NCBI GenBank assembly: GCA_963837195.1
Contig: CAWIMO010000006.1
Location: 526,798 to 590,797, forward strand
Source: Vulcanimicrobiota bacterium
Lineage (GTDB): Bacteria; Vulcanimicrobiota; Vulcanimicrobiia; Vulcanimicrobiales; Vulcanimicrobiaceae
Reading direction: 5' to 3'
Length of the DNA stretch: 64,000 nucleotides
The position numbers and the translations under genes were made by a program. Below the pieces are notes generated by a model. It saw nothing but the letters and a program-made list of their open reading frames with translations, ran no database searches and was not told the DNA's origin. Below, piece by piece: positions 1 to 64,000 of the stretch. Within the stretch, counting starts at the first letter, position 1. The number at the start of each line of letters is the position of its first letter.

Positions 1-908
1 AAACTTCCGTGGTGTGGCAGCACCGTGCCTTCGCCCAAACGTTCGCCCAAGGCAAACGCTACGCGCTCGCTCATGCGGCGCGTGCCGACGAACACCAGCG
101 TCGTGCGATTGGCGCGGATCAAATCGGCGACGCGATCGTAGACCTCGCCCCACATCTCGGCGCTTGCAACGGGTCCAAGCTCGTCGCGCGGCGCCTCAAC
201 GGCAATCGTCATCTCGCGCCGGCTCCCAACGTCGATCACGTCCGCGTCGGGACTCAAAAACTGCGCCACCGCCTCGAGCGGGCGAACGGTCGCCGATAGT
301 CCGATCCGTTGCGGCTTCGTGCCGCCGGCGTTTTCGACGAGCCGATCCAGACGCGCCAGCGTCAGGGCCAGATGCGACCCGCGCTTGTCTCGCACCATGG
401 CGTGAATCTCGTCGACGATCACCGTCCGCACGTTGGTGAACAGCGCGCGCGACTTCTCGGCCGTAAGCATCATGAAGAGCGACTCCGGCGTGGTGACCAG
501 CACGTGCGGAACCTTTTTGAGCATGCGCTGCCGTTCGGCGGGCGTCGTATCGCCGGTTCGCACGGCGGTGCGGATCTCGGCCAGCGGGAGGCCTTGCTGC
601 TCCGCTGCGGCGACCAGCTCGCCCAGCGGCACTTCGAGATTCTTGCGAACGTCGTTGGTGAGCGCTTTGAGCGGCGAGACGTAGACGACGCGCGTCTCGT
701 CGGCAAGATCGTTGGCTACCGCGCGGCGCACCAGGTCATCCAGACAGAGCGAGAATGCAGCCAGGGTCTTCCCCGAGCCGGTGGGCGCCGAGATCAGCAC
801 GTCGCGTCCGGCACGAATGGCGGGCCAACCCTGGACCTGCGGCTCGGTTGGCTTGCCATAGCGGCTGCCGAACCACTCGCTAACGAGCGGATGGAATCGA
901 TCGATCAT
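1..908 (-). CDS. lhr: SF2 ATP-dependent helicase, Lhr-like, N-terminal part (3' end runs off the window)
   Basis: Absent from the ORF track because it leaves the window. Minus-strand translation from ATG at 908-906: MIDRFHPLVSEWFGSRYGKPTEPQVQGWPAIRAGRDVLISAPTGSGKTLAAF (Walker A), VIVDEIHAM (DEIH box), LSATV. Confidence 0.8.
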   Translation of the reverse strand, partial: MIDRFHPLVSEWFGSRYGKPTEPQVQGWPAIRAGRDVLISAPTGSGKTLAAFSLCLDDLVRRAVANDLADETRVVYVSPLKALTNDVRKNLEVPLGELVAAAEQQGLPLAEIRTAVRTGDTTPAERQRMLKKVPHVLVTTPESLFMMLTAEKSRALFTNVRTVIVDEIHAMVRDKRGSHLALTLARLDRLVENAGGTKPQRIGLSATVRPLEAVAQFLSPDADVIDVGSRREMTIAVEAPRDELGPVASAEMWGEVYDRVADLIRANRTTLVFVGTRRMSERVAFALGERLGEGTVLPHHGS

Positions 909-925
909 TGTAAGGTTGAACACCG

Positions 926-1030
926 TTTTGTCACGCCGAGGTGCGCCCCACCTTGTCATCCTGAGCGTAGGCGCGAAGCGCCCCACCTTGTCATCCCGAG
1001 CGTAGCGGCGAAGCCGCGTAGTCGAGGGAC
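926..1030 (+). repeat. Three tandem units (one degenerate) of the dispersed GTCATCC(C/T)GAGCGTAG...GTCGAGGGAC repeat family
   Basis: ttttgtcacgccgaggtgcgcc / ccttgtcatcctgagcgtaggcgcgaagcgcc / ccttgtcatcccgagcgtagcggcgaagccgcgtagtcgagggac read directly. Confidence 0.85.
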
Positions 1031-1079
1031 CGCCGTCACACCTTGCTGCGAGACTCCAAATGCGTGAAGGAACGACGGT

Positions 1080-1153
1080 GGGGAGTTTCGATGGTGTCGA
1101 CGCACAGTCCGATACACTGGCGCGCCGCGAGTTCGATTCTCGCACTCTCCACC
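1080..1153 (+). ncRNA. tRNA-like element (possible degenerate tRNA or tmRNA-TLD-like remnant)
   Basis: 7-bp acceptor GGGGAGT/ACTCTCC with G3:U70, canonical T-arm GCGAG-TTCGATT-CTCGC, discriminator A then CC. D-arm is only 3 bp/5 nt. The anticodon-like stem CAGT/ACTG has loop CCGATAC with C at position 33. Confidence 0.35.
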
Positions 1154-1214
1154 CGCGACGATTGTTGCGTGGCCGAGAAAACGGTGATACGCTGCTATTG
1201 TATCGGGCTGTGCG

Positions 1215-1409
1215 TCACCGGGGCCGTTCTATGAACGGCCCTCGGCATTTGCCATCCCAAGCGTAGCCGCGACTGTAGCGCTTTAACGATTCCCAGTCGC
1301 CGTCCACGAAGGCGCGGTTCTTGCGATGTGACCACGATTTGATCTTCTTCTCCGCGGCAATCGCTTGATCGACCCAATGAAATTCGGACACGTGAACGAA
1401 CTGCGCCAC
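1215..1409 (-). pseudogene. GIY-YIG (COG2827-type) nuclease fragment, C-terminal half only
   Basis: VHVSEFHWVDQAIAAEKKIKSWSHRKNRAFVDGDWESLKRY matches the C-terminal helix region of small GIY-YIG proteins. The GIY/YIG N-terminal half is missing, and the upstream space is occupied by the next gene. Confidence 0.5.
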
Positions 1410-1435
1410 AGCGATGCCTCAGCTAGCGTCCGTTG

Positions 1436-2467
1436 TCACAGCCCCGGACCCTTGCGGGTGAGAGTCGCCACAAACACAGGCCGCCAGGTCGTGCCGCCGT
1501 CGAGCGAATAAGCGATCTCAAAGTGGTGCGCGTTCGGCGTAATCGCCGACCAGTCGTCGCGCATGAGGACCGCCTTCCCATCAAACGTGTCGGGACCGAT
1601 CAACTCGCCACGCCCATTGCGAAAGCCGCCGATGTACGGTGTGTTAAACGCTCCGTCGCTACTGTCGGCATACGTCTGGCTCCACTGATGCGATTGCGGA
1701 TCGTAGAGGAAGAGCGTGAGTCCGGTGAACGCCGTCTTGCCGCTGCCGGCGGTAATCTCTTCCAGAAACGCGCGGCCGTTCCAGATCTTTCGCCAGGTGA
1801 CCGTCCCGGTGAGATCGACCCACGACGCCCCGCGCAACGAGCGGATATGCGTGGTCCACGTACCGTAGCTGAAATCGAAGTCGTGCGAGGTATCCGCAAC
1901 GGAGTTCGAACCTTCGGACGGCGCATCGGCACGCGTGCGCGTCGCCTTTGCAACGAAATTCGGCTCCCAGCTTACGCCGCCATCGTCGGAAAAAGCTTGC
2001 TCGAACCGGTACGAGCCGGCCGTGATATGTGAGAAGACCCAGCGCACCGTAATCGTGCGCCCGTTGAAAACTTCACGGTCGTAGAACCGCCCCACGCCGC
2101 CGGAAAACGACCCGTACATCGGTGCGCCCAACGTGCCGGCGGCGCTGTTCGCGCCGGTGATCGCCCATTGGTGGGATACCGGGTTATAGGTTCTCACGTG
2201 GAGCAACTCGATGTGGGACGGTCCGTCGACTTCAGCCGCGCTCGCTCGTCCATCCCACACTTTGCGCACCGTTTCGGTACCGTCGTAGGTCACCCACTGC
2301 GTTAAATGGGTAAGCGGGTGTTCCAAGCGTTGGCCGTGCACGTGCCACGTGCCGAAATTAAAGTCGAAGTCGTGCTGTCCGTCGCGCGCTTGCGCGAATC
2401 CGCCAAGCGGGGTGGCCGCGAGGCATGCAACGAGGGCGCCGGCGATGAGACGAGAGTGTGCGCGCAT
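1436..2467 (-). CDS. Secreted protein with two internally duplicated ~150-aa domains (HDFDFxFGTW... repeat)
   Basis: Signal peptide MRAHSRLIAGALVACLAATPLGGFAQA. GQHDFDFNFGTWHVH at the N-terminus recurs as SHDFDFSYGTWTTH mid-protein. Confidence 0.7.
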   Translation of the reverse strand: MRAHSRLIAGALVACLAATPLGGFAQARDGQHDFDFNFGTWHVHGQRLEHPLTHLTQWVTYDGTETVRKVWDGRASAAEVDGPSHIELLHVRTYNPVSHQWAITGANSAAGTLGAPMYGSFSGGVGRFYDREVFNGRTITVRWVFSHITAGSYRFEQAFSDDGGVSWEPNFVAKATRTRADAPSEGSNSVADTSHDFDFSYGTWTTHIRSLRGASWVDLTGTVTWRKIWNGRAFLEEITAGSGKTAFTGLTLFLYDPQSHQWSQTYADSSDGAFNTPYIGGFRNGRGELIGPDTFDGKAVLMRDDWSAITPNAHHFEIAYSLDGGTTWRPVFVATLTRKGPGL

Positions 2468-2519
2468 TGCGCGATGGTATCGAATGCAGCGTCAGCCGGC
2501 AATCCGCACTCCGAGGTAA

Positions 2520-2858
2520 CTATTCGCCGAAGCGTGCGATGTGAGCACGGCCAAACGCCTTGGCCGCGTCGATGAGCGGCAATATCGTATGCCCGTACTC
2601 GGTGAGCGAGTACATCACGCGCGCCGGAGCCGGACCCGTTTCCTCGCGAACGATGATGTCGTCGGCGATCAGCTCGGCGAGCTGTTCGGTCAACACCTTG
2701 CGCGAGACGTCCGGTAGAAACTGCTGGATCCCCGCGAAGTGGTATGGGCGTTCGGCAAGTGAGTAGATGATGATCATCTTCCACTTCCCGCCGACGGCCG
2801 CAAGCGCCGCGGTTAGCGGGCAGTTACTGACCGGGTTGGCTCTGCGCGCAGCAAACAT
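2520..2858 (-). CDS. HxlR-family winged-helix transcriptional regulator
   Basis: CPLTAALAAVGGKWKMIIIYSL...RFAGIQQFLPDVSRKVLTEQLAELIADDII...YSLTEYG is the HxlR signature. Confidence 0.85.
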   Translation of the reverse strand: MFAARRANPVSNCPLTAALAAVGGKWKMIIIYSLAERPYHFAGIQQFLPDVSRKVLTEQLAELIADDIIVREETGPAPARVMYSLTEYGHTILPLIDAAKAFGRAHIARFGE

Positions 2859-2866
2859 CGGTTCGC

Positions 2867-3055
2867 TTAGTGATCGACGAACTTCGAGACTTCGCCCAGC
2901 GTGGGGTCGAGGCGCACCGCCTCGAGCGCATACTTACGCGTTTCGTGCCCGCCGGGCACCTCGACCCGCACCACGACTTCGTGCGGATGCACTTCTTTGA
3001 CGGTCCCCTCTTCTTGGGTGCCGTCGATGTAGACGTGATCGCCAGGTTTAAACAT
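2867..3055 (-). CDS. Small hypothetical protein (62 aa)
   Basis: ORF with normal composition: MFKPGDHVYIDGTQEEGTVKEVHPHEVVVRVEV... Confidence 0.5.
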   Translation of the reverse strand: MFKPGDHVYIDGTQEEGTVKEVHPHEVVVRVEVPGGHETRKYALEAVRLDPTLGEVSKFVDH

Positions 3056-3093
3056 AACGGGTCTCCACTTCGCCCCCTCGAAGACGGGCGCCT

Positions 3094-4107
3094 ATGATCA
3101 TCGCAACCGCGCAGCCCCCTACTGTCGCCAGTATCGTCACGCGTGCCGTGCAGCCGCTGATGCAGCGCTACGGGATTCCCGGCATGGCCGTCGGGATCGT
3201 GGTGAACGGACCCACGTACGTTCTCACGTACGGCGTCGGGTCGAGGGCAACGAAACAGCCGATCAACGCGGCGACGCTCTTCGAGATCGGCTCGGTGTCG
3301 AAAACGTTCACCGCGACCCTCGCGTCGTACGCGCAGCTCACCGGCAAACTCTCGTTCGCCGATACGGCAAGCACCGATCTTCCAGTCCTACGCGGCAGCA
3401 GCTTCGATCGCGTGAGCCTGCTAAATCTCGGCACGTACACGGCAGGCGGCTTGCCGCTACAGGTGCCCGACGACATCACCAACGACGCACAGCTCATGTC
3501 GTATCTGCAACATTGGAAACCACCGTATCCACCCGGAACGTATCGGCTCTACTCCAACGTGAGCATCGGATTGCTCGGCTTCATCGCCGCTGCACGCGTG
3601 CACGAAGATTTCGTTCCGCTAATGCAGAGTACGCTCTTGCAGCCGCTGGGTCTGCGGCACACGTATCTCAACGTCCCAAATGCGCAGATGTCAAACTACG
3701 CGCAAGGCTACACATCAAAGGATACGCCGATCCGGATGGTGCCGGGTGAGCTTGCCGCAGAAACCTACGGCGTGCGGATAACGGCCGGCGATTTGTTGCG
3801 TTGGCTCCAAGCAAACCTCGGGATGCTCCCGCTCGACCCAACGCTGCAGCGCGCACTCATCAACACCCACACCGGTTATTATCGAAGTGGACCGATAACG
3901 CAGGATTTGATTTGGGAGCAGTATCTATATCCGGTCACGCTCGCGCAACTCGAGCAAGGTAACGCCACGACGATGCTCCTCGACGCCCTTCCCGCTATCG
4001 CAATCGACCCGCCGCAACCGCCGCACGACGACGTGCTGCTCGCCAACAAAAGTTATCCGATCCCGGCCCGCATCGCCACCGCCTACCAAATCCTGACCAA
4101 TCTATAA
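3094..4107 (+). CDS. Class C (AmpC-lineage) beta-lactamase homologue lacking signal peptide and KTG box
   Basis: SVSK (SxSK), YSN (YxN), TYTAGGLPLQVPD and LANKSYPIPARIATAYQILTNL align to E. coli AmpC from memory. About 27 aa spanning WVHKTG...GIVM are absent, and the ORF starts at the mature N-terminus. Confidence 0.8.
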   Translation: MIIATAQPPTVASIVTRAVQPLMQRYGIPGMAVGIVVNGPTYVLTYGVGSRATKQPINAATLFEIGSVSKTFTATLASYAQLTGKLSFADTASTDLPVLRGSSFDRVSLLNLGTYTAGGLPLQVPDDITNDAQLMSYLQHWKPPYPPGTYRLYSNVSIGLLGFIAAARVHEDFVPLMQSTLLQPLGLRHTYLNVPNAQMSNYAQGYTSKDTPIRMVPGELAAETYGVRITAGDLLRWLQANLGMLPLDPTLQRALINTHTGYYRSGPITQDLIWEQYLYPVTLAQLEQGNATTMLLDALPAIAIDPPQPPHDDVLLANKSYPIPARIATAYQILTNL

Positions 4108-4178
4108 CCTGTCATCCTGAGCGTAGCGGTTCTCTTGTCATCCTGAGCGTAGGCGCGAAGCGCCGTAGTCGAAGGGCC
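4108..4178 (+). repeat. Two units of the dispersed repeat family
   Basis: cctgtcatcctgagcgtagcgg + cttgtcatcctgagcgtaggcgcgaagcgccgtagtcgaagggcc. Confidence 0.85.
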
Positions 4179-4206
4179 GCCACAATTTGTCGCCACGAGG
4201 AGCTCT

Positions 4207-4416
4207 ATGCACCGTTTTCTTCTGACGCAGAAAAACGCAGCGCAACCGCCGAGCCCCACGCCTGCGATGCCCGAACCGGCCCTGATTATCCGCGTCGAGG
4301 GCACGTCGGCCATCGTCACCTCGGATTTCGGCGGCCAGCGCTCCGTTGACGTCTTCTACTATGCCGCCGGCCACTGGCACGCGTGGTACTCGCAGCACAC
4401 CGCGATCAGCAACTAA
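4207..4416 (+). CDS. Small hypothetical protein (69 aa)
   Basis: ORF only; plausible composition. Confidence 0.4.
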   Translation: MHRFLLTQKNAAQPPSPTPAMPEPALIIRVEGTSAIVTSDFGGQRSVDVFYYAAGHWHAWYSQHTAISN

Positions 4417-4430
4417 GCGAACCAAAATGA

Positions 4431-4766
4431 TTGACGCGTTCGTTACATCTAGTGATGTGGAGCGAGCCGCTAATTATCACGCTTTCTGGGGAATACGACC
4501 TCGCGCGGCGTGAGGAGCTCCGCAAGCAACTGCAGGCCGCCTTTGACGCCGAATCTGTTATCTTCGACCTAACCCAGGTCACCTATATCGATTCGAGTTC
4601 GCTCGAAACGTTCGTACAGATACGCCGCTCGCGGCGTGCGCGCAGCCTAGCCCTCTGCCACTTCGTGGTGAAGGACGGTCTCGTGCGTAAGGTCTTCCAG
4701 GTGACCGGATTCGACCAGCTCTGGCCGATCGACGATTCGGTCGACGAAGCTATCAGCTGTCCTTGA
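4431..4766 (+). CDS. STAS-domain anti-sigma-factor antagonist (SpoIIAA/RsbV-like)
   Basis: LSGEYDLARREELRKQL...VIFDLTQVTYIDSSSLETFV...VFQVTGFDQLWPI. The TTG at 4431 may not be the true start; GTG/ATG lie about 24 nt downstream. Confidence 0.8.
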   Translation: MTRSLHLVMWSEPLIITLSGEYDLARREELRKQLQAAFDAESVIFDLTQVTYIDSSSLETFVQIRRSRRARSLALCHFVVKDGLVRKVFQVTGFDQLWPIDDSVDEAISCP

Positions 4767-4808
4767 CAGCCCCGCGCGTCCTGGACAAGCGCGGTATATC
4801 GTCATGGC

Positions 4809-6053
4809 ATGACCTCCGACGCGAAGCCGCTGGCCGAACCGCGGCTCGACCGCACGCCTGCGCTCGTGCGTCCCGGCTTCGTCGCCGGTGCCTCGGCCAA
4901 CGATCCCACCACGGTGGGAAGCCTCGCGGCTGTCGGCGCGACGACAGTCTACGGTCTCGCCTGGCTCGTCGTTGCGATTTTGCCGATGCTCGCGGTGACC
5001 CAGATGATCGCGGCATCCGTCGGTGCCGCCACCCGCACCAGCGTGCAGGGCGCGATCGTGCGCCGCTACGGCATCACTGCCGGACTGCTCTCGCTCGCCG
5101 CAATCGTCGCAGTCAACCTTATGACGCTCGTTGCCGACATCGAGGCCGGGTGTCAGGCCCTCTCGCTGCTCGTCGGCCTTCCGTATCAATGGTTCTTGCT
5201 GCCGTTCGCCGCGGCGATCGCCTACCTGCTGCTCACCCATTCGTACGGGCGCATCGCGACCTGGTTGATGTTGGTGCCGATTCTCTTTGTTGCATACGCC
5301 GCCAGCGCTGCGCTCGCGCACGTCGATTGGCTCGACGTAGCGCGTCATACGTTCGTTCCGCATTTTGAATTCTCGGGCGTATATCTGATCGGCGCGTTGG
5401 CGCTCATCGGCACGACGATCACCAGCTACGAGTACGTGTGGGAGTCGATCGAGGTCGCGCAGTCGCGGCGGGGGCCCTCTCGCTTAGGTGCGCTCAAGCT
5501 CGACGCAGTGCTCGGCGTCCTGGCGGCCGGCGCCGGCTTCCTGTTTGTTCTCGTCGCTTCCGGCGCGACGCTCGGCGTGCACCATCTTCCGATCGAGACC
5601 GTCGACGACGCCGCCCGCGCGCTCACCCCGCTCGCCGGCCCCGCCGCGGGCGCACTGTTCGGCATCGGCCTCTTCGCGTCAGCGGTGTTGACCGTGCCGA
5701 TCCTAGCCGCTTCGACCGCGTATGCCGTCGCGCACACGTTCGGAAGCAATGCATCGCTCGACGCAGACGTGCGCGACGCCAAGCCGTTTTATGCAATCAT
5801 TCTCGGCGCGCTCTTGGTGGGCGCGGGTGTCGCGCTGCTTGGGCTTCCGCCGATCCGCCTGCTGGTCTGGGCTTCGATCGCGGGCGGACTCGGCACGCCG
5901 ATCACGCTCGTGCTCATGAATTGCGTCGCGCGCAGCCGCCGAACGATGGGCGACTTTCGTATCGGCCTGCCGCTCTCGATCGCCGGCTGGACGGTGACCG
6001 CGCTGATCGTGCTCGCGTGCGCCGCGTTCCTCTTGATCGAAACACAAGCTTAA
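4809..6053 (+). CDS. NRAMP-family divalent metal cation transporter
   Basis: GASANDPTTVGSLAAVGATTVYGLAWLVVAILPMLAVTQ and a polytopic hydrophobic profile. Confidence 0.7.
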   Translation: MTSDAKPLAEPRLDRTPALVRPGFVAGASANDPTTVGSLAAVGATTVYGLAWLVVAILPMLAVTQMIAASVGAATRTSVQGAIVRRYGITAGLLSLAAIVAVNLMTLVADIEAGCQALSLLVGLPYQWFLLPFAAAIAYLLLTHSYGRIATWLMLVPILFVAYAASAALAHVDWLDVARHTFVPHFEFSGVYLIGALALIGTTITSYEYVWESIEVAQSRRGPSRLGALKLDAVLGVLAAGAGFLFVLVASGATLGVHHLPIETVDDAARALTPLAGPAAGALFGIGLFASAVLTVPILAASTAYAVAHTFGSNASLDADVRDAKPFYAIILGALLVGAGVALLGLPPIRLLVWASIAGGLGTPITLVLMNCVARSRRTMGDFRIGLPLSIAGWTVTALIVLACAAFLLIETQA

Positions 6054-6128
6054 CCACCCGTCCCTTGTTTCTAATGCGGCCAACTCGGGAAAAATACCGA
6101 TAATAATAATGGAACGAGGTGATCCGGG

Positions 6129-6473
6129 ATGGCTCTGTTTAGAGCAGTCGCGCTGCTTCTTTTGCTCAACGGACTTTCGACTGCGCAAACGTTCGCGCAA
6201 ACGGTACCCGTATGGCAAACTCCGGCCGACTCGATCGCCATTCTGACCACCGGCGGCAACCAAGATTTCAGCTATGCGCTGGTTCGCGACAGTTCCATGA
6301 AAAACCACAATACGTACTGCATCACCGTCGGCGCGCACATCGGCAAACTGCGCGTCGTTTCGATCGGGCCGCGCGGTGTGGTGCTCTCCAACGGCCGCGT
6401 CCTGAAAAATACCGCCGCTAGCGCACAGCCGGCCACGCTCGTCGGCGCCGCGGAGGCGCCGCCCCGCCCCTGA
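6129..6473 (+). CDS. Secreted hypothetical protein
   Basis: Signal peptide [24 protein letters not shown]; AT-rich promoter-like region and GAGGTG upstream. Confidence 0.5.
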
Positions 6474-6487
6474 CGTATAACCGGGGA

Positions 6488-7603
6488 ATGAGCAGCGTAC
6501 GCGTCTTGGTCGGCACGCGCAAAGGTGCGTTCATTCTCGACTCCGACGGCACGCGCAAAACCTGGCGCGTGAGCGGCCCGCACTTTGCCGGGTGGGAGAT
6601 CTACCACGTCAAGGCGTCGCCGGTTGATCCCCAGCGCATCTACGCCTCGCAGAACACCAGCTGGCACGGCCAGGTCATGCAGCGTTCGGACGACAGCGGC
6701 GCAACCTGGGAGCCCGTCGGCAATGGGTTTACGTACGACGGCGTGCCCGGCACACATCAATGGTACGACGGCACGCCGCACCCATGGGAATTCGCGCGCG
6801 TCTGGCACATCGAGCCCTCGCTGACCGATCGCGAGACCGTCTATGCGGGCGTCGAAGACGCAGCGCTCTTTCGTTCGACCGACGGCGGCCAAAGTTGGAA
6901 CGAACTCTCCGGTTTGCGCACGCACACGTCGGGCTCGTCGTGGCAACCCGGCGCGGGCGGCATGTGCCTGCACACGATTCTGCTGGATCCGAGTAATCCG
7001 CAGCGCATCTTCACCGCAATCTCCGCGGCCGGCGCATTCCGCAGCGATGACGCCGGTGCGAGCTGGCAGCCGATCAACCGCGGGCTGCGCTCCGCCCAAC
7101 TCCCGGATCAAGACGCCGAAGTCGGTCACTGCGTGCATCGCATCGCCCTTCATCCCTCGCGCCCCAACGTGCTCTTCATGCAAAAGCACTGGGATGTGAT
7201 GCGCAGCGACGATGCGGGAGATATGTGGCGCGAAGTCAGCGGGAATCTGCCGACTGATTTCGGTTTTCCGATCGACGTGCATGCCCACGAACCCGATACG
7301 ATTTACGTCGTGCCGATCAAGAGTGATTCCGAACATTTCCCACTCGACGGACAGTTGCGAGTCTATCGCAGCCGCACCGGCGGCGACGAGTGGGAAGCCC
7401 TTACCAACGGTCTGCCGCAGCGCGATTGCTACGTGAACGTGCTGCGTGATGCAATGGCGGTCGATCGGCTTGACAGCTGCGGCATTTACTTCGGCACAAC
7501 CGGCGGCCAGGTGTACGTCTCGCCCGACGGCGGCGACTCGTGGAACACGATCGTGCGCGATCTGCCGGCGGTACTCTCGGTCGAAGTCCAAACACTGCCG
7601 TGA
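6488..7603 (+). CDS. BNR/Asp-box repeat beta-propeller protein (sialidase-like fold)
   Basis: Six SxDxGxTW-type boxes: [54 protein letters not shown]. Confidence 0.8.
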
Positions 7604-7896
7604 TCCGCGTCGTCTTGCCCGCGCACCTCAAGTCGCTGGCACGGGTGAACGACGAAGTCCACCTCGACCTCGACGAAGCGGCGACGCTGGGTGCCGTGCT
7701 CTCGGCGGTCGAAGCGCGCTATCCGATGCTGCTCGGTACGATCCGCGATCGCGCCACCCACCAACGCCGGCCGTACATCCGTTTCTTTGCGTGCGAACGC
7801 GATCTCTCGCACGACGCACCCGATTCGCCGCTGCCCGAACCGGTGACGCACGGCGCCGAGCCGTTGCTCATCGTCGGCGCTATGTCCGGCGGCTAA
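7600..7896 (+). CDS. MoaD/ThiS-like ubiquitin-fold protein ending in Gly-Gly
   Basis: The GTG at 7600 overlaps the upstream TGA (GTGA). [44 protein letters not shown]...[10 protein letters not shown]. Confidence 0.7.
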
Positions 7897-7930
7897 GCCG
7901 GACCACATAAAGGAAAACGGCGGCAAATAC

Positions 7931-8203
7931 GTGTCTCAGATTGCGCCCGAGGAATTCTACGCGCTGCCGCTACGAGTCCACACGTTCCTCGCAGACGTTC
8001 CGTTGCATGACGCGTGGGCAGTGGATCTGCCGCGCCCTGCCAAGCGTGTAACCTTGGCCGAATTCAATCCGTTCGGGAATCAGCATCGCGTGGTCACCCG
8101 GCTCCCTGCACCCGCGCGTGCGCTCTTCGATCTGCGGCTCCTTCTCGGTCGCATTTTCCGTCTCGAAGCCGAACCGCGGGCAAACGCCTGTTCTAGCGCC
8201 TAA
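7931..8203 (+). CDS. Hypothetical protein, possibly a truncated DUF2867-like N-terminal fragment
   Basis: FLADVPLHDAWAV...LFDLRLLLGRIF resembles N-terminal halves of longer proteins; only 90 aa here. Confidence 0.35.
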   Translation: MSQIAPEEFYALPLRVHTFLADVPLHDAWAVDLPRPAKRVTLAEFNPFGNQHRVVTRLPAPARALFDLRLLLGRIFRLEAEPRANACSSA

Positions 8204-8213
8204 AGCTAATCTC

Positions 8214-8222
8214 TGCTATAAT
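8214..8222 (+). promoter_or_regulatory. Extended -10 promoter element TGCTATAAT, 8 nt upstream of the antitoxin ATG (near-leaderless)
   Basis: ctgcTATAATgagcgtgtATG read directly; no SD. Confidence 0.45.
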
Positions 8223-8230
8223 GAGCGTGT

Positions 8231-8653
8231 ATGTCTACCCTGGCCCTGGCACCGACGGCCATCGATTTTGCCCGCTCGCCGGCGAAGCTCAAGGCGCTCT
8301 CGCCCACGGCGATTCGGGCGTTTAAGGATATCGCGGCGCACTGGAAGCTCGCTCCCATCGAGCAGCGCATACTACTCGGGGTGCTGCCGCAGTCGACCTA
8401 CACCAAGTACATGCGCGATCCCGACGCGGCGCTGCTCTCCTACGACGCGCTGCAGCGCATTTCGATGCTGCTCGGCATCTTCAAGGCGATCAACGTCCTT
8501 CTGCCCGACGCGCAGCTCGCCGACGCCTGGATCAACCAGCCCAACGCGTATCCGCTCTTCAAAGGAAAGAGCGCGAAAGAACTGTTGCTGGACGGCTCGT
8601 TCGAGAGCCTGACCGCCGTGCGCGCCTACCTCGACACCGAACGCGGATGGTAG
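8231..8653 (+). CDS. Xre/MbcA/ParS-type antitoxin (DUF2384 toxin-binding domain)
   Basis: LSYDALQRISMLLGIFKAINVLLPDAQLADAWINQPNAYPLFKGKSAKELLLDG; overlaps the downstream RES gene (ATGG). Confidence 0.75.
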   Translation: MSTLALAPTAIDFARSPAKLKALSPTAIRAFKDIAAHWKLAPIEQRILLGVLPQSTYTKYMRDPDAALLSYDALQRISMLLGIFKAINVLLPDAQLADAWINQPNAYPLFKGKSAKELLLDGSFESLTAVRAYLDTERGW

Positions 8654-9279
8654 CGCGCTTCCGCAAGAAGCATACCTTTCGCGTCATCGCCCATCGCCGC
8701 CATGAGGCACGAATTGCCGATCGGTTAAACTCAGTCACCGATCGCGCCGCGCTCGATGAAATCGAAGCCATCACCAATCCGCGCAGAAAGTTCCCCAGCG
8801 GCGCGGGCAACGAGATGATCATCGCGTCGTTCGCCTATTCCGGCAACAGCCGCTTCACCGACGGCAGCTACGGCGTCTACTACGCCGCTTTCGAACAACG
8901 CACTGCAATCGCCGAATCGGCCTATCATACCGCGCGCTTCCTCGCCTACACGCAGACGCGGCCGGCGCTGATCTACAAGCGCGTGCTCACCGCCGACATC
9001 AAAGGCACCTACGACGACCTACGCACAACGCCGGCGACCGATCCGATCTACGATCCGGATCCGGATCGCTACGCCGCCGCGCAAGCTTACGCGCTCGGGC
9101 TTTACGCGGCCAACGTGGTCGACGGCATCGTCTACCGTAGTGTCCGCGACGCACGCGGTACGTGCGCCGTGGCCTTCCGTCCGCACCTCATCTCCAACTG
9201 CCAGACGGCCGGGTTTCTCGCTTATACGTACGATGGTGCGCGCATCGATGAGATCTTCGCCCTCGAACCGGTCACTTGA
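8647..9279 (+). CDS. RES-domain toxin (MbcT/ParT-like NAD+-targeting family)
   Basis: RFTDGSYGVYYAAFEQRTAIAESAYH ... DGIVYRSVRDARGTCAVAFRP carry the R, E and S positions in the expected order. Confidence 0.8.
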   Translation: MVARFRKKHTFRVIAHRRHEARIADRLNSVTDRAALDEIEAITNPRRKFPSGAGNEMIIASFAYSGNSRFTDGSYGVYYAAFEQRTAIAESAYHTARFLAYTQTRPALIYKRVLTADIKGTYDDLRTTPATDPIYDPDPDRYAAAQAYALGLYAANVVDGIVYRSVRDARGTCAVAFRPHLISNCQTAGFLAYTYDGARIDEIFALEPVT

Positions 9280-9316
9280 CCGCTTGGCTGGCCAAGCTGA
9301 TTGACGCCTGTCCGAA

Positions 9317-11125
9317 ATGTGCATACTAATCGAGGCCCCAAAGGGGGAAGCCGGAGGCCTTTCATTGACCGAAACCGCGGAAACACGCGATCAAGCGCGG
9401 CTGAACTTGCTCGTTCGGGCCGGTGATATCTTTCACCAATCACTCGACGTGGTCGAGACCCTCAACAATGTTGCGCGGCTCGCCGTCGAATCGTTCGCCG
9501 ACCTCTGTCTATTCGATTTGCTCGACGATCGATCCGACCGGCTCTTCGTCACCGCGGCCGCGCATCACGATCGGCTCAAGGAAGAGGGCCTCGCCAACAT
9601 CTCGGGTCTGCTGTACATCGACGAATTCGGCGAGCATCCGGTCGTGCGCGTCACGCGCACCGGCGAGCCGTTCTTCTTACCCCACATCGACGACGCGACG
9701 CTGGTCGAGCACGCCGCCTCCCGGCAGCACGAGCAATACATGCGGCGTCTGGGCTACCGCTCGAAGATCGTCGTCCCCGTCATCGCGCAAAATCATATCT
9801 TCGGCGCCCTCACCTTTGCGCGGACGCGTGACGGCCACGACTTCGATCACAGCGATCTCTCCTTCGCCATCGAGTTGGGCCGTCGCGCCGGCCTCGCCGT
9901 CGCCAACGCAAAGCAGTTCCACCGCGAACAGTATGTCGCCGAGACGCTGCAGCGCTCGTTCCTGCCGCGGCGCTTCCCCTCGCCCGAGGGCATCGAACTC
10001 TCGGCACACTACCGCCCCGGCTCGACCGAGGCCGACATCGGCGGCGATTGGTACGACGCATTCCAGAACCTCGCCGGTGAAATTGTCGTCACCATCGGCG
10101 ACGTGACCGGCAAAGGGATCGAGGCGGCGCGTTTGATGGTGTTAATGCGTCAAGCAATTCGCGTGGCCGCGCTCGATTCGAACGATCCGCGCAAGATTGC
10201 CGACGTGTGTAACCGGCTGCTCCTCGCTGACGATGAAAACCGTTTGGCCAGCACGTTCATCGGCATCATCGACCCGGAGACGCGGCTGCTTCGCTACGTC
10301 TCGGCGGGTCATGCACCGCCGCTCTTACGCCTTCCCGACCGCACGGTGCAGTGGCTTGAGTGCCCATCGCCGCCGATCGGCGCCTTTCGCAACGTCGAGT
10401 TTGAGTTATACGAAGCGCAGTGCCCGGAACACAGTATGCTGGTCATGTATACCGACGGTATCACCGAAATCGCGCGCGACGTCGCCGCCGGCGAGGCCAT
10501 GATCGAGGCGGTGCTGCGCTCCGATGCGATCGCGCATGCGGCAAATCCGGCCGAGTTCGTCGAGCGCGCGATCGCCAATCTCGCGCCGCGCGACGATATC
10601 GCGATCATTGTGGTGCGCTTTTCGCAGAGCGCGATGCGCTGGCAGTTCGAAGCAGCCGATGTCCGCTCAGCCTACGCGATGCGCGATGAATTCTTCCAGA
10701 GTTTGTTGAGCTTATGCGAGCCCGACGACGAAGAGCTTGCGAACTGCGGCGTGATCTTTGCCGAAGTCATCGGGAATGCGGTCCGTCATGCGCCGGGACC
10801 GCTGAGCGTTTCGCTCGAGCTACGCGATGGTGCGCCCGTGCTGCACGTCATCGACCGCGGGCCCGGATTCACATTCCAACCGGTGCTGCCGGCCAATATC
10901 TGGTCCGAGTCGGGACGCGGGCTGTTTCTCATCTCGCAACTGGCGCGACGCGTCGACGTCGAACGGCTGCCCGGACTCGGCAGTCACGTCGTCGTGACCC
11001 TCCCGATCCCGAGCCGCCGCCGAGGGCAGCAGGAAGCACCATTGTCATCATTTGCTACGCTGGAACACGATGAAGGCGCATCTCGTCACACTTCGCGGGA
11101 ACTACGTACGACTCGAACCGCTTGA
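9317..11125 (+). CDS. GAF - PP2C (SpoIIE-type) phosphatase - HATPase_c (RsbW-like) fusion protein
   Basis: N-terminal GAF-like region; ETLQRSFLPRRFP...ADIGGDWYDAF...MYTDGITE (SpoIIE/PP2C); C-terminal FAEVIGNAVRHA...HVIDRGPGF...GRGLFLISQLA (ATPase). Confidence 0.8.
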   Translation: MCILIEAPKGEAGGLSLTETAETRDQARLNLLVRAGDIFHQSLDVVETLNNVARLAVESFADLCLFDLLDDRSDRLFVTAAAHHDRLKEEGLANISGLLYIDEFGEHPVVRVTRTGEPFFLPHIDDATLVEHAASRQHEQYMRRLGYRSKIVVPVIAQNHIFGALTFARTRDGHDFDHSDLSFAIELGRRAGLAVANAKQFHREQYVAETLQRSFLPRRFPSPEGIELSAHYRPGSTEADIGGDWYDAFQNLAGEIVVTIGDVTGKGIEAARLMVLMRQAIRVAALDSNDPRKIADVCNRLLLADDENRLASTFIGIIDPETRLLRYVSAGHAPPLLRLPDRTVQWLECPSPPIGAFRNVEFELYEAQCPEHSMLVMYTDGITEIARDVAAGEAMIEAVLRSDAIAHAANPAEFVERAIANLAPRDDIAIIVVRFSQSAMRWQFEAADVRSAYAMRDEFFQSLLSLCEPDDEELANCGVIFAEVIGNAVRHAPGPLSVSLELRDGAPVLHVIDRGPGFTFQPVLPANIWSESGRGLFLISQLARRVDVERLPGLGSHVVVTLPIPSRRRGQQEAPLSSFATLEHDEGASRHTSRELRTTRTA

Positions 11126-11243
11126 TACCGCGCGAACGTGCGCGCACCTCGCCACTTTTTTGGCATAGCAGGTAGCTCGGCTGCTCCCTTTGGCCCGTAG
11201 TCGATAGGCACTTTTGCCCAGCAGGTAAGATGATCAGGGTTCT

Positions 11244-11495
11244 TTGCCTAAGTATAGTGTCATGACGAAAATCGAATCCTCGCTAAGCCCGGCAGAACGT
11301 GGTGTGCTGCAAAAACTTCTGGACGGACTTCGCAATCAAGATATTGCTGCGCGGCTCCGACTTTCCGACAAGACGGTGAAGAATCACATCTCGCACATCT
11401 TGCGCAAAACCGGAACTTCGTCGCGTCTCGAGTTGACGATTAAGGTCTACAAGCAGCGCGAGCGCGAATTGCGCCGCCGGCTCACGGCCGCCTAA
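11244..11495 (+). CDS. LuxR/GerE-family HTH regulator (stand-alone DNA-binding domain)
   Basis: LSPAERGVLQKLLDGLRNQDIAARLRLSDKTVKNHISHILRKTGTSSRLEL. The start may be ATG 11262. Confidence 0.8.
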   Translation: MPKYSVMTKIESSLSPAERGVLQKLLDGLRNQDIAARLRLSDKTVKNHISHILRKTGTSSRLELTIKVYKQRERELRRRLTAA

Positions 11496-11609
11496 AGGCA
11501 CAAGCCCCTCGGAAGACCGGCCCGGGCCAAAGGGCGCAAGGGAGCGGCCGTTGCCGTAAAGGAAGTAGGGTCATCGAAACCTACCCGCTCTCTTGAGAAC
11601 GGCGACTGC

Positions 11610-13892
11610 ATGCGCATTCGGTTGGTCTGGGTGCTTTTTTCCTTGGGGGTGATCGTCGCCGGGTGCGGGGGCGGCGGCGGGTCCGGACTGGTCCCGACCG
11701 TCGGGAATCCGGGCGGCGGCAACACCGCGCCAACAAGCCGCGAAATTACGCACGCGAACATCACGCTCTACGTTCCCCCTACGAGCAAACAGGCGTCGTC
11801 GTCGCGCAAGCCCTTCTACATCTCTTCGAATACCCAAGCGTTCGGCATCGTCGTCGTCCCGTATCCGTCGACGATCCCATCTCCGCTGCCCACGACCAAC
11901 ATGCAGATCTTTCCGGTCGTGACGCCGAGCCCGTGCGCGATTGCGAGCGGCGGCGGTGAGAGCTGCAATTTCACCGTGACCGCGCCGATCGGCACGGATC
12001 TCTTCATCGTCGCTGCTTTCGCGACGTCGGCACCCAACGGCAACACCACGCCGCTCTCGATGGTCGTGTCCCAACCCGTCACCGTAAGCGCAAGTAGCGC
12101 GCCGATCAGCTTCACGCTCAACGGCGTCGTGCAGAGCGTCGCGGTCACGGTTGCTAGCCCCGATCCGGGAAATACGCCGAATACGCAAGTCTTCACCGTG
12201 GGCGTTCCGACGTCGGCACCCATCGCTGTCACAGCCTACGACGCGTCCGGCAATATGGTGATGAGCGATCCCACGTTGCCGTATTACAATGCGATCGTCA
12301 TCAAAGCGTCGCCCGCGTCCGACGGCCTCACGCTTTCACTCACCTCGAGTTCCGCATGCAGCAGCAGCGCATCCGGTGCGACGGCCACGATCGACTGCGC
12401 CGGCGATCTCAACGATGTAAAAGTGTCCTACGACGGCACCCCGCGCCCCGACGCGAACGACCACCTCATCGATAACTACTCCGTCACCGCGCCGAATCCA
12501 ACAGCGTCGCCCGCCAACTACGTGCTCGCGAGCAACATCGAATCGTACCCGCTCGTCATCGGCGGCGGTGACGTGTACAGCGCCTATATCGGGCGCGAAG
12601 CCACCGGACCGTTTTGGTTCGCCTCTTACATAGGAAGCGGTTGGATCACCGGCACGTTTGACCCCAGCACCGCGACCGCCGGCGCACAAGGCTCGCTCTT
12701 GGACATCGGGTCCACGGTGGAGGGCGTCGCCATGGCGCCTAACGGCAATCTGTGGGTGAACGACTACGGACCACTGGCATGCTACGCCTCCATTGCGGGC
12801 GGCACACCGATCGTGAACGGCCTCTACCCGTGGACGTCCGGCGGCGACGAAATATATCCGTTCGGCATCACCTTCGACACGAGCGGCAACTTGTGGTACG
12901 TCGGATACGACGTGGAATACGATGGTCCGCCGCCGTCGTACGTCGGCTATGTTAACGCATCAGCGAACTGCGCCCCGAGTCCCAGTTCGCCGACCGCACA
13001 ATTCACCCTCAATGGCGATATTGAGGAACAAAGCACCAACATCACCCCGCTTGCCGCCGGCAACGGCGTAGCGATCGTGTCGTACAGCCCGTACGACATG
13101 CCCAACCCGCTGTTCTTAGTCACGACCAGCAGCCCCGCGACGGTCTCCGGATATCCCTCCGTGCTTAGTGGCTCGTACCAATACGGCGCGGGCGTCGCGG
13201 TCGATGGCGCCGGAAACGCGTACGGCATGTTCTATAACACCGGTGGCCCCGCAGCTGACGTCGAGAAACTTGCGTCCGGCGGAAGTGCACTCACATCGCT
13301 GCTCTTGCTTCCGCCGGTACCGGCAACGCCTGCGCCGGCAGCGCAGCCGACCGGCTTGCAGGCGTTCTCGCCAAATGGCGGTGCCGCCGACCGCATGGAG
13401 TATGTCGACACCAATTACCAAGCGCTCGGACTGATCGAGTCGATCCCCGCATCCCCAATGCCGATCCTCGTTTCGCTGCCGAATTCCGCCGACGCATTCC
13501 AAGCGGCGTACAACGGCAACGGTGGCGAGTACGTGCTCGATATGGATGCAAGCGAGAATCTCAACATCGTTCGCGTGATGCCGACCAAGACGTGGTCGGT
13601 CCCCAACGTTTCGCTCAACTCGGCCTGCGGTTCGACCGCGCTGCTTACCATTCTGGAACGCGGCGACTCCGGTCCGTTCACGGTGAGCATTCCTCCAACA
13701 AGCGGCGTTACGGCGACGCAGTTGCCGGGCGCCGATCACGACTTCTGGCTTTCGGTTCCAAACGCGGGTTCATCGTTTACTGCCACCGTGACCGATGCGC
13801 ACGGGCGGCAAGAGAATTTCAACGTCACGTCGGCTCCAAGCGTCGTCACCTGCGGCGCCGCACATCGGCGGCTCACAAAGCACCACATCTAG
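11610..13892 (+). CDS. Large lipoprotein, paralog 1 of a tandem triplet
   Basis: Lipobox VIVAGC followed by a Gly-rich linker; shared motifs TPSPC, VTAPIGTD, SPDPGNTP, GNLWYVGYD. Confidence 0.8.
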   Translation: MRIRLVWVLFSLGVIVAGCGGGGGSGLVPTVGNPGGGNTAPTSREITHANITLYVPPTSKQASSSRKPFYISSNTQAFGIVVVPYPSTIPSPLPTTNMQIFPVVTPSPCAIASGGGESCNFTVTAPIGTDLFIVAAFATSAPNGNTTPLSMVVSQPVTVSASSAPISFTLNGVVQSVAVTVASPDPGNTPNTQVFTVGVPTSAPIAVTAYDASGNMVMSDPTLPYYNAIVIKASPASDGLTLSLTSSSACSSSASGATATIDCAGDLNDVKVSYDGTPRPDANDHLIDNYSVTAPNPTASPANYVLASNIESYPLVIGGGDVYSAYIGREATGPFWFASYIGSGWITGTFDPSTATAGAQGSLLDIGSTVEGVAMAPNGNLWVNDYGPLACYASIAGGTPIVNGLYPWTSGGDEIYPFGITFDTSGNLWYVGYDVEYDGPPPSYVGYVNASANCAPSPSSPTAQFTLNGDIEEQSTNITPLAAGNGVAIVSYSPYDMPNPLFLVTTSSPATVSGYPSVLSGSYQYGAGVAVDGAGNAYGMFYNTGGPAADVEKLASGGSALTSLLLLPPVPATPAPAAQPTGLQAFSPNGGAADRMEYVDTNYQALGLIESIPASPMPILVSLPNSADAFQAAYNGNGGEYVLDMDASENLNIVRVMPTKTWSVPNVSLNSACGSTALLTILERGDSGPFTVSIPPTSGVTATQLPGADHDFWLSVPNAGSSFTATVTDAHGRQENFNVTSAPSVVTCGAAHRRLTKHHI

Positions 13893-13901
13893 GAGGGCGC
13901 A

Positions 13902-16133
13902 ATGCGTACTCTATTGGCCGGTTCTCTCTTTGCACTCGCGATTCTCGTTGCCGCCTGCGGCGGCGGCGGAAAATCCGGCGTGGTGCCGACCCTCGGCGGT
14001 AATTCGGGCGGCGGAAGTCAGTCCAACGCAAAGACCACCAACGCCGTCATCGTGCTGAACATTCCGGCGCCGAACCGGCAAGTATCGCGCCGGCCGTTCT
14101 ACGTCTCGCCCGGTACGCAGTCGCTCGGCGTGCTCGTGGTCCCGGCGACGTCAACGGAGACGCCTACGCCCACCAATCTGACGATCTTTCCGGTCGCCAC
14201 GCCCAGTCCGTGCGCCGCTGCAAGCGGCGGGGGCTACACCTGCACGCTCAACGTTACGGCGCCGATCGGCACCGATAATTTCTTCGTCGGTGCGTTTGCG
14301 ACCGCCAGCCCTAATGCGAATGCGGTCCCGCTTTCACAGTATGAAGCACTCGGCATCACCGTAAGCGCAAGTTCAGGCTCAACGCCGCTCACCTTCACGC
14401 TCGACGGCGTCGTGTATAAGGTACAGCTCAGCGTGCCGAGCCCTGATCCCGGCAACACGCCCTACACAGAAGTTTTCCCGGCCGCCGTCGCAGCCGGACC
14501 GTTGCCGCTCGACATCACGGCCTACGATTCGAGCAACACGCCGATTCTCACCAACGTCACCAACACGTTTGCCACCCCGATCGCGATCGGCTCCCCGTCA
14601 CCCGGCGGCGATGGCGTCACGCTCTCACTCAACGGTGCGACGTGCAGCACCATCACTAACGGTGCCGTCTCGGTCGGCTGCGCCGCCGACCTCAACAAGG
14701 TGCAATTCGCGTACGACGGCACGACGACACCGGACACGAACGATCACGTCATCGATACCTTCACCATCGCCACGACGACGCAACAGGGAAACCCCACGCC
14801 GTCGCCGGCCTACGTCGTGCTCTCGAGCAATGTCATTCCGTATCAAATTCCGCTGGGCGGCGATTACGCTGAGAACGCGTTTCTTCTTACCCAGTCCTCG
14901 GGACAGCTGCTCTACGTCGTGAACATCGGCGAGGGCGGCCTCATTGGAACGTTCACGCCATCCACTGCGGCGCTCTCGGCGCCGGTCACCTTGAACGGCG
15001 TCGAGGACCCCAGCAACATGGCGGTCGCACCGAACGGCGCGTTCTTCGTCGTCGACAGCGAATCGACCATCGATTGTTGGAGTACGGCATCGAGCGCGGT
15101 CTCGGGCGCTGCACCATCGGCGTCATTTAGTCCGCCGCCCGATCCGGATGACTACGTGCCCGGCGTCTACGCCCTCACCGTCGACAGCGCGAACAATGTC
15201 TGGATCGTCGGCTACGACTATGAAGGCGAAACCTACCAGGAATACGCAACGTACTTTCCGGCCGCGGGCGCCTGTAGCGGCTCGCCGGTGTTCGGCGCGT
15301 ACATCACGCTCAACGGCGACAGCAACGACGAGGGCAATTTCATCACGCCGCTCAGCAGCGGCGGCATGGCCTACGCATCGGGCGATGGCGACGGACTCTA
15401 CACGGCAACGACCGCAAACGCCGGCGGCAGCGTCAACAGCATCACCCCGGCGCTGGGTTCCGGCTCCTACAGCGGCGGCGTGGGAACCGGCGCCAACGGA
15501 ACCGTCTATGCGCCCTTCTATAGTTACGAGACCGGCACCGGCGACATGGAGACGATGCCGTCAGGAGGCTCGTCGCTCAGCTCGCTGCTCTCGCTCGTTC
15601 CCACGTCAGCGGTGAACGGCTACGGCCCCGAACCCGACGGCCTTTCGGTCTTCTCGCTCAACGGCGTACCCGATCGCATCTCCTACGTCGACAACGAGTT
15701 CTACGCGCTCGGCGTGGTGGGAAACCTCACGACGACGCCCACAACGATGCTGATCTCGCTGCCCAACGTCTACAATGTGTATCAAACCACGCACAACAGC
15801 AAGGGCGGCGAGTACATCATCTACGAGGACAGCAACGGTTACATGTATCTCACGCGCTCGATCCAAACCACGACGTGGAATGTTCCCGTGACGTCGATCG
15901 GGACCGGCGAATGCGGAGAAACCCCAGTGTTGAGCATCAACCAGCGCGCACCCTCCGCCGGGCCGTTTACACTCGGTTTCCCGGACGGCGGATCGGCCGC
16001 CCCGATGCCCGGTGCGAACAACGATCAGGTGCTCTCGCCGCCCGGATCGGGGCCATTCCCCGTCACCGTCACCGACGCCGGCGGTCGCACCGAAACCTAC
16101 AGCATAACCGTTACGAATAACGAGGGCTGCTAA
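13902..16133 (+). CDS. Large lipoprotein, paralog 2
   Basis: Lipobox LVAACGGGGKSG; GGAGGG SD 9 nt after the upstream stop; the same motif set as paralog 1. Confidence 0.8.
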   Translation: MRTLLAGSLFALAILVAACGGGGKSGVVPTLGGNSGGGSQSNAKTTNAVIVLNIPAPNRQVSRRPFYVSPGTQSLGVLVVPATSTETPTPTNLTIFPVATPSPCAAASGGGYTCTLNVTAPIGTDNFFVGAFATASPNANAVPLSQYEALGITVSASSGSTPLTFTLDGVVYKVQLSVPSPDPGNTPYTEVFPAAVAAGPLPLDITAYDSSNTPILTNVTNTFATPIAIGSPSPGGDGVTLSLNGATCSTITNGAVSVGCAADLNKVQFAYDGTTTPDTNDHVIDTFTIATTTQQGNPTPSPAYVVLSSNVIPYQIPLGGDYAENAFLLTQSSGQLLYVVNIGEGGLIGTFTPSTAALSAPVTLNGVEDPSNMAVAPNGAFFVVDSESTIDCWSTASSAVSGAAPSASFSPPPDPDDYVPGVYALTVDSANNVWIVGYDYEGETYQEYATYFPAAGACSGSPVFGAYITLNGDSNDEGNFITPLSSGGMAYASGDGDGLYTATTANAGGSVNSITPALGSGSYSGGVGTGANGTVYAPFYSYETGTGDMETMPSGGSSLSSLLSLVPTSAVNGYGPEPDGLSVFSLNGVPDRISYVDNEFYALGVVGNLTTTPTTMLISLPNVYNVYQTTHNSKGGEYIIYEDSNGYMYLTRSIQTTTWNVPVTSIGTGECGETPVLSINQRAPSAGPFTLGFPDGGSAAPMPGANNDQVLSPPGSGPFPVTVTDAGGRTETYSITVTNNEGC

Positions 16134-16135
16134 TC

Positions 16136-18507
16136 ATGACGATGCGACTTCGACTAGCGTTCGCGCTTTTTGCACTCGCGGTGTTCGGCGCAGCGTGCGG
16201 TGGCGGCGGAAAATCCGGCGTGATTCCAAGCGGCGGTAATCCGGGCGGCAACCTGCCGTCGTCGGCAAAAACCACCAACGCGGTCCTCGTGCTGAACATT
16301 CCGGCGCCGAACCGGCAAGTGTCGCGCCGGCCTTTCTACGTCTCGCCCGGTACGCAATCGCTCGGCGTGCTCGTGGTCCCGGCAACGTCAACGTGAAACG
16401 CCTACGACCGCTGAATCTGACGATCTTTCCGGTTGCCACGCCCAGCCCGTGCGCTGCTGCGAGCGCCGGCGGCTACACCTGCACGCTCAATGTCACCGCG
16501 CCGATCGGCAACGACAATTTCTTCGTCGCCGCGTTTGCGACCGCAAGCCCGAACGCCAACGCCGTCCCGCTTTCAGAGTACATCGCGCTCGGGATCACTG
16601 TGAGTGCGAGCTCCGGCACGACACCGATCACTTTCACGCTCGACGGCGTCGTGTATAAGGTGCAACTCAGCGTACCGAGTCCCGATCCCGGCAACACGCC
16701 CTTCACGCAAGTCGTTCCAGCCGGCGTCGCGGCCGGGCCGCTGCCGCTTGAAATCACGGCCTACGATTCGAGCAACACGCCGATTCTCACCAACGTCACC
16801 AACACGTTTGCAAATCCGATCGTGATCGGCTCGCCTTCACCCGGCGGCGACGGCGTCAGCCTGTCGCTGAGCGGTGCGACGTGCAGTACCATCGCCAACG
16901 GTGCCGTCTCGATCGGCTGCGCCGCCGATCTCAATCACGTCCAATTCTCCGTCGACGGCACACCGCGCCCCGACGCAAGCGATCACATCATCGATACCTT
17001 CACCATTGCGACGACGACGCAACAGGGAAACCCCACGCCGTCGCCCGCGCATGTCGTGCTCTCGAGCAACGTGTTGAGTTGGGGGCTTGGGCTCAACGAC
17101 AACCAAATCTACAACGGCCAGCTCGTACGCAACCCTACCACGGGTCAACTCGTCTACATCGCTGCCGACGGCGAGGGCAACAACTACGTCGGCACCTTCG
17201 ATCCGTCGACGCTGACCGTGGGAAGCTATGGCTCGCTCACCGCGGACGTGGGCTACGCAGCCGGCTTCGCGCTCGATTCGAGCGGCACGTTCTGGCTCGC
17301 CGATTCGGGCCAGGGTGTCCTCGATTGCTGGCCCTCGGTTACGAGCGCGGTCTCCGGCGCGGCACCAACCGTGGTCGACATCGTCCCGTACACGCCGGGC
17401 GGCGACGAAATCTACGTCACCAGTGTTGCGGTGGACGCAGCCAACAACATCTGGTACGTCGGATACGATTCCGGCGAATGCGAGGATTGCGGCCTGCGCC
17501 ACCGCAACCTCATTCCGTCAACATCTCCTGACTACAGCTATGCCGGCTATCTTCCCGCGACTGCCTGCAACGACACGGTGAATACGGCGCCCACCGCAAC
17601 CGCATACTTGACCAACGACAAGTACGACTACGTGCCGTTCATCGCACCGCTCAACAGTGCGAGCGGCGACGGCGTCTTCGTCAGCTCCTACACGGGGTCC
17701 GGGACGTACGTGATTACCACGTCGAGCACTACCGTCAATCCGGTGACGTCGCAACTCGGCGGCGGCGACGCTGATAGCTACGGCGCTGCGGTCGACGGCG
17801 CCGGCACGGCCTATGCCGCATTCTTGTCGGAGCCAAGTGCTGACATCGAGAGTATGCCGGTGAGCGGCTCGGCCTTTAGCACGCTGTTGGGCCTTCCGCC
17901 CACCACATCGGGATCGTTCCCCAGTCCGGAACCGTGGGGCATCGACGCGTTCTCTCCGACCGGTGGCGCGGCCGACCGGATCGACTATGCCGACGAAGAC
18001 TACGAGGCACTGGGACTGGTCGAAGACGTACCGGCGTCGCCGATGCCGTTGCTCGCAACGGTTCCGAACGCGGACTACACGTTGTGGGCGACGCACTCGA
18101 GCCAGGGCGGAGAATACATGCTCTACCTCGACAACTCCGGGAACCTCGATCTCGCGCGCGTCATTCCGACGACCACGTGGTCGGTTCCCGTCGCGCAACT
18201 CGGCGCGCTCGAATGCGGGGGCGACTACTTCCTTCTAAGTATCGTCGAACGCGGCAATAGCGCGCCGTTCAATGTCTCCTACTCGCCGGCAGCGGAGAGT
18301 AGTACGGCGCTGCCCGGGTCCGCCCACAACTATTGGCTGGAGACGACGGGCAACTTTACGGCGACCGTCACCGACAACAACGGCCGCACGGAAAGCTACC
18401 CGATCGCGGTCTCGACCTTCCCGCCCGAGGAATGTGGCGCGGCCCATCGCCCGCTGCGCCACGGCCCGCGGGTACTCCCTCATTTGATGGGTAAGAGAAC
18501 GCCATGA
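16136..18507 (+). pseudogene. Large lipoprotein, paralog 3, split into 16136-16396 and 16393-18507 by a +2 frame change
   Basis: The 5' part is near-identical to paralog 2. At 16386-16420, tgaaacgcctacgaccgctgaatctg versus gagacgcctacgcccaccaatctg shows two separate 1-nt insertions and an in-frame TGA. Confidence 0.75.
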
Positions 18508-18878
18508 AACAGCTCGCTCTCTTCGCGCTCGCCCTCGCCCTGGTGACGCCCGCTGTGGCCGGCGCGCAAACTCTCGCGCAGAACGCCAACACGCGCCAAG
18601 CGATTTTGGAAGTCGAATATCAGCTGCTCCAACCCGGCGTTGCCCCCGATCGCGTCGCTGCACTTCAGGCGCGAGCCGCGCAGCTCCAAGCCCAAGCCAA
18701 CGGCAGCGACTTTCCAACCGCGACGATCCCGCAGTGGGGTTCGTGCGACGCCAATAATGGCCTCATCGCCTATCTGCAAAACCAGCTCGAAACCAGCGAT
18801 CTCGACTACCAGCAAACGGTGATCGACCACCGCGCGATTTACGATCTGAGTGTGAACCTCAAACAACGCGGCTGCTAG
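18504..18878 (+). CDS. Small secreted protein, last gene of the lipoprotein operon
   Basis: ATGA overlap with the upstream gene; signal peptide MKQLALFALALALVTPAVAGAQT. Confidence 0.6.
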   Translation: MKQLALFALALALVTPAVAGAQTLAQNANTRQAILEVEYQLLQPGVAPDRVAALQARAAQLQAQANGSDFPTATIPQWGSCDANNGLIAYLQNQLETSDLDYQQTVIDHRAIYDLSVNLKQRGC

Positions 18879-18883
18879 CCCCC

Positions 18884-18930
18884 TTTGTCATGCCGAGCGT
18901 AGTGAGCGGAGCGAAGCATAGTCGAGGGAC
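18884..18930 (+). repeat. Dispersed repeat unit (variant)
   Basis: tttgtcatgccgagcgtagtgagcggagcgaagcatagtcgagggac. Confidence 0.8.
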
Positions 18931-18943
18931 CGAAAGGAGCTCC

Positions 18944-19318
18944 ATGCCCACCGCGTCTTGCATCCCGGTCATTCCAAGCGTTGATCTGGAGAGAAGTTTG
19001 CGCTTGTGGGTTGATGGCCTCGGCTTTTCGATGAGCTCAGAGACGCGCAAAGATGACAGGTTAATATTCTGCATGCTCCAAAAAGACGAGCTCCGCTTTA
19101 TGCTGAATCGGCGTGCGGGGAATCCGGTTAAACCGCAAGACTACGAAGGTATTCGACTGTATTGGGCGCCCGAGGATATATTCAAAACGAGAGAGCACCT
19201 GAAGAGCCTCGGATATTATGTCTCGGAGTTTGTAGACCGGGAGTACGGACAAACCGAGTTCGTGCTCACCGATGAAGATGGCTATTCACATTGCTTCGGT
19301 GCGCCGACTTCATCGTGA
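18944..19318 (+). CDS. VOC-family (glyoxalase/bleomycin-resistance fold) protein
   Basis: AAAGGAG SD then ATG 18944; MPTASCIPVIPSVDLERSLRLWVDGLGF...FVLTDEDGYSHCF. The track ORF starts inside the repeat and is probably too long. Confidence 0.7.
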   Translation: MPTASCIPVIPSVDLERSLRLWVDGLGFSMSSETRKDDRLIFCMLQKDELRFMLNRRAGNPVKPQDYEGIRLYWAPEDIFKTREHLKSLGYYVSEFVDREYGQTEFVLTDEDGYSHCFGAPTSS

Positions 19319-19699
19319 GTTACGACCCGGCGAACCCGCCGCTGCTCGAACCTGACGCGCCGCTGCCCGCGAAGGGCTTCGTCGTCACGACCCTACTCAT
19401 CGTAAAGAGTGTCGCGCACTCGCGCGATTACTACAAACACGTCTTCGACGCGCAAGTGATCGACGAAGACGAACCTGCGACGCTACGTCTTGCAAATACC
19501 TGGCCGCTCATCAATCGCGGCGGCGGATCCCGATCGCCTCAGCATCGCGCTGAACTTTCGCGTCGCCGACATCCACGAATGCTATAAACTGTGGAAGTCG
19601 CGCGGCGCGCATTTCCTCACCGAACCCAAAGTCCATAAGGACGACGGCTCGGCCAAACAACCGACTAATTCAACGATTTGCGGGAACGGGGGTCAATAG
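19315..19699 (+). pseudogene. Frameshifted and C-terminally truncated VOC-family paralog of the gene at 42448-42906
   Basis: Frame 1 ...ATLRLANTWPLINRGGG then frame 2 DPDRLSIALNFRVADIHECYKLWKSRGAHFLTEPK, compared with the intact IGNTWLIFNPGGG...MNLRVADIHACYELWKSRGATFLTEPK. Confidence 0.65.
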
Positions 19700-19744
19700 G
19701 ACGATTGTGACGCTGCCGGGAAACGATGGCGTCAACCCAATTAG

Positions 19745-20125
19745 GTGAGGCGTATGAGTGTAAAGCTAGGTTCCGTTGCGCATTTTTCGCTTGCTGTGCG
19801 TGATCCAGCCGCGAGCGCGAAATGGTGGACCGATAAATTCGATCTTAGCGAAGTCCGTGCGTCCGCCGACCGGGTGCTGCTCAGAAATGACGACTTCGCC
19901 CTGGCACTCTTTCGCGGCGAACCGAGTCGCAACGTCCAGGAACACATGGCCTTTAACGTTGCCGACATGGACGCGCTCACGCAAGCCGGGATCGCCCTGC
20001 TCGCAAAGGGCGTCGAACTCGAAGACGGCGAGAACGCGATCGGACCGGTGGCGCCGGGATCGACCAGCTTTGGTTTGTGGTTCCACGATCCCGACGGCTA
20101 CCGGTGGGAACTGTTCGTTAGTTAG
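19745..20125 (+). CDS. VOC-family (glyoxalase-like) protein
   Basis: VAHFSLAVRDPAASAKWWTDKFDL...EHMAFNVADMDAL...GLWFHDPDGYRWELF. Confidence 0.8.
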   Translation: MRRMSVKLGSVAHFSLAVRDPAASAKWWTDKFDLSEVRASADRVLLRNDDFALALFRGEPSRNVQEHMAFNVADMDALTQAGIALLAKGVELEDGENAIGPVAPGSTSFGLWFHDPDGYRWELFVS

Positions 20126-20468
20126 AGCTAACCGGAACGCGCGCCGTTTGCGCAGCCTTGAGAATGACGTCGGCAAGCGCCGCGATGTAGACCAGCCCAA
20201 TTACGCGATCGTCAGTTCCGGCGGCGGTAATGACACTGCCGCCATACGAGTGGCCGACCAGAATAGCGGGACTGTTGACGCGTCCGAGCGTGCGCTTCAC
20301 GGTGGCGACGTCGTCCTCGTTGGTATCGAGGCCATATTGCGCCGCGATTACTTCATAACCCGCAGCTTGCAGCGGGGGAATGACCTTGCTAAAGCTTGAG
20401 CCGTCAGCCCAAATTCCGTGGCAAAAAACGATACTCGGCGCCGGTCTGTCTTGCGCTCGCCCGGCCAA
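20118..20468 (-). pseudogene. alpha/beta hydrolase, N-terminal ~95 aa only (truncated)
   Basis: IVFCHGIWADGSSFSKVIPPLQAAGYEVIA...LVGHSYGGSVIT (nucleophile elbow), then ends after YIAALA with an unrelated tail. Confidence 0.6.
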
Positions 20469-20487
20469 GAACCGATACTCCTAGATA

Positions 20488-21015
20488 GTGAGTATCAAGA
20501 GCGTCCGTCTACAGCAGAACTCCGGCGATCCGGGGACGCCTATGCAGCTCGCCGGGCGCGGCGCATCGGCAACCGTTTCCGAGACGATCCTCGAGCCCTC
20601 GGCAAACGCGCTCACGCCCTCCGACATCGCGCTGATCAGTGCGGCGACCGGCGCCCAGTTCCAATCGACGCCGCAAGGCCTGCAGATGGTGCAGTGGTAC
20701 AGCCCTGGCGTTCCAATAAACGGCGACGACTACGTGAACGCGCTCTCGGTGGTGAAGGAAGATTTGAAAAAGCACGGCGACTTTGCCTCGCCGACCGCAG
20801 CGAGTTCGCTGGCGCTGGGCGAAGCCGAGTTTCGATACGCGCAGAACTTCGCGCATGCGATTGTTTCGACGCGTAAGGCGATCGGTCCGGACAAACCGAT
20901 CACGCCCACGATGGTCATCGACGCGGCAAAGCAAGCCAATACGAACGGTACAACCGTCCCGGAAGCCTACGTCGCCAATGCGATCGGCTATCTCAACGGC
21001 ATCGCGCTAGGCTAA
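20488..21015 (+). CDS. Hypothetical protein
   Basis: ORF with normal composition; no recognisable motif. Confidence 0.45.
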   Translation: MSIKSVRLQQNSGDPGTPMQLAGRGASATVSETILEPSANALTPSDIALISAATGAQFQSTPQGLQMVQWYSPGVPINGDDYVNALSVVKEDLKKHGDFASPTAASSLALGEAEFRYAQNFAHAIVSTRKAIGPDKPITPTMVIDAAKQANTNGTTVPEAYVANAIGYLNGIALG

Positions 21016-21471
21016 CTGCTTCTCCATGAAATAACTGGTTTTGATCGCGCTCGCGGGGAGCGATGCGTAGGGTTCGAACGCGCGGCACGGCATGAAGCCG
21101 CGGCGACGATAAAAGCCAATCGCGGCGGGCTGGTGGACGCCCGTCTCCAATCGCACCAGGCGCAATCCGGCGTTGTGCGCTTCCCGTTCAAGCCGCTCGA
21201 TGAGCGCGTCGGCCACGCCCGCGCCACGCGCCGACGCGCGCACGTACATGCGCTTGAGCTCGGCGAACTCATCGAAACAGGCAACGCCGCCGCAGCCGAC
21301 GGCTTCCCCGTCCAACCGTGCGACGAAAAACCGCACCGGCGGCTTGAAGATCGCGTCGATCGTAAGCCCGTGGCGCTGGTCGGGCAAATACGTGCCGGCC
21401 AGTTCCGCGTCGAGCTCGCCGATCAACACCCGCACCTCGTCGTCCGGCGCATGGACCTGTTCGATTACCAT
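21007..21471 (-). CDS. GNAT-family N-acetyltransferase
   Basis: ELKRMYVRASARGAGVADALIERLEREAHNAGLRLVRLETG...AIGFYRRRGF. Confidence 0.85.
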   Translation of the reverse strand: MVIEQVHAPDDEVRVLIGELDAELAGTYLPDQRHGLTIDAIFKPPVRFFVARLDGEAVGCGGVACFDEFAELKRMYVRASARGAGVADALIERLEREAHNAGLRLVRLETGVHQPAAIGFYRRRGFMPCRAFEPYASLPASAIKTSYFMEKQLA

Positions 21472-21530
21472 CGTCTAGCGTTACTGCACAATACAAGGGT
21501 ACCCTCCCGAGCACCAATAAGTACGCATGC

Positions 21531-22040
21531 ATGCAACTCCTTGCGCTCTCGCTGCTCTTGGCCGTACAAACGCCGGCGCCGGTGCCGCAGTTGGCGCTCG
21601 TCGTCGGAAGAACGGCGCAGCCGGTCATGCAGCCGAGCTTCGAGCGCTTCGCGAACGACGCTGCAACGCGATTCGCAAGCCGGTTTTCCGTCGTCGCCGT
21701 ACCCATGCCGGGCAGCGAGCGTCCGCAACACGTCAATCCTACACTCTGCAACTCGCTGGGCGTCGTGGGATTTCTCGCGCCCGCGCGGCATTGGCACACA
21801 ACGCCAACGGCCGTCATTGCCACGGTGCGGCTGGTTGTCCTTGACTGCGCCGGCAATCGCTTCTTCGACGACTCGGCCGAATTTATGGAACCGCGCAACG
21901 AAGCCACGATCCCGCAGCAGCAAATTGAGTCGGCCGCATCCGGCGCGACGGCCGTGGTCTTAGCAAAATTCTCGCAGTTCGTGAGCAATCATCAGCTGCT
22001 TTGGTCGCGCCTTCTCCAGACGGGGTCGTTGCGCGAGTGA
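21531..22040 (+). CDS. Secreted hypothetical protein
   Basis: N-terminal hydrophobic signal MQLLALSLLLAVQTPAP. Confidence 0.5.
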   Translation: MQLLALSLLLAVQTPAPVPQLALVVGRTAQPVMQPSFERFANDAATRFASRFSVVAVPMPGSERPQHVNPTLCNSLGVVGFLAPARHWHTTPTAVIATVRLVVLDCAGNRFFDDSAEFMEPRNEATIPQQQIESAASGATAVVLAKFSQFVSNHQLLWSRLLQTGSLRE

Positions 22041-22447
22041 TCGCCGTTCTGCTCGGCTTCTGCCTCGGTATCGTTTCGGGGCTGCGCACGTTTACGCCGC
22101 TCGCCGCGGTGTTCATCCGGCGCGGCGGCATGTGGGCCATCATTCTTTCAATCGCCGCCGTCGCGGAATACGTCATAGATCTATTGCCAAACACGGCTCC
22201 GCGTACGGGACCCGTCGGACTGACCGGCCGCATCGTCAGCGGCGCAATTGGCGGCTGGCTCATTACCACGATGCACGGCGGACCAGGAATCTCCGGCGCG
22301 GTTGCGGGCATCATCGGCGCGGTGATCGGCACGTACGCCGGTTACGCGATGCGTTGCGAGGCGATCAAACGTATCGGGCCCTATCCCGCCGGAATTGTGG
22401 GCGATCTCATTGCCATCGGCCTTGCCGCGCTTGTCGTAACCCGGTAG
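22037..22447 (+). CDS. DUF4126-like integral membrane protein
   Basis: GTGA overlap with the upstream stop; GLRTFTPLAAV...AEYVIDLLPNTAPRTGP...RIVSGAIGG. Confidence 0.65.
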   Translation: MIAVLLGFCLGIVSGLRTFTPLAAVFIRRGGMWAIILSIAAVAEYVIDLLPNTAPRTGPVGLTGRIVSGAIGGWLITTMHGGPGISGAVAGIIGAVIGTYAGYAMRCEAIKRIGPYPAGIVGDLIAIGLAALVVTR

Positions 22448-22450
22448 GCC

Positions 22451-22489
22451 GTTTGTCATCCCGAGCGTAGCGAAGCGTAGTCGAGGGAC
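22451..22489 (+). repeat. Dispersed repeat unit (canonical)
   Basis: gtttgtcatcccgagcgtagcgaagcgtagtcgagggac. Confidence 0.85.
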
Positions 22490-22538
22490 GGGGACCGCCT
22501 CGACGGTGCCGAAGTCCATCGCCATCGGAGGTGTCTCT

Positions 22539-23096
22539 ATGCGCTCTTCTGTTCTTGTGCTGCTTTTTGCATCGATGACAATGCTGGCGGCCGCGCCCGC
22601 GTCGGCCGACTCCACCAGCGATATGGTCGCCATGATGCAAACCTTTGGCGCAGTCCACTCGTACCACGCCGACATCATCACGTCCCGGGGCACGATGAGC
22701 ATGGACGTGGTCCAACCCAATAAAATGCACATGACGATGGGCGGCCGGATGCAAATGATCAGGATCGGCGACGACATGTGGGTGAACACGACCGGTCAAT
22801 GGCAACACATACCGCCGATGGGTGGCGCGATGATGCAGCAACCGATGGACATGGCGCGCGGCGCCGGGATGCACGGCACTAGCCCCAGCGACTACACGAT
22901 CACCGATCTTGGTGCGGCCATGCTCGACGGGGTGCCGACGCACAAGTACCACATGACGGGCAAGACCGGCGATACGGTCGACATGTGGGTTTCGAAGAAT
23001 CTCCCGGTTCAGGTGCAAGCGACGGGCAAAAGCGGAACCGCGACGATCAAGTATTCGCAATACAATAGCGTCCCCGACATCACGCCGCCGGCGTAA
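22539..23096 (+). CDS. Methionine-rich secreted protein
   Basis: GGAGG SD; signal peptide MRSSVLVLLFASMTMLAAAPASA; Met clusters MHMTMGGRMQMI and PPMGGAMMQQPMDMARGAGMHG. Confidence 0.65.
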   Translation: MRSSVLVLLFASMTMLAAAPASADSTSDMVAMMQTFGAVHSYHADIITSRGTMSMDVVQPNKMHMTMGGRMQMIRIGDDMWVNTTGQWQHIPPMGGAMMQQPMDMARGAGMHGTSPSDYTITDLGAAMLDGVPTHKYHMTGKTGDTVDMWVSKNLPVQVQATGKSGTATIKYSQYNSVPDITPPA

Positions 23097-23832
23097 TCAG
23101 AAACTGCGCGACGCGCTCGACGACGGTCGGGTCCTTGAGGATGCGCATATGTCCCAGGCCACCGACGGTGAGAAACTCGCTTCCGCGCCAGGCGGCCGCA
23201 ACGCGGCGCGCGCCTTCGATCTTGCACGTGCGGTCATCGATCGAATGGACGATCAGCGCCGGAATGTCGAAGGCCGACGCCGTCTCCGGTAAAACCAGCG
23301 ACGCGACGTCCACGCCGCGCGCGCGAAGCGTGTCGATCAGGTGTTCAGGATCGACGCCTTCTTCTTGCGCGAACCAGCGCACATAGCGCTCCCATCGCTC
23401 GGGCGTTGCAATGAGGGCGACGCGCTCCACGCGCAAGTCGGTCCGCATCGCGATGGCAATCGACGGACAGCCGCCCGAATGACCGATCGCCCCGGCCAGT
23501 GGTCCGATGTGCGCGCCGAGTTCCGCGATCGCGCCACCGCAATCGAGCGGCGAGGCGGTGACGCCGCCGCTTTCGCCGTGCGCAGGGAGATCGAGGCTCA
23601 CCACCCGCGCGCCGCGCGCCAGCAGCGGCGCGGCGAAGGCATCCATCTGCGCGTGCCATCCTTCCCATCCATGCACGAGCAGCACCGCCGGGCCCGAACC
23701 GCTGCTCCAATACGCGATCGAACCGTAGCGCGTCTCGAGCGTTTCGCGCGCCTCCCATTGCACGGTCGACGCCGCCGGCTCGCCGCGCGACGGCGTGAGT
23801 AAAGCGTCGGCGATGCGTTCGAGTTCGAGCAT
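23080..23832 (-). CDS. alpha/beta hydrolase
   Basis: VLLVHGWEGWHAQMDAF...LDLPAHGESGG...GHSGGC. Start taken at the internal ATG that overlaps the upstream stop (TGATG). Confidence 0.75.
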   Translation of the reverse strand: MLELERIADALLTPSRGEPAASTVQWEARETLETRYGSIAYWSSGSGPAVLLVHGWEGWHAQMDAFAAPLLARGARVVSLDLPAHGESGGVTASPLDCGGAIAELGAHIGPLAGAIGHSGGCPSIAIAMRTDLRVERVALIATPERWERYVRWFAQEEGVDPEHLIDTLRARGVDVASLVLPETASAFDIPALIVHSIDDRTCKIEGARRVAAAWRGSEFLTVGGLGHMRILKDPTVVERVAQFLITPAA

Positions 23833-23963
23833 CAGCTTTGCACGAAGGTCAGCACGGTCTTGGCGCGCCCGTCGCCCGCAACGATGCATTGGCGCTTCTC
23901 GGGATCGGATTCATTCCACATGCCAATGCACGTGTCGACCAGCCTTTGCGGATCAATGCTCAT
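23832..23963 (-). CDS. Short ORF resembling the N-terminus of SnoaL/NTF2-like proteins (possible fragment)
   Basis: MSIDPQRLVDTCIGMWNESDPEKRQ... is typical of the first helix of NTF2-like proteins, but only 43 aa. Confidence 0.3.
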   Translation of the reverse strand: MSIDPQRLVDTCIGMWNESDPEKRQCIVAGDGRAKTVLTFVQS

Positions 23964-24022
23964 CGTTGACCGCCTTCCCCAGCCCGAGACATGTTTTCCC
24001 TGGGATTGGGTTGCGTTCAAGC

Positions 24023-24061
24023 CTTTGTCATCCCGAGCGTAGTGAAGCGTAGTCGAGGGAC
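24023..24061 (+). repeat. Dispersed repeat unit
   Basis: ctttgtcatcccgagcgtagtgaagcgtagtcgagggac. Confidence 0.85.
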
Positions 24062-24093
24062 CGCTTCAAGGGTGGCGAACCCGCGTAGTCGAT

Positions 24094-25323
24094 TTGCTCT
24101 GGAATGCCTTCGACCACCCTAACCTCGCGCGCGCGCTTCTCACCCGTGGACATTACGACGGAGCACTAACCGCGTGCGAGATGGGTTTACGGCAAAGGCC
24201 GGAATCAGCCGAGTTACAGGTTTTGCTGGCACGCGCCTACGATGGCCTCGGACGCCCGAGCGACGCGCTCGCGGCCTGCGACCGCGCGCTCGCACTCAAA
24301 GACGAGGGTCCGTCGGCGCTCGAGGCGCGCATATGGCAAGCATTGATTCTCTTCGACGCTGGCGAGGCCGCGCAAGCCTTTGCAATGGCTGAACGTGCGT
24401 GGAATCTTGCGCCGGACAACATCTACGTTCATACCCTGATCGGCAACTTGTTCGCATGGAGCGGGAATCTCGCGCCCGCGCTCGGCCACGTCGAGTGGAA
24501 TTGGGTCGACGAATTGAGCTCGTGCCTCAAACGCTTCGACGGCAAGGCATCGTGGGACGGCGGCGACCTCACCGGCAAACGCGTGCTCGTCGTACATCAG
24601 CAAGGTTTCGGCGACATGTTGCAGATGGCACGCTATCTTCCCGCGCTTCGCCGGCGAGCGGAACGCGTGATCGTGGAATGTCTTTCACCCATCGCGAACG
24701 TGATGCGGCGCATGCCCGGCGTCGACGAGGTCAGCGAACACAAGGCCGCCGATCCGGCGAGCTACGATGCCTACGTGCGCCTGATGACGCTTCCTCGCGT
24801 GCTCGGCATCGACGCCGGTATCGCCGCGCCATACCTTGTGCCCGACGCCGATCGTCGCTCGCATTGGAAAGCGCAGTTGAGCGGATATGACGGCTACCGC
24901 GTGGGCTTAGCATGGGGCGGAAGCCGTTCGCACGCATTGGATTTCGCGCGCTCGATATCGCCGAAGCTCTTCGCGCCGCTCGGCGGCGTCGCGAACGCCC
25001 GCTATTTCTCGTTGATGACGAATCCGGGCGCCGACCTCGGCTTCGAGACCGTCCGCATCGGTGAAACCTTCGGCGACTTCGAAGACGCAGCTGCCGCCAT
25101 CGCGCAGCTCGATCTCGTGATCGCCGTTGATACGGCGTACGCGCATCTCGCCGGTGCGCTTGGCGTCCCGGTGTGGACCATGTTGCCACGCCGTCCCGAC
25201 TGGCGTTGGTTCGGGAACAGTGAAGACACGCCGTGGTACCCGTCGATGCGCTTATTCCGCGCGCGCGAACCGGGTTGGAGCGCGGTGATCGAACGCATCG
25301 CCGCCGCGCTGTCGCGTGTTTAG
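24094..25323 (+). CDS. TPR-repeat protein with C-terminal GT9-like (heptosyltransferase-fold) glycosyltransferase domain
   Basis: N-terminal TPR-like helices; KRVLVVHQQGFGDMLQMARYLP...GLAWGGS...DLVIAVDTAYAHLAGALGVPVWTML. Confidence 0.7.
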   Translation: MLWNAFDHPNLARALLTRGHYDGALTACEMGLRQRPESAELQVLLARAYDGLGRPSDALAACDRALALKDEGPSALEARIWQALILFDAGEAAQAFAMAERAWNLAPDNIYVHTLIGNLFAWSGNLAPALGHVEWNWVDELSSCLKRFDGKASWDGGDLTGKRVLVVHQQGFGDMLQMARYLPALRRRAERVIVECLSPIANVMRRMPGVDEVSEHKAADPASYDAYVRLMTLPRVLGIDAGIAAPYLVPDADRRSHWKAQLSGYDGYRVGLAWGGSRSHALDFARSISPKLFAPLGGVANARYFSLMTNPGADLGFETVRIGETFGDFEDAAAAIAQLDLVIAVDTAYAHLAGALGVPVWTMLPRRPDWRWFGNSEDTPWYPSMRLFRAREPGWSAVIERIAAALSRV

Positions 25324-25527
25324 GGCGCGCTCGACCCCAGCGCGGTGCCCAGCGATCCGTTGGACGCCGCGTTAGAACCAGTGCCGGCGCCGCGGCTACC
25401 TGCTTCGCATTCCGTCCGGCGCCATCGCAACCTTGCAGAAGCAACAGCGACAACCCGAGACCGGCACCTGCGAACATTCGCATGTACACACGGTAGCGTT
25501 GCGGCCTGACAACCATTTGACGCGGAG

Positions 25528-27806
25528 CTACGTTCCGGCTGCTGACCCCAAGCGAAAGACGTATTTGACGATGAGCCGGTTGAGCTGGACGTTGGCCGAC
25601 GGCGAACCGTAGTTGATGTAGATGTCGCCGTCGTTCGTGCGGGTGTGAAACCCGAAGGCGAGATTGTTGCCGGGCTCGGTGACGAAGCCGCCCAAGCCGT
25701 TGATGCCGCGCAAACCGATCGAGATATTCGTCGACGCGTTGATGTTGTAGCCGACCGACATGCGGCGCAGCCACTGGGAGGAAAGGATGCCGGTCATAAG
25801 ATTGCGTTCGTAGGTGCCATCGTACTCGAGACCGAGCGTGACTTTGCGGCCGATCGGGCGCGACGTGGTCGAGGTGTAATAGTGCACCCAGTTCCGCCGA
25901 GGCTGCCCCAGTTCGCGGCCACGTCGATCGGCGTCGGGCTGCCATCGCGATAGCCGATTGGGATGGCCATAAGGTTGTACGGCACATCGGTGCCCTGCAG
26001 GTAGCACGAAAATCCGGTGAACGATGACGTGCCGACGAACGGGTTGGCGCTCGAAAGCGCACAGTTCGTCGGGGTGTAGGGAATCGAATACTGGCGCAAC
26101 AGGCTGACCGTCGGGCCGATGCCGTCGAACGAGAAGAGGTTGTGAAAGACTGCGCTGAGATAGGCGCCGGTGTCGGCTTCGTGAATCGCGCCGCTTTGGT
26201 CGTGAAAGCGATCGCCGACAAAGAACAGGGTCCAACTCTTGACGCCCGGCGCTGTGCCGTTGAAGTCCATGAAACCTTCAGGCCGCGGATGTCGGAATTT
26301 TCGGTGTAGCCGTCGATCGATCGTAGTTCGGACTGATGTCGACGTAGCCGAGGTTGATTTCGTAGTTGTTCTGATGTTCGTCGATGAAGCCGTTGGCGGA
26401 ATGGGCGGTGCCTTGCGGCACCCACGAGCCGTGCTCGATCGCGTAGTTGAATTGGTAGACGATCTTGGTGTGCAGGTTGCGGCCCTTGAAGCCCGCTTCC
26501 ACCGTGTCGTCGTCGCCGTTGATGCTGTGGTGCGCGAACACGCCGTCCACGTAATACTGCAGCGCTTCATTTTGCGTCGCGTGCTTCCACCCAAAGGCCT
26601 GATCGTTGAACGTCTCACCCGTTTCCGCATTGTAACCTGAAATGTGAGCACGCCGAAGCTCTGCTGGCCATAGACGCCCTCGATCTTCGCGCCGCTGTCG
26701 AACGGTCCGACGCTGGGTGAATAGAATACTTCGTTCGGATAGCTGATGTAGTTCGAGTAGCCGTTGGGGTTGGGATCGAGATATTGCGCACCTTGCGCGA
26801 AGAACGGGCGGTACTCGATGAGCTGGCGTTGGAATTCTTGCGGCGCGATCGTCTGCTGATCGATCTCGACGTTGGAGAAGTCGGGATTGAGCGTGCCGAC
26901 CAGATTGATCGTCGATGTCACCGGCACGCTCACGTCGGCGCCGTAGTAGCGCGTTGGTTGCGGATAAAACGTGCCGTCGGCCTGTTCGTAATCGGAACGG
27001 TCCTCGCCGCTGCTCGAGAGCGCGTACACCTCGAGGCGTGGCTCCGGGCGCGCCGAGTTGCTTTTTGCCAGCGCGATGGTGACGCTGGGCCAAAAGCGCA
27101 GATCGTTGAACGACGGCCAGTTCCCCGCGCCGGCGTCGGGCATGAGCCCATCGAATGCCCACGTATAATGTTCGGCCGTCGCCGCGACGCCGCGAAAAAA
27201 CCCGATGCGCCACACGTTCGAACCGCCGTGGATGCGCATCGACGAGAGCGGGATGATCATAACGGCGCGCCACTCGCCGTCCACCACTTTGCCGGCCGCT
27301 TTCCAGTCGGGGCGATAGCGCACGTTTTCCGTCGCCTGCTGATAGCGCACGCCGCGCGGCGTCGTCTCGAACAGATACGCTTGCGACCCCGCGCCGCTGG
27401 TGTCGACGCCGACGGCCACGAAGTCGTCGGTGCCGAAGCCGACGTCGTTGGTCGTTTGGGTCGCGACGATCGGCGCTCTTTGCGGCGCGACGAACGCGAC
27501 GTAGAGATTCACGTCGTCGTATAAAAAGTAGGCGGTGGTGACGTCGGGGGCATTGCCGCGCGTGGTCACGTCCTTCCAGACGTCGCCATCGGGTACTTTG
27601 CCGAGTTGCCAGGCCGGGTCCGCCAGGCTCGGATCCAACGCCATGGGATGGGGCGCTCGCACGGCCGGAAACGAAAAGGCCGGCGTGACGGCCGCCTGCG
27701 CACGCGTGGAAAAACCCGCGAGTGCAAGGAGTGAACCACAGACTGCCAAGAGGAGCGCCCGCATTCTGGTCCGAGCATGGCCCCTAGTGAATGGATGCGT
27801 CCTCAA
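25528..27806 (-). pseudogene. Large secreted/outer-membrane-type protein (CBM9/DUF5916-like N-terminus, beta-rich C-terminus) broken by at least 4 frameshifts
   Basis: The protein-like reading jumps between four track ORFs: ...GVLTFQ | SGYNAETGETFNDQAFGWKH... | IDGYTENSDIRGLK | GFMDFNGTAPGVKSW... | NWVHYYTSTTSRPIG...KYVFRLGSAAGT*. The shifts are near 26640, 26320, 26280 and 25897. Confidence 0.75.
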
Positions 27807-27837
27807 TTGTGAATCAAAGATTTCTTTGAGCGCGCCC

Positions 27838-27906
27838 CTTTGTCATCCCGAGCGCAGCGCCCCTTGTCATCCGGAGCGTAGGCGCGCAGCGCCGTAGTCG
27901 AGGGAC
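27838..27906 (+). repeat. Two units of the dispersed repeat family
   Basis: ctttgtcatcccgagcgcagcgcc + ccttgtcatccggagcgtaggcgcgcagcgccgtagtcgagggac. Confidence 0.85.
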
Positions 27907-28002
27907 TGCATAGCCCAAGTTTGATGGCGGTTTGAACGCGATAGCGGGAACACGGCGCTAGAATGATCTCACCGGAGACACCTTCACAACCGGGAGATCC
28001 AT

Positions 28003-28473
28003 ATGCGGCAGATCACCAAATATATCATCGCGCTCACGATCGGCGGCGCCCTTACGGCAGCGGTCGCTATCGCCGGCGCAACGGGACCGACGCAGCAGAG
28101 TGCCCTCGCGGCAGATGAAAGCATCTCGCACGCGCTCCTCGCCAACGATACGAAGGCGTTACGCGGTCTTCTCGCCCCCGATTGGATCATCGTCTCCGCG
28201 AAAGGCGGCTACGACGGCCGCGACGACATTCTCAAAGCAATCGACGACGGCGTGTGGACGCACACGCAGGCGACGACGTCGAGTCCACGCGTGCGCATCT
28301 ACGGCACGACCGCGCTCGTGACCGAGCACGCAACCGTGAGCGGCATGTCGCACGGTAAGCCGTACACCAACATTCAGGAATGCCAAACCGACGTGCTGGT
28401 GTGGAAGGACGGCGCTTGGGTTTCGGAGCTCCTGCACGAGTCATACAGCACCCGCGAAAAGACGAACTGTTAG
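28003..28473 (+). CDS. Secreted SnoaL/DUF4440-like (NTF2 fold) protein
   Basis: Signal/TM at the N-terminus; LLANDTKALRGLLAPDWIIVSAKG...VLVWKDGAWV. Confidence 0.65.
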   Translation: MRQITKYIIALTIGGALTAAVAIAGATGPTQQSALAADESISHALLANDTKALRGLLAPDWIIVSAKGGYDGRDDILKAIDDGVWTHTQATTSSPRVRIYGTTALVTEHATVSGMSHGKPYTNIQECQTDVLVWKDGAWVSELLHESYSTREKTNC

Positions 28474-28477
28474 CGCA

Positions 28478-28546
28478 ATTTGTCATCCCGAGCGTAGCGC
28501 CGCTCGACTTTGTCATCCCGAGCGTAGCGAAGCGTAGTCGAGGGAC
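28478..28546 (+). repeat. Two units of the dispersed repeat family
   Basis: atttgtcatcccgagcgtagcgccgctcgac + tttgtcatcccgagcgtagcgaagcgtagtcgagggac. Confidence 0.85.
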
Positions 28547-28660
28547 AACAGTCGTCATACCGAAGTTGCGAGCGCGAAGCGCCTTCGACACCGGTGAGCC
28601 TTTTGGCACGGGTTGTGGGCTCCAGTAAACAACACTATGCTGGAGCGAGAGAACACTGCA

Positions 28661-29353
28661 ATGGACCTCATCATTTCGTGGCTGGGCGATCTTTGGGAAC
28701 AACTTGCGCGTCTCTTCACTTCGCCACCGGGTGACGGGCAGATGAAAGTTGCCGCTTTTGTGCGCTATAAGGGGGCAGATGGGCTTGGTCACGTCGGTTG
28801 GGGATTCGATTACGACGATGCTTACGTTAATGCTGGCTCGGTCGAGAACCCCCAAGGGGCGCCAACCAGTCCGCTAGCGGCAATGGGTTATTGGTGCGCT
28901 TTTCTTCCAAACCCAATTCCAACGATGCTTAGCAAGGAATACGACTCTCTCAAGTATCTCAACCTCAAGAACGCCTCCCCCATACGCGCTTATCGCGTCG
29001 CGAAATGGATCGGCACTCGGCCTTATGACGTTGTTGGGTGTAACTGCTTGAACGACACGTACGACGTTTTACGAGCATACGGATTTCCTGATCTCCAACC
29101 ACCCTCGGACGACCTCTTGCCCGACGTTTGGTTCGGTCTGCTCTCCGCGGCATTTGAGCAGATACAAGGATATACTTGGGCGCGCTCGGGTACTCCCAGC
29201 CTTCGTGAGCGTATCGGTCGCGCGATAGCAAAGGCTGCGCCCTTCCACGTTCCGACGTGGCGACGAGCTGGCAGTCCCGAAGCGCACGACCTGCAAGATC
29301 AGATCGCCGCAGACAAGCGCTCTAGGCATGCGGGCCCGGGCACACCACACTGA
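28661..29353 (+). CDS. Hypothetical protein with LRAT/permuted NlpC-P60-like His...Cys signature
   Basis: GLGHVGWGFDYDDAYVNAG, then ~85 aa later YDVVGCNCLNDTYDVLRAYG (compare the NCEHF motif of the LRAT/H-REV107 family). Start uncertain (28613, 28637 or 28661). Confidence 0.5.
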   Translation: MDLIISWLGDLWEQLARLFTSPPGDGQMKVAAFVRYKGADGLGHVGWGFDYDDAYVNAGSVENPQGAPTSPLAAMGYWCAFLPNPIPTMLSKEYDSLKYLNLKNASPIRAYRVAKWIGTRPYDVVGCNCLNDTYDVLRAYGFPDLQPPSDDLLPDVWFGLLSAAFEQIQGYTWARSGTPSLRERIGRAIAKAAPFHVPTWRRAGSPEAHDLQDQIAADKRSRHAGPGTPH

Positions 29354-29477
29354 GACTGGGCAACGCACGTTCACTGGAGCACCAGGCCAGCGTTCACCGC
29401 GTGACTTTTGGCCCATTGCACGACGCAAGCAAGCGTGAGAAAACTAAAGGCACGATCTAATCCAGGGGTGTGGGACG

Positions 29478-30536
29478 ATGATGATAACACGCTTTTTTCT
29501 TTGGGCGCTGTTCGGCTGTTCAGTCATGGTTGCGTGCGCTCCGAACGTCAATCTTTCCGCAGTACAACAGTATGCAACAATGGCGCAGCAGGCCCAGGCG
29601 TCGTTTGATGCGATTGCTGAGGATTATGACGCGAGCTGTGCCCGACAACGCGAGCTAAACCTTCGGATTGGCGATCTCGTCTGGATTCCGTACCCTGCTA
29701 CTCAGGCGCCACCAACGACCCCGGCCCCCGCGGGCGCTCGAGCCGGCAAGGCGAGCTCCGCGCCGTTTTTTGGCGACGCGTCCCAAGAACGCTGCGTCGT
29801 GACCGCTGACTACGCAGCTTATCCACTTGGCGAGGTCTCCCGCGAATGGCAAAAAGCCAACGACACGCTCCTGGCTTATATTCAATCGCTAGGCGCTCTC
29901 GCGGGAGCCGCGCCCACGCCAAGCCCAGCGATCCCAACATTCGTAGGGGCGGCCGCCGCCGCGAAACTCATACCGAATCCACAAGCGACCGCCATCACGC
30001 AGTTTGCAACAGCAATCTTCAACTATTGGCAAACATCGGAGCGCGAGCACGCCGTTGCGAAATTTCTCGATGAAACCAACTCCGTCGATCCGGCGACGCA
30101 ACAGAGCCCATTTTCCGAGGCTATTGAGGCCCTCACGGTTGCAGGCAGTGGCTACGAAATCGTCGTGTACAACGAGTGCACCGACGTCAATAATCTGTAT
30201 ATCGATGCCCTCACAAATCTCGGATCGATGTCCAGAAAAGGACGCGAGCAGTTCACGATCGAGCGCGCCTATCAGGTTCGCCAACGCTGGTCAGCAGATG
30301 CCTCGACTTGTAACACCCATTTTGCGGCCGCTCAGGCATATCTGACGACAATACAGAAGATATCGACGACTAATAGCGCGCTTTACAAAGCCATGAAGGA
30401 GCCCGCATCGTCTAAGGACGCGCTTGAACATGACATCTCGGACTTGAGCGGTACCATTTCAGCTCTCTACACGCTCGTAACGACGAAAGCGACGCCTTCG
30501 CCGAAACCCGCGCCCACCAAAACGAAATCGGGGTGA
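29478..30536 (+). CDS. Lipoprotein, function unknown
   Basis: Lipobox FGCSVMVAC; Pro/Ala-rich linkers; no known motif. Confidence 0.65.
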   Translation: MMITRFFLWALFGCSVMVACAPNVNLSAVQQYATMAQQAQASFDAIAEDYDASCARQRELNLRIGDLVWIPYPATQAPPTTPAPAGARAGKASSAPFFGDASQERCVVTADYAAYPLGEVSREWQKANDTLLAYIQSLGALAGAAPTPSPAIPTFVGAAAAAKLIPNPQATAITQFATAIFNYWQTSEREHAVAKFLDETNSVDPATQQSPFSEAIEALTVAGSGYEIVVYNECTDVNNLYIDALTNLGSMSRKGREQFTIERAYQVRQRWSADASTCNTHFAAAQAYLTTIQKISTTNSALYKAMKEPASSKDALEHDISDLSGTISALYTLVTTKATPSPKPAPTKTKSG

Positions 30537-30970
30537 GTAGTATGCCACAGATGACCGTCCTTGAAGCGCTAACGATATCGCACTGGTATGCGCTCTTCGG
30601 ACGCACTCTTTCCAACGCAGCTACGCTTCCGGGCCTAACACCCGCGCAAACGTATGCACTTACCGCCGCGTCGCGCGACTGCGCAAACCAGTCCAGCAAC
30701 CTCGCCACAAATCTCGTTCAAGTCGCGTTTCAGGACGCTGGCCAGGCATTTCAGGATATTTCGGACGCCACCAGCAAAGCCAATGATGTCGCCAAGCAAC
30801 TTGCTACTGACGCCGCTAACGTCGATAGTATTCTAAATATCGCGGCCAAGGTGGTTGGCCTCGGCGCGGCTGCGCTCACCGGCAACTATGGCGCAGCACT
30901 CAGCGACCTCATCGGACTCATTGGCCAACCGACCAAGGGCCAAGGCGCGCAAGACCCATTGGGATCGTAG
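30533..30970 (+). CDS. Hypothetical helical protein
   Basis: GTGA-type 4-nt overlap (30533-30536) with the upstream gene; Ala/Leu-rich predicted helices. Confidence 0.55.
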   Translation: MSSMPQMTVLEALTISHWYALFGRTLSNAATLPGLTPAQTYALTAASRDCANQSSNLATNLVQVAFQDAGQAFQDISDATSKANDVAKQLATDAANVDSILNIAAKVVGLGAAALTGNYGAALSDLIGLIGQPTKGQGAQDPLGS

Positions 30971-30980
30971 GGGCGACATC

Positions 30981-31937
30981 ATGCAGATGCAGATTGCAGC
31001 GACCATCGACGCACTTATCGTGCTCTTCTCGCTCTATCTCGGTCTAAGCCTGCTCGTGTCTCATTTCAATGAGCTGCTCGCGTCGATTGTCAAGCTCCGA
31101 GGAATGACCCTTTACGACGGAATTTTAAACCTTCTCTGCGGCGCCCGCGATTTCGCCGACGCGATCATGCTCCACCCTATGATCGCCAGCACGCAGCACG
31201 ATAAAACAGGCGTTATCGATCCAAACGAGTCGTATCGGCCCTCTTATATCGATCCGCGCAGCTTTTCAACGGCACTATGGCAATCATTGGCGGTTGCGAC
31301 GTACCAGCCAAACCGTCAGGTAGCGACTATCAGCTTTACCAACCCAGCGGCTGCACCGGCGACGTTCATTGCTACGCTTCGCACAAGCGTCGCGCGCGTA
31401 CCAAACGGGCAGCTACGTCTGCAACTGTATGCACTACTCGAAGCTTCTCAGGGCGACTACCAGAAGCTTCTCGCCGCTACCGACGACTGGTTCAACCGTC
31501 AGATGGATCGCGTCAGCGGCTGGTACCAGCGGCGCTCGCGCTTCATCGCCGGCGTGATGGCCCTAGTATTGGTCTCTTTCCTCGGCGTTGATACATTTCG
31601 CGTTGCCGACGCCGCGTACCGTCAGGTCCCGCCGAGTGCGATTACCGCCGTCACAAGCGCAGTATTGAATGCGCCTGTGCCATCACCAAGCGCCACGCCA
31701 TCTGCCGCACAGATGCAAGCGGTCGCACAACTCCTGACGAGCGATCAGTTGATGTCTGCGATCATCGATCCGTGGCCGCCAAAATGGCAACTACAGCACA
31801 TTGCCGGGTTGATTGTGACATTCCTGGCCGTTCTTTTAGGCGCTCCGTTCTGGTTCGATGCTCTCTCCAACATCTCCAACGTTCGTCTCAGTGGTCCAAA
31901 ACCTGATCAAGCGGCCACGCCTTCCACCAAACCATGA
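30981..31937 (+). CDS. Integral membrane protein, function unknown
   Basis: ATG 30981 follows the upstream stop. TM segments at IDALIVLFSLYLGLSLLV, FIAGVMALVLVSFLGV and IAGLIVTFLAVLLGAPFWFDAL. Confidence 0.65.
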   Translation: MQMQIAATIDALIVLFSLYLGLSLLVSHFNELLASIVKLRGMTLYDGILNLLCGARDFADAIMLHPMIASTQHDKTGVIDPNESYRPSYIDPRSFSTALWQSLAVATYQPNRQVATISFTNPAAAPATFIATLRTSVARVPNGQLRLQLYALLEASQGDYQKLLAATDDWFNRQMDRVSGWYQRRSRFIAGVMALVLVSFLGVDTFRVADAAYRQVPPSAITAVTSAVLNAPVPSPSATPSAAQMQAVAQLLTSDQLMSAIIDPWPPKWQLQHIAGLIVTFLAVLLGAPFWFDALSNISNVRLSGPKPDQAATPSTKP

Positions 31938-32578
31938 GCGACGATAAAGGGGCCATGCAAGCCCCGTGGAGCGGCGTGCTCTCGGGCGTTCGAGACGTCG
32001 CATTCGCTGCAGCGATCTACCTCTTCTTCTGTGGATATGTCTTTCGCTCAGAATACTATCGATCGTTCGGGCTGCCGTCCTCAGCTTCACTCGCGGATAG
32101 CGCGACATTTTTCGTCTACAGCTACAGGGTGTTTGCGGACGAGCCGTGGCTATGCTTGGGACTCGTTGTGGCGGCAGCCATTGCGTGGGCCTGCATTCGC
32201 AGAAGACTTAGCCAATACGCGCGATATGTAACGCTCGCGACTTGCGCCGTCTTTCTCTTTCCCGTGTTAGCCATAATCGCATCGCTGGCGGCCAATGGTG
32301 AGGCCGCACAATACAAAAACTGGAATTCTTCCGACGGTACGCTGACGTTAGGTATCAAGAAAAATGCCCACGACAGCTTCAACGGAACGTCCGGTCAAGT
32401 GTTCCTGAATGCCATTGACAACCACGAGATGCGGCTTTTCGCCATGACTGGAACCATGGCGTATATCACCGATCGCAAGTACACACCCGAAGGTGAGAAG
32501 GCAAACCTACTGGTCTACGTCGTTCCGCTCGACGAGGTCAGTCACATGGAGATTAATTTACCGGAGGTGAGCAAATGA
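31934..32578 (+). CDS. Membrane protein, function unknown
   Basis: ATGA overlap; 3-4 N-terminal TM segments and a soluble C-terminal domain. Confidence 0.6.
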   Translation: MSDDKGAMQAPWSGVLSGVRDVAFAAAIYLFFCGYVFRSEYYRSFGLPSSASLADSATFFVYSYRVFADEPWLCLGLVVAAAIAWACIRRRLSQYARYVTLATCAVFLFPVLAIIASLAANGEAAQYKNWNSSDGTLTLGIKKNAHDSFNGTSGQVFLNAIDNHEMRLFAMTGTMAYITDRKYTPEGEKANLLVYVVPLDEVSHMEINLPEVSK

Positions 32579-33024
32579 GAGCATTCGCAGTTCTTCCACT
32601 TCTCTTCGCCGCAGCCACCTGTTTGGGGCTCGCTGCCCAAACGGTTTGGACGCGCGATACAACGTCTGGCGCTACAGAATGGGGCAGCTACAACCGTAGC
32701 CTTGCGCTCTTCGTCCCATGCGGTAGCGACCGTGTTGAGCACGTCCAAAATGGCGATCGAATGACCGTACATCCCGGACCTTGCCCTAGCGGATTGGAGC
32801 CACCCACGGTTGACGACGCCCAAACGCTCTTTGCCAGCGCTTCAAGGATAATGCCAAACGAGAAAATCGACGCGAATCGATTCAAAGCGTTTCTTCGCAC
32901 GGAGTCAGGCGCCAATTTCGTCAACGCGCTTAGGGCTGGCAACACCAGTGCCGTAAAGACAATCTACGAATCTCACGCGAAGCCTGTTCCGGCTATCACT
33001 ATGCGCCCCAACGGCCGAACCTAG
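32575..33024 (+). CDS. Secreted hypothetical protein
   Basis: ATGA overlap; signal peptide MRAFAVLPLLFAAATCLGLAAQ. Confidence 0.6.
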   Translation: MRAFAVLPLLFAAATCLGLAAQTVWTRDTTSGATEWGSYNRSLALFVPCGSDRVEHVQNGDRMTVHPGPCPSGLEPPTVDDAQTLFASASRIMPNEKIDANRFKAFLRTESGANFVNALRAGNTSAVKTIYESHAKPVPAITMRPNGRT

Positions 33025-33388
33025 CGCTACGAACGCGCTTCAGGATGTAAGCGTTCCACGGTGGTGCTTGAACGACCAGAGGAATGCCGTCAGCATCGAT
33101 ATCCTCAAGCTCGTGGCGTTGGACGATTACGCGACAAGCGCAGAGATGGGTTGGATTCCTGCACGCGTTGCCGTGACCGGTTGTACGCACCCTCGGCTGC
33201 GTACCCGCGTTATAAAGAACGAAGATTTCTAGCCCGCATCGCGGCGGCTCAGCAGGATGTTGGCCTCAATGCTCACCTACGAATGACGGTAAGTGCCGCG
33301 GTTGTCGCAAATCGCTGCCATCTACCACTCGGCTGACGCGCAAAGCCGACGCCGCGGGTTTCAAACCGTTAACCCTCCGTAATGCCCC

Positions 33389-33418
33389 TTGACCAGCCGA
33401 CCCTACTGCTGCTAACCT
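33389..33418 (+). promoter_or_regulatory. Candidate promoter of the thr leader (TTGACC-18-TAACCT)
   Basis: cTTGACCagccgaccctactgctgcTAACCTggcggaaccATG; would give a near-leaderless leader ORF. Confidence 0.35.
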
Positions 33419-33427
33419 GGCGGAACC

Positions 33428-33505
33428 ATGATCTCGGCGTTCGTTTCGACGACCACGACGACCACCACCACCACGACCACTGTCGTTCGGTGCAGGTTGA
33501 CGTAG
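33428..33505 (+). CDS. thrL: Threonine-operon leader peptide (25 aa, 11 consecutive Thr codons)
   Basis: atg atc tcg gcg ttc gtt tcg (acg acc acg acg acc acc acc acc acg acc act) gtc gtt cgg tgc agg ttg acg tag = MISAFVSTTTTTTTTTTTVVRCRLT*. Too short for the ORF track. Confidence 0.75.
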   Translation: MISAFVSTTTTTTTTTTTVVRCRLT

Positions 33506-33534
33506 GCTAAAACACGAGATCAAGGACAGCTTAC

Positions 33535-33574
33535 GAAGCCCCGCACCGATTTGTGCGGGGCTTCTTGCATTTGT
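33535..33574 (+). terminator. Attenuator/intrinsic terminator between the thr leader and thrC
   Basis: GAAGCCCCGCAC-cgattt-GTGCGGGGCTTC followed by ttgcatttgt; lies 12 nt before the thrC ATG. Confidence 0.7.
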
Positions 33575-33585
33575 CAGGAGCCATC

Positions 33586-34692
33586 ATGCGCGTGGAATGT
33601 AGCGACTGCGGCGCGGTCGCCGACCCCCTCGAGATCTGCCGGTGCGGCGGGTTGCCCGAGTTCGTGCTCGAGCCGCTGCGCCTCGATCCGATCGGCCTGC
33701 GGCGCGTCGTGCGCGAGCGCCGCGCCAGCTACGAACCGCTCTTCGCCTCCGGCGTGTGGCGCTGGCGCGAACTGCTGCCGGCGATCCCCGCCGAGGCGAT
33801 CGTGTCGCTAGCCGAGGGCAACGTCCCGCTCTACACCTGCGACGCCGGTGCGCGGTATGCCGGCGTCGATCGCCTCGCGTACCTGCACCTGGGCATGAAT
33901 CCGACCGGCTCGTTCAAGGATCTCGGCATGACGGTTGCGATCTCGGCCGCCAAAGCCAGCGGTGCGCGCAGCGTGGTCTGCGCGAGCACCGGCAACACCG
34001 CCTCGTCGATGGCCGCCTATGCCGCGCGCGCCGGCCTCGCCGCGTATGCGATCGTCCCGCGCGGGCGCGTCAGCGACGCCAAGCTTGCGCAGATGCAAGA
34101 GTACGGCGCGCAGCTCATCGAAGTCGACGGCTCGTTCGACGACGCGTTCGCGTCACTAAAACAAGTGCGCGATGCAGCGGTCGTAAACTCGGTCAATGCC
34201 TATCGCATCGAAGGGCAGAAGTGTGCAGCCTTCGCGATCCTCGAAGCGCGCGGCTGGAGCGTGCCCGACTGGGTCGTGCTGCCGGGCGGCAACCTCGGCA
34301 ACATCTCGGCGATCAGCAAAGGCTTTCGCGAAGCGCTCGCGCTCGGACTCATCGACAAACTCCCACGCCTCGCGCTGGTGCGCGCCGAACGCGGCGTCGA
34401 CACGACGGCCAGCGCGATCGCCGTCGGCAATCCCCAGTCGCGCAATCGCGCCGACCGCGCACTCGAGCGTTTCAACGGCCTCGAACTGAGCGTTAGCGAT
34501 GATGCGATTCTCGATGCCAAAGCCCACATCGGTCGCGAAGGTATCGGGTGTGAACCGGCCTCGGCGGCATCGCTTGCCGGCGCGCGTGTCCTGCGCGAAT
34601 CCGGTGCGATCGCCGCCGATGCCGACGTCGTCGCGATTCTCACCGGCCACATCCTCAAAGACGCGCGCGTGAGCAGCTATGCTGTTGCGTGA
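33586..34692 (+). CDS. thrC: Threonine synthase
   Basis: AGGAG SD; N-terminal Cys-rich ribbon CSDCGA...CRCGG; PLP-lysine motif NPTGSFKDLGM; GNTASSMAAYAA. Confidence 0.9.
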   Translation: MRVECSDCGAVADPLEICRCGGLPEFVLEPLRLDPIGLRRVVRERRASYEPLFASGVWRWRELLPAIPAEAIVSLAEGNVPLYTCDAGARYAGVDRLAYLHLGMNPTGSFKDLGMTVAISAAKASGARSVVCASTGNTASSMAAYAARAGLAAYAIVPRGRVSDAKLAQMQEYGAQLIEVDGSFDDAFASLKQVRDAAVVNSVNAYRIEGQKCAAFAILEARGWSVPDWVVLPGGNLGNISAISKGFREALALGLIDKLPRLALVRAERGVDTTASAIAVGNPQSRNRADRALERFNGLELSVSDDAILDAKAHIGREGIGCEPASAASLAGARVLRESGAIAADADVVAILTGHILKDARVSSYAVA

Positions 34693-35596
34693 GAAGTTCG
34701 CGCTGAGCGTGCCGGCCACCAGCGCCAATCTCGGGCCCGGCTTCGATGCGATCGGCATCGCGCTCGATCTGCGGTGCCGCGCGATGGTTGAGCCGGCGCA
34801 TCGCTTCAGTCTCGAATTCGGCGGCCCCGAGCAACCAACGCATGTCGGCTTCGAACGCATGCTGCTCGACGCGATGGATTCGGTCAACAGCGAGTTGCCG
34901 CGCGTGCGCGTGCAGTTGATCAACGCCATTCCGCTGGGCAAGGGCCTGGGTTCGAGCGCCGCGGCCCGCGCGCTCGGCGTCACGATCGCGGCGCGCGCGC
35001 ATGGGCTCCAGCTCTCGCGCGACGAGATCGGCACCCGCGTCTGCGAGCTCGAAGGCCATCCCGACAACGCGCTGCCCGCGGTCTACGGCGGCATCGCCAT
35101 CGCCGCATCCGCGAACCTCAAAGAGAGCATCAAGCTCGCCGCCCCGCGCGATCTGCACGCGATCGTTGTCGTGCCCGAGTTCGACCTTGCGACCGAACGC
35201 GCACGGGCGTTGTTGCCGCAGCGCTACGATCGCGCCGATTTCGTCTACAATATCCAACGCGCCGCGCTGCTCGCCGCCGCGCTCGCGTCGAACAACTGGA
35301 TCGTGCTGCGCGAAGCGATGCAGGATCGGCTGCATCAGCCCTACCGCGCCGCGGTCATCCCGGGGCTGGCCGAGGCGCTGCGCGTCGACGCCCCCGAACT
35401 GATCGGCATCGCGCTCTCGGGCGCAGGCCCCAGCGTCCTCGCACTCATCCGCGACCGCGTCACCTGGCGCCCGATCGCCGCCCGCATCGAAGCCGCCTTT
35501 GCCGCCGCTGGGATCGCCAGCCGGAGCTACCGCCTCCCCTTCGCCGCGCGCGGCCTGGTTTCGCGCCGGTACTTGACGGAGCGCAAAGCGGCATGA
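34679..35596 (+). CDS. thrB: Homoserine kinase
   Basis: VPATSANLGPGFDAIGIAL...PLGKGLGSSAAA (GHMP kinase motifs); overlaps the thrC end. Confidence 0.9.
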   Translation: MLLREKFALSVPATSANLGPGFDAIGIALDLRCRAMVEPAHRFSLEFGGPEQPTHVGFERMLLDAMDSVNSELPRVRVQLINAIPLGKGLGSSAAARALGVTIAARAHGLQLSRDEIGTRVCELEGHPDNALPAVYGGIAIAASANLKESIKLAAPRDLHAIVVVPEFDLATERARALLPQRYDRADFVYNIQRAALLAAALASNNWIVLREAMQDRLHQPYRAAVIPGLAEALRVDAPELIGIALSGAGPSVLALIRDRVTWRPIAARIEAAFAAAGIASRSYRLPFAARGLVSRRYLTERKAA

Positions 35597-35721
35597 TAGC
35601 CTACCCGAAATGTTCGCGACCTCCATGATGAGCTGTTCCATGTGCATTATTCAAATGAATAAGGCGGGGACAGTCATTGGGAGCACCGTGTAACCCACGG
35701 ATTCGAAGAAAGCACTCAACC

Positions 35722-35763
35722 GACGCCCTCGCCGATCTCCGGCGGGGGCGTCGTTCTTTTCTC
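35722..35763 (+). terminator. Intrinsic terminator hairpin between thrB and hom (thr operon terminator and/or attenuator for hom-metY-metX)
   Basis: GACGCCC-t-CGCCG-atctc-CGGCG-g-GGGCGTC followed by gttcttttctcc; only 27 nt remain before the hom ATG. Confidence 0.65.
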
Positions 35764-35789
35764 CAATTCGGATCTCAAAGGAAACCATC

Positions 35790-36914
35790 ATGGACTGTAC
35801 GGTTGGAATCGGACTACTCGGATGCGGCACGGTGGGCGCGTCGGTTGCGCAGCGCCTGCTCTCCGAGGGCGACGCGATCGAGCGGCGCAGCGGCGTACGC
35901 TACAAACTCCAGGCGATCGCCATCGCCAATCCGTCGAAGTCGCGTCCGGCCGCGATCGATCCGGCGCTCTTCACCACCAACGCCCGCGCCGTCATCGACG
36001 ATCCGCGCGTCGATCTGATCATCGAATGTATCGGCGGCACGCAGGTGGCCTCCGAGCTGCTCGAATATGCGCTCGAGCGCGGCCGCACGGTCGTCACCGC
36101 CAACAAAGATCTCATCGCCACCCAAGGCCCGCGCCTCTTTGCGCTCGCCCATTCGCGCGGCGCGCGCTTGCGCTACGAAGCCGCCGCCTGCGGTGCGATT
36201 CCGGTGATCCGCGTGCTCGACGACGCGCTCGCCGGCGACGCCGTCCACGCCTTCGGCGGCGTGGTCAACGGCACGTGTACGTACATTCTCTCGCAGATGG
36301 AACGCGGCGAAGAGTACGACGTCGCGCTGGCGCGCGCGCAAGAACTGGGTTTTGCCGAAGTCGATCCGACGGCCGACGTCGAGGGCCTCGACGCCGCGCA
36401 CAAACTCGCGCTGCTCATGCAGCTGGCGTTTCAAATGGCGGTGATTTCGCCGCGCTTACGGCGCAGCGGCATCAGCGCGGTGAGCAAACGCGACGTGGCG
36501 CGCGCGCAGATGCTCGGCTATCGCATTCGTCTGGTCGCGGCCGCCACGCGCAACGCCGATGCTGCCAGCGGCGAAGTTGCGCCGGTGCTCGTGCCCGAAG
36601 CGCATCCGTTCGCTCAAGCCAGCGGCCCGGAAAACGTCGTGCGCGTCGTCTCGCGCGACGCTGGTGCGCTGCTGCTATCCGGCACCGGCGCGGGCGGCTT
36701 TCCCACCGCGTCGGCCGTGCTCGGCGACGTGGTCACGGCGCTGCGCGATATTGCCAATCAGCGCGCCGTCAATTACCCGGCACTCGAACCGGCGCTCGAT
36801 ATCGCGCCGCTCTTCGCGCATCTGCCGCGACATCCCGAACTCCCACGCTATCCGCTGTGGGACGACTCCATCCTCGAAGCTCCGCTCTCGCAGGTTGAAA
36901 CTGCGCACTCATGA
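35790..36914 (+). CDS. hom: Homoserine dehydrogenase
   Basis: GLLGCGTVGASVA...VVTANKDLIA...YEAAACGAIPVIR...NGTCTYILS...GFAEVDPTADVEGLDAAHKL. Confidence 0.9.
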   Translation: MDCTVGIGLLGCGTVGASVAQRLLSEGDAIERRSGVRYKLQAIAIANPSKSRPAAIDPALFTTNARAVIDDPRVDLIIECIGGTQVASELLEYALERGRTVVTANKDLIATQGPRLFALAHSRGARLRYEAAACGAIPVIRVLDDALAGDAVHAFGGVVNGTCTYILSQMERGEEYDVALARAQELGFAEVDPTADVEGLDAAHKLALLMQLAFQMAVISPRLRRSGISAVSKRDVARAQMLGYRIRLVAAATRNADAASGEVAPVLVPEAHPFAQASGPENVVRVVSRDAGALLLSGTGAGGFPTASAVLGDVVTALRDIANQRAVNYPALEPALDIAPLFAHLPRHPELPRYPLWDDSILEAPLSQVETAHS

Positions 36915-36938
36915 GCGGGAAAGAGATCAGTCACATCC

Positions 36939-38204
36939 ATGAGTACCACCCTGGAGCAACACCAAGCTCCGCATTTTGACACAGTTGCCATTCATGGCGG
37001 CCACAACGGCGATCCGGCGACCAAAGCGCGCGCGGTTCCGATTTATCAAACCACCTCGTATCGCTTCGACTCGACCGAACACGCCGCCAAACTCTTCGCG
37101 CTCGAAGAATTTGGCAACATCTACACCCGCATCAACAATCCGACGACTGACGTGCTCGAGCAGCGCGTGGCCGCGCTCGAAGGCGGCGCTGCCGCACTCG
37201 CAGTGGCAAGCGGTCAAGCTGCGGTCGTTTACGCGATTCTCAATCTCGCGCGCAGCGGCGATCACATCGTCAGCTCGGCCTCGCTCTACGGCGGCACCTA
37301 CAACGCCTTCGCCCATACGCTCAAACGCTTCGGGGTCGACGTCTCGCTGGTCGACTTCAACGATCCCGCCGCGGTCGCCAAGGCGATCCGCCCGAATACC
37401 AAGGCGATCTTCGCCGAGACGATCGGCAATCCGAAGATCGACGTGCTCGACGTCGAGAAGTACGCCGCGCTTGCCCACGAGCACGGCCTGCCGCTGGTGG
37501 TCGACAACACGCTCGCAACGCCGTATCTGCTGCGCCCGATCGACTACGGCGCCGACATCGTCGTGCACTCGGCCACCAAATTCATCGGCGGCCACGGCAC
37601 CGCGATCGGCGGCGTGATCGTCGACGCCGGCAAGTTCGATTGGGGCAACAATCCGCGCTTCAAGGAATTCGTCGATCCCGATCCGTCGTATCACGGCCTG
37701 CAGTACGCGCCGGTCTTCGGGAACATCGCCTATATACTGAAGGCGCGCGTCCAGCTGCTGCGCGACGTCGGCGCGGCGCTCTCGCCGTTCAATGCCTGGC
37801 TGCTGCTGCAAGGGCTCGAAACGCTCGGCCTGCGGGTCGAACGCCACGTCAGCAACGCGCAGGCGGTGGTCGCGTTCCTCGAAGCGCATCCGCAAGTGGC
37901 CTCGGTTGCCTACCCGCGGTCCGAGAAGTATCTGCCCAAAGGCGGCGGCGCGATTCTGACCTTCCGCGTCAAGGGCGACGCCGCGCGCGCAAAACAGGTC
38001 ATCGATCGGCTCAAGCTCTTCTCGCTGCTCGCCAACGTTGGTGATGCGAAGTCGCTGGTGATTCATCCGGCCAGCACCACGCACGCGCAACTCACGCCGG
38101 AAGAACAGGCGCAAAGCAACGTCGACGAATCGACGATCCGTTTGTCGGTCGGCATCGAGGACAAGCGGGACATCATCGCCGACCTCGAACAAGCGCTCGC
38201 GTAA
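36939..38204 (+). CDS. metY: O-acetylhomoserine aminocarboxypropyltransferase (sulfhydrylase)
   Basis: FDTVAIHGG...[12 protein letters not shown]...[22 protein letters not shown]...[11 protein letters not shown]. Confidence 0.9.
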
Positions 38205-39149
38205 GTGCGCGAAGAAACGATCGACATCGGCGCGTTGGAACTGGACTGCGGGGACACCCTCCCCGCGGTCCAGCAGCGCGTCACGATCGATGGCACGCCC
38301 AACGCCGACGGCAGCAACGTCGTCTTCGCCGCGCACGCGCTGACCGGCTCGAGCCGCGTCGCCGAGTGGTGGCCGAACATCGTGGGCGAGGGCGCACTCT
38401 TCGACCGTCGCTACTGGTGCGTCATCGGCATCAACGTCCTGGGCGGCTGCTATGGATCAACGCGACCGGAACAACGCGTTACGGTACGCGACATGGTGCG
38501 TGCGCAACTGCGCGTGTTCGATGCGTTGCAATTGCCGCGGATCGCCGTCGTCGTCGGCGGGTCGCTCGGCGGCATGCAGGCGCTGCAGTGGGCGCTCGAT
38601 GCGCCGCAGCGCGTCGGTCATGCGATCGTGATCGGCGCAAGCGATCACCATACCGCGATGGGCATCGCGCTCAACGCCGTACAGCGCGAAGCGATCGCGC
38701 TCGATCCGGTGCGCGGCGTTGCGCTGGCCCGCAAGATCGCGATGCTCACGTATAAGAGCGACGACCTCTTCGCCGCGCGCCACGACCGCAAAACCGATCG
38801 CAAGGGACGTGCGCAATTCGACGTCGAGGGCTACCTCGATCACCAAGGCGCCAAGTTCGTCGATCGTATGGACGGCGCAACCTACACGTTGCTCACCCAT
38901 GCGATGGATAGCTTCGACGTACGCGGGCGCGCAGGACCCGCTGGAGTCGATCTCACCTTTGTCGGCATCTCTTCGGATTGGCTCTTTCGTCCGCAAGAGA
39001 TCCGCGCCGCCGCAAAGCGTTTGCACGCGCGCTATCTCGAACTCGACAGCAATCACGGCCACGACGCATTCTTAGCAGAACCTGACCGCCTGCGCGACCT
39101 GCTCGCGCCCATCGTTCCAACGCCCATCCCTTTGTCATCGCGCGCGTAG
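38205..39149 (+). CDS. metX: Homoserine O-acetyltransferase
   Basis: VVFAAHALTGSS...GGSLGGMQALQWA (Ser), SSDWLF (Asp), HGHDAFL (His). The last codons and the TAG lie in a degenerate repeat unit. Confidence 0.85.
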   Translation: MREETIDIGALELDCGDTLPAVQQRVTIDGTPNADGSNVVFAAHALTGSSRVAEWWPNIVGEGALFDRRYWCVIGINVLGGCYGSTRPEQRVTVRDMVRAQLRVFDALQLPRIAVVVGGSLGGMQALQWALDAPQRVGHAIVIGASDHHTAMGIALNAVQREAIALDPVRGVALARKIAMLTYKSDDLFAARHDRKTDRKGRAQFDVEGYLDHQGAKFVDRMDGATYTLLTHAMDSFDVRGRAGPAGVDLTFVGISSDWLFRPQEIRAAAKRLHARYLELDSNHGHDAFLAEPDRLRDLLAPIVPTPIPLSSRA

Positions 39150-39155
39150 CGAAGC
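39129..39155 (+). repeat. Degenerate dispersed-repeat unit overlapping the metX 3' end
   Basis: cctttgtcatcgcgcgcgtagcgaagc compared with the canonical ccttgtcatcccgagcgtagcgaagc. Confidence 0.5.
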
Positions 39156-39204
39156 ACGCCCCATCCGTGGGAATGATGCTATACTCGTGCCCAAAGGAGC
39201 CTGT

Positions 39205-39496
39205 GTGAGCGCTCATCCCTTCGAAAGCCGCATCGCCCAATATCGAGGGCGTCAACGTCCAGATCGCCGACCGTCTGAACGGCATTGATGGCCGGCTTGA
39301 TTCGCTCGACCGTAGCCTACGCTCCGAGATCGGCGAGGTGCGCTCGGAGATCGGCGGCTTGCGATCCGAGATAAACGTGCGATTCGCCCAGGTCGATGGC
39401 CGCTTCGCCCAAATCGATCAAAAATTCATGTGGCTAATCGGCATCAACGTCACTTCATGGACGACGCTCATGGCCACGATTTTCATCCGCCACTAA
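39205..39496 (+). pseudogene. Coiled-coil, C-terminally membrane-anchored small protein, frameshifted copy (paralog of 41250-41507)
   Basis: Same upstream TGCTATACT and AAAGGAG as the intact copy. One extra nt near 39243 leads to a TGA. The downstream frame reads IEGVNVQIADRLNGIDGRLDSLDRSLRSEIGEVRSEIGGLRSEINVRFAQVDGRFAQIDQKFMWLIGINVTSWTTLMATIFIRH*. Confidence 0.6.
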
Positions 39497-39543
39497 GCGC
39501 CCGCTGAAACTCGCCGGAGACGCACGGGTACCCACAGACACCG

Positions 39544-40260
39544 ATGGTAACGCGCGCTGCTCTACCGGTTCACGCCAGTTGGGAATCCTACTCGCCACCA
39601 AGCGCCACCGTCTTGGCGCTCATCTTGCTGGCGATCGCCGTGCTGCTCGTCTGGGGTGCCACTCGTATTCGCACACCAATCGCGCCGGCGCGGCCCGGAT
39701 GGATCGTCACCAGCCTGCTCGTCGCGATCTGGTTGCTCAGCATCGCAATGGTCCTGGTAGCGTCGCATGTGTACGGGGAGCAGTTGCGCCAAATGCACCT
39801 GCTCTTTCGCGCACCGAGGGTGAAGGTTGGAACGTTCCTCTACGCCGCGATCACCTTCGTTGTCATCGCGTACTTGACGCGCCGCTTCGGCTGGCGAACG
39901 GCGCTCGTAAGTGGCGTCATCGGGGCCGCAGCCGCCCCGATGCTCTTCGAGCTTCCCTTCGATCTCGTCGTCATCGCGAAGATCTACCCGCCGATTCCAC
40001 CGAGCCCGGCGCTGTACCGTGAACTCTTCTTCTTGCCGCTGTTCATCGTCGAGCTCTCGACGATCGCGCTGTTAGCGGTCCTGCCGTCGATGCGGATCAC
40101 GCGCGGCGCCGTGTATGCGCTCGCCGCGATGTTCGCAGTCTTCGCGCTATGGGCCGTCTTCGGTTTCAGCTACCCCGACGTATGGCTCCCGAAGAGCCTC
40201 AACGTCGCCTCGAAGATCCTGTGCTTCGTCGCCGCCACGTTGCTTTTCACCCAACGCTAG
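39544..40260 (+). CDS. Integral membrane protein, function unknown
   Basis: Six or so hydrophobic segments; normal codon usage. Confidence 0.6.
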   Translation: MVTRAALPVHASWESYSPPSATVLALILLAIAVLLVWGATRIRTPIAPARPGWIVTSLLVAIWLLSIAMVLVASHVYGEQLRQMHLLFRAPRVKVGTFLYAAITFVVIAYLTRRFGWRTALVSGVIGAAAAPMLFELPFDLVVIAKIYPPIPPSPALYRELFFLPLFIVELSTIALLAVLPSMRITRGAVYALAAMFAVFALWAVFGFSYPDVWLPKSLNVASKILCFVAATLLFTQR

Positions 40261-40312
40261 CAAGCCCCTAGCTGCACCGTCCCGCCGCTTTGTGGGCATA
40301 ACAAGCGGGAGT

Positions 40313-41182
40313 ATGAAAAGTGGCCATCAGGATCTCGCCGAGCGAGCCGGCGCGCCTGTGGCGTCCGGCATTGAAACCCGGCCAGATACGCCGAGCACAC
40401 CCGAGCCCATCGAGCTCTCCTTGCAGCGCGCCGAGCACCCTTATCTCAACGTCGATCCGCAGGCCGCGGAAGTCCTCGTCGAGACGGTCTTCAGCGGTGC
40501 CCATCAGCCGATACCGCGTCTGCGCTACGCCACGGCCTATAAGTTGGCCGAAGGACGCACGGGCGGCGATATCATCGACGTCTTCCGCTACGACAACGAT
40601 CAAGTCTCGATCGCCGTAGCGGACATCGCCGGCAAAGGTATGCAAGCCGCCGTGCACGCGGCGATGATCAAATACGGTCTGCGCGCATTCGTCTCTAACG
40701 GTGCGACGCCCGAGAAAAGCGTACGCTGCTTAGACCGGCTCTATCTAGAAAATAATGCGCACGAAAGGACCGAGTCGTTCGCGACGGTATTTTTGGGCAT
40801 CGCGGACGACACTCGCCGCTCGCTGCAGTATACGAACGCAGCCTTGGAATGCGCCCTGGTGGTCCATCCCAACGGCCAGGCGGTTTGGCTGCCGCCCACG
40901 GCGCCGCTGGTCGGTGTCTTCGACGATCAGCATCATCTCTTCAAACAGCAGTTCACAGTGCTCGCCAAAGGGTCGCTCTTGGTGCTGGCGACGGACGGTG
41001 TCTCGGAAGCGCGCAACCGCAAAGGGAAAACGTTCGGGTGTGAGCCCATCAAAGAAACGGTCGTCGCGCGCCGCACGCACAGCGAGGCGGAGATCGCGCA
41101 ATCGCTTCTTGCGGCGGTTGAAGCGTTCGCGGATGACCGCCACCGCGATGATATCGCGATCGTCGTCGCGCGCTTCCTCTAG
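40313..41182 (+). CDS. PP2C-family (SpoIIE-type) serine phosphatase
   Basis: Internal ATG after the upstream stop; GGDIIDVF...SIAVADIAGKGMQAAVHA...FLGIAD...VLATDGVSEA...DDIAIVVARF. Confidence 0.8.
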   Translation: MKSGHQDLAERAGAPVASGIETRPDTPSTPEPIELSLQRAEHPYLNVDPQAAEVLVETVFSGAHQPIPRLRYATAYKLAEGRTGGDIIDVFRYDNDQVSIAVADIAGKGMQAAVHAAMIKYGLRAFVSNGATPEKSVRCLDRLYLENNAHERTESFATVFLGIADDTRRSLQYTNAALECALVVHPNGQAVWLPPTAPLVGVFDDQHHLFKQQFTVLAKGSLLVLATDGVSEARNRKGKTFGCEPIKETVVARRTHSEAEIAQSLLAAVEAFADDRHRDDIAIVVARFL

Positions 41183-41249
41183 GGTCAGACGACCTTGCTG
41201 CGCCTGCCTCTCCGTGGCAAGGATGGTATACTTTCCCAAAGGAGCCCAG

Positions 41250-41507
41250 GTGAGCGCCGAACCTCTTGACAGCCGGATCGCCCGTTTGGAGGGCATCAAC
41301 GTCCAAATCGCCGATCGGCTGAACGGGATCGACGGTCGGCTCGATTCGCTCGATCGAAGCCTACGATCCGAGATCGGCGGCTTGAGAACCGAAATGAGTT
41401 CGCGCTTCGCCCAGGTTGATCAGAAATTCATGTGGGTGATCGGCCTCAATGTAACATCGTGGACGACGTTGATGGCCGTTATATTGGCGGCTTTCTTCCG
41501 TCACTGA
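41250..41507 (+). CDS. Coiled-coil small protein with C-terminal TM anchor (intact copy)
   Basis: TGGTATACT extended -10, AAAGGAG SD, GTG start; VSAEPLDSRIARLEGINVQIADRLNGIDGRLDSLDRSLRSEIGGLRTEMSSRFAQVDQKFMWVIGLNVTSWTTLMAVILAAFFRH*. Confidence 0.7.
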   Translation: MSAEPLDSRIARLEGINVQIADRLNGIDGRLDSLDRSLRSEIGGLRTEMSSRFAQVDQKFMWVIGLNVTSWTTLMAVILAAFFRH

Positions 41508-41510
41508 CCG

Positions 41511-42386
41511 TTAAGGCACGATCGCGTAAATCCCGAGTGCCCCCACGCCTTGATGCGTGGCGATCGTCAGCGATGCTTCGTGCACGTACTCTTGCGCTGG
41601 CGGGTGGCCGAGTTTGGTTTCGAACATCGTCTTGAGCGCCTCGGCCGCTTCTTGCGCCTGCGTGTGCCCGAACGAGACGCGCACGTTGGGCGCATGGCCG
41701 ATCGCACGAACGACCGCCTCGGCCATCAGCTCGCACGTCTTTTCGAACGAGAAGCTCTGACCCGCCGGCACGATCACACCCTCTTCATTAAACTTGAGCA
41801 CCAATCGCACGTTGGTCAGCGAACCGAGCGCAACGACCGCCGCAGGTAGCCGGCCGCTGCGCCCAAGCGTAGCAACGTCGTGCATCGCAAAGTACGCGGC
41901 GCTGCGTAGCGCCTTGGGGTCCACGCGCCGCACGATCTCGGCCATGGGTTTCCCGCTCTTGGCAAGTTCCAACGCGTAGAGCGCGAGCAGCGTCTGCGCA
42001 CCCGCGGAACCCAGCGAGTCGATCACGTGCACGTGATCGCCGAACTCCTTGGCCGCCGCCAGCGCGTTCGCGTAACTCTGCGAGATCTTCGACGAGAGCA
42101 CAATCGCGACGACGTCGTTGCCGGCGGCGCTCAGGCGCGCAAACGCCTCGTGAAATTGCGCTTGCGACGGCGATTCGGTCTTGGGAATCTCGCCCGCCGC
42201 AACGCGGCGAAAGAACGTGGCGCGATCGATGTCCACCCCATCGCGCAGCCGGTCCTCGCCAAGCAGGATCCAAACCGGCACGACCTCGATGCCCACGCGC
42301 GCCGCCTCGGCGCCGGAGAGATCGCTACCACTATCAGTGACAATCGTAATAGCCACGGTGCTTCCCCCTGCTTGCTCGGTTACCAA
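41511..42386 (-). CDS. DegV-family fatty-acid-binding protein
   Basis: VAITIVTDSGSDLS...GIEVVPVWILLGEDRLRDGVDI...IVLSSKISQSY. Confidence 0.85.
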   Translation of the reverse strand: MVTEQAGGSTVAITIVTDSGSDLSGAEAARVGIEVVPVWILLGEDRLRDGVDIDRATFFRRVAAGEIPKTESPSQAQFHEAFARLSAAGNDVVAIVLSSKISQSYANALAAAKEFGDHVHVIDSLGSAGAQTLLALYALELAKSGKPMAEIVRRVDPKALRSAAYFAMHDVATLGRSGRLPAAVVALGSLTNVRLVLKFNEEGVIVPAGQSFSFEKTCELMAEAVVRAIGHAPNVRVSFGHTQAQEAAEALKTMFETKLGHPPAQEYVHEASLTIATHQGVGALGIYAIVP

Positions 42387-42447
42387 TGGCCCGCGCTTTG
42401 ACCTTTATGCTACGCTCGCGAGGCAACGACCGCGATCGGAGTTATCG

Positions 42448-42906
42448 ATGAACGAAGTACAAGTCGAGCATACGAACTTTGTGATGCCGCCGCAGGAGGG
42501 CTTCACCGTTGCGCTGTTCCTCACCGTCGCCGACGTTCAGCGCGCGGTTCAGTTCTACCAAACCGTCTTCGGCGGCAAAGTTTTGCGCAAAAGCCTACAA
42601 GGGCCCGACGACCCCGCCTACGTCCAAATCGGGAACACCTGGCTCATCTTCAATCCGGGCGGCGGTCCGACACCCGATAAACCGAGCGTGACGCTGCGTA
42701 CGCCCGATCCGGATATGATCAGCAGCTTCATGAACCTGCGCGTCGCGGACATTCACGCCTGCTACGAACTGTGGAAAAGCCGCGGCGCAACGTTTCTCAC
42801 CGAACCCAAAGACAAATACGGCGAAACGCGCTGCTACATCCGCGATCCCGACGGTTACATTATCGAAGTCGGACAAAGCAAACCCGGCTTCTTCGACCAG
42901 AACTAG
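42448..42906 (+). CDS. VOC-family (glyoxalase-like) protein, intact paralog of the 19315-19699 pseudogene
   Basis: FTVALFLTVADVQRAVQFYQTVFGG...MNLRVADIHACYELWKSRGATFLTEPK...IRDPDGYIIEV. Confidence 0.8.
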   Translation: MNEVQVEHTNFVMPPQEGFTVALFLTVADVQRAVQFYQTVFGGKVLRKSLQGPDDPAYVQIGNTWLIFNPGGGPTPDKPSVTLRTPDPDMISSFMNLRVADIHACYELWKSRGATFLTEPKDKYGETRCYIRDPDGYIIEVGQSKPGFFDQN

Positions 42907-43215
42907 CAGCAAGCGTTATCACGGCAAGCGTCGCGTAAAACGGCGACGGATTAGCCGCGGCGTCGAAGGCACTGGCGAGCGATGCCGCGGCAAATGTCCA
43001 TGCCCACATTCCGGAGTTAAACGGCTCGCCCCACCCCATTCGCCACAGTCGCACCGAAAGGCTGGCGAAAAAAAGCGCGCTGAACGCGGGCACCATAAAC
43101 GCGGGACCAGCCGATGGCCGGCGAAGCGTGCCCGGCTTTGCCCACCGCGCGCCACGCCAAGCCGAGCCCCGCGATCCCCATGACCGCTGCGAAGGACTGG
43201 GGCTGAATCGGTCGT
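42900..43215 (-). pseudogene. Remnant of a TehA/SLAC1-family transporter (N- and C-terminal pieces; middle ~200 aa missing)
   Basis: IQPQSFAAVMGIAGLGLAWRAVG (family N-terminus) in one frame and PFNSGMWAWTFAAASLASAFDAAANPSPFYATLAVITLAA (family C-terminus) in another, only ~100 nt apart. Confidence 0.5.
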
Positions 43216-43219
43216 GACA

Positions 43220-44713
43220 CTAGTTGGTGAGGTCCGCGAAGCCCTTTGCGTCCACGATGAACTTCGGCACCGTAAACGCCGACGAACAACCGTTGACGTT
43301 GAGCCCCTTGGCCGATTGCGCGCGCACGAATTGCAGCATGAGGGCGTCGGTGCACGGTGTCTCGGCGGCATGCCCTGCGCCCTGCACGAGCGCGATCCTG
43401 GCATTCGGTAAGTACGTCGCCGCCGCTGCCCCATACTTCGGCGGCGTGGCTGGGTCGTCGGAGCCCGAGAGCATCAGCACCGGCGCATCACTGCGCACCG
43501 GATCATTGAAGCTGGCCGGCATCGCCGGCACATTCCAAAGCGTACACGCGGCTCGCTGCGCCGCGATACGCAGGCTTCCGGTAAACGAGTGTTGCGCTGC
43601 GTAGTCGACCGCGCGCTGATCGAGGAATGGGACGAACTCCGCGCACGCGTACGAGAACCACGCGCCGTTGGTGAGATCCTCGTTGAGGTCCACGGCGACG
43701 ACGTTGATCAGCGTGGCAAGCGGCGCCGTGTCGCCGTGCGCGGCGCGATCGATGGCAAACGGAACGAAGGCCGCAGCTCCCGGGTCGTAGAGCGTCTGCC
43801 GCAAATGATCGACAAACACTTCCTTCGAGAGCTGCACGGTGATCGGCTTCACGCCCTTTTTGAGCACCAGCGTGACCGGAATCGGCGCCTTGCCGAGACG
43901 CTGCACGAGCGCGGCGAACTCCGCGGCGAAATTCGGGAAATGCGTGTTGCACGCCGCATCCTGCTTGCACTTCACAATAAGATCGTCGAGGGCGCGCTGC
44001 GCGCCCATCGGCTCGCCAGGCAACGGCTGGAATCCCGGGGGTGCCACGCCGTTGAGCACGGCGCTCTCCACGCTTTGCGGATGACGCCGCATATAAATGA
44101 GGGAAAAGAACGTACCGTACGAGCCGCCGTCGAGCACCAGTTTTGGATAGCCGAGCGCCGCGCGAAGGTCGTCCAGATCATCGACGGCATAGTTGGTGTT
44201 GTAGTCGGCGAGATTGCCAAGCGCTGCGTCCTTCGCGCGACATCCGATCACGACGTCGTGCGGGAAGAGCTTGAGGAAGTACGCGGCGGGATCCGACTGC
44301 GGCGCAATGTCGCATGGCAAGCCGTTCGAGTCGCCCATCCCGCGATCGTCCATAAACATGACGTTGTAACGGTCGCGCAGTTGCGCGACCGCTTTCTCGA
44401 AGCGTCCGTCCGCGATGAACGGCGCGTACGGTACCGCGCTCTCGCCCGGGCCGCCGGCGACGATGACGATCGCGCGATTCGACGGCTGCTTCGCTTTGAG
44501 CACGACGAACGTGATCGCTATGATACGTCCGCGCTGCGTCGCGCGATTTTCGTAGACGCCATACGTCCCGCACAGCGACGGCACGCGGGCTTTCCCTTCG
44601 GTACAGGGTCTCGCGTGAAGGCCGAGCGCCGCGGGAGCACCCGACACCGAGCCGATCGGCAGCAGCATCGCCGCCGCGGCAAGCGCCAGCGGCGCGAATC
44701 GCAGTCGTTGCAT
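43220..44713 (-). CDS. Secreted alpha/beta hydrolase, S33 (TAP/tripeptidyl-aminopeptidase-like) family
   Basis: Signal peptide MQRLRFAPLALAAAAMLLPIGSVSG; VAGGPGES; DDRGMGDS; GGSYGTFF. Confidence 0.8.
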   Translation of the reverse strand: MQRLRFAPLALAAAAMLLPIGSVSGAPAALGLHARPCTEGKARVPSLCGTYGVYENRATQRGRIIAITFVVLKAKQPSNRAIVIVAGGPGESAVPYAPFIADGRFEKAVAQLRDRYNVMFMDDRGMGDSNGLPCDIAPQSDPAAYFLKLFPHDVVIGCRAKDAALGNLADYNTNYAVDDLDDLRAALGYPKLVLDGGSYGTFFSLIYMRRHPQSVESAVLNGVAPPGFQPLPGEPMGAQRALDDLIVKCKQDAACNTHFPNFAAEFAALVQRLGKAPIPVTLVLKKGVKPITVQLSKEVFVDHLRQTLYDPGAAAFVPFAIDRAAHGDTAPLATLINVVAVDLNEDLTNGAWFSYACAEFVPFLDQRAVDYAAQHSFTGSLRIAAQRAACTLWNVPAMPASFNDPVRSDAPVLMLSGSDDPATPPKYGAAAATYLPNARIALVQGAGHAAETPCTDALMLQFVRAQSAKGLNVNGCSSAFTVPKFIVDAKGFADLTN

Positions 44714-44783
44714 GCGCGTTCGTTCCCGGCTGTCCAGGACCAGTCCCCTGCCTTCCGCGCGGTTTGCGCTATCGTGAGCGTAT

Positions 44784-45224
44784 ATGAAATTGCTTGCCGC
44801 AATGGTCACGCTTGCGCTTTGCATCGCGCTCGCCGCCCCGTGCCTTGCCAAGGGCACAGCGCGCGTCCATGCGAGCGACGGCAGCGTGCGCGTCTACCAC
44901 AATGTCACGATCGACGTCGTCCACCACACGCTGCGCGTCACCAGCGCCGACGGCCAGACGACCTTTGTGATCAATCAATCCGCGTGCGCTTACGTCGGTA
45001 TGTTCGAGCACTGCACGCCGCTGCGCATCAGTCTGCAACGCGGCGGCACCACGCGCACACTCGACATCGCCAACGGCACCGTCTACATCAATCCGACCAA
45101 CGAGATCCAGACGCTCCCGCGGTCGTCGACGCAGCTTCCCCCGCGCGGCATTATGCTCACCGTGCAAACGAAGATCGGTACCTACGTCGCGATCAACGGC
45201 CGGATCGACAGTTTGACGCGATAA
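44784..45224 (+). CDS. Secreted hypothetical protein
   Basis: Signal peptide MKLLAAMVTLALCIALAAPCLA. Confidence 0.55.
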   Translation: MKLLAAMVTLALCIALAAPCLAKGTARVHASDGSVRVYHNVTIDVVHHTLRVTSADGQTTFVINQSACAYVGMFEHCTPLRISLQRGGTTRTLDIANGTVYINPTNEIQTLPRSSTQLPPRGIMLTVQTKIGTYVAINGRIDSLTR

Positions 45225-46075
45225 TGGAAAAGCTCGCTGTCGCCGTCTTTCTTATCGCCTTCATGGTGTTCGCGGGGCTCGAATGCGACTACCACGACTT
45301 GCTTGTCGCAATCGAAGGCCGCGCGCGCATGGCCCGCATTCTCATCGCCAACTTCATCGTCGTTCCACTGATCGCCGTGATCGTGGTGCGCCTCTTGGCG
45401 CTCGAGGATTTCATCGCCACCGGCATTTTGCTCATGGCAATTGCGCCGGGCGTGCCGTTCCTGCCGATGGTTGCCGGCGTCAAAAAAGGCGGCAGCGCCG
45501 GTCTCGCAGCGGGCCTGGTGGTCGTCCTTCCCGCGCTCTCGATTCTGACGGTGCCGATTACTGCGCCGCTCATTTTGCCGGAAAACGCGGAGGCCCACAT
45601 TCGGTTCGCTCCGTTTGTCATCAATCTCGTGCTGCTCCAACTGCTGCCGCTCTGCATCGGCCTGTGGATCCGTGCGCGCGCGGCGCAGGCGGCCCCAATG
45701 GTGCGTAAGGTCGCCCTGGCATTCATGGCTGTCGCCGGATTGCTGGTGCTCTACTTTGTCGTCCCCGCGATGGGACACGCATTCGCCGTCGTCTTTGGCA
45801 CGCGCGGGCTCATGGCGGTGCTCTTGATCGTCATCCTGTCCGCCGTCACCGGCTGGGCCTTCGGCGGCACGACCCCTGAATATCGGCGCACGATCACGCT
45901 CGCCACGATCATGCGCAACTTCGGCTTGGCCCTGTTGATCGCCGGTCAGAATTTCGAGGGCACGATCGTCAGTGCCGTCGTGCTGGCCTACTTCGCCATC
46001 CAGTTCATCGTGACCAATCTGCTCGGCTTGGTCCTCAAGCGCCGCGACGCCGGCTTGGCCCGGACCGCGTCCTAG
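45224..46075 (+). CDS. Bile acid:sodium symporter (BASS)-family transporter
   Basis: TAATG overlap; FIVVPLIAVIVV...LLMAIAPGVPFLPMVAGVKKGG...ATIMRNFGLALLIA. The 828-aa track ORF in this frame is a GC artefact upstream of 45224. Confidence 0.7.
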   Translation: MEKLAVAVFLIAFMVFAGLECDYHDLLVAIEGRARMARILIANFIVVPLIAVIVVRLLALEDFIATGILLMAIAPGVPFLPMVAGVKKGGSAGLAAGLVVVLPALSILTVPITAPLILPENAEAHIRFAPFVINLVLLQLLPLCIGLWIRARAAQAAPMVRKVALAFMAVAGLLVLYFVVPAMGHAFAVVFGTRGLMAVLLIVILSAVTGWAFGGTTPEYRRTITLATIMRNFGLALLIAGQNFEGTIVSAVVLAYFAIQFIVTNLLGLVLKRRDAGLARTAS

Positions 46076-46090
46076 ACAAACTCCGCGGCG

Positions 46091-47004
46091 GTGGCCCAAG
46101 CGGCCGGTATGCTGGTCCTCCGGGGAATCCGGAGCAGGTGCACCGTGACCGCAGCCCTCAGCATCAAGACCGTGGCACGTCTGGCGAACCTCTCGATCGA
46201 CACGATACGCGCATGGGAAAAGCGTTATCGAGCCGTCGTTCCTGAGCGTGCCCACGGCGGCCACCGGGTGTTCAGTACCACCGACGTCGAGCGGCTCGTG
46301 TTGCTGCGTGAAATCGTTTCTTCCGGCACGGCGATTTCGCGCATTGCCAATTGCTCGACCGCTGAATTGCGGGGCATCATGCGCGTCGCGGCCTCGGGCG
46401 GCGAATCCGACGACGCCGACGTGGTACGCCTATTGCGAGCGATTCGCGCACACGACGTTCCGCTGCTGTGCGAGGAACTGCTTTCGGTCGCGCTAATTCG
46501 CAGCGCGACGGAATTTGGCGACGACGTGATTGCCGCCGTCCTTACCGAACTCGAGCGCGACGCCGAAGCGCGTCACACCGGCGAACTGCTGCTCGCGTCG
46601 GCCCTCGTGTCCGTTTCGTCAACGCTCCTCGAGAAGTACCGCGGCGACGCTGTCGCGCCGGTCCTTACGTCACGTTGCCCGGTGAACCGCATGCGATTCC
46701 GCCGCTCTTGGCTGCGCTGGTGTCGGCTGAAGCCGGATTCTTCGGCATCTATCTCGGAACGCAGCTCGAGTCGGCCGACATCGAGCTGCTTGCGCTCGAC
46801 TTGAGCGCGCGGGCGATCGTCGTACACGCCGGGGTCGAATCATTCGAGAATATGCAGACGGCGCTGCGTCTGCGCGAGCGCCTCGCCGGCGTTCGGATCG
46901 TGCTCACCGGACGCGGAGGACGCTTGGCCCCGCCCGGACTCGTTCACGTGAGTTCGCTGGGCGAACTCGCGCACGTTTTGCGCGATCTGAGCGCAACTGC
47001 ATAA
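46091..47004 (+). pseudogene. MerR-family regulator with CarH/LitR-like B12-binding C-terminal domain, one frameshift near 46660
   Basis: Frame 1: LSIKTVARLANLSIDTIRAWEKRY...HRVFSTTDVERLVLL (MerR HTH). Frame 2 continues VTLPGEPHAIPPLLAALVSAEAGFFGIYLGTQL (Rossmann-like B12 domain). Confidence 0.65.
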
Positions 47005-47008
47005 AGAG

Positions 47009-47036
47009 GAAGGCCCGGCGAAGCCGGGCCTTTTTG
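47009..47036. terminator. Bidirectional intrinsic terminator between convergent genes
   Basis: aAGGCCCGGCgaaGCCGGGCCTttttg. Confidence 0.7.
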
Positions 47037-47450
47037 CTATTCCATGGCCGTGGCGTAAAAGTTCCCGTGATCCCAGTACCCGTAGGCAACGATCTGACGT
47101 CCCACCGCCACGCGACCGCTCGTTTCACGGTTGAGCGCAGGCTGGTCGTTGATCACCAGCGTGCGGTCCGAGAGTTGCAGCGTGACGAGATGGCCGCGCA
47201 CCGCGGTAATCGTGCCCGCTACGCGCGCCCGCCGCGGTCCGACCGTATAGTCGGGACAGTGACCGTTCGGCTGCCATACGCCGCCCGCCCACACGCCGCA
47301 GATCGGATCGCCGTATTGGTTGTTCGGCCCCATCGCCGACGAATCGTTGATGTCCGCATTGGGATCAGGCTGACTTTGCGCAAACGCCGGCACGGCCAAT
47401 GCCGCCCCAAAGGCCAGAGTCATAATGATCGCAGTGATTTCTCGTTTCAT
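47037..47450 (-). CDS. Secreted hypothetical protein
   Basis: Signal peptide MKREITAIIMTLAFGAALAVPAFAQ. Confidence 0.6.
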   Translation of the reverse strand: MKREITAIIMTLAFGAALAVPAFAQSQPDPNADINDSSAMGPNNQYGDPICGVWAGGVWQPNGHCPDYTVGPRRARVAGTITAVRGHLVTLQLSDRTLVINDQPALNRETSGRVAVGRQIVAYGYWDHGNFYATAME

Positions 47451-47467
47451 GCGACCGTTTTACCCAG

Positions 47468-48634
47468 TTAGTCGCGCTCGTAAAGCCAGCGCTTGATTGC
47501 AGTTGCAACCAGCTGATGCTCGATTGGATGCAAGCGCGCAAGAACTGCGTCTTCATCTTCTTCCGGTAGTACGCGTAATGGTTTGCGAGCGAGCACACGC
47601 CCGCGATCCGTGTCGATCGTGACTTCGTGCACGCTCGCTCCGACCCACGAACTATGCAGCGCGAGCGCATCGCGCACCGCGCGCGGCCCGCGAAATGCCG
47701 GCATCGTGACGCCGTCGGGCATGCCGACGCTGTCGTGCGCGGGATCGAGCGGCAAGAACGACGGATGCACGTTGAGCATCTCGGGAAATGCCGTAACGAA
47801 GGCGGGATCGAGCAAGTGCATCCAGCCCAAGAGTAAGATCAGCTCGGGCTCGAATCGCGCAACCGTCTCGTAGAGCTGCACGTTGTAACGCTCGCGCGAT
47901 TGTTCGTTGCGTAGCCAGGGAAGCACGACGGCCGGAGTGCCGGCGCGTCGCGCGCGTTCGATCGCGAACGCGTCAGGTTTATTGCTCACCAGCGCCGTCA
48001 GCTCGAGCGGTAATCCCTCGCCGACGCGATCGATGACCGCCTGAAAGTTCGTCCCGCTTCCCGACGCGAGTACCACCGTGCGTACCGGTGTTGGCGTGAA
48101 CAGCGCCGGATCGTAACGTTCGATCACCCGTGCGCCGGCATGCCGTTCGTAGTACGGTACCAGCTCCTCCGACGTCGCCGCGATCAGCCCGCGCGAATAT
48201 CCGCGCGCACGTAACCCGCACAACGCGATATGTAAGAGGAGCGATCCTAGAGTGTCACCCTGAGGTGCGAGCGTCAGCGAGCCTCGAAGGGCGGGCGCCA
48301 CACCGAACGGTCCGAAGATCCCGACGCCGGGCTCGCGTGCAACGCCGCGTAACCACGCGTAGCGCAAGCCCCGCGGATCGAACGCGGCAAAGCCGGCAGG
48401 TTGTCCCTCGCGCAGCGCAATCGCACACTGCGCAACCGCGACCTCGCTGCTCCACGCACCGCCGAAGACCGCATCGATCCACGCCAGCACCGGATCGCGC
48501 GCGCCTGCGTTCGTTTCAACGGAAAAACCGCCGCGCGCCAACCGTTCGCGCGCGGCGCGATCGTCGGCGAAGCGTTCGTCGAGATCGACGACGAGATTAA
48601 CGAGGTTCGTGAATGACAACTTGCGGTTCGTCAC
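47468..48634 (-). CDS. purN: Phosphoribosylglycinamide formyltransferase fused to an N-terminal ~185-aa GNAT-like domain
   Basis: C-terminal half VVLASGSGTNFQAVIDRV...LILLLGWMHLL...LNVHPSFLP is PurN. The N-terminal half has a GNAT motif-A-like ALRG..LGSLLLHIAL...YYERHAGA. Confidence 0.85.
   Translation of the reverse strand: MTNRKLSFTNLVNLVVDLDERFADDRAARERLARGGFSVETNAGARDPVLAWIDAVFGGAWSSEVAVAQCAIALREGQPAGFAAFDPRGLRYAWLRGVAREPGVGIFGPFGVAPALRGSLTLAPQGDTLGSLLLHIALCGLRARGYSRGLIAATSEELVPYYERHAGARVIERYDPALFTPTPVRTVVLASGSGTNFQAVIDRVGEGLPLELTALVSNKPDAFAIERARRAGTPAVVLPWLRNEQSRERYNVQLYETVARFEPELILLLGWMHLLDPAFVTAFPEMLNVHPSFLPLDPAHDSVGMPDGVTMPAFRGPRAVRDALALHSSWVGASVHEVTIDTDRGRVLARKPLRVLPEEDEDAVLARLHPIEHQLVATAIKRWLYERD
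48254..48291 (+). repeat. Dispersed-repeat unit (GTCACCCTGAGG variant) lying in-frame inside the purN-fusion coding region
   Basis: gtcaccctgaggtgcgagcgtcagcgagcctcgaaggg compared with the intergenic copy at 59323 (gtcaccctgaggtgtgagc...gcgagcctcgaagg). Encodes ...LRGSLTLAPQGDT... on the minus strand. Confidence 0.5.
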
Positions 48635-49598
48635 CGTCGCGCTGTTCGATCCAGCCGACGACTTTGGCGCCCGGCACCGCCGCGGCAGCCTTCATTGCAT
48701 CCGCCAACGGCACGATCAAGGTGTAGCCGATTCCCATGTTCAGCGTGCGGTACTTTTCTTCGTAGCTCAGATTACCGCGCTGCACCAGCTCTTGCATGAT
48801 CGCCGGGACGCTCCAGCGCGCCGCCTCGAAGATCGCCTTGGCGTTGGGCGGCAGCGTGCGCGGAACGTTTTCGAGCAGACCGCCGCCGGTGATGTGCGCC
48901 ATCGTCTTGACCCGCGCGACGGCTTCTATCGCGCGCACCGCACTATAATAGGAAGGATGCGGCGCGAGCAGCGCGCCCCACTCCTCACGCGGAAGTAACG
49001 CGCGCGCGAGCGAGTAGCCGTTGGTGTGCAGGCCGATCGCGGGCAGCCCCACGATGGCATCGCCCGGTTCGACGCTCTCGGGGTTGGGCACGTCGGCGAT
49101 ATCGACGCTGCCGACGATCGTCCCGGCTAAATCGAAGTGCTTCGATGCGTAGAGCCCCGGCATCTCCGCCGTTTCACCGCCGAGCAGCGCGCAATTGTGG
49201 TCGCGGCACGCCTGCGCGCAGCCGCCGACCACCGCAGCCGCAACCGCTGGGTCCAATTTTCCGGTGGCAAAGTAATCGAGAAAGAACATCGGCGTCGCAT
49301 TGACGACCAGGATGTCGTTGACGCAATGATTGACTAAATCGGCGCCGACGCTATCGTAACGCTCGAGTTCCGCCGCGATAAGGATCTTCGTGCCGACGCC
49401 GTCGGTCGACGCGACCAGCGCGCGATCGCCCCCGCCGGGCAGACGAAAAAGGCCGCCAAAGCCGCCAATCGCATCGAGCTGATCGGGGTGGCGCCACGCT
49501 CCAAGGACCTGCTTATACCGCGCAACCGCCTCGTTGCCGGACGCGATATCGACGCCCGCCTGCGCGTAGGCATCTTTGCTGCGACTTTGGTCGCTCAT
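48597..49598 (-). CDS. purM: Phosphoribosylformylglycinamidine cyclo-ligase (AIR synthetase)
   Basis: DAYAQAGVDIASGNEAV...GGFGGLF...DGVGTK...HITGGGLLENVPR. Confidence 0.9.
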   Translation of the reverse strand: MSDQSRSKDAYAQAGVDIASGNEAVARYKQVLGAWRHPDQLDAIGGFGGLFRLPGGGDRALVASTDGVGTKILIAAELERYDSVGADLVNHCVNDILVVNATPMFFLDYFATGKLDPAVAAAVVGGCAQACRDHNCALLGGETAEMPGLYASKHFDLAGTIVGSVDIADVPNPESVEPGDAIVGLPAIGLHTNGYSLARALLPREEWGALLAPHPSYYSAVRAIEAVARVKTMAHITGGGLLENVPRTLPPNAKAIFEAARWSVPAIMQELVQRGNLSYEEKYRTLNMGIGYTLIVPLADAMKAAAAVPGAKVVGWIEQRDGDEPQVVIHEPR

Positions 49599-49698
49599 TC
49601 GGCTTCCGGCGCAGGGCCGATACCGAGCAGCGGCCGAATTGTGCTCAAAACGATAGTCATCTCTGGCGCTCATACTTCACCCCAGCGAAAGGTTGCCC

Positions 49699-51225
49699 AT
49701 GCAAGTTCTCATCGCGCAAGATGCGCCGGTCTCCGCGCGCACGGGCGCCCTCGTCGTTCCGGTCTTCACCAACGGTGAAATGAGCAGCGCCGCTAAAGCC
49801 GTCGATGCGGCGGTGGGCGGCGCGATCGCGGCGATTCTGTCGTCCGAAGAGATCAAAGGAAAGCTGGCCGACTGTGCGCTCGTGCACGCCGCCGATACAC
49901 CGTTCCATCGCGTGCTCGTCGTCGGCTTAGGCGAACGCGCGAAGTTCGAACCGTCGCACCTTGCGCGCTATGCCGGCGCCGCGGTGCGCTACCTCGGCCG
50001 CCGCAACGTCGACGCGCTTGCGATTGCGCTCCCCGATGAAGCCAAAGGCAATGAAGTCGCCTGCGCATCGTTTACGATCGAAGGTGCGATCAGCGGCGGG
50101 TTCGAGACCACCATCTATCAGGAGAAACCCGAGAAACGCATGGCGGTCCAGTCGGTGACGCTGCTTGCCAACGGCTTCGACGCGGCCGGCATCAAACGCG
50201 GCGTCGAGCGCGGCGAGATTCTCGGTGAAGCCGTCAATTTTGCACGCCGCCTCGCGGTCACGCCCGGCAACGACATGACGCCGACCGTGCTCGCCGACGA
50301 AGCCGTGACGTACGGCAAGGCCGCCGGCATTTCGGTCGAGGTGTTCGACGAAGCGCGCATTCGTAAGGAAGGCATGGGCTCGTTTCTCTCGGTTGCGCAA
50401 GGCAGCGTGCAGCCGCCCACGTTCATCGTCATGCGCTATAACGGCGATCCCGGCAACAAAGAACTGCTTGCGCTGGTCGGCAAAGGCATCACGTTCGATA
50501 CCGGCGGCATCTCGCTCAAGCCGCCCGAGCGGATGGAAGAGATGAAGTACGACATGTCGGGCGGCGCCGCCGTCATTGCCACGATGTGCGCGCTCGGCAA
50601 ACTCAAACCCAAACTCAATGTCGTGGGGATCGTACCGGCTACCGAAAATATGCCCGGCGGCAAAGCCACCAAACCCGGCGACATCGTCAAGGCGATGAAC
50701 GGCAAGACGATCGAGGTGATCAACACCGATGCCGAGGGCCGTCTCATTCTCGCCGACGCGCTGGTCTACGCGAATAAAGTCGGCGCAACCAAGATCGTCG
50801 ACGCGGCGACCTTGACCGGCGCGTGCGTGATCGCGCTCGGTCACGCGGCCAGCGCCGCGGTCGGCAGCGATGATGCATTCACCAATGAATTTCTCGCGGC
50901 GGCGAAACGGACCGGCGAGCGTTATTGGCACATGCCGCTCTACGACGAATACGCCAGCGCCATGAAGAGCGACATCGCCGATCTGAAAAACACCGGCGGA
51001 CGACCGGCCGGCACGCTCACCGCGGCGGCGTTTCTCAAAGCGTTCGTCGATGACACGCCGTGGGTCCATCTTGATATTGCCGGCACCGCGTATTTAGACA
51101 ACGAGTCGGCCTGGCAGGCGAAAGGCCCAACCGGCACACCGGTGCGCGCGTTCGTGTCGTTCGTCGAGACGCTCGCCGGCGCACCCGTCGTCCACGCAAA
51201 CGGAAAGCAAAAAGTATCGGCGTAG
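49699..51225 (+). CDS. pepA: Leucyl aminopeptidase (M17)
   Basis: GKGITFDTGGISLKP...MKYDMSGGAAV...NTDAEGRLILADAL. Confidence 0.9.
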   Translation: MQVLIAQDAPVSARTGALVVPVFTNGEMSSAAKAVDAAVGGAIAAILSSEEIKGKLADCALVHAADTPFHRVLVVGLGERAKFEPSHLARYAGAAVRYLGRRNVDALAIALPDEAKGNEVACASFTIEGAISGGFETTIYQEKPEKRMAVQSVTLLANGFDAAGIKRGVERGEILGEAVNFARRLAVTPGNDMTPTVLADEAVTYGKAAGISVEVFDEARIRKEGMGSFLSVAQGSVQPPTFIVMRYNGDPGNKELLALVGKGITFDTGGISLKPPERMEEMKYDMSGGAAVIATMCALGKLKPKLNVVGIVPATENMPGGKATKPGDIVKAMNGKTIEVINTDAEGRLILADALVYANKVGATKIVDAATLTGACVIALGHAASAAVGSDDAFTNEFLAAAKRTGERYWHMPLYDEYASAMKSDIADLKNTGGRPAGTLTAAAFLKAFVDDTPWVHLDIAGTAYLDNESAWQAKGPTGTPVRAFVSFVETLAGAPVVHANGKQKVSA

Positions 51226-51341
51226 CGTTCCGCGCGTACTTTCTCGCTCGTCAGAGCGGGTGGTTTGCCGAAGGTATTGCCAACACGGCGATCGCGTGGC
51301 AAATTTACGCGATCCGTCATCAGGCCCTCGATCTTGGACTC

Positions 51342-52421
51342 GTGGGCCTGGTCGCTTTTCTTCCGCAATTGCTGCTGGCGGTGCCGGCCGGCTTAATGGC
51401 CGATCGCCTCGACCGGCGCGCGGTCGTCATCGTCACCGGCATCGGCGCATTGATCGGCTCGCTGCTTTTCATCCTGCTCGCAGTGCAGCACTCACAATCG
51501 ATCGCCGCCTATTTTGGCGCGCTCCTCTTGTATTCAACGGCCGACGCGCTCGGAGTTCCCGCAACCCGTGCGATGCTGCCGTCGCTGGTGAGCGGCGAGC
51601 GCTACATGCGCGCCACCGCCTTGATCTCGTCGGTCTCGCAATTCGGCACGATCGCGGGGCCCGCGGTCGCGGGCATACTGATCGCGTTCTCGGCCGCGTC
51701 CGCATTTGTGGTAGCGGCCTTGCTGCAACTCGTTGCCATCGTGGCCTTCTTCTTTCTCGATCCGCGCGGGCCGACGCGAGCGCATGAAGAGTCGCTGTGG
51801 CAATCGGCGCTCGGCGGGTTTCGCTTCATCGTCGATCGCAAGATCATTCTCGGCGCGATCTCACTCGATCTCTTTGCCGTGCTCTTCGGCGGCGCAACCG
51901 CGCTCCTCCCGATCTATGCGACGCAGATCCTCCACGTCGGCGCAACCGGCTACGGCATGCTGCGCGCTGCGCCTGCGGTCGGCGCGGCCCTCGTCGGCCT
52001 CTGGCTGATTCGTCATCCCATCGCGCGCAACGGCGGTCGTTGGCTCTTCTGGTGCATCGCGGGATTTGGCGTTGCGACGATCGTCTTCGGACTCTCGCAT
52101 AACATGCCGCTCTCGCTCGTCGCACTCGCGGGAACCGGCGGCTTCGATATGGTCAGCGTGGTGATTCGCAACGCGCTTACCCAGCTCGGTGTCCCCGAAC
52201 TGATGCGCGGCCGCGTCAGCGCCTTCGAAAACATCTTTATCGGCGCATCGAACCAACTCGGCACGTTTGAATCCGGCGTCGTCGCACAGTGGCTTGGGCC
52301 GGTCGCGTCGGTCGTGCTCGGCGGCTGCGCCACGATCGTGGTGGTCGCGCTCTGGGTGGGAATCTTCCCCGCACTGCGCCACTTCGACCACGTAGACGAC
52401 ACCTTGTCATCCCGAGCGTAG
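51342..52421 (+). CDS. MFS transporter (start unresolved; homologous reading frame is open from 51228)
   Basis: LPQLLLAVPAGLMADRLDRR is typical of MFS. The in-frame upstream FRAYFLARQSGWFAEGIANTAIAWQIY looks like TM1 but has no ATG/GTG/TTG. The last codons and the TAG lie in a repeat unit. Confidence 0.7.
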   Translation: MGLVAFLPQLLLAVPAGLMADRLDRRAVVIVTGIGALIGSLLFILLAVQHSQSIAAYFGALLLYSTADALGVPATRAMLPSLVSGERYMRATALISSVSQFGTIAGPAVAGILIAFSAASAFVVAALLQLVAIVAFFFLDPRGPTRAHEESLWQSALGGFRFIVDRKIILGAISLDLFAVLFGGATALLPIYATQILHVGATGYGMLRAAPAVGAALVGLWLIRHPIARNGGRWLFWCIAGFGVATIVFGLSHNMPLSLVALAGTGGFDMVSVVIRNALTQLGVPELMRGRVSAFENIFIGASNQLGTFESGVVAQWLGPVASVVLGGCATIVVVALWVGIFPALRHFDHVDDTLSSRA

Positions 52422-52440
52422 CGAAGCGTAGTCGAGGGAC
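52401..52440 (+). repeat. Dispersed repeat unit overlapping the MFS 3' end
   Basis: accttgtcatcccgagcgtagcgaagcgtagtcgagggac. Confidence 0.85.
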
Positions 52441-52446
52441 CGTCGC

Positions 52447-52611
52447 TTATCTGTGCAGCGCGGACGCGAAGGCCGCGAGCGCGCATAGAATTATGACCGT
52501 CTGCCCGACGATGCACCAAATGACCGTCTTCAGAAAGAAATCGAGCTTCCGTCCGACTCGGTCATAGCTCGCGTCGAACTTAGCCAGGAATTGATCGGGT
52601 TGTGCGCTCAA
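52447..52611 (-). CDS. Unlisted small membrane protein (54 aa)
   Basis: AAGGAGA SD 5 nt before the TTG; LSAQPDQFLAKFDASYDRVGRKLDFFLKTVIWCIVGQTVIILCALAAFASALHR*. Below the track length cutoff. Confidence 0.45.
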   Translation of the reverse strand: MSAQPDQFLAKFDASYDRVGRKLDFFLKTVIWCIVGQTVIILCALAAFASALHR

Positions 52612-52691
52612 CGCGGTCTCCTTCTCGCCATCCTATCCCACCCCGGAAGGCGGCGACAAGGGGCCCCTAGAGGACCCTCGCAGAAGCACGT

Positions 52692-53528
52692 TTGGCTATG
52701 GCACAGACCCGCCAACTCAAAGACGACGCGCGCCCCTACGAGCCGGTCAAAGGTCCGGCACTTCGGCGCATCACCGCCGGTGCGATCAAGCGTCGCAAAG
52801 GCTCCGCTCCCGTCCCAATGATCACCGCGTACGATGCGCCCTTTGCCCGCTTCGCCGAAGAGGCCGGCATCGATTGGATCCTCGTCGGCGACAGTCTCGG
52901 CAACGTCGTGCTGGGCTTCGACGAAACCACGCCGGTAACGATGGACGACATGGTGCATCACACCGCGGCCGCCGTGCGCGGCACGTCACGCGCGCACATC
53001 ATCGCCGACATGCCCTTCGGCTCGTATCAAGTGAGCGACGAAGAAGCGTTACGTAATGCAATCCGTCTCGTCAAAGAAGGCGGCGCGACGTCGGTCAAAC
53101 TCGAAGGCGGCAGCAACGAAGCCGCACGCGTGCGCGCGATTGCGCGCGCCGGTATTCCGGTGGTCGGCCACATCGGCATCACGCCGCAAACCGCCGGCCT
53201 TGGTCCCGGCTATCGGATGCGTACGCATCGCGATCGGTTGCTCGAAGATGCACTGGCGGTCGAAGATGCCGGCGCGTACGCAATCGTGCTCGAGGTGGTC
53301 GACTTCGAGATCGCGCGCGAGCTCACGCAAAAGCTTTCGATTCTGACCGTCGGCATCGGCTCGGGTCCGCACTGCGATTCGCAAGTACTCGTGCTGCACG
53401 ATGCGCTCGGCATGTATCCGCACTCGCCACCGTTCGTCAAACGCTTTGCCGAGATCGGCATCGCCACGACCAACGCGCTGCGCGAGTACGCAACCGCGGT
53501 CAAGGAAGGCGACTTCCCGAAAACGTGA
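52692..53528 (+). CDS. panB: 3-methyl-2-oxobutanoate hydroxymethyltransferase
   Basis: MITAYDAPFARFAEEAGIDWILVGDSLGNVVLG...VKLEGG...GHIGITPQ. The start may be ATG 52698. Confidence 0.9.
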   Translation: MAMAQTRQLKDDARPYEPVKGPALRRITAGAIKRRKGSAPVPMITAYDAPFARFAEEAGIDWILVGDSLGNVVLGFDETTPVTMDDMVHHTAAAVRGTSRAHIIADMPFGSYQVSDEEALRNAIRLVKEGGATSVKLEGGSNEAARVRAIARAGIPVVGHIGITPQTAGLGPGYRMRTHRDRLLEDALAVEDAGAYAIVLEVVDFEIARELTQKLSILTVGIGSGPHCDSQVLVLHDALGMYPHSPPFVKRFAEIGIATTNALREYATAVKEGDFPKT

Positions 53529-54163
53529 ACGGCCCGCAGTTCGACGACGCGTTTCGCGCTCGGCTGCACGACCTCTTCCGCTGGCGTCGCGACGTGCGGC
53601 ACTTCCGCACCGATCCCGTCTCGAACGACGCGATTGCGGCACTGGTGCGCGAGACCGCGCTGTCGCCGTCGGTCGGGTATTCACAGCCGTGGCGTTTCGT
53701 GCGCGTCGATACGCCGGCGCGGCGCGACGCGGTCGTTGCTTCCTTCGAGCACGCCAACGCCGATGCGCTTTCGGGATATTCGGGGGACGAGGCGCTGAAA
53801 TACACTTCGCTTAAGCTCGCGGGCCTGCGCGACGCGCCGATCCACCTCGCGGTCTTTTGCGACACCTCAACCACGACAGGCAAGGGTCTCGGCCAGACAA
53901 CGATGCCGGAAACGTTGGCATATTCGGCCGCCAACGCCGTCTACACGTTCTGGCTTGCAGCGCGCGCGCGCGGCATCGGTGCGGGCTGGGTCTCGATTCT
54001 CGAACCCGAGTTCGTTACGAAAGCGCTCGACGTTCCAGCCGAGTGGAAACTGATTGCCTATCTTTGCGTAGGCTATCCGCTCGAGGACAGCGATCAACCC
54101 GAACTCGAACGCGCCGGCTGGGAGTCGCGCGACGACCGCGCGCTCACCATCTACGAAAGGTAA
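53525..54163 (+). CDS. bluB: 5,6-dimethylbenzimidazole synthase (BluB-type nitroreductase fold)
   Basis: GTGA overlap; FRWRRDVRHF, SPSVGYSQPWRFV, KYTSLKLAGLRDAP, FWLAARARGIGAGWVSI and QPELERAGW match my recollection of S. meliloti BluB. Confidence 0.8.
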   Translation: MNGPQFDDAFRARLHDLFRWRRDVRHFRTDPVSNDAIAALVRETALSPSVGYSQPWRFVRVDTPARRDAVVASFEHANADALSGYSGDEALKYTSLKLAGLRDAPIHLAVFCDTSTTTGKGLGQTTMPETLAYSAANAVYTFWLAARARGIGAGWVSILEPEFVTKALDVPAEWKLIAYLCVGYPLEDSDQPELERAGWESRDDRALTIYER

Positions 54164-54165
54164 GC

Positions 54166-54212
54166 CTCCTTGTCATCCCGAGCGTAGGCGCGAAGCGCCG
54201 AAGTCGAGGGAC
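54166..54212 (+). repeat. Dispersed repeat unit
   Basis: ccttgtcatcccgagcgtaggcgcgaagcgccgaagtcgagggac. Confidence 0.85.
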
Positions 54213-54262
54213 GCCGCAACCATCGCCGGTCATCCGTATTCCGTTGGCGGCGTTTTTAGAGT

Positions 54263-54412
54263 ATGCGCCTCGATCTTCCGCTGCTCTTCGCCATGCTCAT
54301 GTTAGGCTTTGGCGCCGTGGCGATCATCCAGGTATCCTCGGCCTGGACCGGCGCCGAGCGAGGCATCCTCTTGTACGAACGCACGTGTCCGCTCAACCCC
54401 TCCTCGCGTTGA
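54263..54412 (+). CDS. Short ORF (49 aa) with one TM segment; possible gene fragment
   Basis: MRLDLPLLFAMLMLGFGAVAIIQVSSAW... loosely resembles RodA/FtsW N-termini. Weak. Confidence 0.25.
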   Translation: MRLDLPLLFAMLMLGFGAVAIIQVSSAWTGAERGILLYERTCPLNPSSR

Positions 54413-54451
54413 CGTTCTTGCCTAGCCTCGCCTAGCGCGCTATCGTAAGGC

Positions 54452-55441
54452 TTGATGCTTCATGCCAAGCTCCTTATCGCCGTAGTTGCGTTTGCGGCGT
54501 CGTTTTACACTCGTCCGGGTCAGCTCGTTCGCGTCGATGCGCACCGCTTGAATATGTATTGCGCCGGCACCGGCTCACCCACGGTCGTCTTCGATTCGGG
54601 ATGGGAAGACTGGGCGCCGGCGTGGATCATCGTGCAGCCCGCGGTCGCGCGCTGGACGCGCACTTGCACCTACGACCGCGCCGGTGCCGGCTTCAGCGAC
54701 CCCGGTCCGATGCCGCGCACCAGCGTGCGCATCGCTGACGATCTCCACGCCGCCTTGCACAATGCCGGAATCCCCGGGCCGTATATCTTGGTCGGACATT
54801 CCTTCGGCAGCTACAACATGCGCACGTTCGTCGATCGCTATCCTAGTGAGGTCGCGGGACTAGTGCTGGTCGACGGCGAGGACGCCGACGTCGAGCCCGC
54901 GCACGAGCGGCTCGAAGACGATCGTAGCATGCCCGCGGTCATCGCAGAGTTACGCCGCTGTCGCGACGCGCTCGCGGCGGGAAAGCCGTTGCCCAAGCTG
55001 CCCGGCAAACACGGATGGGATTGCTCGCAGCAATTCTTTCGCGGCATTCCCGAGCGCATGTTCCCGGCACAGCTGAACGTCACGATTTTGAGCATTGCGC
55101 GCACTAAGCTCGCGCTTTACGACGAAGTGATGTCGGAGATGGCCGAGATGCCGTGGGACGAAACGTACCTCATCGCGCATTGGACGAGTCTTGGCTCGCG
55201 ACCCGTGCGCGTGCTCACCGCGCAGAATCACTTCTACGATACCGCCAAGACGCCGCCGGCCTTGCACCGGAAGCACCTGCTCTTCGAGCACCAGGAAGCG
55301 CTTGCACAAGCGCACTGGCTCGCACTTTCGTCCGACTCAAGGCAGATCTTTGCCTACCACAGCGGGCACTACATCGAACTCGATCAACCGCAACTCGTGA
55401 TCGATGCGATTCACGACGTGATCGAACGCACCCGCCACTAA
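54452..55441 (+). CDS. alpha/beta hydrolase
   Basis: VVFDSGWEDWAPAW...ILVGHSFGSYNMRTFVDRYPSEVAGLVLVDG. Confidence 0.8.
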   Translation: MMLHAKLLIAVVAFAASFYTRPGQLVRVDAHRLNMYCAGTGSPTVVFDSGWEDWAPAWIIVQPAVARWTRTCTYDRAGAGFSDPGPMPRTSVRIADDLHAALHNAGIPGPYILVGHSFGSYNMRTFVDRYPSEVAGLVLVDGEDADVEPAHERLEDDRSMPAVIAELRRCRDALAAGKPLPKLPGKHGWDCSQQFFRGIPERMFPAQLNVTILSIARTKLALYDEVMSEMAEMPWDETYLIAHWTSLGSRPVRVLTAQNHFYDTAKTPPALHRKHLLFEHQEALAQAHWLALSSDSRQIFAYHSGHYIELDQPQLVIDAIHDVIERTRH

Positions 55442-55452
55442 AGCGAGCCTAG

Positions 55453-57180
55453 CTACACGTCGACCAGACTGCGATAGGCCTGCAGCACGTCGCGACGCGT
55501 CACGATGCCCAGCAAATGCTCCTCGCTGTCGAGCACCGGTAACAGCGGCACCGGCGCATCGGCCATCAGCGTCGCCGCGCGCTCGACGGTATCGTCGCCA
55601 TGCAGCACGTGGGACATCGTTTGCAAGATGCTCGAGACCCGATTCGATCCGCGCCCCTCGGCGAGGGCGCGCGCCAAATCGGCCGACGTGACGATGCCGA
55701 CAAAACGCTTTCCGCTGCAGACCGGCACCGCCAACTCGCCCGACTCGCCATCCTGCAACGCAATGCTGCTGATCTCGTCGTTCAACTGTGCGACGAGCGG
55801 TGGCGAACGTCCGATCGTGCCGATGTTCACGCGGCTGAGGAATCGCGGGCGGCGCAAGCGCTGCCAATCGATGCCGCGGCGAATCAACTTCATTTCGTAG
55901 ACCGTCGAGCCGAGCATGCGCCGTCCCAATACGGTCGAGATCACTACGCACACCATCAGCGGTAGAATGATCCGGTAGTCGTTGGACATCTCGAAGACGA
56001 TCAGGATCGCGGTCATCGGCGCTTCCGCCGCCGCGGCAAAGAGCGCGGCCATGCCGACGAGACCGTAGGCCGCACCGGGCGCGGTCCAGAGTGGAAAGAG
56101 CTGGTGCACGACGCGACCGAATGCGTCGCCGAGAAACGCGCCGGTAAAGAGCGATGGCGCGAAGACCCCGCCCGAGCCGCCCGAACCCAGCGTGAGCGAC
56201 GTTGCGAGCGGTTTTGCAAATGCCAGTAAGAGCGCACGATCCGCGCCGACGTGCTGATCGAGCACCTGCTGCATCGAGACGTACCCGACGCCGAAGACTT
56301 GCGGAACCCAGATTCCGATCACGCCGACCAGCGCGAAGCCGATGCCGCCTTTGACCCACGCGGGAATTTTGAACGCCTCGAAACGATCTTCAAAGAAGTA
56401 CAGCATGCGCACGAATCCGGTAGCCCACACTGCGGCAATCACGCCAAGGACAGCATAAAAAATCAGCTCGTACGGCGAGACGAGTTCGAATCCGGCGGCC
56501 GAGAACGACGCGTGATCGCCGAAGTACGCGCGACCGATCACCGCCGCGAGCACCGACGACACGACGATTGCCGCAAACGATCGCGGCGCGAATTCGCCGA
56601 GAATGACTTCCGCTGCAAAGAACACGCCGCCGATCGGCGCGTTGAACGTTGCCGAAATACCGGCCGCAGCCCCGCACGCGACCAGCGTACGCACGATCGG
56701 TGCCGGCGCGCGCACCAGTTGTCCGAGCACCGAGCCAATCGTCGAACCGATCTGCACGATCGGACCTTCGCGCCCGCAGCTGCCGCCGAAACCGATCGAG
56801 GTCGCGGATGCCAGCGCTTTGATCGCGATCACGCGCGGACGCATCTTCCCGCCGCGCAGCGCCACCGCTTCCATCACCTCGGGCACGCCGTGGCCCTTGG
56901 CTTCGGGCGCGAAGGTCGACGCGATCCAGGCCGCGATGATGCCGCCGAGCGCGAGCTGCACCACGATGGCAAAGACGCCGATCACGTGACCGAGACCCGC
57001 GCCGATGACGTCGAACGCGAGCGCGTTCTCGAGGCTGATCAGCTCGCGAAACCCGACGGCACCGAAGCCGCCGCCGAGGCCAACGATGACCGCGGTCACC
57101 AGCAAAAAGGTTGTCTGCGATATCGTTACGCGTCCGACGCGTAATTGGGAACGGCCGTCTTTGAGGACGTACTCGATCAC
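55453..57180 (-). CDS. ClC-family chloride channel/transporter with C-terminal CBS pair
   Basis: GGSCGREGPIVQIGS, GAPIGGVFFAAE, GSGGSGGVFAPSLF; C-terminal CBS-like FVGIVTSADL...LLGIVTRRDV. Confidence 0.9.
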   Translation of the reverse strand: MIEYVLKDGRSQLRVGRVTISQTTFLLVTAVIVGLGGGFGAVGFRELISLENALAFDVIGAGLGHVIGVFAIVVQLALGGIIAAWIASTFAPEAKGHGVPEVMEAVALRGGKMRPRVIAIKALASATSIGFGGSCGREGPIVQIGSTIGSVLGQLVRAPAPIVRTLVACGAAAGISATFNAPIGGVFFAAEVILGEFAPRSFAAIVVSSVLAAVIGRAYFGDHASFSAAGFELVSPYELIFYAVLGVIAAVWATGFVRMLYFFEDRFEAFKIPAWVKGGIGFALVGVIGIWVPQVFGVGYVSMQQVLDQHVGADRALLLAFAKPLATSLTLGSGGSGGVFAPSLFTGAFLGDAFGRVVHQLFPLWTAPGAAYGLVGMAALFAAAAEAPMTAILIVFEMSNDYRIILPLMVCVVISTVLGRRMLGSTVYEMKLIRRGIDWQRLRRPRFLSRVNIGTIGRSPPLVAQLNDEISSIALQDGESGELAVPVCSGKRFVGIVTSADLARALAEGRGSNRVSSILQTMSHVLHGDDTVERAATLMADAPVPLLPVLDSEEHLLGIVTRRDVLQAYRSLVDV

Positions 57181-57189
57181 TCGGCGGGG

Positions 57190-58560
57190 CTAACCGACCA
57201 TCGCGCGTGCCGCGTGCGCGGCCGGCACGTTGGGATATTCGCCGGTCAAACAGCCCAGGCACATCTCCTCGCGTTTGCGTCCCGTCGCAGCGACCAAGCC
57301 ATCGAGTGAAAGGTAGCCGAGCGAGTCCGCATCGGCTTTTTCTCTGATCTGTTCGGTCGTGAAATTCGCAGCGATCAATTCGTCATACGTCGCCATGTCG
57401 ACGCCAAGGTAACACGGATGCTTGATCGGCGGCGAAGTGATGCGCAGGTGCACTTCTTTTGCGCCGGCGTCGCGCAGCAACTTGACGATGCGCGGGGTCG
57501 TCGTGCCGCGCACAATCGAATCGTCGACGACGACCACGCGTTGGCCGCGCAGATTCTCGACGACCGGATTGAACTTCAACTGGACGCCGCGCGAACGCAA
57601 GCCCTGATCGGGGCTGATAAACGTGCGCCCGATGTAGCGATTCTTGATGAGGCCTTCGATGTACGGGAACCCGCTTTCGTCGGCATAGCCGATGCCGCCC
57701 GGCACCGCCGAGTCGGGAATCGCCATCACCACGTCGGCCTCGACCGGATGTTCTTTGGCGAGCGCGCGGCCCATGGCGTAGCGTGCCATGTAAATCTGGC
57801 GGCCGTTGAGCATCGAATCGGGTCGCGCGAAATAGATGTATTCGAACATGCACAGCGCAGGATGGGCGCGCTCGTTCACCACGATCGTCGATTCGATGCC
57901 GGTCTGCGTGATGCGCACCACTTCACCCGGATCGATCTCGCGCAAATACTTGGCGCCGATCGTCGGCAGCGCGCACGATTCCGACGCGACCGCGTAGCCG
58001 CCGTCTTCGAATTGGCCCAAGCAGAGCGGACGCACGCCCCACGGATCGCGGAACGCGTAGAGTTCGTCCTTGGTGCAGAGCACGATCGAGTATGCGCCGC
58101 GCGCAACTTTGAGCACGTGCTTGATGCGATCGAGCATCGTGCCCGGCGCCTCGACGATCGTCTTGGCCATGACCTCGGAATCGGAGGTCGCTTGCAGCGT
58201 GGTGCTGGGCGAGAGCGATTCGCGCAGATCGTCGGTATTGGTGAGATTGCCGTTGTGGGCGAAGGCAAAGTCGCCGATCTCGGTCGATTCGAGCAGCGGC
58301 TGCGCGTTGACCACGATCGAGGAGCCGGTGGTCGAGTAGCGGGTGTGGCCGATGGCGATGTGGCCGGAAAGCTCGGCCAGCGACTCTTCGTCGAAGATCG
58401 CGCCGATCAGGCCCATGTCTTTGTGCGAACGGATCGTCCCGCCGTCGGCTGCAGCAATGCCCGCGGACTCCTGTCCCCGGTGTTGGAGGGCATAAAGCCC
58501 AAAATACGCCAGACGTGCCGCGTCACGCCCCGGCGTCAAAATTCCCGTAATCCCGCACAT
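57190..58560 (-). CDS. purF: Amidophosphoribosyltransferase
   Basis: MCGITGIL...LQHRGQESAGIA...VVVDDSIVRGTT. Confidence 0.95.
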   Translation of the reverse strand: MCGITGILTPGRDAARLAYFGLYALQHRGQESAGIAAADGGTIRSHKDMGLIGAIFDEESLAELSGHIAIGHTRYSTTGSSIVVNAQPLLESTEIGDFAFAHNGNLTNTDDLRESLSPSTTLQATSDSEVMAKTIVEAPGTMLDRIKHVLKVARGAYSIVLCTKDELYAFRDPWGVRPLCLGQFEDGGYAVASESCALPTIGAKYLREIDPGEVVRITQTGIESTIVVNERAHPALCMFEYIYFARPDSMLNGRQIYMARYAMGRALAKEHPVEADVVMAIPDSAVPGGIGYADESGFPYIEGLIKNRYIGRTFISPDQGLRSRGVQLKFNPVVENLRGQRVVVVDDSIVRGTTTPRIVKLLRDAGAKEVHLRITSPPIKHPCYLGVDMATYDELIAANFTTEQIREKADADSLGYLSLDGLVAATGRKREEMCLGCLTGEYPNVPAAHAARAMVG

Positions 58561-58607
58561 TGCTGCCTTACGCTATTCTAGCAGGCAGCGAGCGGTCCCG
58601 TCTGTGC

Positions 58608-59270
58608 TTAATCTCTACTGCTGCTTCGGCCGCCGAAAATTTGCAGCAATGCGAGGAAGATATTGATCGCGTCGAGGTAGATCGACGTCGCGATCTGCAC
58701 GGCGCTCAGACCATCCCCACCAGCCCGGATTCGGGCAAAATCGATGAGCACGAGGCCGCTGAAGATAACCAAGATCCCCCACGAGTAGATCGTCGGCGGT
58801 AGGAAGTGGACGAAGATCGAGATGACGCCGATCACGACCAGCACGAGCAATGCGCCGAAAAAGATGCCGGAGAATCGCCGCAGATCGAGGCCCGTTGCGT
58901 AGACGATCGCTCCGAGCGCAAACATGCCCAAGCCCGTCGTCAATGCAGCGTTAAACACCACCATACTTCCGGCGGTGTGCGCGTAATACGTCACGATCGG
59001 CGCGATGAATATGCCTTCGAGAAACGTGAACGCGTAGAAGAGCACGAGTGAGAGCGCGGGATTAGCGCGCGTGAAGTTCATCGCGATGATGAGCGCAAAC
59101 GACCCGATGATCGCCACCCAGCTAAAGGGGGCATTCGGAAAGAGATAGACGGCGAGCGCGGTGATGCACATGCCGAGCGCGGTAATCCCAAGGACCTGGC
59201 CGAGCAACGACTGGGTCGACTGGGTGGTGAGACTACGCCCATACTGATTGGGCTGCATTTGATAAGCCAT
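58608..59270 (-). CDS. Bax inhibitor-1/YccA-family membrane protein
   Basis: Internal ATG; seven TM segments; FYAFTFLEGIFIAPIV...IATSIYLDAINIFLALLQIFG. Confidence 0.85.
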   Translation of the reverse strand: MAYQMQPNQYGRSLTTQSTQSLLGQVLGITALGMCITALAVYLFPNAPFSWVAIIGSFALIIAMNFTRANPALSLVLFYAFTFLEGIFIAPIVTYYAHTAGSMVVFNAALTTGLGMFALGAIVYATGLDLRRFSGIFFGALLVLVVIGVISIFVHFLPPTIYSWGILVIFSGLVLIDFARIRAGGDGLSAVQIATSIYLDAINIFLALLQIFGGRSSSRD

Positions 59271-59320
59271 GGCTCTCTTTGATAACCCCTCTCTGCCTGG
59301 GGAGTTACAGGTTCCCGCCT

Positions 59321-59375
59321 CCGTCACCCTGAGGTGTGAGCCCTGAGCCAGTCGAAGGGCGAGCCTCGAAGGCCC
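59321..59375 (+). repeat. Dispersed repeat, composite GTCACCCTGAGG variant
   Basis: ccgtcaccctgaggtgtgagccctgagccagtcgaagggcgagcctcgaaggcccc. Confidence 0.75.
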
Positions 59376-59376
59376 C

Positions 59377-59405
59377 TTGATACGAACGTATGTTCGTATT
59401 ATACT
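59377..59405 (+). promoter_or_regulatory. Sigma-70-type promoter TTGATA-17-TATACT of the radical SAM gene (near-leaderless)
   Basis: TTGATAcgaacgtatgttcgtatTATACTggcgggaacATG. Confidence 0.55.
59383..59396. promoter_or_regulatory. LexA (Cheo-type SOS) box CGAACGTATGTTCG in the promoter spacer
   Basis: GAAC-N4-GTTC with flanking C/G; 13/14 identical to the B. subtilis consensus CGAACATATGTTCG as I recall it. The arms tacgaac/gttcgta are a perfect inverted repeat. Confidence 0.6.
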
Positions 59406-59414
59406 GGCGGGAAC

Positions 59415-60305
59415 ATGCGCGGAGTCGAGGTAGTCGAGCAGCACGCCAAGAGCATCATCAATGCGGTGAGCGGCATGCCGTTCAAGTGGTCGATCAACCC
59501 GTACCGGGGCTGCTACCACCAGTGCCGCTTCTGCTACGCCCGCCGGACCCACACCTACTTGGAGGAGGACGGGGTCAAGGGTTGGGGCTCCAAGCTCTAC
59601 GTCAAAGTCAACGCGCCCGCGGTTGTCCGCAGCGAGCTGGCCAAGCGGAGCTGGAAGCGCGAGCCGGTCGCGATCGGGACGGTGACCGACCCATACCAGC
59701 CGCTCGAAGGCCGCTACAGCATCACGCGCGGGATCCTCGAGGCGATGCGCGACTATCAATCGCCCGCGAATCTCATTACCCGCTCGCCGCTGATCGTCCG
59801 CGACATCGACGTTCTGCAGGCGCTGGCGCGGGTCGCGAGCACGCACGTCTCGATCAGTATTTCCACGCTCGACGAGCAGCTGGCACGCGAGATCGAGCCG
59901 ACCGTCGCGCCGCCGCGGCAGCGCTTACGTGCGGTGCGGATGCTGGCCGACGCAGGCATCCACGTGAACGTGGCCCTCGCGCCGGTGTTGCCGCATATCA
60001 CCGACGCACCTGAATCGATCGATGCGGTGGTACGCGCAGCGCGGGATGCCGGCGCCGCCAAGGTCTGGCACAACACGCTGTATCTCCACGACATCACGCG
60101 CGATTCGTTCTTTGGCTATTTGCGCGAATACAAGCCCGAACTGATCGCGCAATATGCGCAAGAGTATCGTGGCACGTACGCGCCGCGCGCGATCGCCGAC
60201 CGCATCGATACCCAGGTTAGCGCTGCGCTCGAGCACCATCCCGCGCGCAGCGTCGATCGCATCCGCAGCGAAGCCGCCGTGCAACTCTCGCTCTTGTCAC
60301 CCTGA
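59415..60305 (+). CDS. Radical SAM protein, SplB/Rv2578c-like (DNA-repair photolyase COG1533 family)
   Basis: INPYRGCYHQCRFCYARRTH (CxxxCxxC). The last codons and the TGA lie in a repeat unit. Confidence 0.85.
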   Translation: MRGVEVVEQHAKSIINAVSGMPFKWSINPYRGCYHQCRFCYARRTHTYLEEDGVKGWGSKLYVKVNAPAVVRSELAKRSWKREPVAIGTVTDPYQPLEGRYSITRGILEAMRDYQSPANLITRSPLIVRDIDVLQALARVASTHVSISISTLDEQLAREIEPTVAPPRQRLRAVRMLADAGIHVNVALAPVLPHITDAPESIDAVVRAARDAGAAKVWHNTLYLHDITRDSFFGYLREYKPELIAQYAQEYRGTYAPRAIADRIDTQVSAALEHHPARSVDRIRSEAAVQLSLLSP

Positions 60306-60320
60306 GCGTAGTCGAAGGGG
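60293..60320 (+). repeat. Short dispersed-repeat variant overlapping the radical SAM 3' end
   Basis: cttgtcaccctgagcgtagtcgaagggg. Confidence 0.7.
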
Positions 60321-60356
60321 CGAAACATCGGCTTCCCCCCGATCGTACAGGAGGGG

Positions 60357-61223
60357 ATGAGATCGATTCTCCGGCACCCGTTGGTGCGAATCGTGTTGAT
60401 CGCGATCGTGTTTGCGATCCCGTTCACGCTCGCGGTGCTGGCGTCACGCGGACATCATTCGATCTGGATCAGCGTGGCGATCGCGTGGTTTCTTGCCACC
60501 GCGCTGCTGCTCAGCATCGCGCTGATCGAACGTCTCACCACGGGGCGTGGGCTCGCGCAAATCGGCTTCGCACCGCAGCACGCCGTTCGCGATCTCGTGC
60601 TCGGGCTGGTCGTGGGCGCGGCCCTCTTTAGCATCGTCGTGCTCGAACTCGCATTGAGCGGGCACTACCGGGTGACGGCCGTCACGCTAACGCCCGATCT
60701 CGCCGTAGCCGTGTTGCTGCTGCTCCCGGGCGCTGCGCTCGAGGAAATGCTCTTTCGCGGCGTGCTGTTTCGGCTGGTTGAGGAATCGGCGGGATCCTGG
60801 GTCGGCATCATTGTTTCAGCCGTGCTTTTCGGTGCGGCGCACGCTGCCAATCATGGCGCAACCTGGATTTCTACCGTGGCCATTGCGCTCGAGGCCGGCG
60901 TGCTGCTTGCCGCCGCGTACATCGTCACGCGAACGTTGTGGTTTCCGATCGGCTTGCACTTCGGCTGGAACTTTTTCGAAGGTCCGGTCTACGGTACGCA
61001 AGTGTCCGGCGGTCACCTCGTCGGAAGCGTTCTCGCCGGACACGTGAGCGGAGCACAATGGCTAACCGGTAGCACTTTCGGACCCGAGGCGGGCGTACCC
61101 GCGATTGTCACCTGCGTCATCGCGGCGGCAATATTGCTCGCCTACGCGACATTGCACGGCAAGATGCGCCCTAGCCGTTTGCTCGCGCGAGTTCCTCGTC
61201 GAGGATCCGGATCCCCATATTAA
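60357..61223 (+). CDS. CPBP-family intramembrane glutamic endopeptidase (CAAX protease/Abi)
   Basis: GAALEEMLFRGVLF...SAVLFGAAHAAN...IGLHFGWNFFEG. Confidence 0.85.
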   Translation: MRSILRHPLVRIVLIAIVFAIPFTLAVLASRGHHSIWISVAIAWFLATALLLSIALIERLTTGRGLAQIGFAPQHAVRDLVLGLVVGAALFSIVVLELALSGHYRVTAVTLTPDLAVAVLLLLPGAALEEMLFRGVLFRLVEESAGSWVGIIVSAVLFGAAHAANHGATWISTVAIALEAGVLLAAAYIVTRTLWFPIGLHFGWNFFEGPVYGTQVSGGHLVGSVLAGHVSGAQWLTGSTFGPEAGVPAIVTCVIAAAILLAYATLHGKMRPSRLLARVPRRGSGSPY

Positions 61224-61316
61224 ACGATTGGACGCCTCCGGCGTAGACCGCCGCGCCACACGCCATAACGGCATCGGTCCACGCGGGATCCCACGGCCCG
61301 GTTTCATTGATCGCCG

Positions 61317-61904
61317 TCATTCCTCTGCCTCTTCCCATAGCGCAAGGAGTTCGCGCGCTTCCTTCGATGCCAGCATGCTCGTCAGCCGCGCCACTTTGCG
61401 GCCGACCTCTTTTAAGCGTTGCTCCGTCGCGGCGTCCTTGAGGCCTCCCTGCGCGGTGAACGCAGAGGACGCATCGTACACCCACGCTTCCGAGGGAATA
61501 ACCCACGCGTGTAACGCGCGACCGATGGCACGCAACGCGTTGAGCGTATTCGCTCCACCCATCCGGCCGCCGGAAACACCGACAAGGCCCACGATTTTGC
61601 CCTCGAACTCGTGCATGCTCATCAAGTCGAGCGCATTCTTCAATATACCGCTAAGGGTCCCGTGATAATTCGGCGTTGCTAAAATGATGCCGTTTGCCTC
61701 GGCCACGATGTTTCGCAGACGCGCGACGCCGGGCGACTCCCGGTATTCATCTTCGCCCGAGCAGAACGGTAGATCGTAGTCGCGTAAGTTCACGACCTCA
61801 ACCATCGCACGATTAGCCGCCGCGCCGGCGAGCGCGGCATCGAGCGCCATCTTCGTGTAGCTGCCTTCGCGAAGGCTACCGCAAAGCCCGACAATCCGAA
61901 CCAC
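61317..61904 (-). CDS. NADPH-dependent FMN reductase
   Basis: VRIVGLCGSLREGSYT...ANGIILATPNYHGTLSGILKNALD. GTG 61904 chosen; the track start at 61934 is possible. Confidence 0.8.
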   Translation of the reverse strand: MVRIVGLCGSLREGSYTKMALDAALAGAAANRAMVEVVNLRDYDLPFCSGEDEYRESPGVARLRNIVAEANGIILATPNYHGTLSGILKNALDLMSMHEFEGKIVGLVGVSGGRMGGANTLNALRAIGRALHAWVIPSEAWVYDASSAFTAQGGLKDAATEQRLKEVGRKVARLTSMLASKEARELLALWEEAEE

Positions 61905-61967
61905 AATGCAAAGGTAGCATCGGGATGCGGGCAAAAATATCCCGGCAGCGCAGAACCAGCCGGCGAT

Positions 61968-62378
61968 CTAGCGCGCAAACGCCAGCAACACCAGCGTCGC
62001 AATCGTCGTAAGGTGCAGAACCAAGTGCATCGTGTTCGGCGTGATGCTCTTGCGGCGTCCGCGTTGCGAAGGAAGCAGATACGGAATCCACCACGCCTGC
62101 ACTTGTCCGAGAAAGAACGCGCCGTAGCTGATCCAGAGCCAGCCGTACAGCCAACCCGGATAGGGCGTGTAACGGTAGAACGAACTGCACACCAGGCCAA
62201 ACACAAAAGGCAGCGTTTGTAGCGCGGTCACGGTGACGAGCTGGGTCAGCGTGCGTTCGGCGCGCAACGTTCTTATCCGGTTGAAACGCCCGAGCGGCAG
62301 CCAATCCTGCAGCGCGAGGATGGTCACGGTCAGCCCCTGCAGCGCGAGCAGCAGATCGCGCGCGACGACGCCGGTCAT
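61968..62378 (-). CDS. Membrane protein, function unknown
   Basis: Four hydrophobic segments; the start overlaps the purD stop by 1 nt. Confidence 0.55.
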   Translation of the reverse strand: MTGVVARDLLLALQGLTVTILALQDWLPLGRFNRIRTLRAERTLTQLVTVTALQTLPFVFGLVCSSFYRYTPYPGWLYGWLWISYGAFFLGQVQAWWIPYLLPSQRGRRKSITPNTMHLVLHLTTIATLVLLAFAR

Positions 62379-63643
62379 TACACCTTCGCGATATCCGTGC
62401 GGTAGGTCAGGTCGCGCGTTCCGATGCGATCGGCCAGCGCGCGCACGCCATCGTACGCGCGCGAGCGCGCGGACACAAGATCGTCACCGACCGCACTCAC
62501 CGTTAGCACGCGGCCACCGCCGCTACGCACGCGCCCATCTTCGAGCGAACTCTGACCCCAAAACACCTGCACGCCCTCGCCCAGCGCAACGTCGGGATTG
62601 AGCCCTTGCAGCGGCGTGCTCGAACGCGGATAGTCGCTGGTCGCGAGCACGACGCCCACACAATGCCGCTCGCTCAGCGACGCCGCGCTCAAATCCATCG
62701 CGCCGTCGGCGCACGATTTGAGCAACTCGGCGAAGTCGCCGCTGACGCGCGGCATCAGCACCTGCGTCTCGGGATCGCCGAAGCGCGCGTTGAACTCGAT
62801 CACCATCGGTCCGTCGCTCGTCCACATCAAGCCGCAGTAGAGTACGCCGATATACTGCTCGCCTTCGGCCAGCAATCCGCGCAGTACCGGCGCGAGTATG
62901 CGCTCGCGCACCGCGTCGAAGAGCCCGTCGGGAAATCCCTCCGGCGGCGAATAGGCACCCATCCCGCCGGTGTTCGGTCCGGTGTCGCCGTCGCCCGCGC
63001 GCTTGTAGTCACAGGCCGCGGCAAGCGGCACCATCGCGCGACCGTCGGCCAGCGCAAAGACGCTCACCTCGCGCCCTTCGAGCCGCTCCTCGAGCAGCAC
63101 GTCGCTCCCGCCGCCGGGAATCTTGTTTTTGCCGTACCAATCGGCGAGCACCGCGCGCGCTTCGTCAGCGCTATCGCATACCACGACGCCTTTGCCCGAA
63201 GCCAGACCGTCCGCCTTAACCACCACCCCGCCGCTCCAGCCGTCGAGAGCGGCGGTCGCGCCCTGCAGCGAGTGCACGATGTCGGCGCGCGCTGTCGGTA
63301 TACCGTGGCGCTGCATGAAGCGCTTGGCAAAGGTCTTACTCGATTCGAGCCGTCCGCTGGAGCGACTGGGCCCGAACACCGGCACGCCGGCGTCACGTAA
63401 GCGATCGCCGACGCCGGCAGCAATTGCCGATTCGGGGCCGAGCACAACCAGATCGATCTTCTCAGCGAGCACGCGGTCGACGATCGTTTTGCCGTCGGTT
63501 GCGGCGATCTCCCAATTGACCCCGCGCGAGGCAGTGCCGGCATTGCCGGGCGCGGCAAAGAGCGCGCTGCACGATGCCGACTGCGCAAGCCGCCACGACA
63601 GCGCATCCTCGCGCGCGCCATTGCCTACGACGAGAATGCGCAT
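62378..63643 (-). CDS. purD: Phosphoribosylamine-glycine ligase
   Basis: MRILVVGNGAREDAL...VVKADGLASGKGVVV...FNARFGDPETQ. Confidence 0.95.
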   Translation of the reverse strand: MRILVVGNGAREDALSWRLAQSASCSALFAAPGNAGTASRGVNWEIAATDGKTIVDRVLAEKIDLVVLGPESAIAAGVGDRLRDAGVPVFGPSRSSGRLESSKTFAKRFMQRHGIPTARADIVHSLQGATAALDGWSGGVVVKADGLASGKGVVVCDSADEARAVLADWYGKNKIPGGGSDVLLEERLEGREVSVFALADGRAMVPLAAACDYKRAGDGDTGPNTGGMGAYSPPEGFPDGLFDAVRERILAPVLRGLLAEGEQYIGVLYCGLMWTSDGPMVIEFNARFGDPETQVLMPRVSGDFAELLKSCADGAMDLSAASLSERHCVGVVLATSDYPRSSTPLQGLNPDVALGEGVQVFWGQSSLEDGRVRSGGGRVLTVSAVGDDLVSARSRAYDGVRALADRIGTRDLTYRTDIAKV

Positions 63644-63644
63644 T

Positions 63645-64000
63645 CTATGCGCGACACCAAGCCAGGCAAGGAGCGATTTCGCTAAACGACTCTACTCCTG
63701 CAGATCTCATAGCATCCACTAAAGACGGTTGTACGAAATCCCCGTCCTCCGAGAAAAATGCCATTCTGGCTACCGGGTTCCGCTGTGCGTCATCGATGAC
63801 TGAACCCGCGATCATGTCGTCCGTCGGATCAGAAAGATAGCTGAGCTGGCTACGATCCAAGATGCTTGGCGATGACCCAATCAGTTGAGCTCGTGCAGCC
63901 GTTTCGCGAACGACATCGACCAAACGTTGCTCCGACTCGGCCAAGTAACCTACGAGCGCTGCATCAGCCGCGGCCAATGCCCGAGCATACTCCTGCGCGT
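63645..64000 (-). CDS. Hypothetical protein, 3' part (frame stays open to the window edge); lower GC
   Basis: In-frame codons upstream of the TTG at 63977 (AQEYARAL...) contain no stop, so the gene probably starts beyond 64000. Confidence 0.4.
   Translation of the reverse strand, partial: AQEYARALAAADAALVGYLAESEQRLVDVVRETAARAQLIGSSPSILDRSQLSYLSDPTDDMIAGSVIDDAQRNPVARMAFFSEDGDFVQPSLVDAMRSAGVESFSEIAPCLAWCRA

Follow-up and report, generated by a model that had tools for sequence, protein, structure and literature searches.

The locus described here raises the question of how neighbouring lipoprotein genes can be closely alike in their 5′ parts and only distantly related in the rest. It lies within the window, that is, the whole stretch of 64,000 nucleotides that was analyzed (Vulcanimicrobiota bacterium, GCA_963837195.1, CAWIMO010000006.1:526798-590797). 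Three tandem full-length paralogs had been predicted there and were recovered (c1, c2, and c3), all on the plus strand, as is every other feature given below; the window holds no fourth copy. The analysis favors, with good confidence, a reading in which the locus is a cassette of envelope lipoproteins built from a stalk and a propeller, the stalk of c2 was converted into c3, and a frameshift in c3 is probably an error.

The locus is an operon-like cassette specific to Eremiobacterota. At its 5′ side is a sensor protein of 602 residues (9317..11125) with Pfam matches to GAF, SpoIIE/PP2C phosphatase, and HATPase_c_2, whose orthologs (73-83% identity) are found upstream of GerE in 15 related loci. 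It is followed by a stand-alone GerE/LuxR-type HTH protein of 83 residues (11244..11495; Pfam GerE, E 2.5e-17). The LuxR regulator announced by the original prediction is thus present as regards its HTH domain but is not a LuxR-type receptor: in Pfam the protein consists of the HTH only (residues 12-66), with neither a receiver nor a ligand-binding domain, and a role as quorum-sensing receptor is rejected because the N-terminal autoinducer-binding domain is missing. The GerE protein is 84-96% identical in 17 of the 34 fetched loci (98% for a partial match of 58 residues at a contig end), and in every locus carrying it the gene is directly 5′ of the first lipoprotein gene. A 12-nt inverted repeat flanking gerE was considered as an invertible element and discarded, being exact in one other locus only and equaled in count by 5 of 100 shuffles.

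The spacer between gerE and c1 contains a leader element (11537..11575, CGCAAGGGAGCGG..TAAAGGAAGTAGGGTC). Across 8 loci this element is near-identical, as against just 60-78% identity in the flanking lipoprotein genes. It could serve as promoter, operator, or ribosome-binding region. It has no Rfam match, the result of its consensus folding was unconvincing (−3.5 kcal/mol, one covarying pair), and an Rfam scan of 11000-19400 returned a single chance-level match. Matches to sigma-70 promoters and terminators were no commoner than in shuffled sequence, and no public RNA run holds the locus.

The lipoprotein genes follow with intergenic gaps of 9 and 2 nt, as predicted. From the ORF, comparisons, and trees, c1 (11610..13892, 760 residues) has an alpha-type stalk and a class-A head. 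c2 (13902..16133, 743 residues) has a beta-type stalk and a class-B head, and was characterized by AlphaFold2, Foldseek, and its ortholog P0002/L5_b (76% identity). c3 (16136..18507) has a class-C head and would measure 789 residues if read through; it is homologous over its full length, as expected of a third consecutive gene, but is not intact in this assembly, where it is split into two ORFs. A small secreted protein of 124 residues, with a signal peptide and 2 Cys (18504..18878), is coupled to the end of the array as proposed, the coupling to c3 being translational, with an overlap of 4 nt (ATGA). It adjoins lipoprotein genes in 15 fetched loci at 47-90% identity and has no Pfam or NCBIfam match. 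A glyoxalase/VOC-fold protein recognized by Pfam comes next (18890..19318); a glyoxalase-family gene is located 3′ of the cassette in several relatives, and tblastn found no relative of the window protein itself in the other loci. The succession of GAF-PP2C sensor, GerE, lipoproteins, and 124-residue protein recurs in metagenome-assembled Eremiobacterota genomes. A copy-number survey of related genomes gave arrays of 1-6 lipoprotein copies at this locus in assemblies made independently from short and from long reads, so that collapse or expansion of the array during assembly, a concern raised at the outset, is not borne out.

The three proteins have the same order of parts: signal peptide with lipobox, tether, all-beta stalk, propeller head, and C-terminal beta domain. 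The signal peptides, with a positive n-region and a hydrophobic h-region, are MRIRLVWVLFSLGVIVAG in c1, MRTLLAGSLFALAILVAA in c2, and MTMRLRLAFALFALAVFGAA in c3, each followed by the Cys. The lipobox and Gly run foreseen in all three are there (c1 ...VIVAGCGGGGG, c2 ...ILVAACGGGGK, c3 ...VFGAACGGGGK). Among 82 homologs, R2, F10, A17, and C19 are nearly invariant; Cys19 is found in at least 90% of them, and G21 and G22 are invariant. The strict lipobox [LVI][ASTVI][GAS]-C fits c1 (VAG-C) and c2 (VAA-C), and the GAA-C of c3 fits only the broader lipobox pattern PROSITE PS51257. On these sequence features the three proteins are predicted lipoproteins and substrates of signal peptidase II. The tether (~23 residues, Gly/Ser) is disordered in the model. 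The stalk (~260 residues) has conserved Cys pairs; the head (~360 residues) is a beta-propeller, remotely homologous to NHL/Vgb-lyase-type propellers; and the C-terminal beta domain (~80 residues) is closed by a conserved terminal Cys. In c2, signal peptide and lipobox occupy 13902-13958, the tether 13959-14030, the stalk 14031-14807, the propeller 14808-~15881, and the C-terminal domain ~15882-16130.

Some of the motifs first noticed in these proteins need a different description. TPSPC and SPDPGNTP are both present, but each protein has them only once, and they are conserved among the copies rather than internally repeated. The propeller-like motif GNLWYVGYD and its variants are present as proposed and are centred on an invariant Trp. 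CGAAHR indeed ends both c1 and c3 and is also the family consensus; c2 ends at the terminal Cys, as do class-B heads. The CGAAHR tail is not a sorting signal of the MYXO-CTERM or PEP-CTERM type, as the Cys is not followed by a hydrophobic segment and is the last residue of class-B heads.

Eight non-lipobox Cys are conserved in the family, which is consistent with an extracytoplasmic location. Since the phylum Eremiobacterota is diderm (PMC6664022, PMC9758169), the lipoproteins are most likely periplasmic or attached to the outer membrane. A literature search on Eremiobacterota lipoproteins returned nothing relevant.

The head was assigned through structure. The AlphaFold2 model of c2 (pLDDT 87.2, pTM 0.81) is all-beta, with residues 1-42 disordered; the stalk alone, modeled with a 17-sequence alignment, reached a pLDDT of 53 and was unusable. 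With Foldseek the c2 model retrieves the S-layer fragment 1l0q (YVTN propeller and PKD), Vgb 2qc5 (TM 0.79), YncE (TM 0.71), and Drp35, in line with the predicted propeller-like C-terminal region. Pfam and NCBIfam scans assign no family to c1, c2, or c3: NHL (PF01436) and Vgb_lyase (PF24684) do not match them, and the propeller models stay below threshold (best SBBP, 19.9 vs 20.5 bits; Reg_prop, 15 vs 20.4). A profile search of PDB sequences likewise gave nothing significant (best E 0.0015, a two-component regulator propeller). Distant members with the same stalk, however, carry Pfam-recognized NHL/Vgb/SGL propellers; P0167 and P0185 match Vgb_lyase at 2.5e-44 and 1.6e-28, respectively, and the family profile matches the multi-NHL proteins P0165, P0175, P0181, and P0215 (E 1e-15 to 1e-20) at head positions ~337-465. 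From the model and profile matches, the kinship of the heads with NHL-repeat propellers is at superfamily level only. Like propellers of the NHL/Vgb-lyase type (PF01436, PF24684; clan Beta_propeller), the window head is 6-7-bladed, but no similarity to solved structures of Vgb or NHL proteins could be detected in sequence, and the window proteins add a lipid anchor, a stalk, and a C-terminal domain to the propeller.

The top Foldseek match (1l0q, E 1.5e-9), an archaeal S-layer fragment with tandem YVTN propeller and PKD, is a cell-surface protein which also combines a propeller with Ig-like beta-sandwich domains. It differs in domain order, is archaeal, lacks a lipobox, and aligns at 13% identity and TM 0.29/0.50; no evidence was found that the Eremiobacterota proteins form a lattice. 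The SusE/F-like lipoproteins of Bacteroidota, which bind glycans at the surface, combine a lipid anchor and flexible linker with an N-terminal Ig-like spacer and distal binding domains, with paralogs side by side. The window proteins have the same plan, and several paralogs share one regulated locus, but the likeness is an analogy: the sequences are unrelated, the locus lacks SusC/SusD partners and glycoside hydrolases, and the heads are propellers instead of CBM-like beta-sandwiches.

By its architecture, the role of the lipoproteins would be ligand binding at the envelope, the stalk serving as a spacer and the heads binding or processing different ligands. It is rather unlikely that the heads, instead of being binding modules, have an enzymatic function (lactonase, lyase, or phosphotriesterase-like; cf. 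Vgb, Drp35, SMP30), in which case the array would consist of envelope hydrolases or lyases that differ in substrate. Vgb lyase and Drp35 lactonase are among the top structural matches, distant relatives match Pfam Vgb_lyase, SGL, and Lactonase, and the head has near-invariant acidic residues (D428, D548, E550, D591, D597). The window proteins themselves, on the other hand, match none of these three Pfam models, no solved enzyme was matched by sequence search, and non-enzymatic propellers (S-layer YVTN, YncE, WD40) match structurally as well.

The likeness of c2 and c3 is confined to a tract. Between c2 13962-14810 and c3 16201-17049 the nucleotide identity is 85.0%, 128 of 852 columns being mismatched or gapped, and it falls to ~54% in the head, so that the C-terminal halves are distantly related as described. 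Within the tract, sliding windows vary patchily between 80 and 93%. The identity of roughly 90-95% estimated by eye was too high: it is 83-85% overall, 89.4% in the pair of segments originally given as an example, and 93% at the peak of 150-nt windows. Similarly, the proposed ~900 nt of likeness amount to ~850 nt, the 5′ 65 nt of c3 (signal peptide) not being c2-like. c1 is diverged throughout, as first seen, with 63% nucleotide identity in the stalk and 34-43% amino acid identity in the head. The abrupt collapse of identity is confirmed, and with it divergence is not uniform: a maximum chi-square test places a breakpoint at c2 14804-14831/c3 17043..17070 with a value of 235, the highest of 500 permutations being 18.5. 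This 3′ breakpoint falls on the conserved hinge motif NPTPSPA-VVLSSN and coincides with the predicted boundary between stalk and propeller. Informative sites divide c3 into three segments (Fisher p = 1e-6 and 2e-60), since c2-like sites number 7 of 21 in the 5′ 65 nt, 224 of 266 in the tract, and 121 of 502 3′ of it; the 5′ boundary is based on 21 informative sites only.

Stalks and heads were placed in separate trees, with bootstrap values computed by a numpy implementation; window copies are labeled W_c1, W_c2, and W_c3, and L5_c stands for copy c of locus L005. For c3 the two trees disagree. In the stalk tree W_c2 pairs with W_c3 (99%) and L2_c with L5_c (100%), whereas in the head tree W_c3 pairs with L5_c (98%) and W_c2 with L5_b (100%). 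The W_c3 stalk is 89% identical to W_c2 and 58% to L5_c, and the W_c3 head, an ortholog of that of L5_c, shares 72% identity with L5_c and 39% with W_c2. The trees of c1 are concordant, its stalk and head both grouping with L2_a and L6_a.

A mosaic of this kind could be produced without any recombination, if purifying selection were simply stronger on the stalk than on the head. Stalks are in fact more conserved family-wide (~55-60% vs ~38% identity), and the stalk dN/dS between c2 and c3 is ~0.15. A difference in rate, however, is unable to yield discordant topologies such as that of W_c3, and dS steps as well, from 0.45 in the stalk to a saturated 1.16 in the head, so that selection alone can hardly be the explanation. 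The same dS step weighs against a recent tandem duplication of the whole gene, with the heads of c2 and c3 then diverging fast under diversifying selection and the stalk conserved. Adjacent genes with high stalk and low head identity, and a c2/c3 dN/dS of 0.54 in the head, are what such a duplication would leave. The probability that it happened in this way is nevertheless close to nil: the c3 head forms one group together with L5_c, L2_c, and L6_b (100% bootstrap) and the c2 head pairs with L5_b, from which it follows that the c2/c3 head split predates the divergence of these genomes. The two heads belong to different old classes, with orthologs elsewhere at 72-75% identity compared to 39% between them. 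Orthologous heads have a dN/dS of 0.18-0.29 (0.23 for the c3 head against its ortholog; 0.37 for W_c3 vs L6_b), indicative of purifying selection; the heads are therefore not rapidly diversifying, and the "diversifying head domains" of the original prediction give way to classes conserved across genomes. Moreover, the c3 orthologs L5_c and L2_c bear a different stalk of gamma type, 90% conserved between the two. Of recent duplication and gene conversion, the two origins first offered, the discordant trees, the breakpoint, and the stalk dS thus speak for conversion, and the age of the head classes speaks against recent duplication. The c2/c3 stalk dS is also below that of c2 against its ortholog in another genome (0.78-0.94).

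What was exchanged is an internal piece of the gene. The disagreement of the stalk and head trees, together with the retention by c3 of its own signal peptide, indicates that the c3 stalk is an internal gene-conversion tract from c2 (acceptor c3 16201..17043, donor c2 13962-14804). By this mechanism ~850 nt of the c2 stalk were pasted into c3. The piece begins directly 3′ of the lipobox/GGGG codons and reaches to the conserved hinge motif between stalk and head; it displaced a gamma-type stalk still present in c3 orthologs and left the signal peptide and class-C head of c3 in place. Alternatively, c3 might be a hybrid in which one unequal crossover united a c2-like gene with one of class C. 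A gene in another genome has the look of such a hybrid: in L6_b, part of a 2-copy array, signal peptide and stalk are of beta type and the head is of class C, the breakpoint lying at the same alignment columns. For c3 this origin is very unlikely, because the first 65 nt of W_c3 are L5_c-like (14 vs 7 informative sites; 79% identity vs 65% to c2), its signal peptide MTMRLRLAFALFALAVFGAAC resembles that of L5_c, MTLRLRLSFALFALTVFAAAC, and not that of c2, and an intact c2 still lies directly upstream in the array. The conversion itself is not recent, given a nucleotide divergence of 15%, and several events of different ages are possible.

It might also be asked whether the mosaic is an artefact of assembly or polishing, paralog reads having been cross-assigned in a long-read metagenome to give a chimeric c3. 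c3 does contain a frameshift site (16385..16413), with two 1-nt insertions relative to c2 and to in-frame short-read versions, the extra bases being at about 16394 and 16412. Its reading frame stops at TGA 16394-16396, giving ORFs 16136-16396 and 16393-18507. Similar gene breaks are found in other long-read metagenome-assembled genomes of the same project. Short-read contigs from two other soil samples, X1 and X5, provide a comparison. In X1, a ~150-nt patch (16321-16470/14084-14231) is in the opposite phase, its c3-type version being linked to the downstream part of c2 and its c2-type version to that of c3. The cause is either a difference in phase between strains or local mis-phasing of the window consensus. 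Still, an artefact as the source of the whole mosaic is highly improbable. Collapse or mis-polishing predicts near-100% identity, as opposed to the 85% observed with differing columns spread across 850 nt; in an X5 contig, as in the window, the c3-type patch continues into the downstream part of c3; parts of both c2 and c3 are covered by short-read contigs that match the window exactly; and stalk/head mosaics of the same kind occur in independent Illumina and Nanopore assemblies. As for the frameshift, the X1 and X5 contigs are in frame at the site (...GTCAAGTGAAACGCCCACACCGCTGAAT..., SETPTPLN), and it is therefore probably a long-read consensus error; the remaining 2.1 kb of c3 are intact. 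A consensus error or a very recent lesion is most likely from the sequences compared, and a genuine strain-specific pseudogenisation could also account for it.

Gene conversion between c2 and c3 has counterparts elsewhere. Neighbouring copies in other arrays have stalk/head identities of 82/38% (L3_b/c), 77/39% (L1_e/f), and 76/43% (L3_a/b), similar stalk homogenisation between adjacent copies having taken place independently in other genomes. Stalks therefore evolve in concert within an array, and heads persist as old, separately conserved classes. Tandem surface lipoproteins with conserved 5′ modules, variable C-termini, and recombination are well known in Mycoplasma (Vlp/Vsp) and Borrelia (Erp/Mlp/Vsp-Vlp). 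The window array shares with them clustered paralogs, homogenised N-terminal and divergent C-terminal parts, copy-number variation between strains, and recombination between copies. It differs in that its heads, far from being hypervariable, fall into old orthologous classes kept by purifying selection, and in that the organism is free-living in soil, without host immune pressure. A phase or antigenic variation system was considered on account of the conserved 5′ and divergent 3′ parts and was rejected because no switch elements were found in the array (no homopolymer or short-repeat tract at a promoter, invertible segment, or silent cassette), nor any hypervariable or positively selected region. 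All array copies are full-length, each with its own start codon; tandem repeats are short and low-scoring, inverted repeats short and scattered, and no recombinase was found among the adjacent ORFs (4809-21471).

As an evolutionary process, gene conversion is already well known, and the c2 to c3 case is fairly ordinary. It is nonetheless a clean natural case of conversion at domain boundaries, with both breakpoints mapped, donor and acceptor known, and unconverted orthologous genes to compare with c3. Eremiobacterota (WPS-2) abound in acidic and oligotrophic soils, with only one cultured representative described in the literature consulted on the phylum, and to our knowledge almost nothing is known of their cell surface. 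The cassette encodes large envelope lipoproteins which are conserved, regulated, variable in copy number, and without family annotation, and it is for this reason a reasonable entry point for learning which substances are bound or processed by these bacteria extracellularly. A speculative and improbable extension is that stalk homogenisation is selected, not just tolerated, all array paralogs having to dock via the stalk onto one shared partner. This partner would be either the co-transcribed 124-residue secreted protein or a machine for export or anchoring. The cassette would in this view amount to a modular receptor system of the envelope whose propeller heads are interchangeable, controlled by the GAF-PP2C sensor and the GerE regulator, in which heads and stalks are shuffled in populations at two fixed hinges, the lipobox/GGGG codons and NPTPSPA-VVLSSN. 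The alternative-phase patches seen across soil samples would, in that event, represent shuffling in progress.

The lipoprotein paralogs c1 (11610-13892, 760 aa), c2 (13902-16133, 743 aa) and c3 (16136-18507) lie in tandem on the + strand with intergenic gaps of 9 nt (c1-c2) and 2 nt (c2-c3), and no fourth copy was found in the window by tblastn. The start of a 124-aa ORF encoding a small secreted protein (18504-18878, +) shares the bases ATGA with the end of c3. Upstream lie the genes for a GAF-SpoIIE(PP2C)-HATPase_c_2 protein (9317-11125) and, 114 nt before c1, an 83-aa GerE/LuxR HTH protein (11244-11495, Pfam E 2.5e-17). The order GAF-PP2C sensor, GNAT (in some loci), GerE, lipoprotein(s) and 124-aa protein is common to many genomes. 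Among the related loci fetched from other genomes (L numbers), lipoprotein genes vary from one (L018, L019, L020, L022) or two (L006/L009) to three (the window, L002, L003), at least four (L005) and six (L001). GerE is 84-96% identical across loci, a conservation far above that of the lipoproteins. The array is therefore real and variable, and its explanation as an assembly expansion was rejected because it recurs with varying copy number in many genomes.

The original prediction is largely correct. The abrupt loss of c2/c3 identity that it placed near 14840/17070 is located at c2 14804-14831 / c3 17043-17070 by a maximum chi-square test restricted to sites at which c3 matches c2 or L5_c, the ortholog of its head (copy c of L005); the value of 235 against a permuted maximum of 18.5 (n=500) indicates that the step is real. 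The identity of 90-95% estimated by eye holds for the best 150-nt windows (up to 93%) but not for c2 13962-14810 against c3 16201-17049 overall (85.0%) or for the example pair 14041-14160 and 16281-16400 (89.4%). The c2 and c3 heads (beta-propellers) share 54% nucleotide identity, and the stalks (N-terminal all-beta parts) of c1 and c2 63%.

Neighbour-joining trees (200 bootstraps) of 22 array proteins split at the stalk/head boundary are discordant. The head tree groups W_c3 (the window's c3) with L5_c (98%), these two with L2_c and L6_b (100%), and W_c2 with L5_b (100%). The stalk tree groups W_c2 with W_c3 (99%) and sets L2_c and L5_c (100%) apart in a gamma clade. The c3 head is thus orthologous to genes with a different stalk, and the c3 stalk derives from c2. 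This origin is supported by synonymous divergence: the stalks of c2 and c3 differ by a dS of 0.45, lower than the 0.78-0.94 that separates c2 from its ortholog L5_b and than the 1.16 obtained for the heads of c2 and c3. The last value and the orthology of the c3 head speak against recent duplication, one of the two origins proposed at first. The supposed diversification of the heads is likewise not supported, as orthologous heads are constrained (dN/dS 0.18-0.29).

The c2-like tract of c3 (16201-17043; 224 of 266 informative sites c2-like) is flanked by ends that are not c2-like. The 5′ 65 nt (7 of 21 sites; Fisher p against the tract 1e-6) share 79% identity with L5_c against 65% with c2, and encode a signal peptide of the L5_c type, MTMRLRLAFALFALAVFGAAC; beyond the 3′ edge, c2-like sites number 121 of 502 (p 2e-60). 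The tract is therefore an internal patch and, judged from the sequence, is a gene conversion from c2, the other origin proposed. Its 5′ edge falls within conserved Cys-GGGG codons and its 3′ edge within the nearly invariant hinge motif NPTPSPA-VVLSSN, at the predicted domain boundary. L6_b, a chimeric gene of another genome, has its breakpoint in the same columns but a beta-type signal peptide, and looks like the product of a single unequal crossover in a two-copy array. A like contrast is seen between neighbouring copies elsewhere, which have stalk/head identities of 82/38% (L3_b/c), 77/39% (L1_e/f) and 76/43% (L3_a/b).

Three tandem copies are present as first described, but c3 is not one ORF, which had been missed. 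The frame from 16136 runs into TGA at 16394-16396, and the remainder is read in another frame from GTG at 16393. Compared with c2, c3 carries two insertions of one base each, spaced by about 18 nt; with these removed it encodes a 789-aa protein with no other stop. Fragments of the locus occur in shallow soil metagenomes of one study. In a 210-nt contig of sample X5, an in-frame c3-type patch (...GTCAAGTGAAACGCCCACACCGCTG..., reading SETPTPLN) is followed by the downstream sequence of c3; this is the phase of the window, but the two extra bases are lacking. In sample X1, this in-frame c3-type patch is followed by c2 downstream sequence in one contig, and in another contig a c2-identical patch precedes the downstream sequence of c3. 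The switch point lies inside a 21-nt identical stretch, shorter than the word length of Logan contigs, which we take to be 31, so that these junctions are present in the reads. These phases fit strains with a patch of about 150 nt homogenised one way or the other, or the window may be locally mis-phased. A consensus error seems more likely than a real pseudogene, since the frameshift is reproduced in no short-read contig among the soil fragments, the remainder of c3 is intact, and other long-read genomes of the same project also carry broken copies (L019 9853-12238, L030 10001-12343, L034 9860-12156). Such genes, split into two or three ORFs, point either to frequent decay of array members or to indel errors in long-read assemblies. 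L008 is also split (29-1699); its label is that of a palsa metagenome bin and its contig is not named in the Flye manner, which is taken to mean short-read data. A frameshift affects the 124-aa-type protein in L006 (12373-12745), whereas near-identical L009 has none.

An AlphaFold2 model of c2 (82 aligned sequences; pLDDT 87, pTM 0.81) comprises a disordered signal peptide and Gly-rich tether (residues 1-42), an all-beta stalk (45-300), a propeller (303 to about 660) and a small beta domain (665-743). Foldseek returned generic propellers, with matches to the archaeal S-layer YVTN plus PKD protein 1l0q, Vgb lyase (target-normalised TM 0.79), YncE (TM 0.71) and Drp35. Eight conserved Cys outside the lipobox suggest disulfides and an extracytoplasmic location; as the Eremiobacterota phylum is diderm (PMC6664022; PMC9758169), the proteins are most likely periplasmic or outer-membrane lipoproteins. 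Many members carry a His/Arg/Lys/Pro-rich tail of 10-30 residues after the last conserved Cys (CGAAHRPLHRGPRV...; c1 13845-13889, c3 18430-18504), and class-B heads (c2, P0002-P0009) end exactly at that Cys. A CTERM-type sorting signal was rejected because no hydrophobic segment follows the Cys.

In our preferred reading, which we infer, the stalk would hold the head of an envelope-anchored protein away from the membrane, each head class would bind or process a different ligand, and the lipoproteins would be co-expressed with the small secreted partner under GerE control. Enzymatic heads, lactonase- or lyase-like, are a live rival. No public RNA run with the locus and no paper on these lipoproteins was found, and repeat and inverted-repeat scans revealed no phase-variation switch elements at the locus.

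A search with c2 gave 93 homologs, the named ones all "hypothetical protein" and none with a Pfam domain; their sources, where named, are Eremiobacterota ("Candidatus Aquilonibacter") and a few labelled Verrucomicrobiae or Acidoferrales, taken to be mislabelled metagenome bins. Across GTDB species, each represented by one genome, a scan found 28 loci, most in genomes labelled Eremiobacteraeota, Vulcanimicrobiota or Aquilonibacter and five labelled Acidoferrum, Acidiferrales or Alphaproteobacteria. Against 1.8 billion cluster representatives the family profile matched 70 clusters at E < 1e-30 and 1334 at E < 1e-3; of the more distant matches, some have only the stalk in common with the family and bear an NHL, Vgb_lyase or SGL propeller that Pfam recognises, and the others are multi-NHL proteins aligned to the head blades. 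NCBIfam and PDB sequence searches gave no significant match. The family is phylum-restricted and evolves by a familiar process. In L004, a divergent 768-aa lipoprotein (14688-16994, - strand) with CGGGGG following its signal peptide and 18-32% identity to family members is convergent to the adjoining two-copy array and followed by two more ORFs without annotation.

An element of about 40 nt in the gerE-c1 spacer (11537-11575, CGCAAGGGAGCGG...TAAAGGAAGTAGGGTC) is almost invariant in eight loci, against an identity of only 60-78% for the lipoprotein genes beside it; it has no Rfam match or convincing consensus fold, and it lies right against the start codon in L002 and L016. On both sides of gerE (11186-11197 / 11523-11534) there is an exact inverted repeat of 12 nt, CGGGCCAAAGGG. 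Just upstream of the GAF-PP2C gene, an Xre-like antitoxin (PF20432/PF09722, 8231-8653) and a RES-domain toxin (PF08808, 8647-9279) form an overlapping pair, also present in L002 and L006. In the corresponding region of these relatives (L002 2895-7355, L006 1976-7430), RES and GAF-PP2C are separated by an ORF of about 110 aa and a gene for a secretin of about 500 aa, and GAF-PP2C and gerE by a GNAT (Acetyltransf_3) gene; in the window (9279-11244) all three are absent and RES, GAF-PP2C and gerE follow directly. Downstream, adjoining a glyoxalase gene on the + strand (19745-20125), a 116-aa ORF (20118-20468, - strand) aligns to no more than the initial ~100 positions of alpha/beta-hydrolase models and looks like the remnant of a gene or a further frame break. 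Upstream, 6488-7603 encodes a BNR/Sortilin-Vps10-type propeller protein of 371 aa, and a similar gene follows the six-copy array of L001, beside an ECF-type sigma factor.

Follow-up and report, generated by a model that had tools for sequence, protein, structure and literature searches.

A low-GC six-gene block in an Eremiobacterota-like genome combines a predicted Cys/His hydrolase with a member of a large, uncharacterised membrane-protein family

Background

The spanin of a holin-endolysin-spanin lysis cassette includes an outer-membrane lipoprotein. Type 10 secretion systems (T10SS) derive from such phage cassettes. Holin, endolysin and spanin make up the cassettes of the T10SS (PMC10847048), and examples are Serratia ChiWXYZ and those of Yersinia entomophaga and Salmonella (PMC10847048, PMC13284979). 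Here we describe a block of six genes, g1 to g6, within a window of 64,000 nucleotides (the whole stretch of DNA analysed). The block resembles these cassettes in its tight, operon-like spacing and in its predicted products, a signal-less, wall-active enzyme beside membrane proteins and a lipoprotein; the likeness would explain how a cytoplasmic hydrolase reaches a diderm envelope. The minimal pair seen in other phyla, g4 with a muralytic enzyme, recalls holin plus endolysin. The block differs from lysis cassettes and the T10SS in that searches of Pfam and PHROGs linked no protein of the block to a phage holin, endolysin or spanin family, the models of g1 and g4 find no fold match in the PDB, and g4 is absent from phage genomes (no homologue in 50,697 phage records). 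Furthermore, holins and o-spanins are far smaller than g4 (~300 aa) and g2 (352 aa), and the enzymes that partner g4 also include lipases and proteases.

Results and discussion

Composition and gene layout

The flanks of the block are ordinary, with a thr/met operon and a DUF4440 gene. Six co-directional open reading frames on the + strand occupy positions 28600-33030 (Table 1), as a preliminary description of this DNA had claimed. The block has the lowest GC content of any block in the window and is its strongest tetranucleotide outlier. Its GC content is 56.65%, that of the whole window is 62.7%, and the remaining 4.4-kb windows average 63.0% (sd 0.98, minimum 60.7%). The preliminary description had the direction of this difference right but overstated its size (50-56% against 65-70%), the real contrast being about 6 points. 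GC3 is 58-65% in all six genes, compared with 80-86% in the DUF4440 gene, thrC and thrB. The block is probably a compositionally foreign operon that was acquired horizontally by an Eremiobacterota-like genome.

Three 4-nt start/stop overlaps had been proposed, and those of g4/g5 and g5/g6 (ATGA) are present. The third, between g2 and g3, requires a GTG start at 30533. The true junction is likely a gap of 5-14 nt, because the public gene call starts g3 at 30551 and the closest homologue begins at the equivalent of the ATG at 30542. The curated libraries Pfam, NCBIfam, PADLOC and PHROGs, together with the PDB, returned zero matches for all six proteins, in agreement with the earlier statement that no product could be assigned to a characterised pathway.

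Table 1. Positions of the six genes and of the neighbouring intergenic features in the window.
Feature	Description	Position	Strand	Basis
g1	230 aa (public gene call), ATG start	28661..29353	+	cytoplasmically made, no signal peptide
g2	352-aa lipoprotein, first gene of the conserved core	29478..30536	+	lipobox Cys20 invariant
g3	~140-aa helical protein, second gene of the core	30542..30970	+	start of closest homologue
g4	318 aa, 3-TM, cytoplasmic helical domain of ~155 aa (predicted)	30981..31937	+	hydrophobic segments, motifs
g5	214-aa membrane protein, soluble tail of ~90 aa	31934..32578	+	ATGA overlap with g4
g6	149-aa ORF, signal-peptide-like N-terminus	32575..33024	+	ATGA overlap with g5
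REP-like pair	two copies of a dispersed element (GTCATCCCGAGCGTAGCG ... CGTAGTCGAGGGAC), intergenic, left of g1	28471..28546	+	repeat search
Spacer	non-coding, g6 to thr leader	33025..33427	.	58.8% GC

Recurrence of the gene families

The six families were never found together outside this block, and the idea of a conserved six-family system is not borne out: g1 also occurs alone, g4 mostly without g2 or g3, and g6 is an orphan. The conserved core of the block is g2-g3-g4, which in our best reading is also its functional core. In each of the 10 related loci that offer enough sequence, the gene after g2 is g3 or, in L018, g3b, a distant g3 paralogue that is also present in L095. A g4-family gene comes next in L006/L012, L018, L045, L091, L094, L095, L102 and L104. 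The g2-g3 adjacency, mostly with g4 next, persists at 22-76% identity and with differing g4 subtypes. In part of the loci that share g2-g3-g4, the g4 paralogue is rather divergent.

Two loci, which differ in gene order, have g1 joined to the core. The order in L095/L096 is g2-g3-g1-g3b-g4, and this reunion in a rearranged order argues for functional linkage rather than merely inherited synteny. The same observation bears on the proposal that the block has no common function and is a low-GC island of orphan genes with no relation to each other, adjacent through co-transfer only. The set never recurs whole, g6 is an orphan, g1 stands alone elsewhere and a biochemical link between the proteins is absent, all as this proposal would have it. 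We nonetheless think it quite unlikely, since g2 and g3 are adjacent in every informative locus with g4 next in most, g1 is back with the core in another order, and the genes are tightly spaced with ATGA overlaps.

The invariant lipobox Cys upholds the description of g2 as a lipoprotein. Beyond Cys20 the protein is predicted to lie outside the cytoplasm, and its anchor in a diderm would probably leave it facing the periplasm. The C-terminus of g3 is a conserved hydrophobic segment rich in small residues (FGAA..TGNYGAA..L). Three distinct loci of Eremiobacterota add an accessory gene, g5, to the core; its product had been called a 4-TM protein with a soluble tail, and the membrane location and the tail are supported while the count of hydrophobic segments is 3-4. 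A signal-like N-terminal segment agrees with the view that g6 is secreted. Because no fetched locus contains a g6 homologue and only one of the public assemblies calls the gene, g6 is the least certain gene of the block.

The predicted hydrolase g1

The g1 protein is without any hydrophobic segment. Its His44 and Cys129 are invariant (GH...NC motif), and the His and Cys of the domain, for which 492 representatives were gathered, are invariant across 40 diverged members. A His before the Cys ("GH ... NC") is shared with the permuted papain-like hydrolases of the NlpC/P60 superfamily (LRAT/PLAAT H-box/NC, YaeF, PPPDE/DeSI), as is the position in the g1 model (pLDDT 85) of His44 on a beta strand and of Cys129 at a helix N-terminus. 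On the basis of this model a permuted papain-like topology is plausible. However, g1 carries two additional elements, a helical region at the C-terminus and an amphipathic helix at the N-terminus, and the Pfam families LRAT, NLPC_P60 and Peptidase_C97 matched none of the 15 + 40 g1-domain members. A Foldseek search with the model yielded no significant match (E-values of 0.1 or worse), the weak, non-significant echoes being Aichivirus 2A, CLN5, a PPPDE protein and a picornavirus polyprotein; hhalign of g1 with a manually entered PLAAT3 sequence gave no match. The LRAT-like signature first ascribed to g1 survives as an invariant His/Cys pair, but membership of LRAT found no support in these searches.

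One member of the domain, P0149, is fused to a GH25 muramidase, and further fusions involve DUF308, crystallin and FG-GAP. Fusion to GH25 is an architecture usual among muralytic enzymes. The invariant residues, their positions in the model and the GH25 fusion indicate that g1 is most likely a Cys/His hydrolase, for which we infer the cell wall as the most likely target. This makes the enzyme-like head gene of the preliminary description plausible.

The g4 family and its neighbours

The g4 family is very large, multi-phylum and uncharacterised, with at least 957 clusters and at least 569 genome loci in many phyla. Its conserved motifs are HPL, RPSY, WFNxQMDRVSGWYKR and LGAPFWFDxL..N.R..G.KP. 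Three hydrophobic segments, in line with the 3-TM protein first described, and the end GAPFWFDAL...RLSGPKP were confirmed in g4. The protein is predicted to reside in the inner membrane, N-out/C-in, with a cytoplasmic domain. A PDB fold search with the g4 model (pLDDT 84) produced no match.

The gene context of g4 is highly variable. Most family members lack g2 or g3, and many adjoin ordinary genes (SHMT, LpxC, MurJ, a response regulator), suggesting that g4 may have a broader membrane role. If that role were general envelope homeostasis, g4 would be a housekeeping-like protein (e.g. for lipid or wall maintenance) that merely lies near envelope enzymes, g2, g3 and g5 would be clade-specific partners, and g1 an ordinary autolysin-type enzyme. 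The breadth of the family across phyla, its frequent occurrence as a single gene amid core genes (MurJ, LpxC and MreB nearby) and the lack of signs of a mobile element at the window locus (neither a tRNA nor an integrase was seen there, and the repeats are REP-like) are consistent with this. It is made decidedly unlikely by the strongly atypical composition of the block, the g4 copies on plasmids and in mobile regions, the variability of gene context, and partners that are effector-type lipases and proteases without signal peptides.

A scan covered 59 co-directional neighbours no farther than ~150 nt from a g4-family gene. Peptidase_C1 (three), Amidase_2, patatin, PLC and sedolisin/S8 (two each) were among them, with single matches to Tle1-like, GH19-like and CHAP/SleB-like proteins. 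Among 101 control genes from the same loci, 5 kb off, not one of the families reached two matches and hydrolase seeds had zero matches, an informal enrichment given that the ORF rule is crude, singleton control families are invisible and the loci are partly related. Cultured bacteria provide examples on annotated plasmids: a CHAP+SleB "cell wall hydrolase" precedes g4 in Rhizobium phaseoli, and in Hymenobacter and Caballeronia g4 is followed, after a 2-nt gap, by an N-acetylmuramoyl-L-alanine amidase and, in Caballeronia, then by a peptidoglycan-binding protein. On a genome contig of Sphingomonas chungangi (L059), g4 and a GH19-like gene share a 4-nt overlap, and L082 has a g4 gene in direct coupling with a Tle1-like catalytic domain. 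By inspection, the linked hydrolases open at the catalytic domain or without a hydrophobic N-terminus. The tight neighbours of g4 are thus repeatedly hydrolases without signal peptides.

A similar exchange is seen at the position of g1. In the closest relative, L104, this position is taken by a protein with two PG_binding_1 domains, in L018 by a papain C1 peptidase, in L094 by a patatin, in L092 by a PLC-like phosphoesterase and in L093 by an alpha/beta-hydrolase-like gene. The presence of other hydrolases or peptidoglycan-binding proteins beside g2-g3-g4 in related loci reinforces the earlier picture of an enzyme with envelope partners.

Tle1-like enzymes, patatins, amidases and papain-like peptidases, all signal-less, are classic antibacterial effector types, which raises the question of a toxin-immunity or competition module in which g1 (or the hydrolase replacing it) is delivered and, for example, g2 or g4 confers immunity. 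T6SS effector-immunity pairs (Tle lipases/Tli, Tae amidases/Tai) also set signal-less lipases and amidases beside envelope proteins, lipoproteins included. Lipoproteins are known to confer immunity to effectors that act in the periplasm (T6SS Tli/Tai), and an RHS protein lies nearby in L092 and eCIS genes in L006. Immunity proteins are toxin-specific, however, whereas here one family (g4, or the g2-g3 pair) accompanies many enzymes with unrelated folds and substrates. Most of g4 is predicted to lie in the cytoplasm, which is not where periplasmic immunity to wall or lipid effectors would be needed, and the examined parts of the window showed neither T6SS or other secretion-system genes nor PAAR/VgrG genes. 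We regard this as the least probable of the readings.

Two-gene antiphage systems (a membrane protein with a hydrolytic effector; PADLOC) offer another comparison, since defence systems typically combine, as here, a swappable degradative effector with a conserved membrane partner. In a conflict or defence module of the abortive-infection type, g4 would be a membrane sensor or co-effector that detects phage attack or another insult and unleashes the cytoplasmic hydrolase next to it (here g1) to kill or lyse the cell, with g2 and g3 as lineage-specific accessories. Occurrence of g4 is likewise patchy and partly plasmid-borne, its partners include patatins, Tle1-like lipases and proteases, and the block is foreign and low in GC. 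The surroundings of g4 genes are also suggestive: STAND/guanylate-cyclase proteins (L091, Caballeronia), an RHS protein with a relaxase (L092), a VapC/PrlF pair (Paracoccus) and eCIS sheath genes (L006). The defence module that had been suggested is nevertheless unlikely: none of 5027 PADLOC models matched any of the six proteins, many partners are muralytic (Amidase_2, CHAP/SleB, GH19), with an extracytoplasmic substrate such as abortive-infection effectors seldom have, housekeeping genes surround many g4 genes, and the window flanks (the thr/met operon and DUF4440 gene) are ordinary.

We tentatively favour, with a probability of roughly 0.4 and by analogy, the reading that the block is a membrane-gated module deploying a hydrolase, akin to a holin-endolysin-spanin cassette or a T10SS. 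In such a module g1 would be produced in the cytoplasm without a signal peptide, and the g4-family protein would be the membrane partner that gives the signal-less hydrolase access to the envelope, allows it to act there, or times its action. Eremiobacterota have been inferred to be diderm (PMC6664022). There, g2 and g3 (with g5) would carry the function of g4 across the diderm envelope, the C-terminus of g3 perhaps serving as a membrane hairpin or anchor. Local wall remodelling, protein release or lysis are possible outcomes. What g4 does in gating or export, and what g2, g3, g5 and g6 contribute, is our inference. Several observations weigh against a gated hydrolase: g1 occurs without the core (within a riboflavin operon; after a glycosyltransferase gene), certain g1-domain proteins bear their own signal peptide or membrane anchor, homology to holins, endolysins and spanins is absent, g4 and g2 are oversized, and many g4 neighbours are ordinary. 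If the reading is true, it suggests that the g4 family is a new kind of membrane partner that deploys wall-, lipid- and protein-degrading enzymes.

Flanking repeats and spacer

To the right of g6, a possible HNH-like scrap had been noted in the spacer; Pfam and PHROG searches found no match to it, leaving the suggestion unsupported. On the left, the repeat pair that had been noted beside the border of the block (28478-28546) is real but belongs to a dispersed REP-like family; it marks no island border and is neither specific to the block nor meaningful for it. The element has 16 copies in the window, compared with 0.4 expected, every one of them on the + strand. Two of the further copies lie at 27831-27883, across the DUF4440 gene from g1.

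Gene content and composition of the block

The six co-directional genes of the low-GC block at 28.6-33.0 kb, g1 to g6, are present as open reading frames, and their start codons were checked against public gene calls and homologues (see table). Of the three four-nucleotide overlaps reported in the preliminary description, those at g4/g5 and g5/g6 (ATGA) are certain; that between g2 and g3 did not hold up, requiring a GTG start with which both the public call (139 aa from 30551) and the closest homologue disagree. A GC and tetranucleotide window analysis, the check proposed at that stage, singles out the block: no other stretch of the window has a GC content as low or departs as strongly in tetranucleotide composition. 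Its GC content is 56.65%, compared with 62.7% for the window and a mean of 63.0% (sd 0.98, minimum 60.7%) for other 4.4-kb windows, and GC at third codon positions is 58-65% in all six genes versus 80-86% in the flanking DUF4440 gene, thrC and thrB. These contrasts indicate that the compositional anomaly is real and spans all six genes, although at about 6 points it is smaller than the 10-15 points first estimated by eye.

Searches of all six proteins against Pfam, NCBIfam, PADLOC and PHROGs returned nothing meaningful. The prediction that g2 is a lipoprotein is supported by a signal-like hydrophobic N-terminus that ends in a lipobox (...VAC), with Ala19 and Cys20 invariant in 13 homologues; the family is small by word-indexed search (9 clusters). 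The g3 protein is helical, with one conserved, small-residue-rich hydrophobic segment near its C-terminus. The g5 protein has, besides the soluble tail ascribed to it, three to four hydrophobic segments where four membrane segments had been proposed. A signal-like N-terminus agrees with the prediction that g6 is secreted.

A 3662-nt Logan contig (ERR10755945) encodes g2 (partial), g3, g4, g5 and g6 products identical to those of the window. The sequencing run was an independent one, so this block at least, and perhaps its organism, has been sampled more than once.

Coordinates of the genes and elements discussed, in the window or in loci fetched for comparison (L numbers).
Feature	Sequence	Position	Strand	Remarks
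g1	window	28661-29353	+	230 aa
g2	window	29478-30536	+	352 aa
g3	window	30542-30970	+	~142 aa
g4	window	30981-31937	+	318 aa
g5	window	31934-32578	+	214 aa
g6	window	32575-33024	+	149 aa
REP-like sites (examples)	window	990-1007, 22455-22472, 27842-27859, 28482-28529, 52406-52423	+	
Threonine-operon leader ORF	window	33428-33505	+	encodes MISAFVSTTTTTTTTTTTVVRCRLT; 11 consecutive Thr codons
Leader terminator	window	33535-33564	+	12-bp stem; overlaps first bases of thrC
thrC	window	33553-34692	+	followed by thrB, hom, metY-like and metX-like genes
Frameshifted-looking gene	window	25794-27806	-	670-aa ORF
ORF in another frame	window	26278-27273		overlaps the 670-aa ORF
FAD-dependent oxidoreductase (PF12831)	L091	6217-8001		beside g2
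FAD-dependent oxidoreductase (PF12831)	L104	1-783		beside g2
Mobile-looking region	L092 (JGI 3300055138 contig)	1-17185		contains g2-g3
LuxR/GerE-type regulator	L009	3172-4677		
LuxR/GerE-type regulator	L092	10264-11862		
LuxR/GerE-type regulator	L045	2849-4396		
LuxR/GerE-type regulator	L109	871-1884		
Secreted ~310-aa family	L038	8989-9960		
Secreted ~310-aa family	L042	3783-4736		
Secreted ~310-aa family	L012	4969-5904		
Secreted ~310-aa family	L048, L089, L032			

Conservation of gene order

The six-gene operon as such is no conserved system, contrary to what its first description had envisaged: no compared locus holds all six families, and g6 has no homologue in any of them. What recurs is a core of g2, g3 and g4, found together in eight related loci; the g2-g3 sample is small, as only 5 loci came from scanning metagenomes with the g2 profile. 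Wherever a related locus has enough sequence, the gene after g2 is g3 or its distant paralogue g3b, the latter taking the g3 position in L018. A g4-family gene follows the pair in L006/L012 (Candidatus Cybelea), L018, L045, L091, L094, L095, L102 and L104; L091 and L094 carry g4 copies that are only distant relatives of the window's, so the association of the core spans g4 subtypes.

The remaining genes are more loosely attached. The g5 family joins the core in L006/L012 and L045, which makes 2 of the 8 related loci, and in the window as a third; g1 joins it in 1 of the 8, or 2 with the window included. The order in L095/L096 is g2-g3-g1-g3b-g4, with g1 within the core, and the recurrence of g1 with the core in altered order is good evidence of functional linkage. 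Elsewhere g1 is found without the core, inside a riboflavin operon (L002-L005) or after a glycosyltransferase gene (L097); genes of 318 and 332 aa near the solitary g1 of L002 were compared with g4 and g2 and proved to be neither. That g1-g6 have no common function is quite unlikely, given that g2-g3(-g4) recurs and that the g1 locus is rearranged.

The gene adjoining the core differs between loci. It is g1 in the window and in L095, a protein with two PG_binding_1 domains in L104 (the closest relative, with 70-76% identity in g2-g4), a papain C1 peptidase in L018, a patatin in L094, a PLC-like phosphoesterase in L092 and an alpha/beta-hydrolase-like gene in L093.

Two further features of these loci were observed. 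An FAD-dependent oxidoreductase, its two copies 52% identical, lies beside g2 in L091, where its stop overlaps the g2 start, and in L104, where the gene is divergent. This enzyme could be a further gene that regularly partners the core. The g2-g3 pair of L092 lies downstream of the PLC-like gene in a mobile-looking region that also carries an RHS-repeat protein, a relaxase/NikA pair, a transposase fragment and a 50-aa remnant of a g4 gene, which suggests that the module was rearranged on a mobile element.

The g4 family and its neighbours

The g4 protein has three hydrophobic segments (residues 2-30, 185-210 and 269-296), as expected of the 3-TM membrane protein first proposed; judged from charge distribution, residues 31-185 and the C-terminal tail are probably cytoplasmic. 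Strongly conserved motifs are HPL, RPSY, WFNxQMDRVSGWYKR and LGAPFWFDxL..N.R..G.KP; no mention of the g4 motif was found in the literature searched. The family comprises at least 957 clusters at 90% identity (8000 candidates scored) and occupies at least 569 loci among GTDB species representatives. Carriers belong to Eremiobacterota, Acidobacteriota, Verrucomicrobiota, Actinomycetota/Thermoleophilia, Chloroflexota, Bacillota, Nitrospirota, Desulfobacterota and the Alpha-, Beta- and Gammaproteobacteria, and those in culture include Sphingomonas chungangi and Nitrosomonas sp. Nm51. No copy was found in phages among 50,697 records. The structural model is confident (pLDDT 84, pTM 0.76) and had no Foldseek match in the PDB (best E-value 1.8); a g4 profile search of PDB sequences found nothing, and the g1 sequence and the profiles of g1, g2 and g4 gave chance-level matches only.

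In about 75 of 80 fetched genome loci g4 occurs without g2, g3 and g5. A fixed multi-gene system around g4 was considered and rejected, all-against-all clustering of neighbours having yielded no single conserved partner family. The neighbours were classified by a Pfam scan of each of the 59 co-directional ORFs found no more than about 150 nt from g4. Degradative enzymes lead the families matched by at least two neighbours: Peptidase_C1 (three), Amidase_2 and patatin (two each), with PLC and Pro-kumamolisin/S8 also at two. Single matches include a Tle1-like phospholipase at a 0-nt gap from g4 (L082), a GH19-like protein overlapping g4 by 4 nt (Sphingomonas chungangi, L059) and a CHAP/SleB-like protein beside g4 (L076). 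Degradative enzymes thus make up about 14 of the 59 close neighbours, a figure that reflects a crude choice of ORFs and some inter-related loci. Among 101 control genes 5 kb away in the same loci, the hydrolase seeds matched none, and the neighbour enzyme families were absent from the families matched at least twice, singleton control families being hidden from this comparison.

The gene annotation of plasmids from bacteria in culture agrees with this. In Rhizobium phaseoli a 621-aa CHAP+SleB "cell wall hydrolase" is followed by g4 and then a metallophosphoesterase, and in Hymenobacter canadensis and Caballeronia an N-acetylmuramoyl-L-alanine amidase begins 2 nt after g4, followed by an S8 peptidase in the former and a peptidoglycan-binding protein in the latter. 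By inspection, the g4-linked enzymes are without signal peptides, and several open directly with the catalytic domain. A toxin-immunity pair is quite an improbable account of the module, weakened by the occurrence of one conserved partner with unrelated enzymes. Ordinary neighbours also lie beside many g4 genes. A general role of g4 in envelope homeostasis is, in our estimation, quite unlikely.

Two other kinds of gene were seen near g4. LuxR/GerE-type regulators, mostly of about 500 aa, recur in unrelated loci at distances of a few kb from g4-family genes and could be dedicated regulators. Several Acidobacteriota have, 11-12 nt 3' of g4, a gene for a secreted protein of about 310 aa from a family without Pfam matches; the gene overlaps the end of g4 in L032, and in the Cybelea locus it is 3 kb away from the core.

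The Cys/His domain of g1

The preliminary description had noted an LRAT-like His...Cys signature in g1, and the residues themselves are well supported. Though the family is small by word-indexed search (15 clusters), a profile search of 1.84 billion representatives placed the domain in 492 proteins, and among 40 diverged members no polar residue is invariant apart from the His of a GH motif and the Cys of an NC motif. In the AF2 model (pLDDT 85), the strand 44-50 begins at His44 and the helix 129-140 begins at Cys129. A His that is N-terminal to the Cys and lies on a strand, with the Cys opening a helix, is the feature of LRAT and permuted NlpC/P60 proteins; His before Cys is the circularly permuted papain-like order of the LRAT, YaeF and PPPDE families of the NlpC/P60 superfamily. 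The assignment to LRAT itself was not sustained by profile searches. None of the LRAT, NLPC_P60, Peptidase_C97 or related Pfam models matched the 15 close or 40 distant members, and hhalign of the g1 profile against a PLAAT3 sequence gave nothing. The best Foldseek E-values, 0.67 (PDB) and 0.098 (BFVD), are not significant; superfamily members (Aichivirus 2A with TMt 0.44, CLN5 and a PPPDE protein) turn up only in the non-significant tail.

The fusions of the domain are informative. One member, P0149, ends in a GH25 muramidase and has no signal peptide, an endolysin-like arrangement, and a DUF308 membrane domain stands at the N-terminus of 12 of the 40; other fusions are to beta/gamma-crystallin domains and, with a signal peptide, to FG-GAP repeats. 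The g1 protein of the window has no hydrophobic segment anywhere, its N-terminus included. We take g1 to be a probable Cys/His hydrolase acting on the envelope, most likely on peptidoglycan.

A candidate membrane-dependent hydrolase module

We consider, with a probability of about 0.4, that the block is a hydrolase module dependent on or controlled by a g4-family membrane protein, with a logic like that of holin-endolysin-spanin cassettes and the type 10 secretion system (T10SS), which derives from them (PMC10847048, PMC13284979). The hydrolase, here g1, would be made in the cytoplasm and would need, or be governed by, the g4-family protein in order to act on the envelope. In the Eremiobacterota, which are considered diderm (PMC6664022), the lipoprotein g2 and the membrane-anchored helical g3, together with g5, might supply envelope-spanning or regulatory parts.

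The likeness is one of working logic, and no membership of these families is claimed: all sequence tests applied fail and the g4 fold search is empty. As the candidate counterpart of their muralytic enzyme without a signal peptide, g1 lacks a hydrophobic N-terminus, has a predicted wall activity and belongs to a domain family with the GH25 fusion. In the place of the holin, g3, g4 and g5 are membrane-associated and none significantly matches a PHROG of known function or a Pfam holin. For the spanin pair, which joins an outer-membrane lipoprotein to an inner-membrane protein, g2 offers its invariant lipobox Cys and g3 its single C-terminal hydrophobic segment, but their sizes and sequences are unlike those of known spanins.

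A module of defence or abortive infection with a swappable hydrolase effector is an unlikely alternative to this membrane-dependent hydrolase module. Conflict-type neighbourhoods in L091, L092 and L006 and on plasmids support it. The muralytic partners weaken it, as does the PADLOC-DB 2.0 search, in which none of the six proteins matched a defence model at E-values up to 1.

A wider form of the hydrolase-module reading, which we hold to be doubtful, makes the g4 family a new class of membrane partner for signal-less muralytic enzymes, lipases and proteases. Here g4 would be a non-phage release device unrelated to known holins, to which the Eremiobacterota would have added the g2 lipoprotein and the small helical membrane protein g3 as an extension for the diderm envelope, and g1 would be a client, a new permuted papain-like wall hydrolase. 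That the g4 family is a new class in its own right has a substantial probability.

Where large or signal-less hydrolases and toxins exit bacterial cells with no classical secretion system, the known routes (T10SS) are all descended from lysis cassettes of phages. Should its coupling to hydrolases prove functional, the g4 family would be a second, independent solution or, alternatively, a new defence or lysis switch. Three things appear to be undescribed: foremost the link of the g4 family to signal-less hydrolases, then the g2-g3-g4 core and the "GH...NC" hydrolase domain of g1. Minimal pairs exist in cultured hosts (Sphingomonas chungangi, Rhizobium phaseoli, Caballeronia and Hymenobacter), which opens the hypothesis to direct tests, and work on g4 would give a first functional handle on the g1 domain (492 representatives) and the g2-g3 pair.

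Borders and flanking sequence

The repeat pair that the left border of the block abuts belongs to a dispersed REP-like family and carries no information on an island border. The element, GTCATCCCGAGCGYAGCG, occurs in 16 copies in the window versus 0.4 expected, all on the + strand and often as intergenic tandem pairs, with two more copies beyond the DUF4440 gene. An att-flanked island was rejected, as a tRNA gene search found none and the left repeats have no partner at the right end. The HNH-like scrap suspected at the right border, once translated, matched neither Pfam nor PHROGs, and no element was matched in an Rfam search. The flanks are ordinary, with the DUF4440 gene and REP-like elements on the left and a threonine/methionine biosynthesis operon on the right, whose leader region (33428-33564) matched no Rfam family.

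Farther left, a minus-strand gene looks frameshifted. In the 670-aa ORF the first half is weakly similar to a secreted, DUF5916-like protein and the second half is low-complexity junk, and an overlapping ORF in another frame carries a plausible continuation. GC shows a local dip at 26-27 kb.

Follow-up and report, generated by a model that had tools for sequence, protein, structure and literature searches.

A predicted threonine-responsive transcription attenuator upstream of thrC-thrB in Vulcanimicrobiota and Eremiobacterota relatives

Upstream of the threonine synthase gene thrC in a 64-kb stretch of DNA from a Vulcanimicrobiota bacterium (hereafter the window, meaning the whole stretch analysed), we found a promoter motif, a short ORF dominated by threonine codons and a hairpin that very probably form a threonine-responsive, ribosome-mediated transcription attenuator controlling thrC-thrB. 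At the sequence level, the hallmarks of a classical thr-type attenuator are all present, namely tandem cognate codons (11 Thr of 25), an intrinsic terminator before thrC and a mutually exclusive antiterminator, and their retention across a phylum-level set of relatives supports this assignment. The arrangement is the textbook Escherichia coli design in a new lineage, well supported rather than a new principle. The ORF, promoter motif, covarying terminator, complementary strands of the alternative helix and their spacing, all evident in the window and in comparison with relatives, are arranged as follows:

33389..33394, + strand: -35 hexamer TTGACC
33410..33418, + strand: extended -10 element TGcTAACCT (TGnTAnnnT)
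33428..33505, + strand: leader ORF of 25 codons, translating to MISAFVSTTTTTTTTTTTVVRCRLT and a stop
33449..33481, + strand: region 1, 11 successive Thr codons that are proposed to sense charged tRNA-Thr
33487..33508, + strand: region 2, antiterminator 5' strand (outer segment 33487-33498; inner segment 33501-33508, including the UAG at 33503-33505)
33528..33549, + strand: region 3, antiterminator 3' strand, containing the entire terminator 5' arm
33535..33564, + strand: terminator hairpin formed by regions 3 and 4 (12-bp stem, 6-nt loop), identified by fold, conservation and covariation
33565..33574, + strand: U-rich tail TTGCATTTGT
33576..33580, + strand: thrC Shine-Dalgarno sequence AGGAG
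33586..34692, + strand: thrC, threonine synthase (TIGR00260, 227 bits; cutoff 167)
34679..35596, + strand: thrB, homoserine kinase (TIGR00191, 215 bits), overlapping the end of thrC

Leader ORF and promoter

The ORF and its threonine run had been delimited in an earlier sequence-only reading, and re-translation returned exactly the same coordinates. The run comprises four ACG, six ACC and one ACT codon and, together with its complement, is the only homopolymeric amino-acid run longer than six in the six frames of the window. Homologous ORFs with 8-13 Thr were found in 16 relatives, in which the Thr codons (68 ACG, 68 ACC, 13 ACT and no ACA) differ at the third position only and run length is altered by 3-nt indels; Ile lies inside or beside the run solely in L169 and L001 among the relatives compared. 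Outside the run the leader peptide is not conserved, and its C-terminal part is frame-shifted between clades by a 1-nt indel, but the stop keeps its position, in 13 of 14 sequences 5 or 10 nt past the outer region 2 helix. An 85-aa minus-strand ORF over the leader (33266-33523), which reads 11 Val opposite the threonine run and has no Pfam match, is spurious, as had been said of it.

The window promoter reads TTGACC-N15-TGcTAACCT, and the leader ORF begins 9 nt beyond it. TTGAC is invariant in all 14 aligned relatives despite a variable spacer, as are the T, G, T, A and final T of the extended -10 element, which in each of them ends 9-11 nt short of the leader start codon. Two copies of the motif TTGAC-N14-17-TGNTANNNT are present in the 64-kb window, where 0.09 would be expected; in the relatives the motif precedes the thrC leader at every locus carrying the element, and the hom leader in all except L169, which is without a thrB-hom gap, and L170. 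The promoter-ORF-hairpin block stays at thrC although the genes upstream of it vary by locus and often have the opposite orientation; the conserved block therefore begins at the -35 hexamer. The leader ORF is without a Shine-Dalgarno sequence, and no conserved motif of that kind was found between the -10 element and the leader start codon in the aligned relatives. From the promoter we infer a transcription start near A33424/33425 and a 5' UTR of ~3 nt, and we therefore propose that the ribosome loads at a 5'-terminal AUG without a Shine-Dalgarno sequence, trailing RNA polymerase closely. The near-constant distance between promoter and start codon supports the initial description of the leader as apparently near-leaderless.

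Terminator, antiterminator and proposed switch

The hairpin (arms GAAGCCCCGCAC/GTGCGGGGCTTC, loop CGATTT), the AGGAG and the thrC ATG at 33586 all lie where they had first been placed, and the hairpin is the sole terminator-like site within 32900-33900. Over the relatives, 97% of stem cells are paired and five pairs are altered on both sides, a covariation score matched by none of 500 shuffles; compared with dinucleotide shuffles, folding of the leader RNA has a z-score of -4.3. In shorthand, the terminator sequence type is GCCCCGCACC. The U-tract of the window's clade is broken (UUCUUGCAUUUGU), and some hairpin-flanking bases pair near the Shine-Dalgarno region in the minimum free energy (MFE) fold, both of which could suggest translational control, with the hairpin or flanking RNA tuning access to the thrC Shine-Dalgarno sequence, or mRNA stability, according to leader translation and without premature termination. 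We regard such control as very improbable, given that deeper relatives carry a canonical T7 tract right behind the stem and that the conserved and covarying features are stem strength and the T-tail. The Shine-Dalgarno sequence itself, conserved in relatives as GGAG at a distance of 5-9 nt from the thrC start, sits 12 nt past the hairpin and outside every conserved helix.

Returning to transcription attenuation, the alternative structure is a bipartite antiterminator of ~20 bp that pairs 33487-33508 with 33528-33549. Because region 3 overlaps 33535-33546, antiterminator and terminator are mutually exclusive. Part of this helix had been noticed before, as pairing of CGGTGCAGG (33488-33496) with CCCGCACCG (33540-33548); the match at eight of nine positions holds, but the helix extends well beyond those 9 nt. 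Complementarity between the terminator 5' arm and the last part of the ORF, including the stop codon, is seen in 13 of 14 sequences. Antiterminator cells are 82% paired, compared with 23-46% when the partner strand is slid, and RNAalifold predicts the helix on RNAs without the terminator 3' arm. Thirteen of the 14 sequences give antiterminator energies of -25 to -35 kcal/mol (terminator energies per sequence, for comparison, are -20 to -30 kcal/mol), and the duplex-versus-shuffle test gave z of -2.4 to -5.6 for the same number. The exception in energy is L167 (-12.8 kcal/mol), for which this test, run over the 14 sequences, yielded no convincing antiterminator. Changes on both sides are limited to two antiterminator pairs, a number short of significance, and conservation takes the form of complementarity with one-sided U-A/U-G changes. 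The inner stem shows 80% pairing and zero both-sided changes in the MAFFT alignment; we make no covariation claim for it because divergent members use another register. Pairing of the threonine run with region 2 (1:2) appears in the MFE of 14/14 sequences (5' part -17 to -38 kcal/mol), in a register that is ambiguous owing to the repetitive run. The MFE also contains a helix of AUGAUCUCG (33429-33436) with CGAGAUCA (33515-33522), to which we assign no role because it is found in the closer clade alone and does not covary.

From this arrangement we predict translation of the ORF, transcript termination and a threonine response. Transcription would begin ~3 nt before the leader AUG, from the conserved extended -10 promoter. 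With ample charged tRNA-Thr, the ribosome would translate all 11 Thr codons, reach the UAG at 33503 and cover region 2, the stop codon being placed so that a ribosome terminating there occludes the antiterminator strand. Regions 3 and 4 would then pair to form the 12-bp hairpin ahead of the U-rich tail, and the transcript would end at ~33565-33574. When charged tRNA-Thr is scarce, the ribosome would stall in the first ~nine Thr codons, masking region 1 and leaving region 2 free to pair with 33528-33549 upon synthesis; the terminator 5' arm would thus be locked and the polymerase would enter thrC-thrB. Without a ribosome, 1:2 pairing would allow the terminator to form. Any slowing of the leading ribosome in the ORF would favour the antiterminator, and regulatory uORFs that sense antibiotics are among those described in PMC12121999, so that the element might respond to general translation stress (ribosome-targeting antibiotics or ppGpp-linked slowing) rather than to threonine specifically. 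Since 8-13 codons of one pathway-cognate amino acid are kept phylum-wide whilst the other residues vary freely, we consider this very improbable.

Ribosome-mask folding formed the terminator in 14/14 sequences both when no ribosome was modelled and when one was placed at the stop. With the ribosome stalled mid-run, the equilibrium MFE retained the terminator in 12 of 14 sequences, by a margin of 3-7 kcal/mol, and flipped to the antiterminator in only two; of the mutually exclusive structures anticipated earlier, the exclusive helices were found but an equilibrium flip under stalling was largely absent. E. coli thrL, an experimentally proven attenuator, served as a control, and in the same test its terminator was favoured by 8 kcal/mol. 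As the stalled model favours the terminator at equilibrium in the window family and likewise in the proven system, the switch would have to be kinetic, and the result is not counted against function. Equilibrium folding with a masked stalled ribosome is thus, as a model, neither for nor against attenuation.

Translation of the ORF and conditionality of the hairpin are deduced from sequence, which lends itself to a further reading, that the ORF is incidental or a functional Thr-rich micropeptide, that the hairpin constitutively terminates or insulates against transcription from upstream, and that amino acids are not sensed. This is the least probable explanation considered. The block is fixed to thrC while the upstream genes vary and are often on the opposite strand, and a micropeptide is at odds with residues that are unconserved outside the run and frame-shifted between clades. 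Against an incidental ORF stand the complementarity of its end to the terminator arm in 13/14, the placement of a Thr run before Thr-biosynthesis genes, which is exact attenuator logic, and a second unit with Met/Thr codons before hom-metY-metX.

Distribution and relation to known leaders

Of 17 Eremiobacterota/Vulcanimicrobiota-like relatives with ThrC identity of 65-95%, all of them Eremiobacterota/Vulcanimicrobiota MAGs, 16 carry the promoter-ORF-hairpin unit ahead of thrC; the element is wholly absent from the remaining locus, L170. Both the Thr run and the hairpin, whose conservation upstream of thrC had been named as a check, are thus retained at 16/17 loci. Close-relative thrC loci were gathered singly, the genome and metagenome matches listed being mostly from distant phyla, and the alignment, helix and energy counts cover 14 sequences. 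A covariance model (R1), built from new sequences only and with L174 (Cand. Aquilonibacter) and L175 left out, recovered these two at 103.6 and 106.6 bits, respectively. A 'TSTVTTPTR' stretch before thrC in Fibrobacter (L056, L059) was rejected as out-of-frame translation inside the ThrC N-terminus, with no leader. Many database ThrC entries of the clade are 377-395 aa long because gene callers pick an upstream GTG inside the terminator. M1 of the start used here is nearly invariant in the ThrC alignment.

The Rfam Thr_leader model (RF00506) aligns full-length to 33438-33569 at 31.0 bits (E = 0.0038 in a 3-kb search) and to relatives at 27-28 bits, below its gathering threshold of 55 bits, which no match reaches anywhere in the window. 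Within the scope of Rfam, the element is neither a riboswitch nor a T-box. Conversely, model R1 matches E. coli thrL over its full length at 50.9 bits (approximate E = 1.7e-11), a score carried by the (ACC)n run, the GGUG segment and the GC terminator, which may all be convergent. Both leaders have a short Thr-codon-dominated ORF, the same predicted 1:2 / 2:3 / 3:4 logic, an ORF 3' end complementary to the terminator 5' arm (CGGTGCGGGCTGACG in E. coli thrL, CGGTGCAGGTTGACG in the window) and nearly identical terminator arms (GCCCGCAC/GTGCGGGC and GCCCCGCAC/GTGCGGGGC, respectively). They differ in that E. coli thrL carries 8 Thr and 4 Ile whereas most members of the window family are Thr-only, in the lack of a Shine-Dalgarno sequence and the predicted 5'-proximal AUG of the window leader, in the genes controlled (thrC-thrB rather than thrABC) and in taxonomic range (Vulcanimicrobiota/Eremiobacterota, as opposed to Gammaproteobacteria for the RF00506 thr leader). 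Homology is unproven because an (ACC)n run forces a GGU-rich region 2 and, in turn, regions 3 and 4; shared ancestry with enterobacterial thrL, through ancient inheritance or transfer rather than by convergence, is a less likely reading. The earlier proposal of enterobacterial thrL logic in thrC-thrB order is nevertheless supported by the conserved ORF, terminator, antiterminator and stop placement.

With the trp, his, leu and phe attenuators (the Yanofsky model) the window leader has in common predicted four-segment pairing and kinetic competition of structures, tandem cognate codons, an intrinsic terminator and a stop beside region 2; compared with these, its run is unusually long and pure (11 codons in the window and as many as 12 in relatives), and its antiterminator unusually long (~20 bp) and inclusive of the stop codon. 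Leaderless leader peptides have been reported in Streptomyces lividans (leuL, trpL, ilvL, thrL-thrS and metL-metNIQ; PMC8079986), and 14 were predicted in Deinococcus deserti (PMC4007540). The window leader resembles these in being a small ORF missed by gene callers, in its TTGACn / TAnnnT promoter and in its AUG, which has no Shine-Dalgarno sequence and is predicted to lie at or near the 5' end, as in Streptomyces and Deinococcus; transcription starts were mapped by RNA-seq in those species, whereas that of the window derives from the promoter alone. The S. lividans thrL lies before thrS and has two Thr codons only and no clear terminator (PMC8079986). In Acidobacteriota (L005, L155 and L118), a short ORF with a Thr(/Ile) cluster and a GC hairpin with T-tract precede ask or thrB. 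Matched only weakly by R1 (21-31 bits), these units belong to another sequence family (terminator CCCACCGCC or CCCACTCGC), have 4-6 interspersed Thr, and head ask/thrB-containing operons 2-3 kb upstream of thrC.

A second leader and implications for the aspartate family

A second unit of the same design lies ~2 kb downstream of the Thr leader:

35573..35762, + strand: second leader-terminator unit, with promoter TTGACG-N15-TGaTAGCCT at 35573-35602
35610-35693, + strand: second leader ORF, MFATSMMSCSMCIIQMNKAGTVIGSTV and a stop, Met/Thr-rich
35663-35669, + strand: region 2 of the second unit, GGCGGGG
35721-35753, + strand: terminator of the second unit, with tail to 35762
35790-36914: hom, behind the second leader
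36939-38204: metY, behind hom
38205-39149: alpha/beta hydrolase (metX), behind metY

Second leaders contain 4-6 Met codons, 1-3 Thr codons and Cys. The transcription unit behind the Thr leader is accordingly thrC-thrB only, a delimitation supported by the separate leader of hom-metY-metX. The hom product of the window appears to be without an ACT regulatory domain. We lean slightly towards a reading in which a phylum-wide pair of near-leaderless attenuators divides the aspartate-family branch, the pure-Thr leader gating thrC-thrB and the Met/Thr/Cys leader gating hom-metY-metX. To our knowledge, there is no experimentally characterised example of Met-codon attenuation of methionine-biosynthesis genes. 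The closest Met-leader precedent found is metL of S. lividans, predicted upstream of metNIQ (PMC8079986). In the published literature we found no cis-regulatory RNA of attenuator type for Eremiobacterota/Vulcanimicrobiota, and nothing specific on attenuators or leaderless transcripts in Eremiobacterota, nor on thrC or Met-codon leaders.

These findings extend classical leader-peptide attenuation, as predicted here, to the Eremiobacterota/Vulcanimicrobiota, a largely uncultured soil phylum, and correct the annotated thrC start for this clade. The 16 members form a clean, alignable candidate RNA family, with no Rfam family at threshold, and region 2 and the terminator arms, nearly identical to those of E. 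coli thrL, offer a test case for RNA convergence forced by a codon run. For the clade, the element provides a prediction of how threonine synthesis and, via the second leader, methionine synthesis may be regulated. Should the paired reading be true, homoserine dehydrogenase would be de-repressed by lack of either end product.

Parts of the threonine leader

Transcription of thrC and thrB is very probably governed by a ribosome-mediated threonine attenuator. The leader proposed to carry it (33389-33574) consists of a promoter, a Thr-run ORF and a terminator hairpin.

Features of the Thr leader and adjoining genes (window positions, strand)
33428-33505, +: leader ORF, translating to MISAFVSTTTTTTTTTTTVVRCRLT and a stop
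33449-33481, +: Thr run of 11 codons, within the leader ORF
33535-33564, +: 12-bp terminator hairpin, GAAGCCCCGCAC-CGATTT-GTGCGGGGCTTC, then the tail TTGCATTTGT
33576-33580, +: thrC SD, AGGAG
33586, +: thrC start ATG; gene matches TIGR00260 at 227 bits
34679-35596, +: thrB, overlapping the end of thrC
33266-33523, -: antisense 85-aa ORF
U33487-U33498 with A33537-A33549, +: antiterminator outer helix, with a conserved internal mismatch
C33501-U33508 (stop codon included) with A33528-G33535, +: antiterminator inner helix

Translation of the leader ORF, a terminator scan of 32900-33900 in which the hairpin was the sole terminator-like site, and the TIGR00260 match with the position of thrB bore out what a sequence-only reading had described: a 25-codon ORF with 11 Thr codons, a 12-bp GC hairpin with a T-containing tail, and an AGGAG SD and thrC ATG in thrC-thrB order. 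The minus-strand ORF of that reading is genuine as an ORF; its description as spurious goes with a Pfam search that returned no match and with a Val x11 stretch over the Thr run. Six-frame translation of the 64 kb yielded only the Thr run and its complement as homopolymeric runs exceeding six residues, and the 166-nt leader has a folding energy of -66.7 kcal/mol, with z = -4.3 relative to dinucleotide shuffles; the Thr leader is therefore not a chance feature.

Within a 14-sequence leader alignment, TTGAC and TGnTAnnnT are invariant and the spacer is variable. The window contains two copies of TTGAC-N14-17-TGNTANNNT, where 0.09 would be expected (two reached in 0/100 shuffles); in relatives the motif precedes the thrC leader at every locus and a second leader, ahead of hom, at all except L169 (no thrB-hom gap) and L170. 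Between the end of the -10 and the leader start codon lie 9-11 nt in all sequences, and no SD-like motif is conserved there across the family, in agreement with the near-leaderless ORF proposed earlier. As the usual spacing from -10 to transcription start is 6-8 nt, we infer that the transcript would begin ~3 nt before the leader AUG. A GTTAAC palindrome (33368-33373) lies ~20 nt upstream of the -35, is kept in the closer relatives (L081, L161, L162, L163 and L171), and could be a UP-like element or protein-binding site.

Conservation and coding signature

The best ThrC matches, at up to 95% identity, came from soil metagenomes and MAGs labelled Baltobacteraceae, Aquilonibacter, Eremiobacteraeota and Vulcanimicrobiota, the last being the phylum name in NCBI taxonomy. 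The earlier suggestion that relatives be checked for Thr-run mini-ORFs proved well founded: among 17 clade loci compared (ThrC identity 60-95%), 16 have thrC immediately preceded by a small ORF containing 8-13 Thr codons and then a GC hairpin and T-tract (ORF peptides e.g. MISMFVSTTTTTTTTTTVVRCRLT, MISANVTTSTTTTTTTTILVRCRVDVG, MSRFASVTTTSTTTTTAQRFGAGLT, MMLFASSVTTTTTTTTTTTTGGRFGVGLT, MTALFALATTTTTTTTTASTRLRAGSS and MTSIRFATTTTTTTTTQIASGVGLT). Upstream neighbours vary by locus (methylase, peptidase S8, ApbA, amino-acid kinase and unknowns), so the conserved block starts at the promoter. The sole exception, L170 (60% identity), keeps the promoter and a 9-codon remnant ORF abutting thrC, and appears to have lost the attenuator through a natural deletion. 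At L170 2945-3040, TTGACC-N17-TAACCT and an ATGATT... start are kept, and the ORF (MILTHRHAD, then stop) runs into the thrC start; this locus, which lacks the Thr leader, retains the hom leader. None of ~150 loci from other phyla had a Thr run adjoining thrC, and an apparent Thr leader near thrC in Fibrobacter was rejected as an out-of-frame artefact.

The conserved thrC start is the ATG at 33586, with its SD. Many clade ThrC entries (P0002, P0012, P0015, P0023 and others) are annotated at 377-395 aa rather than 368, gene callers having picked an upstream GTG within the terminator hairpin (window 33553-33585).

Thr codon counts in the family total 68 for ACG, 68 for ACC, 13 for ACT and 0 for ACA; the structural genes, too, rely mainly on ACC and ACG for Thr. 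Bar an occasional Ser, the run varies at third positions only, and its length changes by 3-nt indels. Downstream, a 1-nt indel turns the peptide ...VVRCRLT into ...VVRCRVDVG, each then ending, while the nucleotide string CGGTGyAGGGTTGACGTAGGC is conserved, and the stop codon begins 5 or 10 nt past the region 2 outer helix in 13/14 sequences. This pattern argues for selection on Thr codons, RNA sequence and stop position, and not on the peptide tail. The leader end (33497-33510, TTGACGTAGGCTAA) holds TGA, TAG and TAA, one per reading frame, in 14 nt, and clades differing by the 1-nt indel use different stops within it; three-frame stops may ensure that ribosomes frameshifted on the repetitive Thr run still halt over region 2.

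Alternative structures and comparison with thrL

We term the Thr run region 1, 33487-33508 region 2 and 33528-33549 region 3, the terminator being 3:4. In the alignment 97% of terminator cells are paired and five pairs have both sides changed (e.g. columns 186/195, where six sequences have G-C in place of A-U), a covariation score reached by 0/500 shuffles. With the 3' arm omitted, each sequence pairs its ORF 3' end with the terminator 5' arm plus the nucleotides immediately preceding that arm. The pairing of leader end and 5' arm claimed earlier thus stands, as a longer antiterminator of ~20 bp rather than a 9-nt helix alone; in the window it reaches -25.5 kcal/mol against -24.2 for the terminator. 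Its outer helix is 82% paired, against 23-46% with the partner slid, and was returned independently as consensus by RNAalifold, while region 2 duplex energies lie at z = -2.4 to -5.6 against 1000 shuffles in 13/14 (exception L167). Both-side changes are few here, most being U-A to U-G, which fit both alternative structures. Folding of the free RNA pairs region 2 with the Thr run (1:2). Separately, AUGAUCUCG (33429-33436) can pair with CGAGAUCA (33515-33522, past the stop codon), and in a full-length leader this pairing would hide the start codon; this helix was rejected for want of comparative support, being kept in the closer clade only and without covariation.

Our model sets the leading edge of the ribosome ~13 nt past the first nucleotide of the A-site codon, following established toeprint geometry. 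A stall modelled at any of Thr codons 1-9 exposes the RNA from 33487 on; with UAG in its A site, the ribosome masks ~33488-33516, the whole of region 2. In constrained folding, all 14 leaders formed the terminator when no ribosome was present and when one sat at the stop; during a mid-run stall the antiterminator state lies 3-7 kcal/mol from the terminator state in 11/14, is ~15 kcal/mol off in L167 and is the MFE in L172 and L002. The mutually exclusive folds anticipated earlier were recovered once the 3' arm was absent, but the stalled-ribosome MFE flips in only 2/14. The identical calculation for E. coli thrL favours the terminator by ~8 kcal/mol (antiterminator -20.9, terminator -23.8), so that the Thr leader is predicted to be at least as well poised as this classical case. 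The choice between structures must in this model be kinetic, as in the classical case, because the antiterminator would assemble before the 3' arm is transcribed.

An Rfam scan of the window returned nothing at any Rfam threshold. Thr_leader aligns full-length to 33438-33569 at 31 bits, below its threshold of 55 (E = 0.004 in a 3-kb search), and to relatives at 27-28 bits. Conversely, R1, a covariance model built from 13 of the new sequences only, gives a full-length alignment to E. coli thrL at 50.9 bits. In a separate direct alignment, E. coli CGGTGCGGGCTGACG lies against window CGGTGCAGGTTGACG and L172 CGGTGCCGGGCTGACG, with terminator arms GCCCGCAC/GTGCGGGC in E. coli and GCCCCGCAC/GTGCGGGGC in the window. 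This likeness is partly forced: where region 1 is (ACC/ACG)n, region 2 has to be GGU-rich, and regions 3 and 4 follow from region 2. Convergence need not arrive at precisely this sequence, since the Acidobacterial Thr leaders compared here have terminators of other sequence. Given the sub-threshold score and partly forced likeness, the leader appears to work like thrL, as first proposed and now refined, but would not be filed under RF00506, and homology and convergence are both possible. Within this familiar class of attenuator, it is a candidate for a new RNA family. Leaderless leader peptides with mapped starts occur in Streptomyces lividans (PMC8079986) and Deinococcus deserti (PMC4007540); by analogy, the leader would combine enterobacterial thrL logic with a leaderless start of the sort described for Actinobacteria and Deinococcus.

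Three Acidobacteriota loci (L005 1100-1250, L155 349-510, L118 991-1165) have short ORFs with Thr(/Ile) clusters (e.g. MKSVRRISIEITITGTSMPTIDSAEGCS, ...MWITTTTGTRVRHSGESAD), then a GC hairpin and T-tract, heading ask- (aspartate kinase) or thrB-containing operons 2-3 kb upstream of thrC. These appear to be a different Thr-attenuator family.

A second leader ahead of hom

The thrB-hom gap holds a second unit (35573-35762) of identical design: promoter, near-leaderless ORF and terminator.

Features of the second leader (window positions, strand)
35573-35602, +: promoter
35610-35693, +: ORF, 7 nt past the promoter, MFATSMMSCSMCIIQMNKAGTVIGSTV and a stop; Met-, Cys- and Thr-rich
35721-35753, +: terminator, then T-tail

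The unit is conserved in 14 loci, whose peptides retain a Met-Met pair along with one to three Thr and additional Met and Cys. The RNA fold has z = -5.4, and in folds lacking the 3' arm GGCGGGG (35663-35669) pairs with the terminator 5' arm. R1 scores it at 12 bits; the architecture is shared and the codons differ. Downstream come hom, metY and an alpha/beta hydrolase, probably MetX. The unit itself is probably a Met/Thr multivalent attenuator, a type of which we know no characterised example.

Most deeper relatives share TTTCCTCGCTTTCCCATCTCAC-AGGAGG 3' of the second terminator (L165 ~5160-5205; equivalent place in L172, L168, L001, L002, L082 and L170), and the motif is absent from the window's own clade. 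Its CCUC could pair with the hom SD (GGAGG) and may add an SD-sequestering layer. The homoserine dehydrogenase (35790-36914) is short (374 aa) and, like its relatives, has NAD_binding_3 and Homoserine_dh domains only; as no ACT domain is on record, allosteric Thr control may be absent from this enzyme and replaced by attenuation.

The Thr leader is useful for the annotation and physiology of an uncultured phylum, its mechanism being unsurprising, and the putative Met/Thr leader is the part most worth following up.
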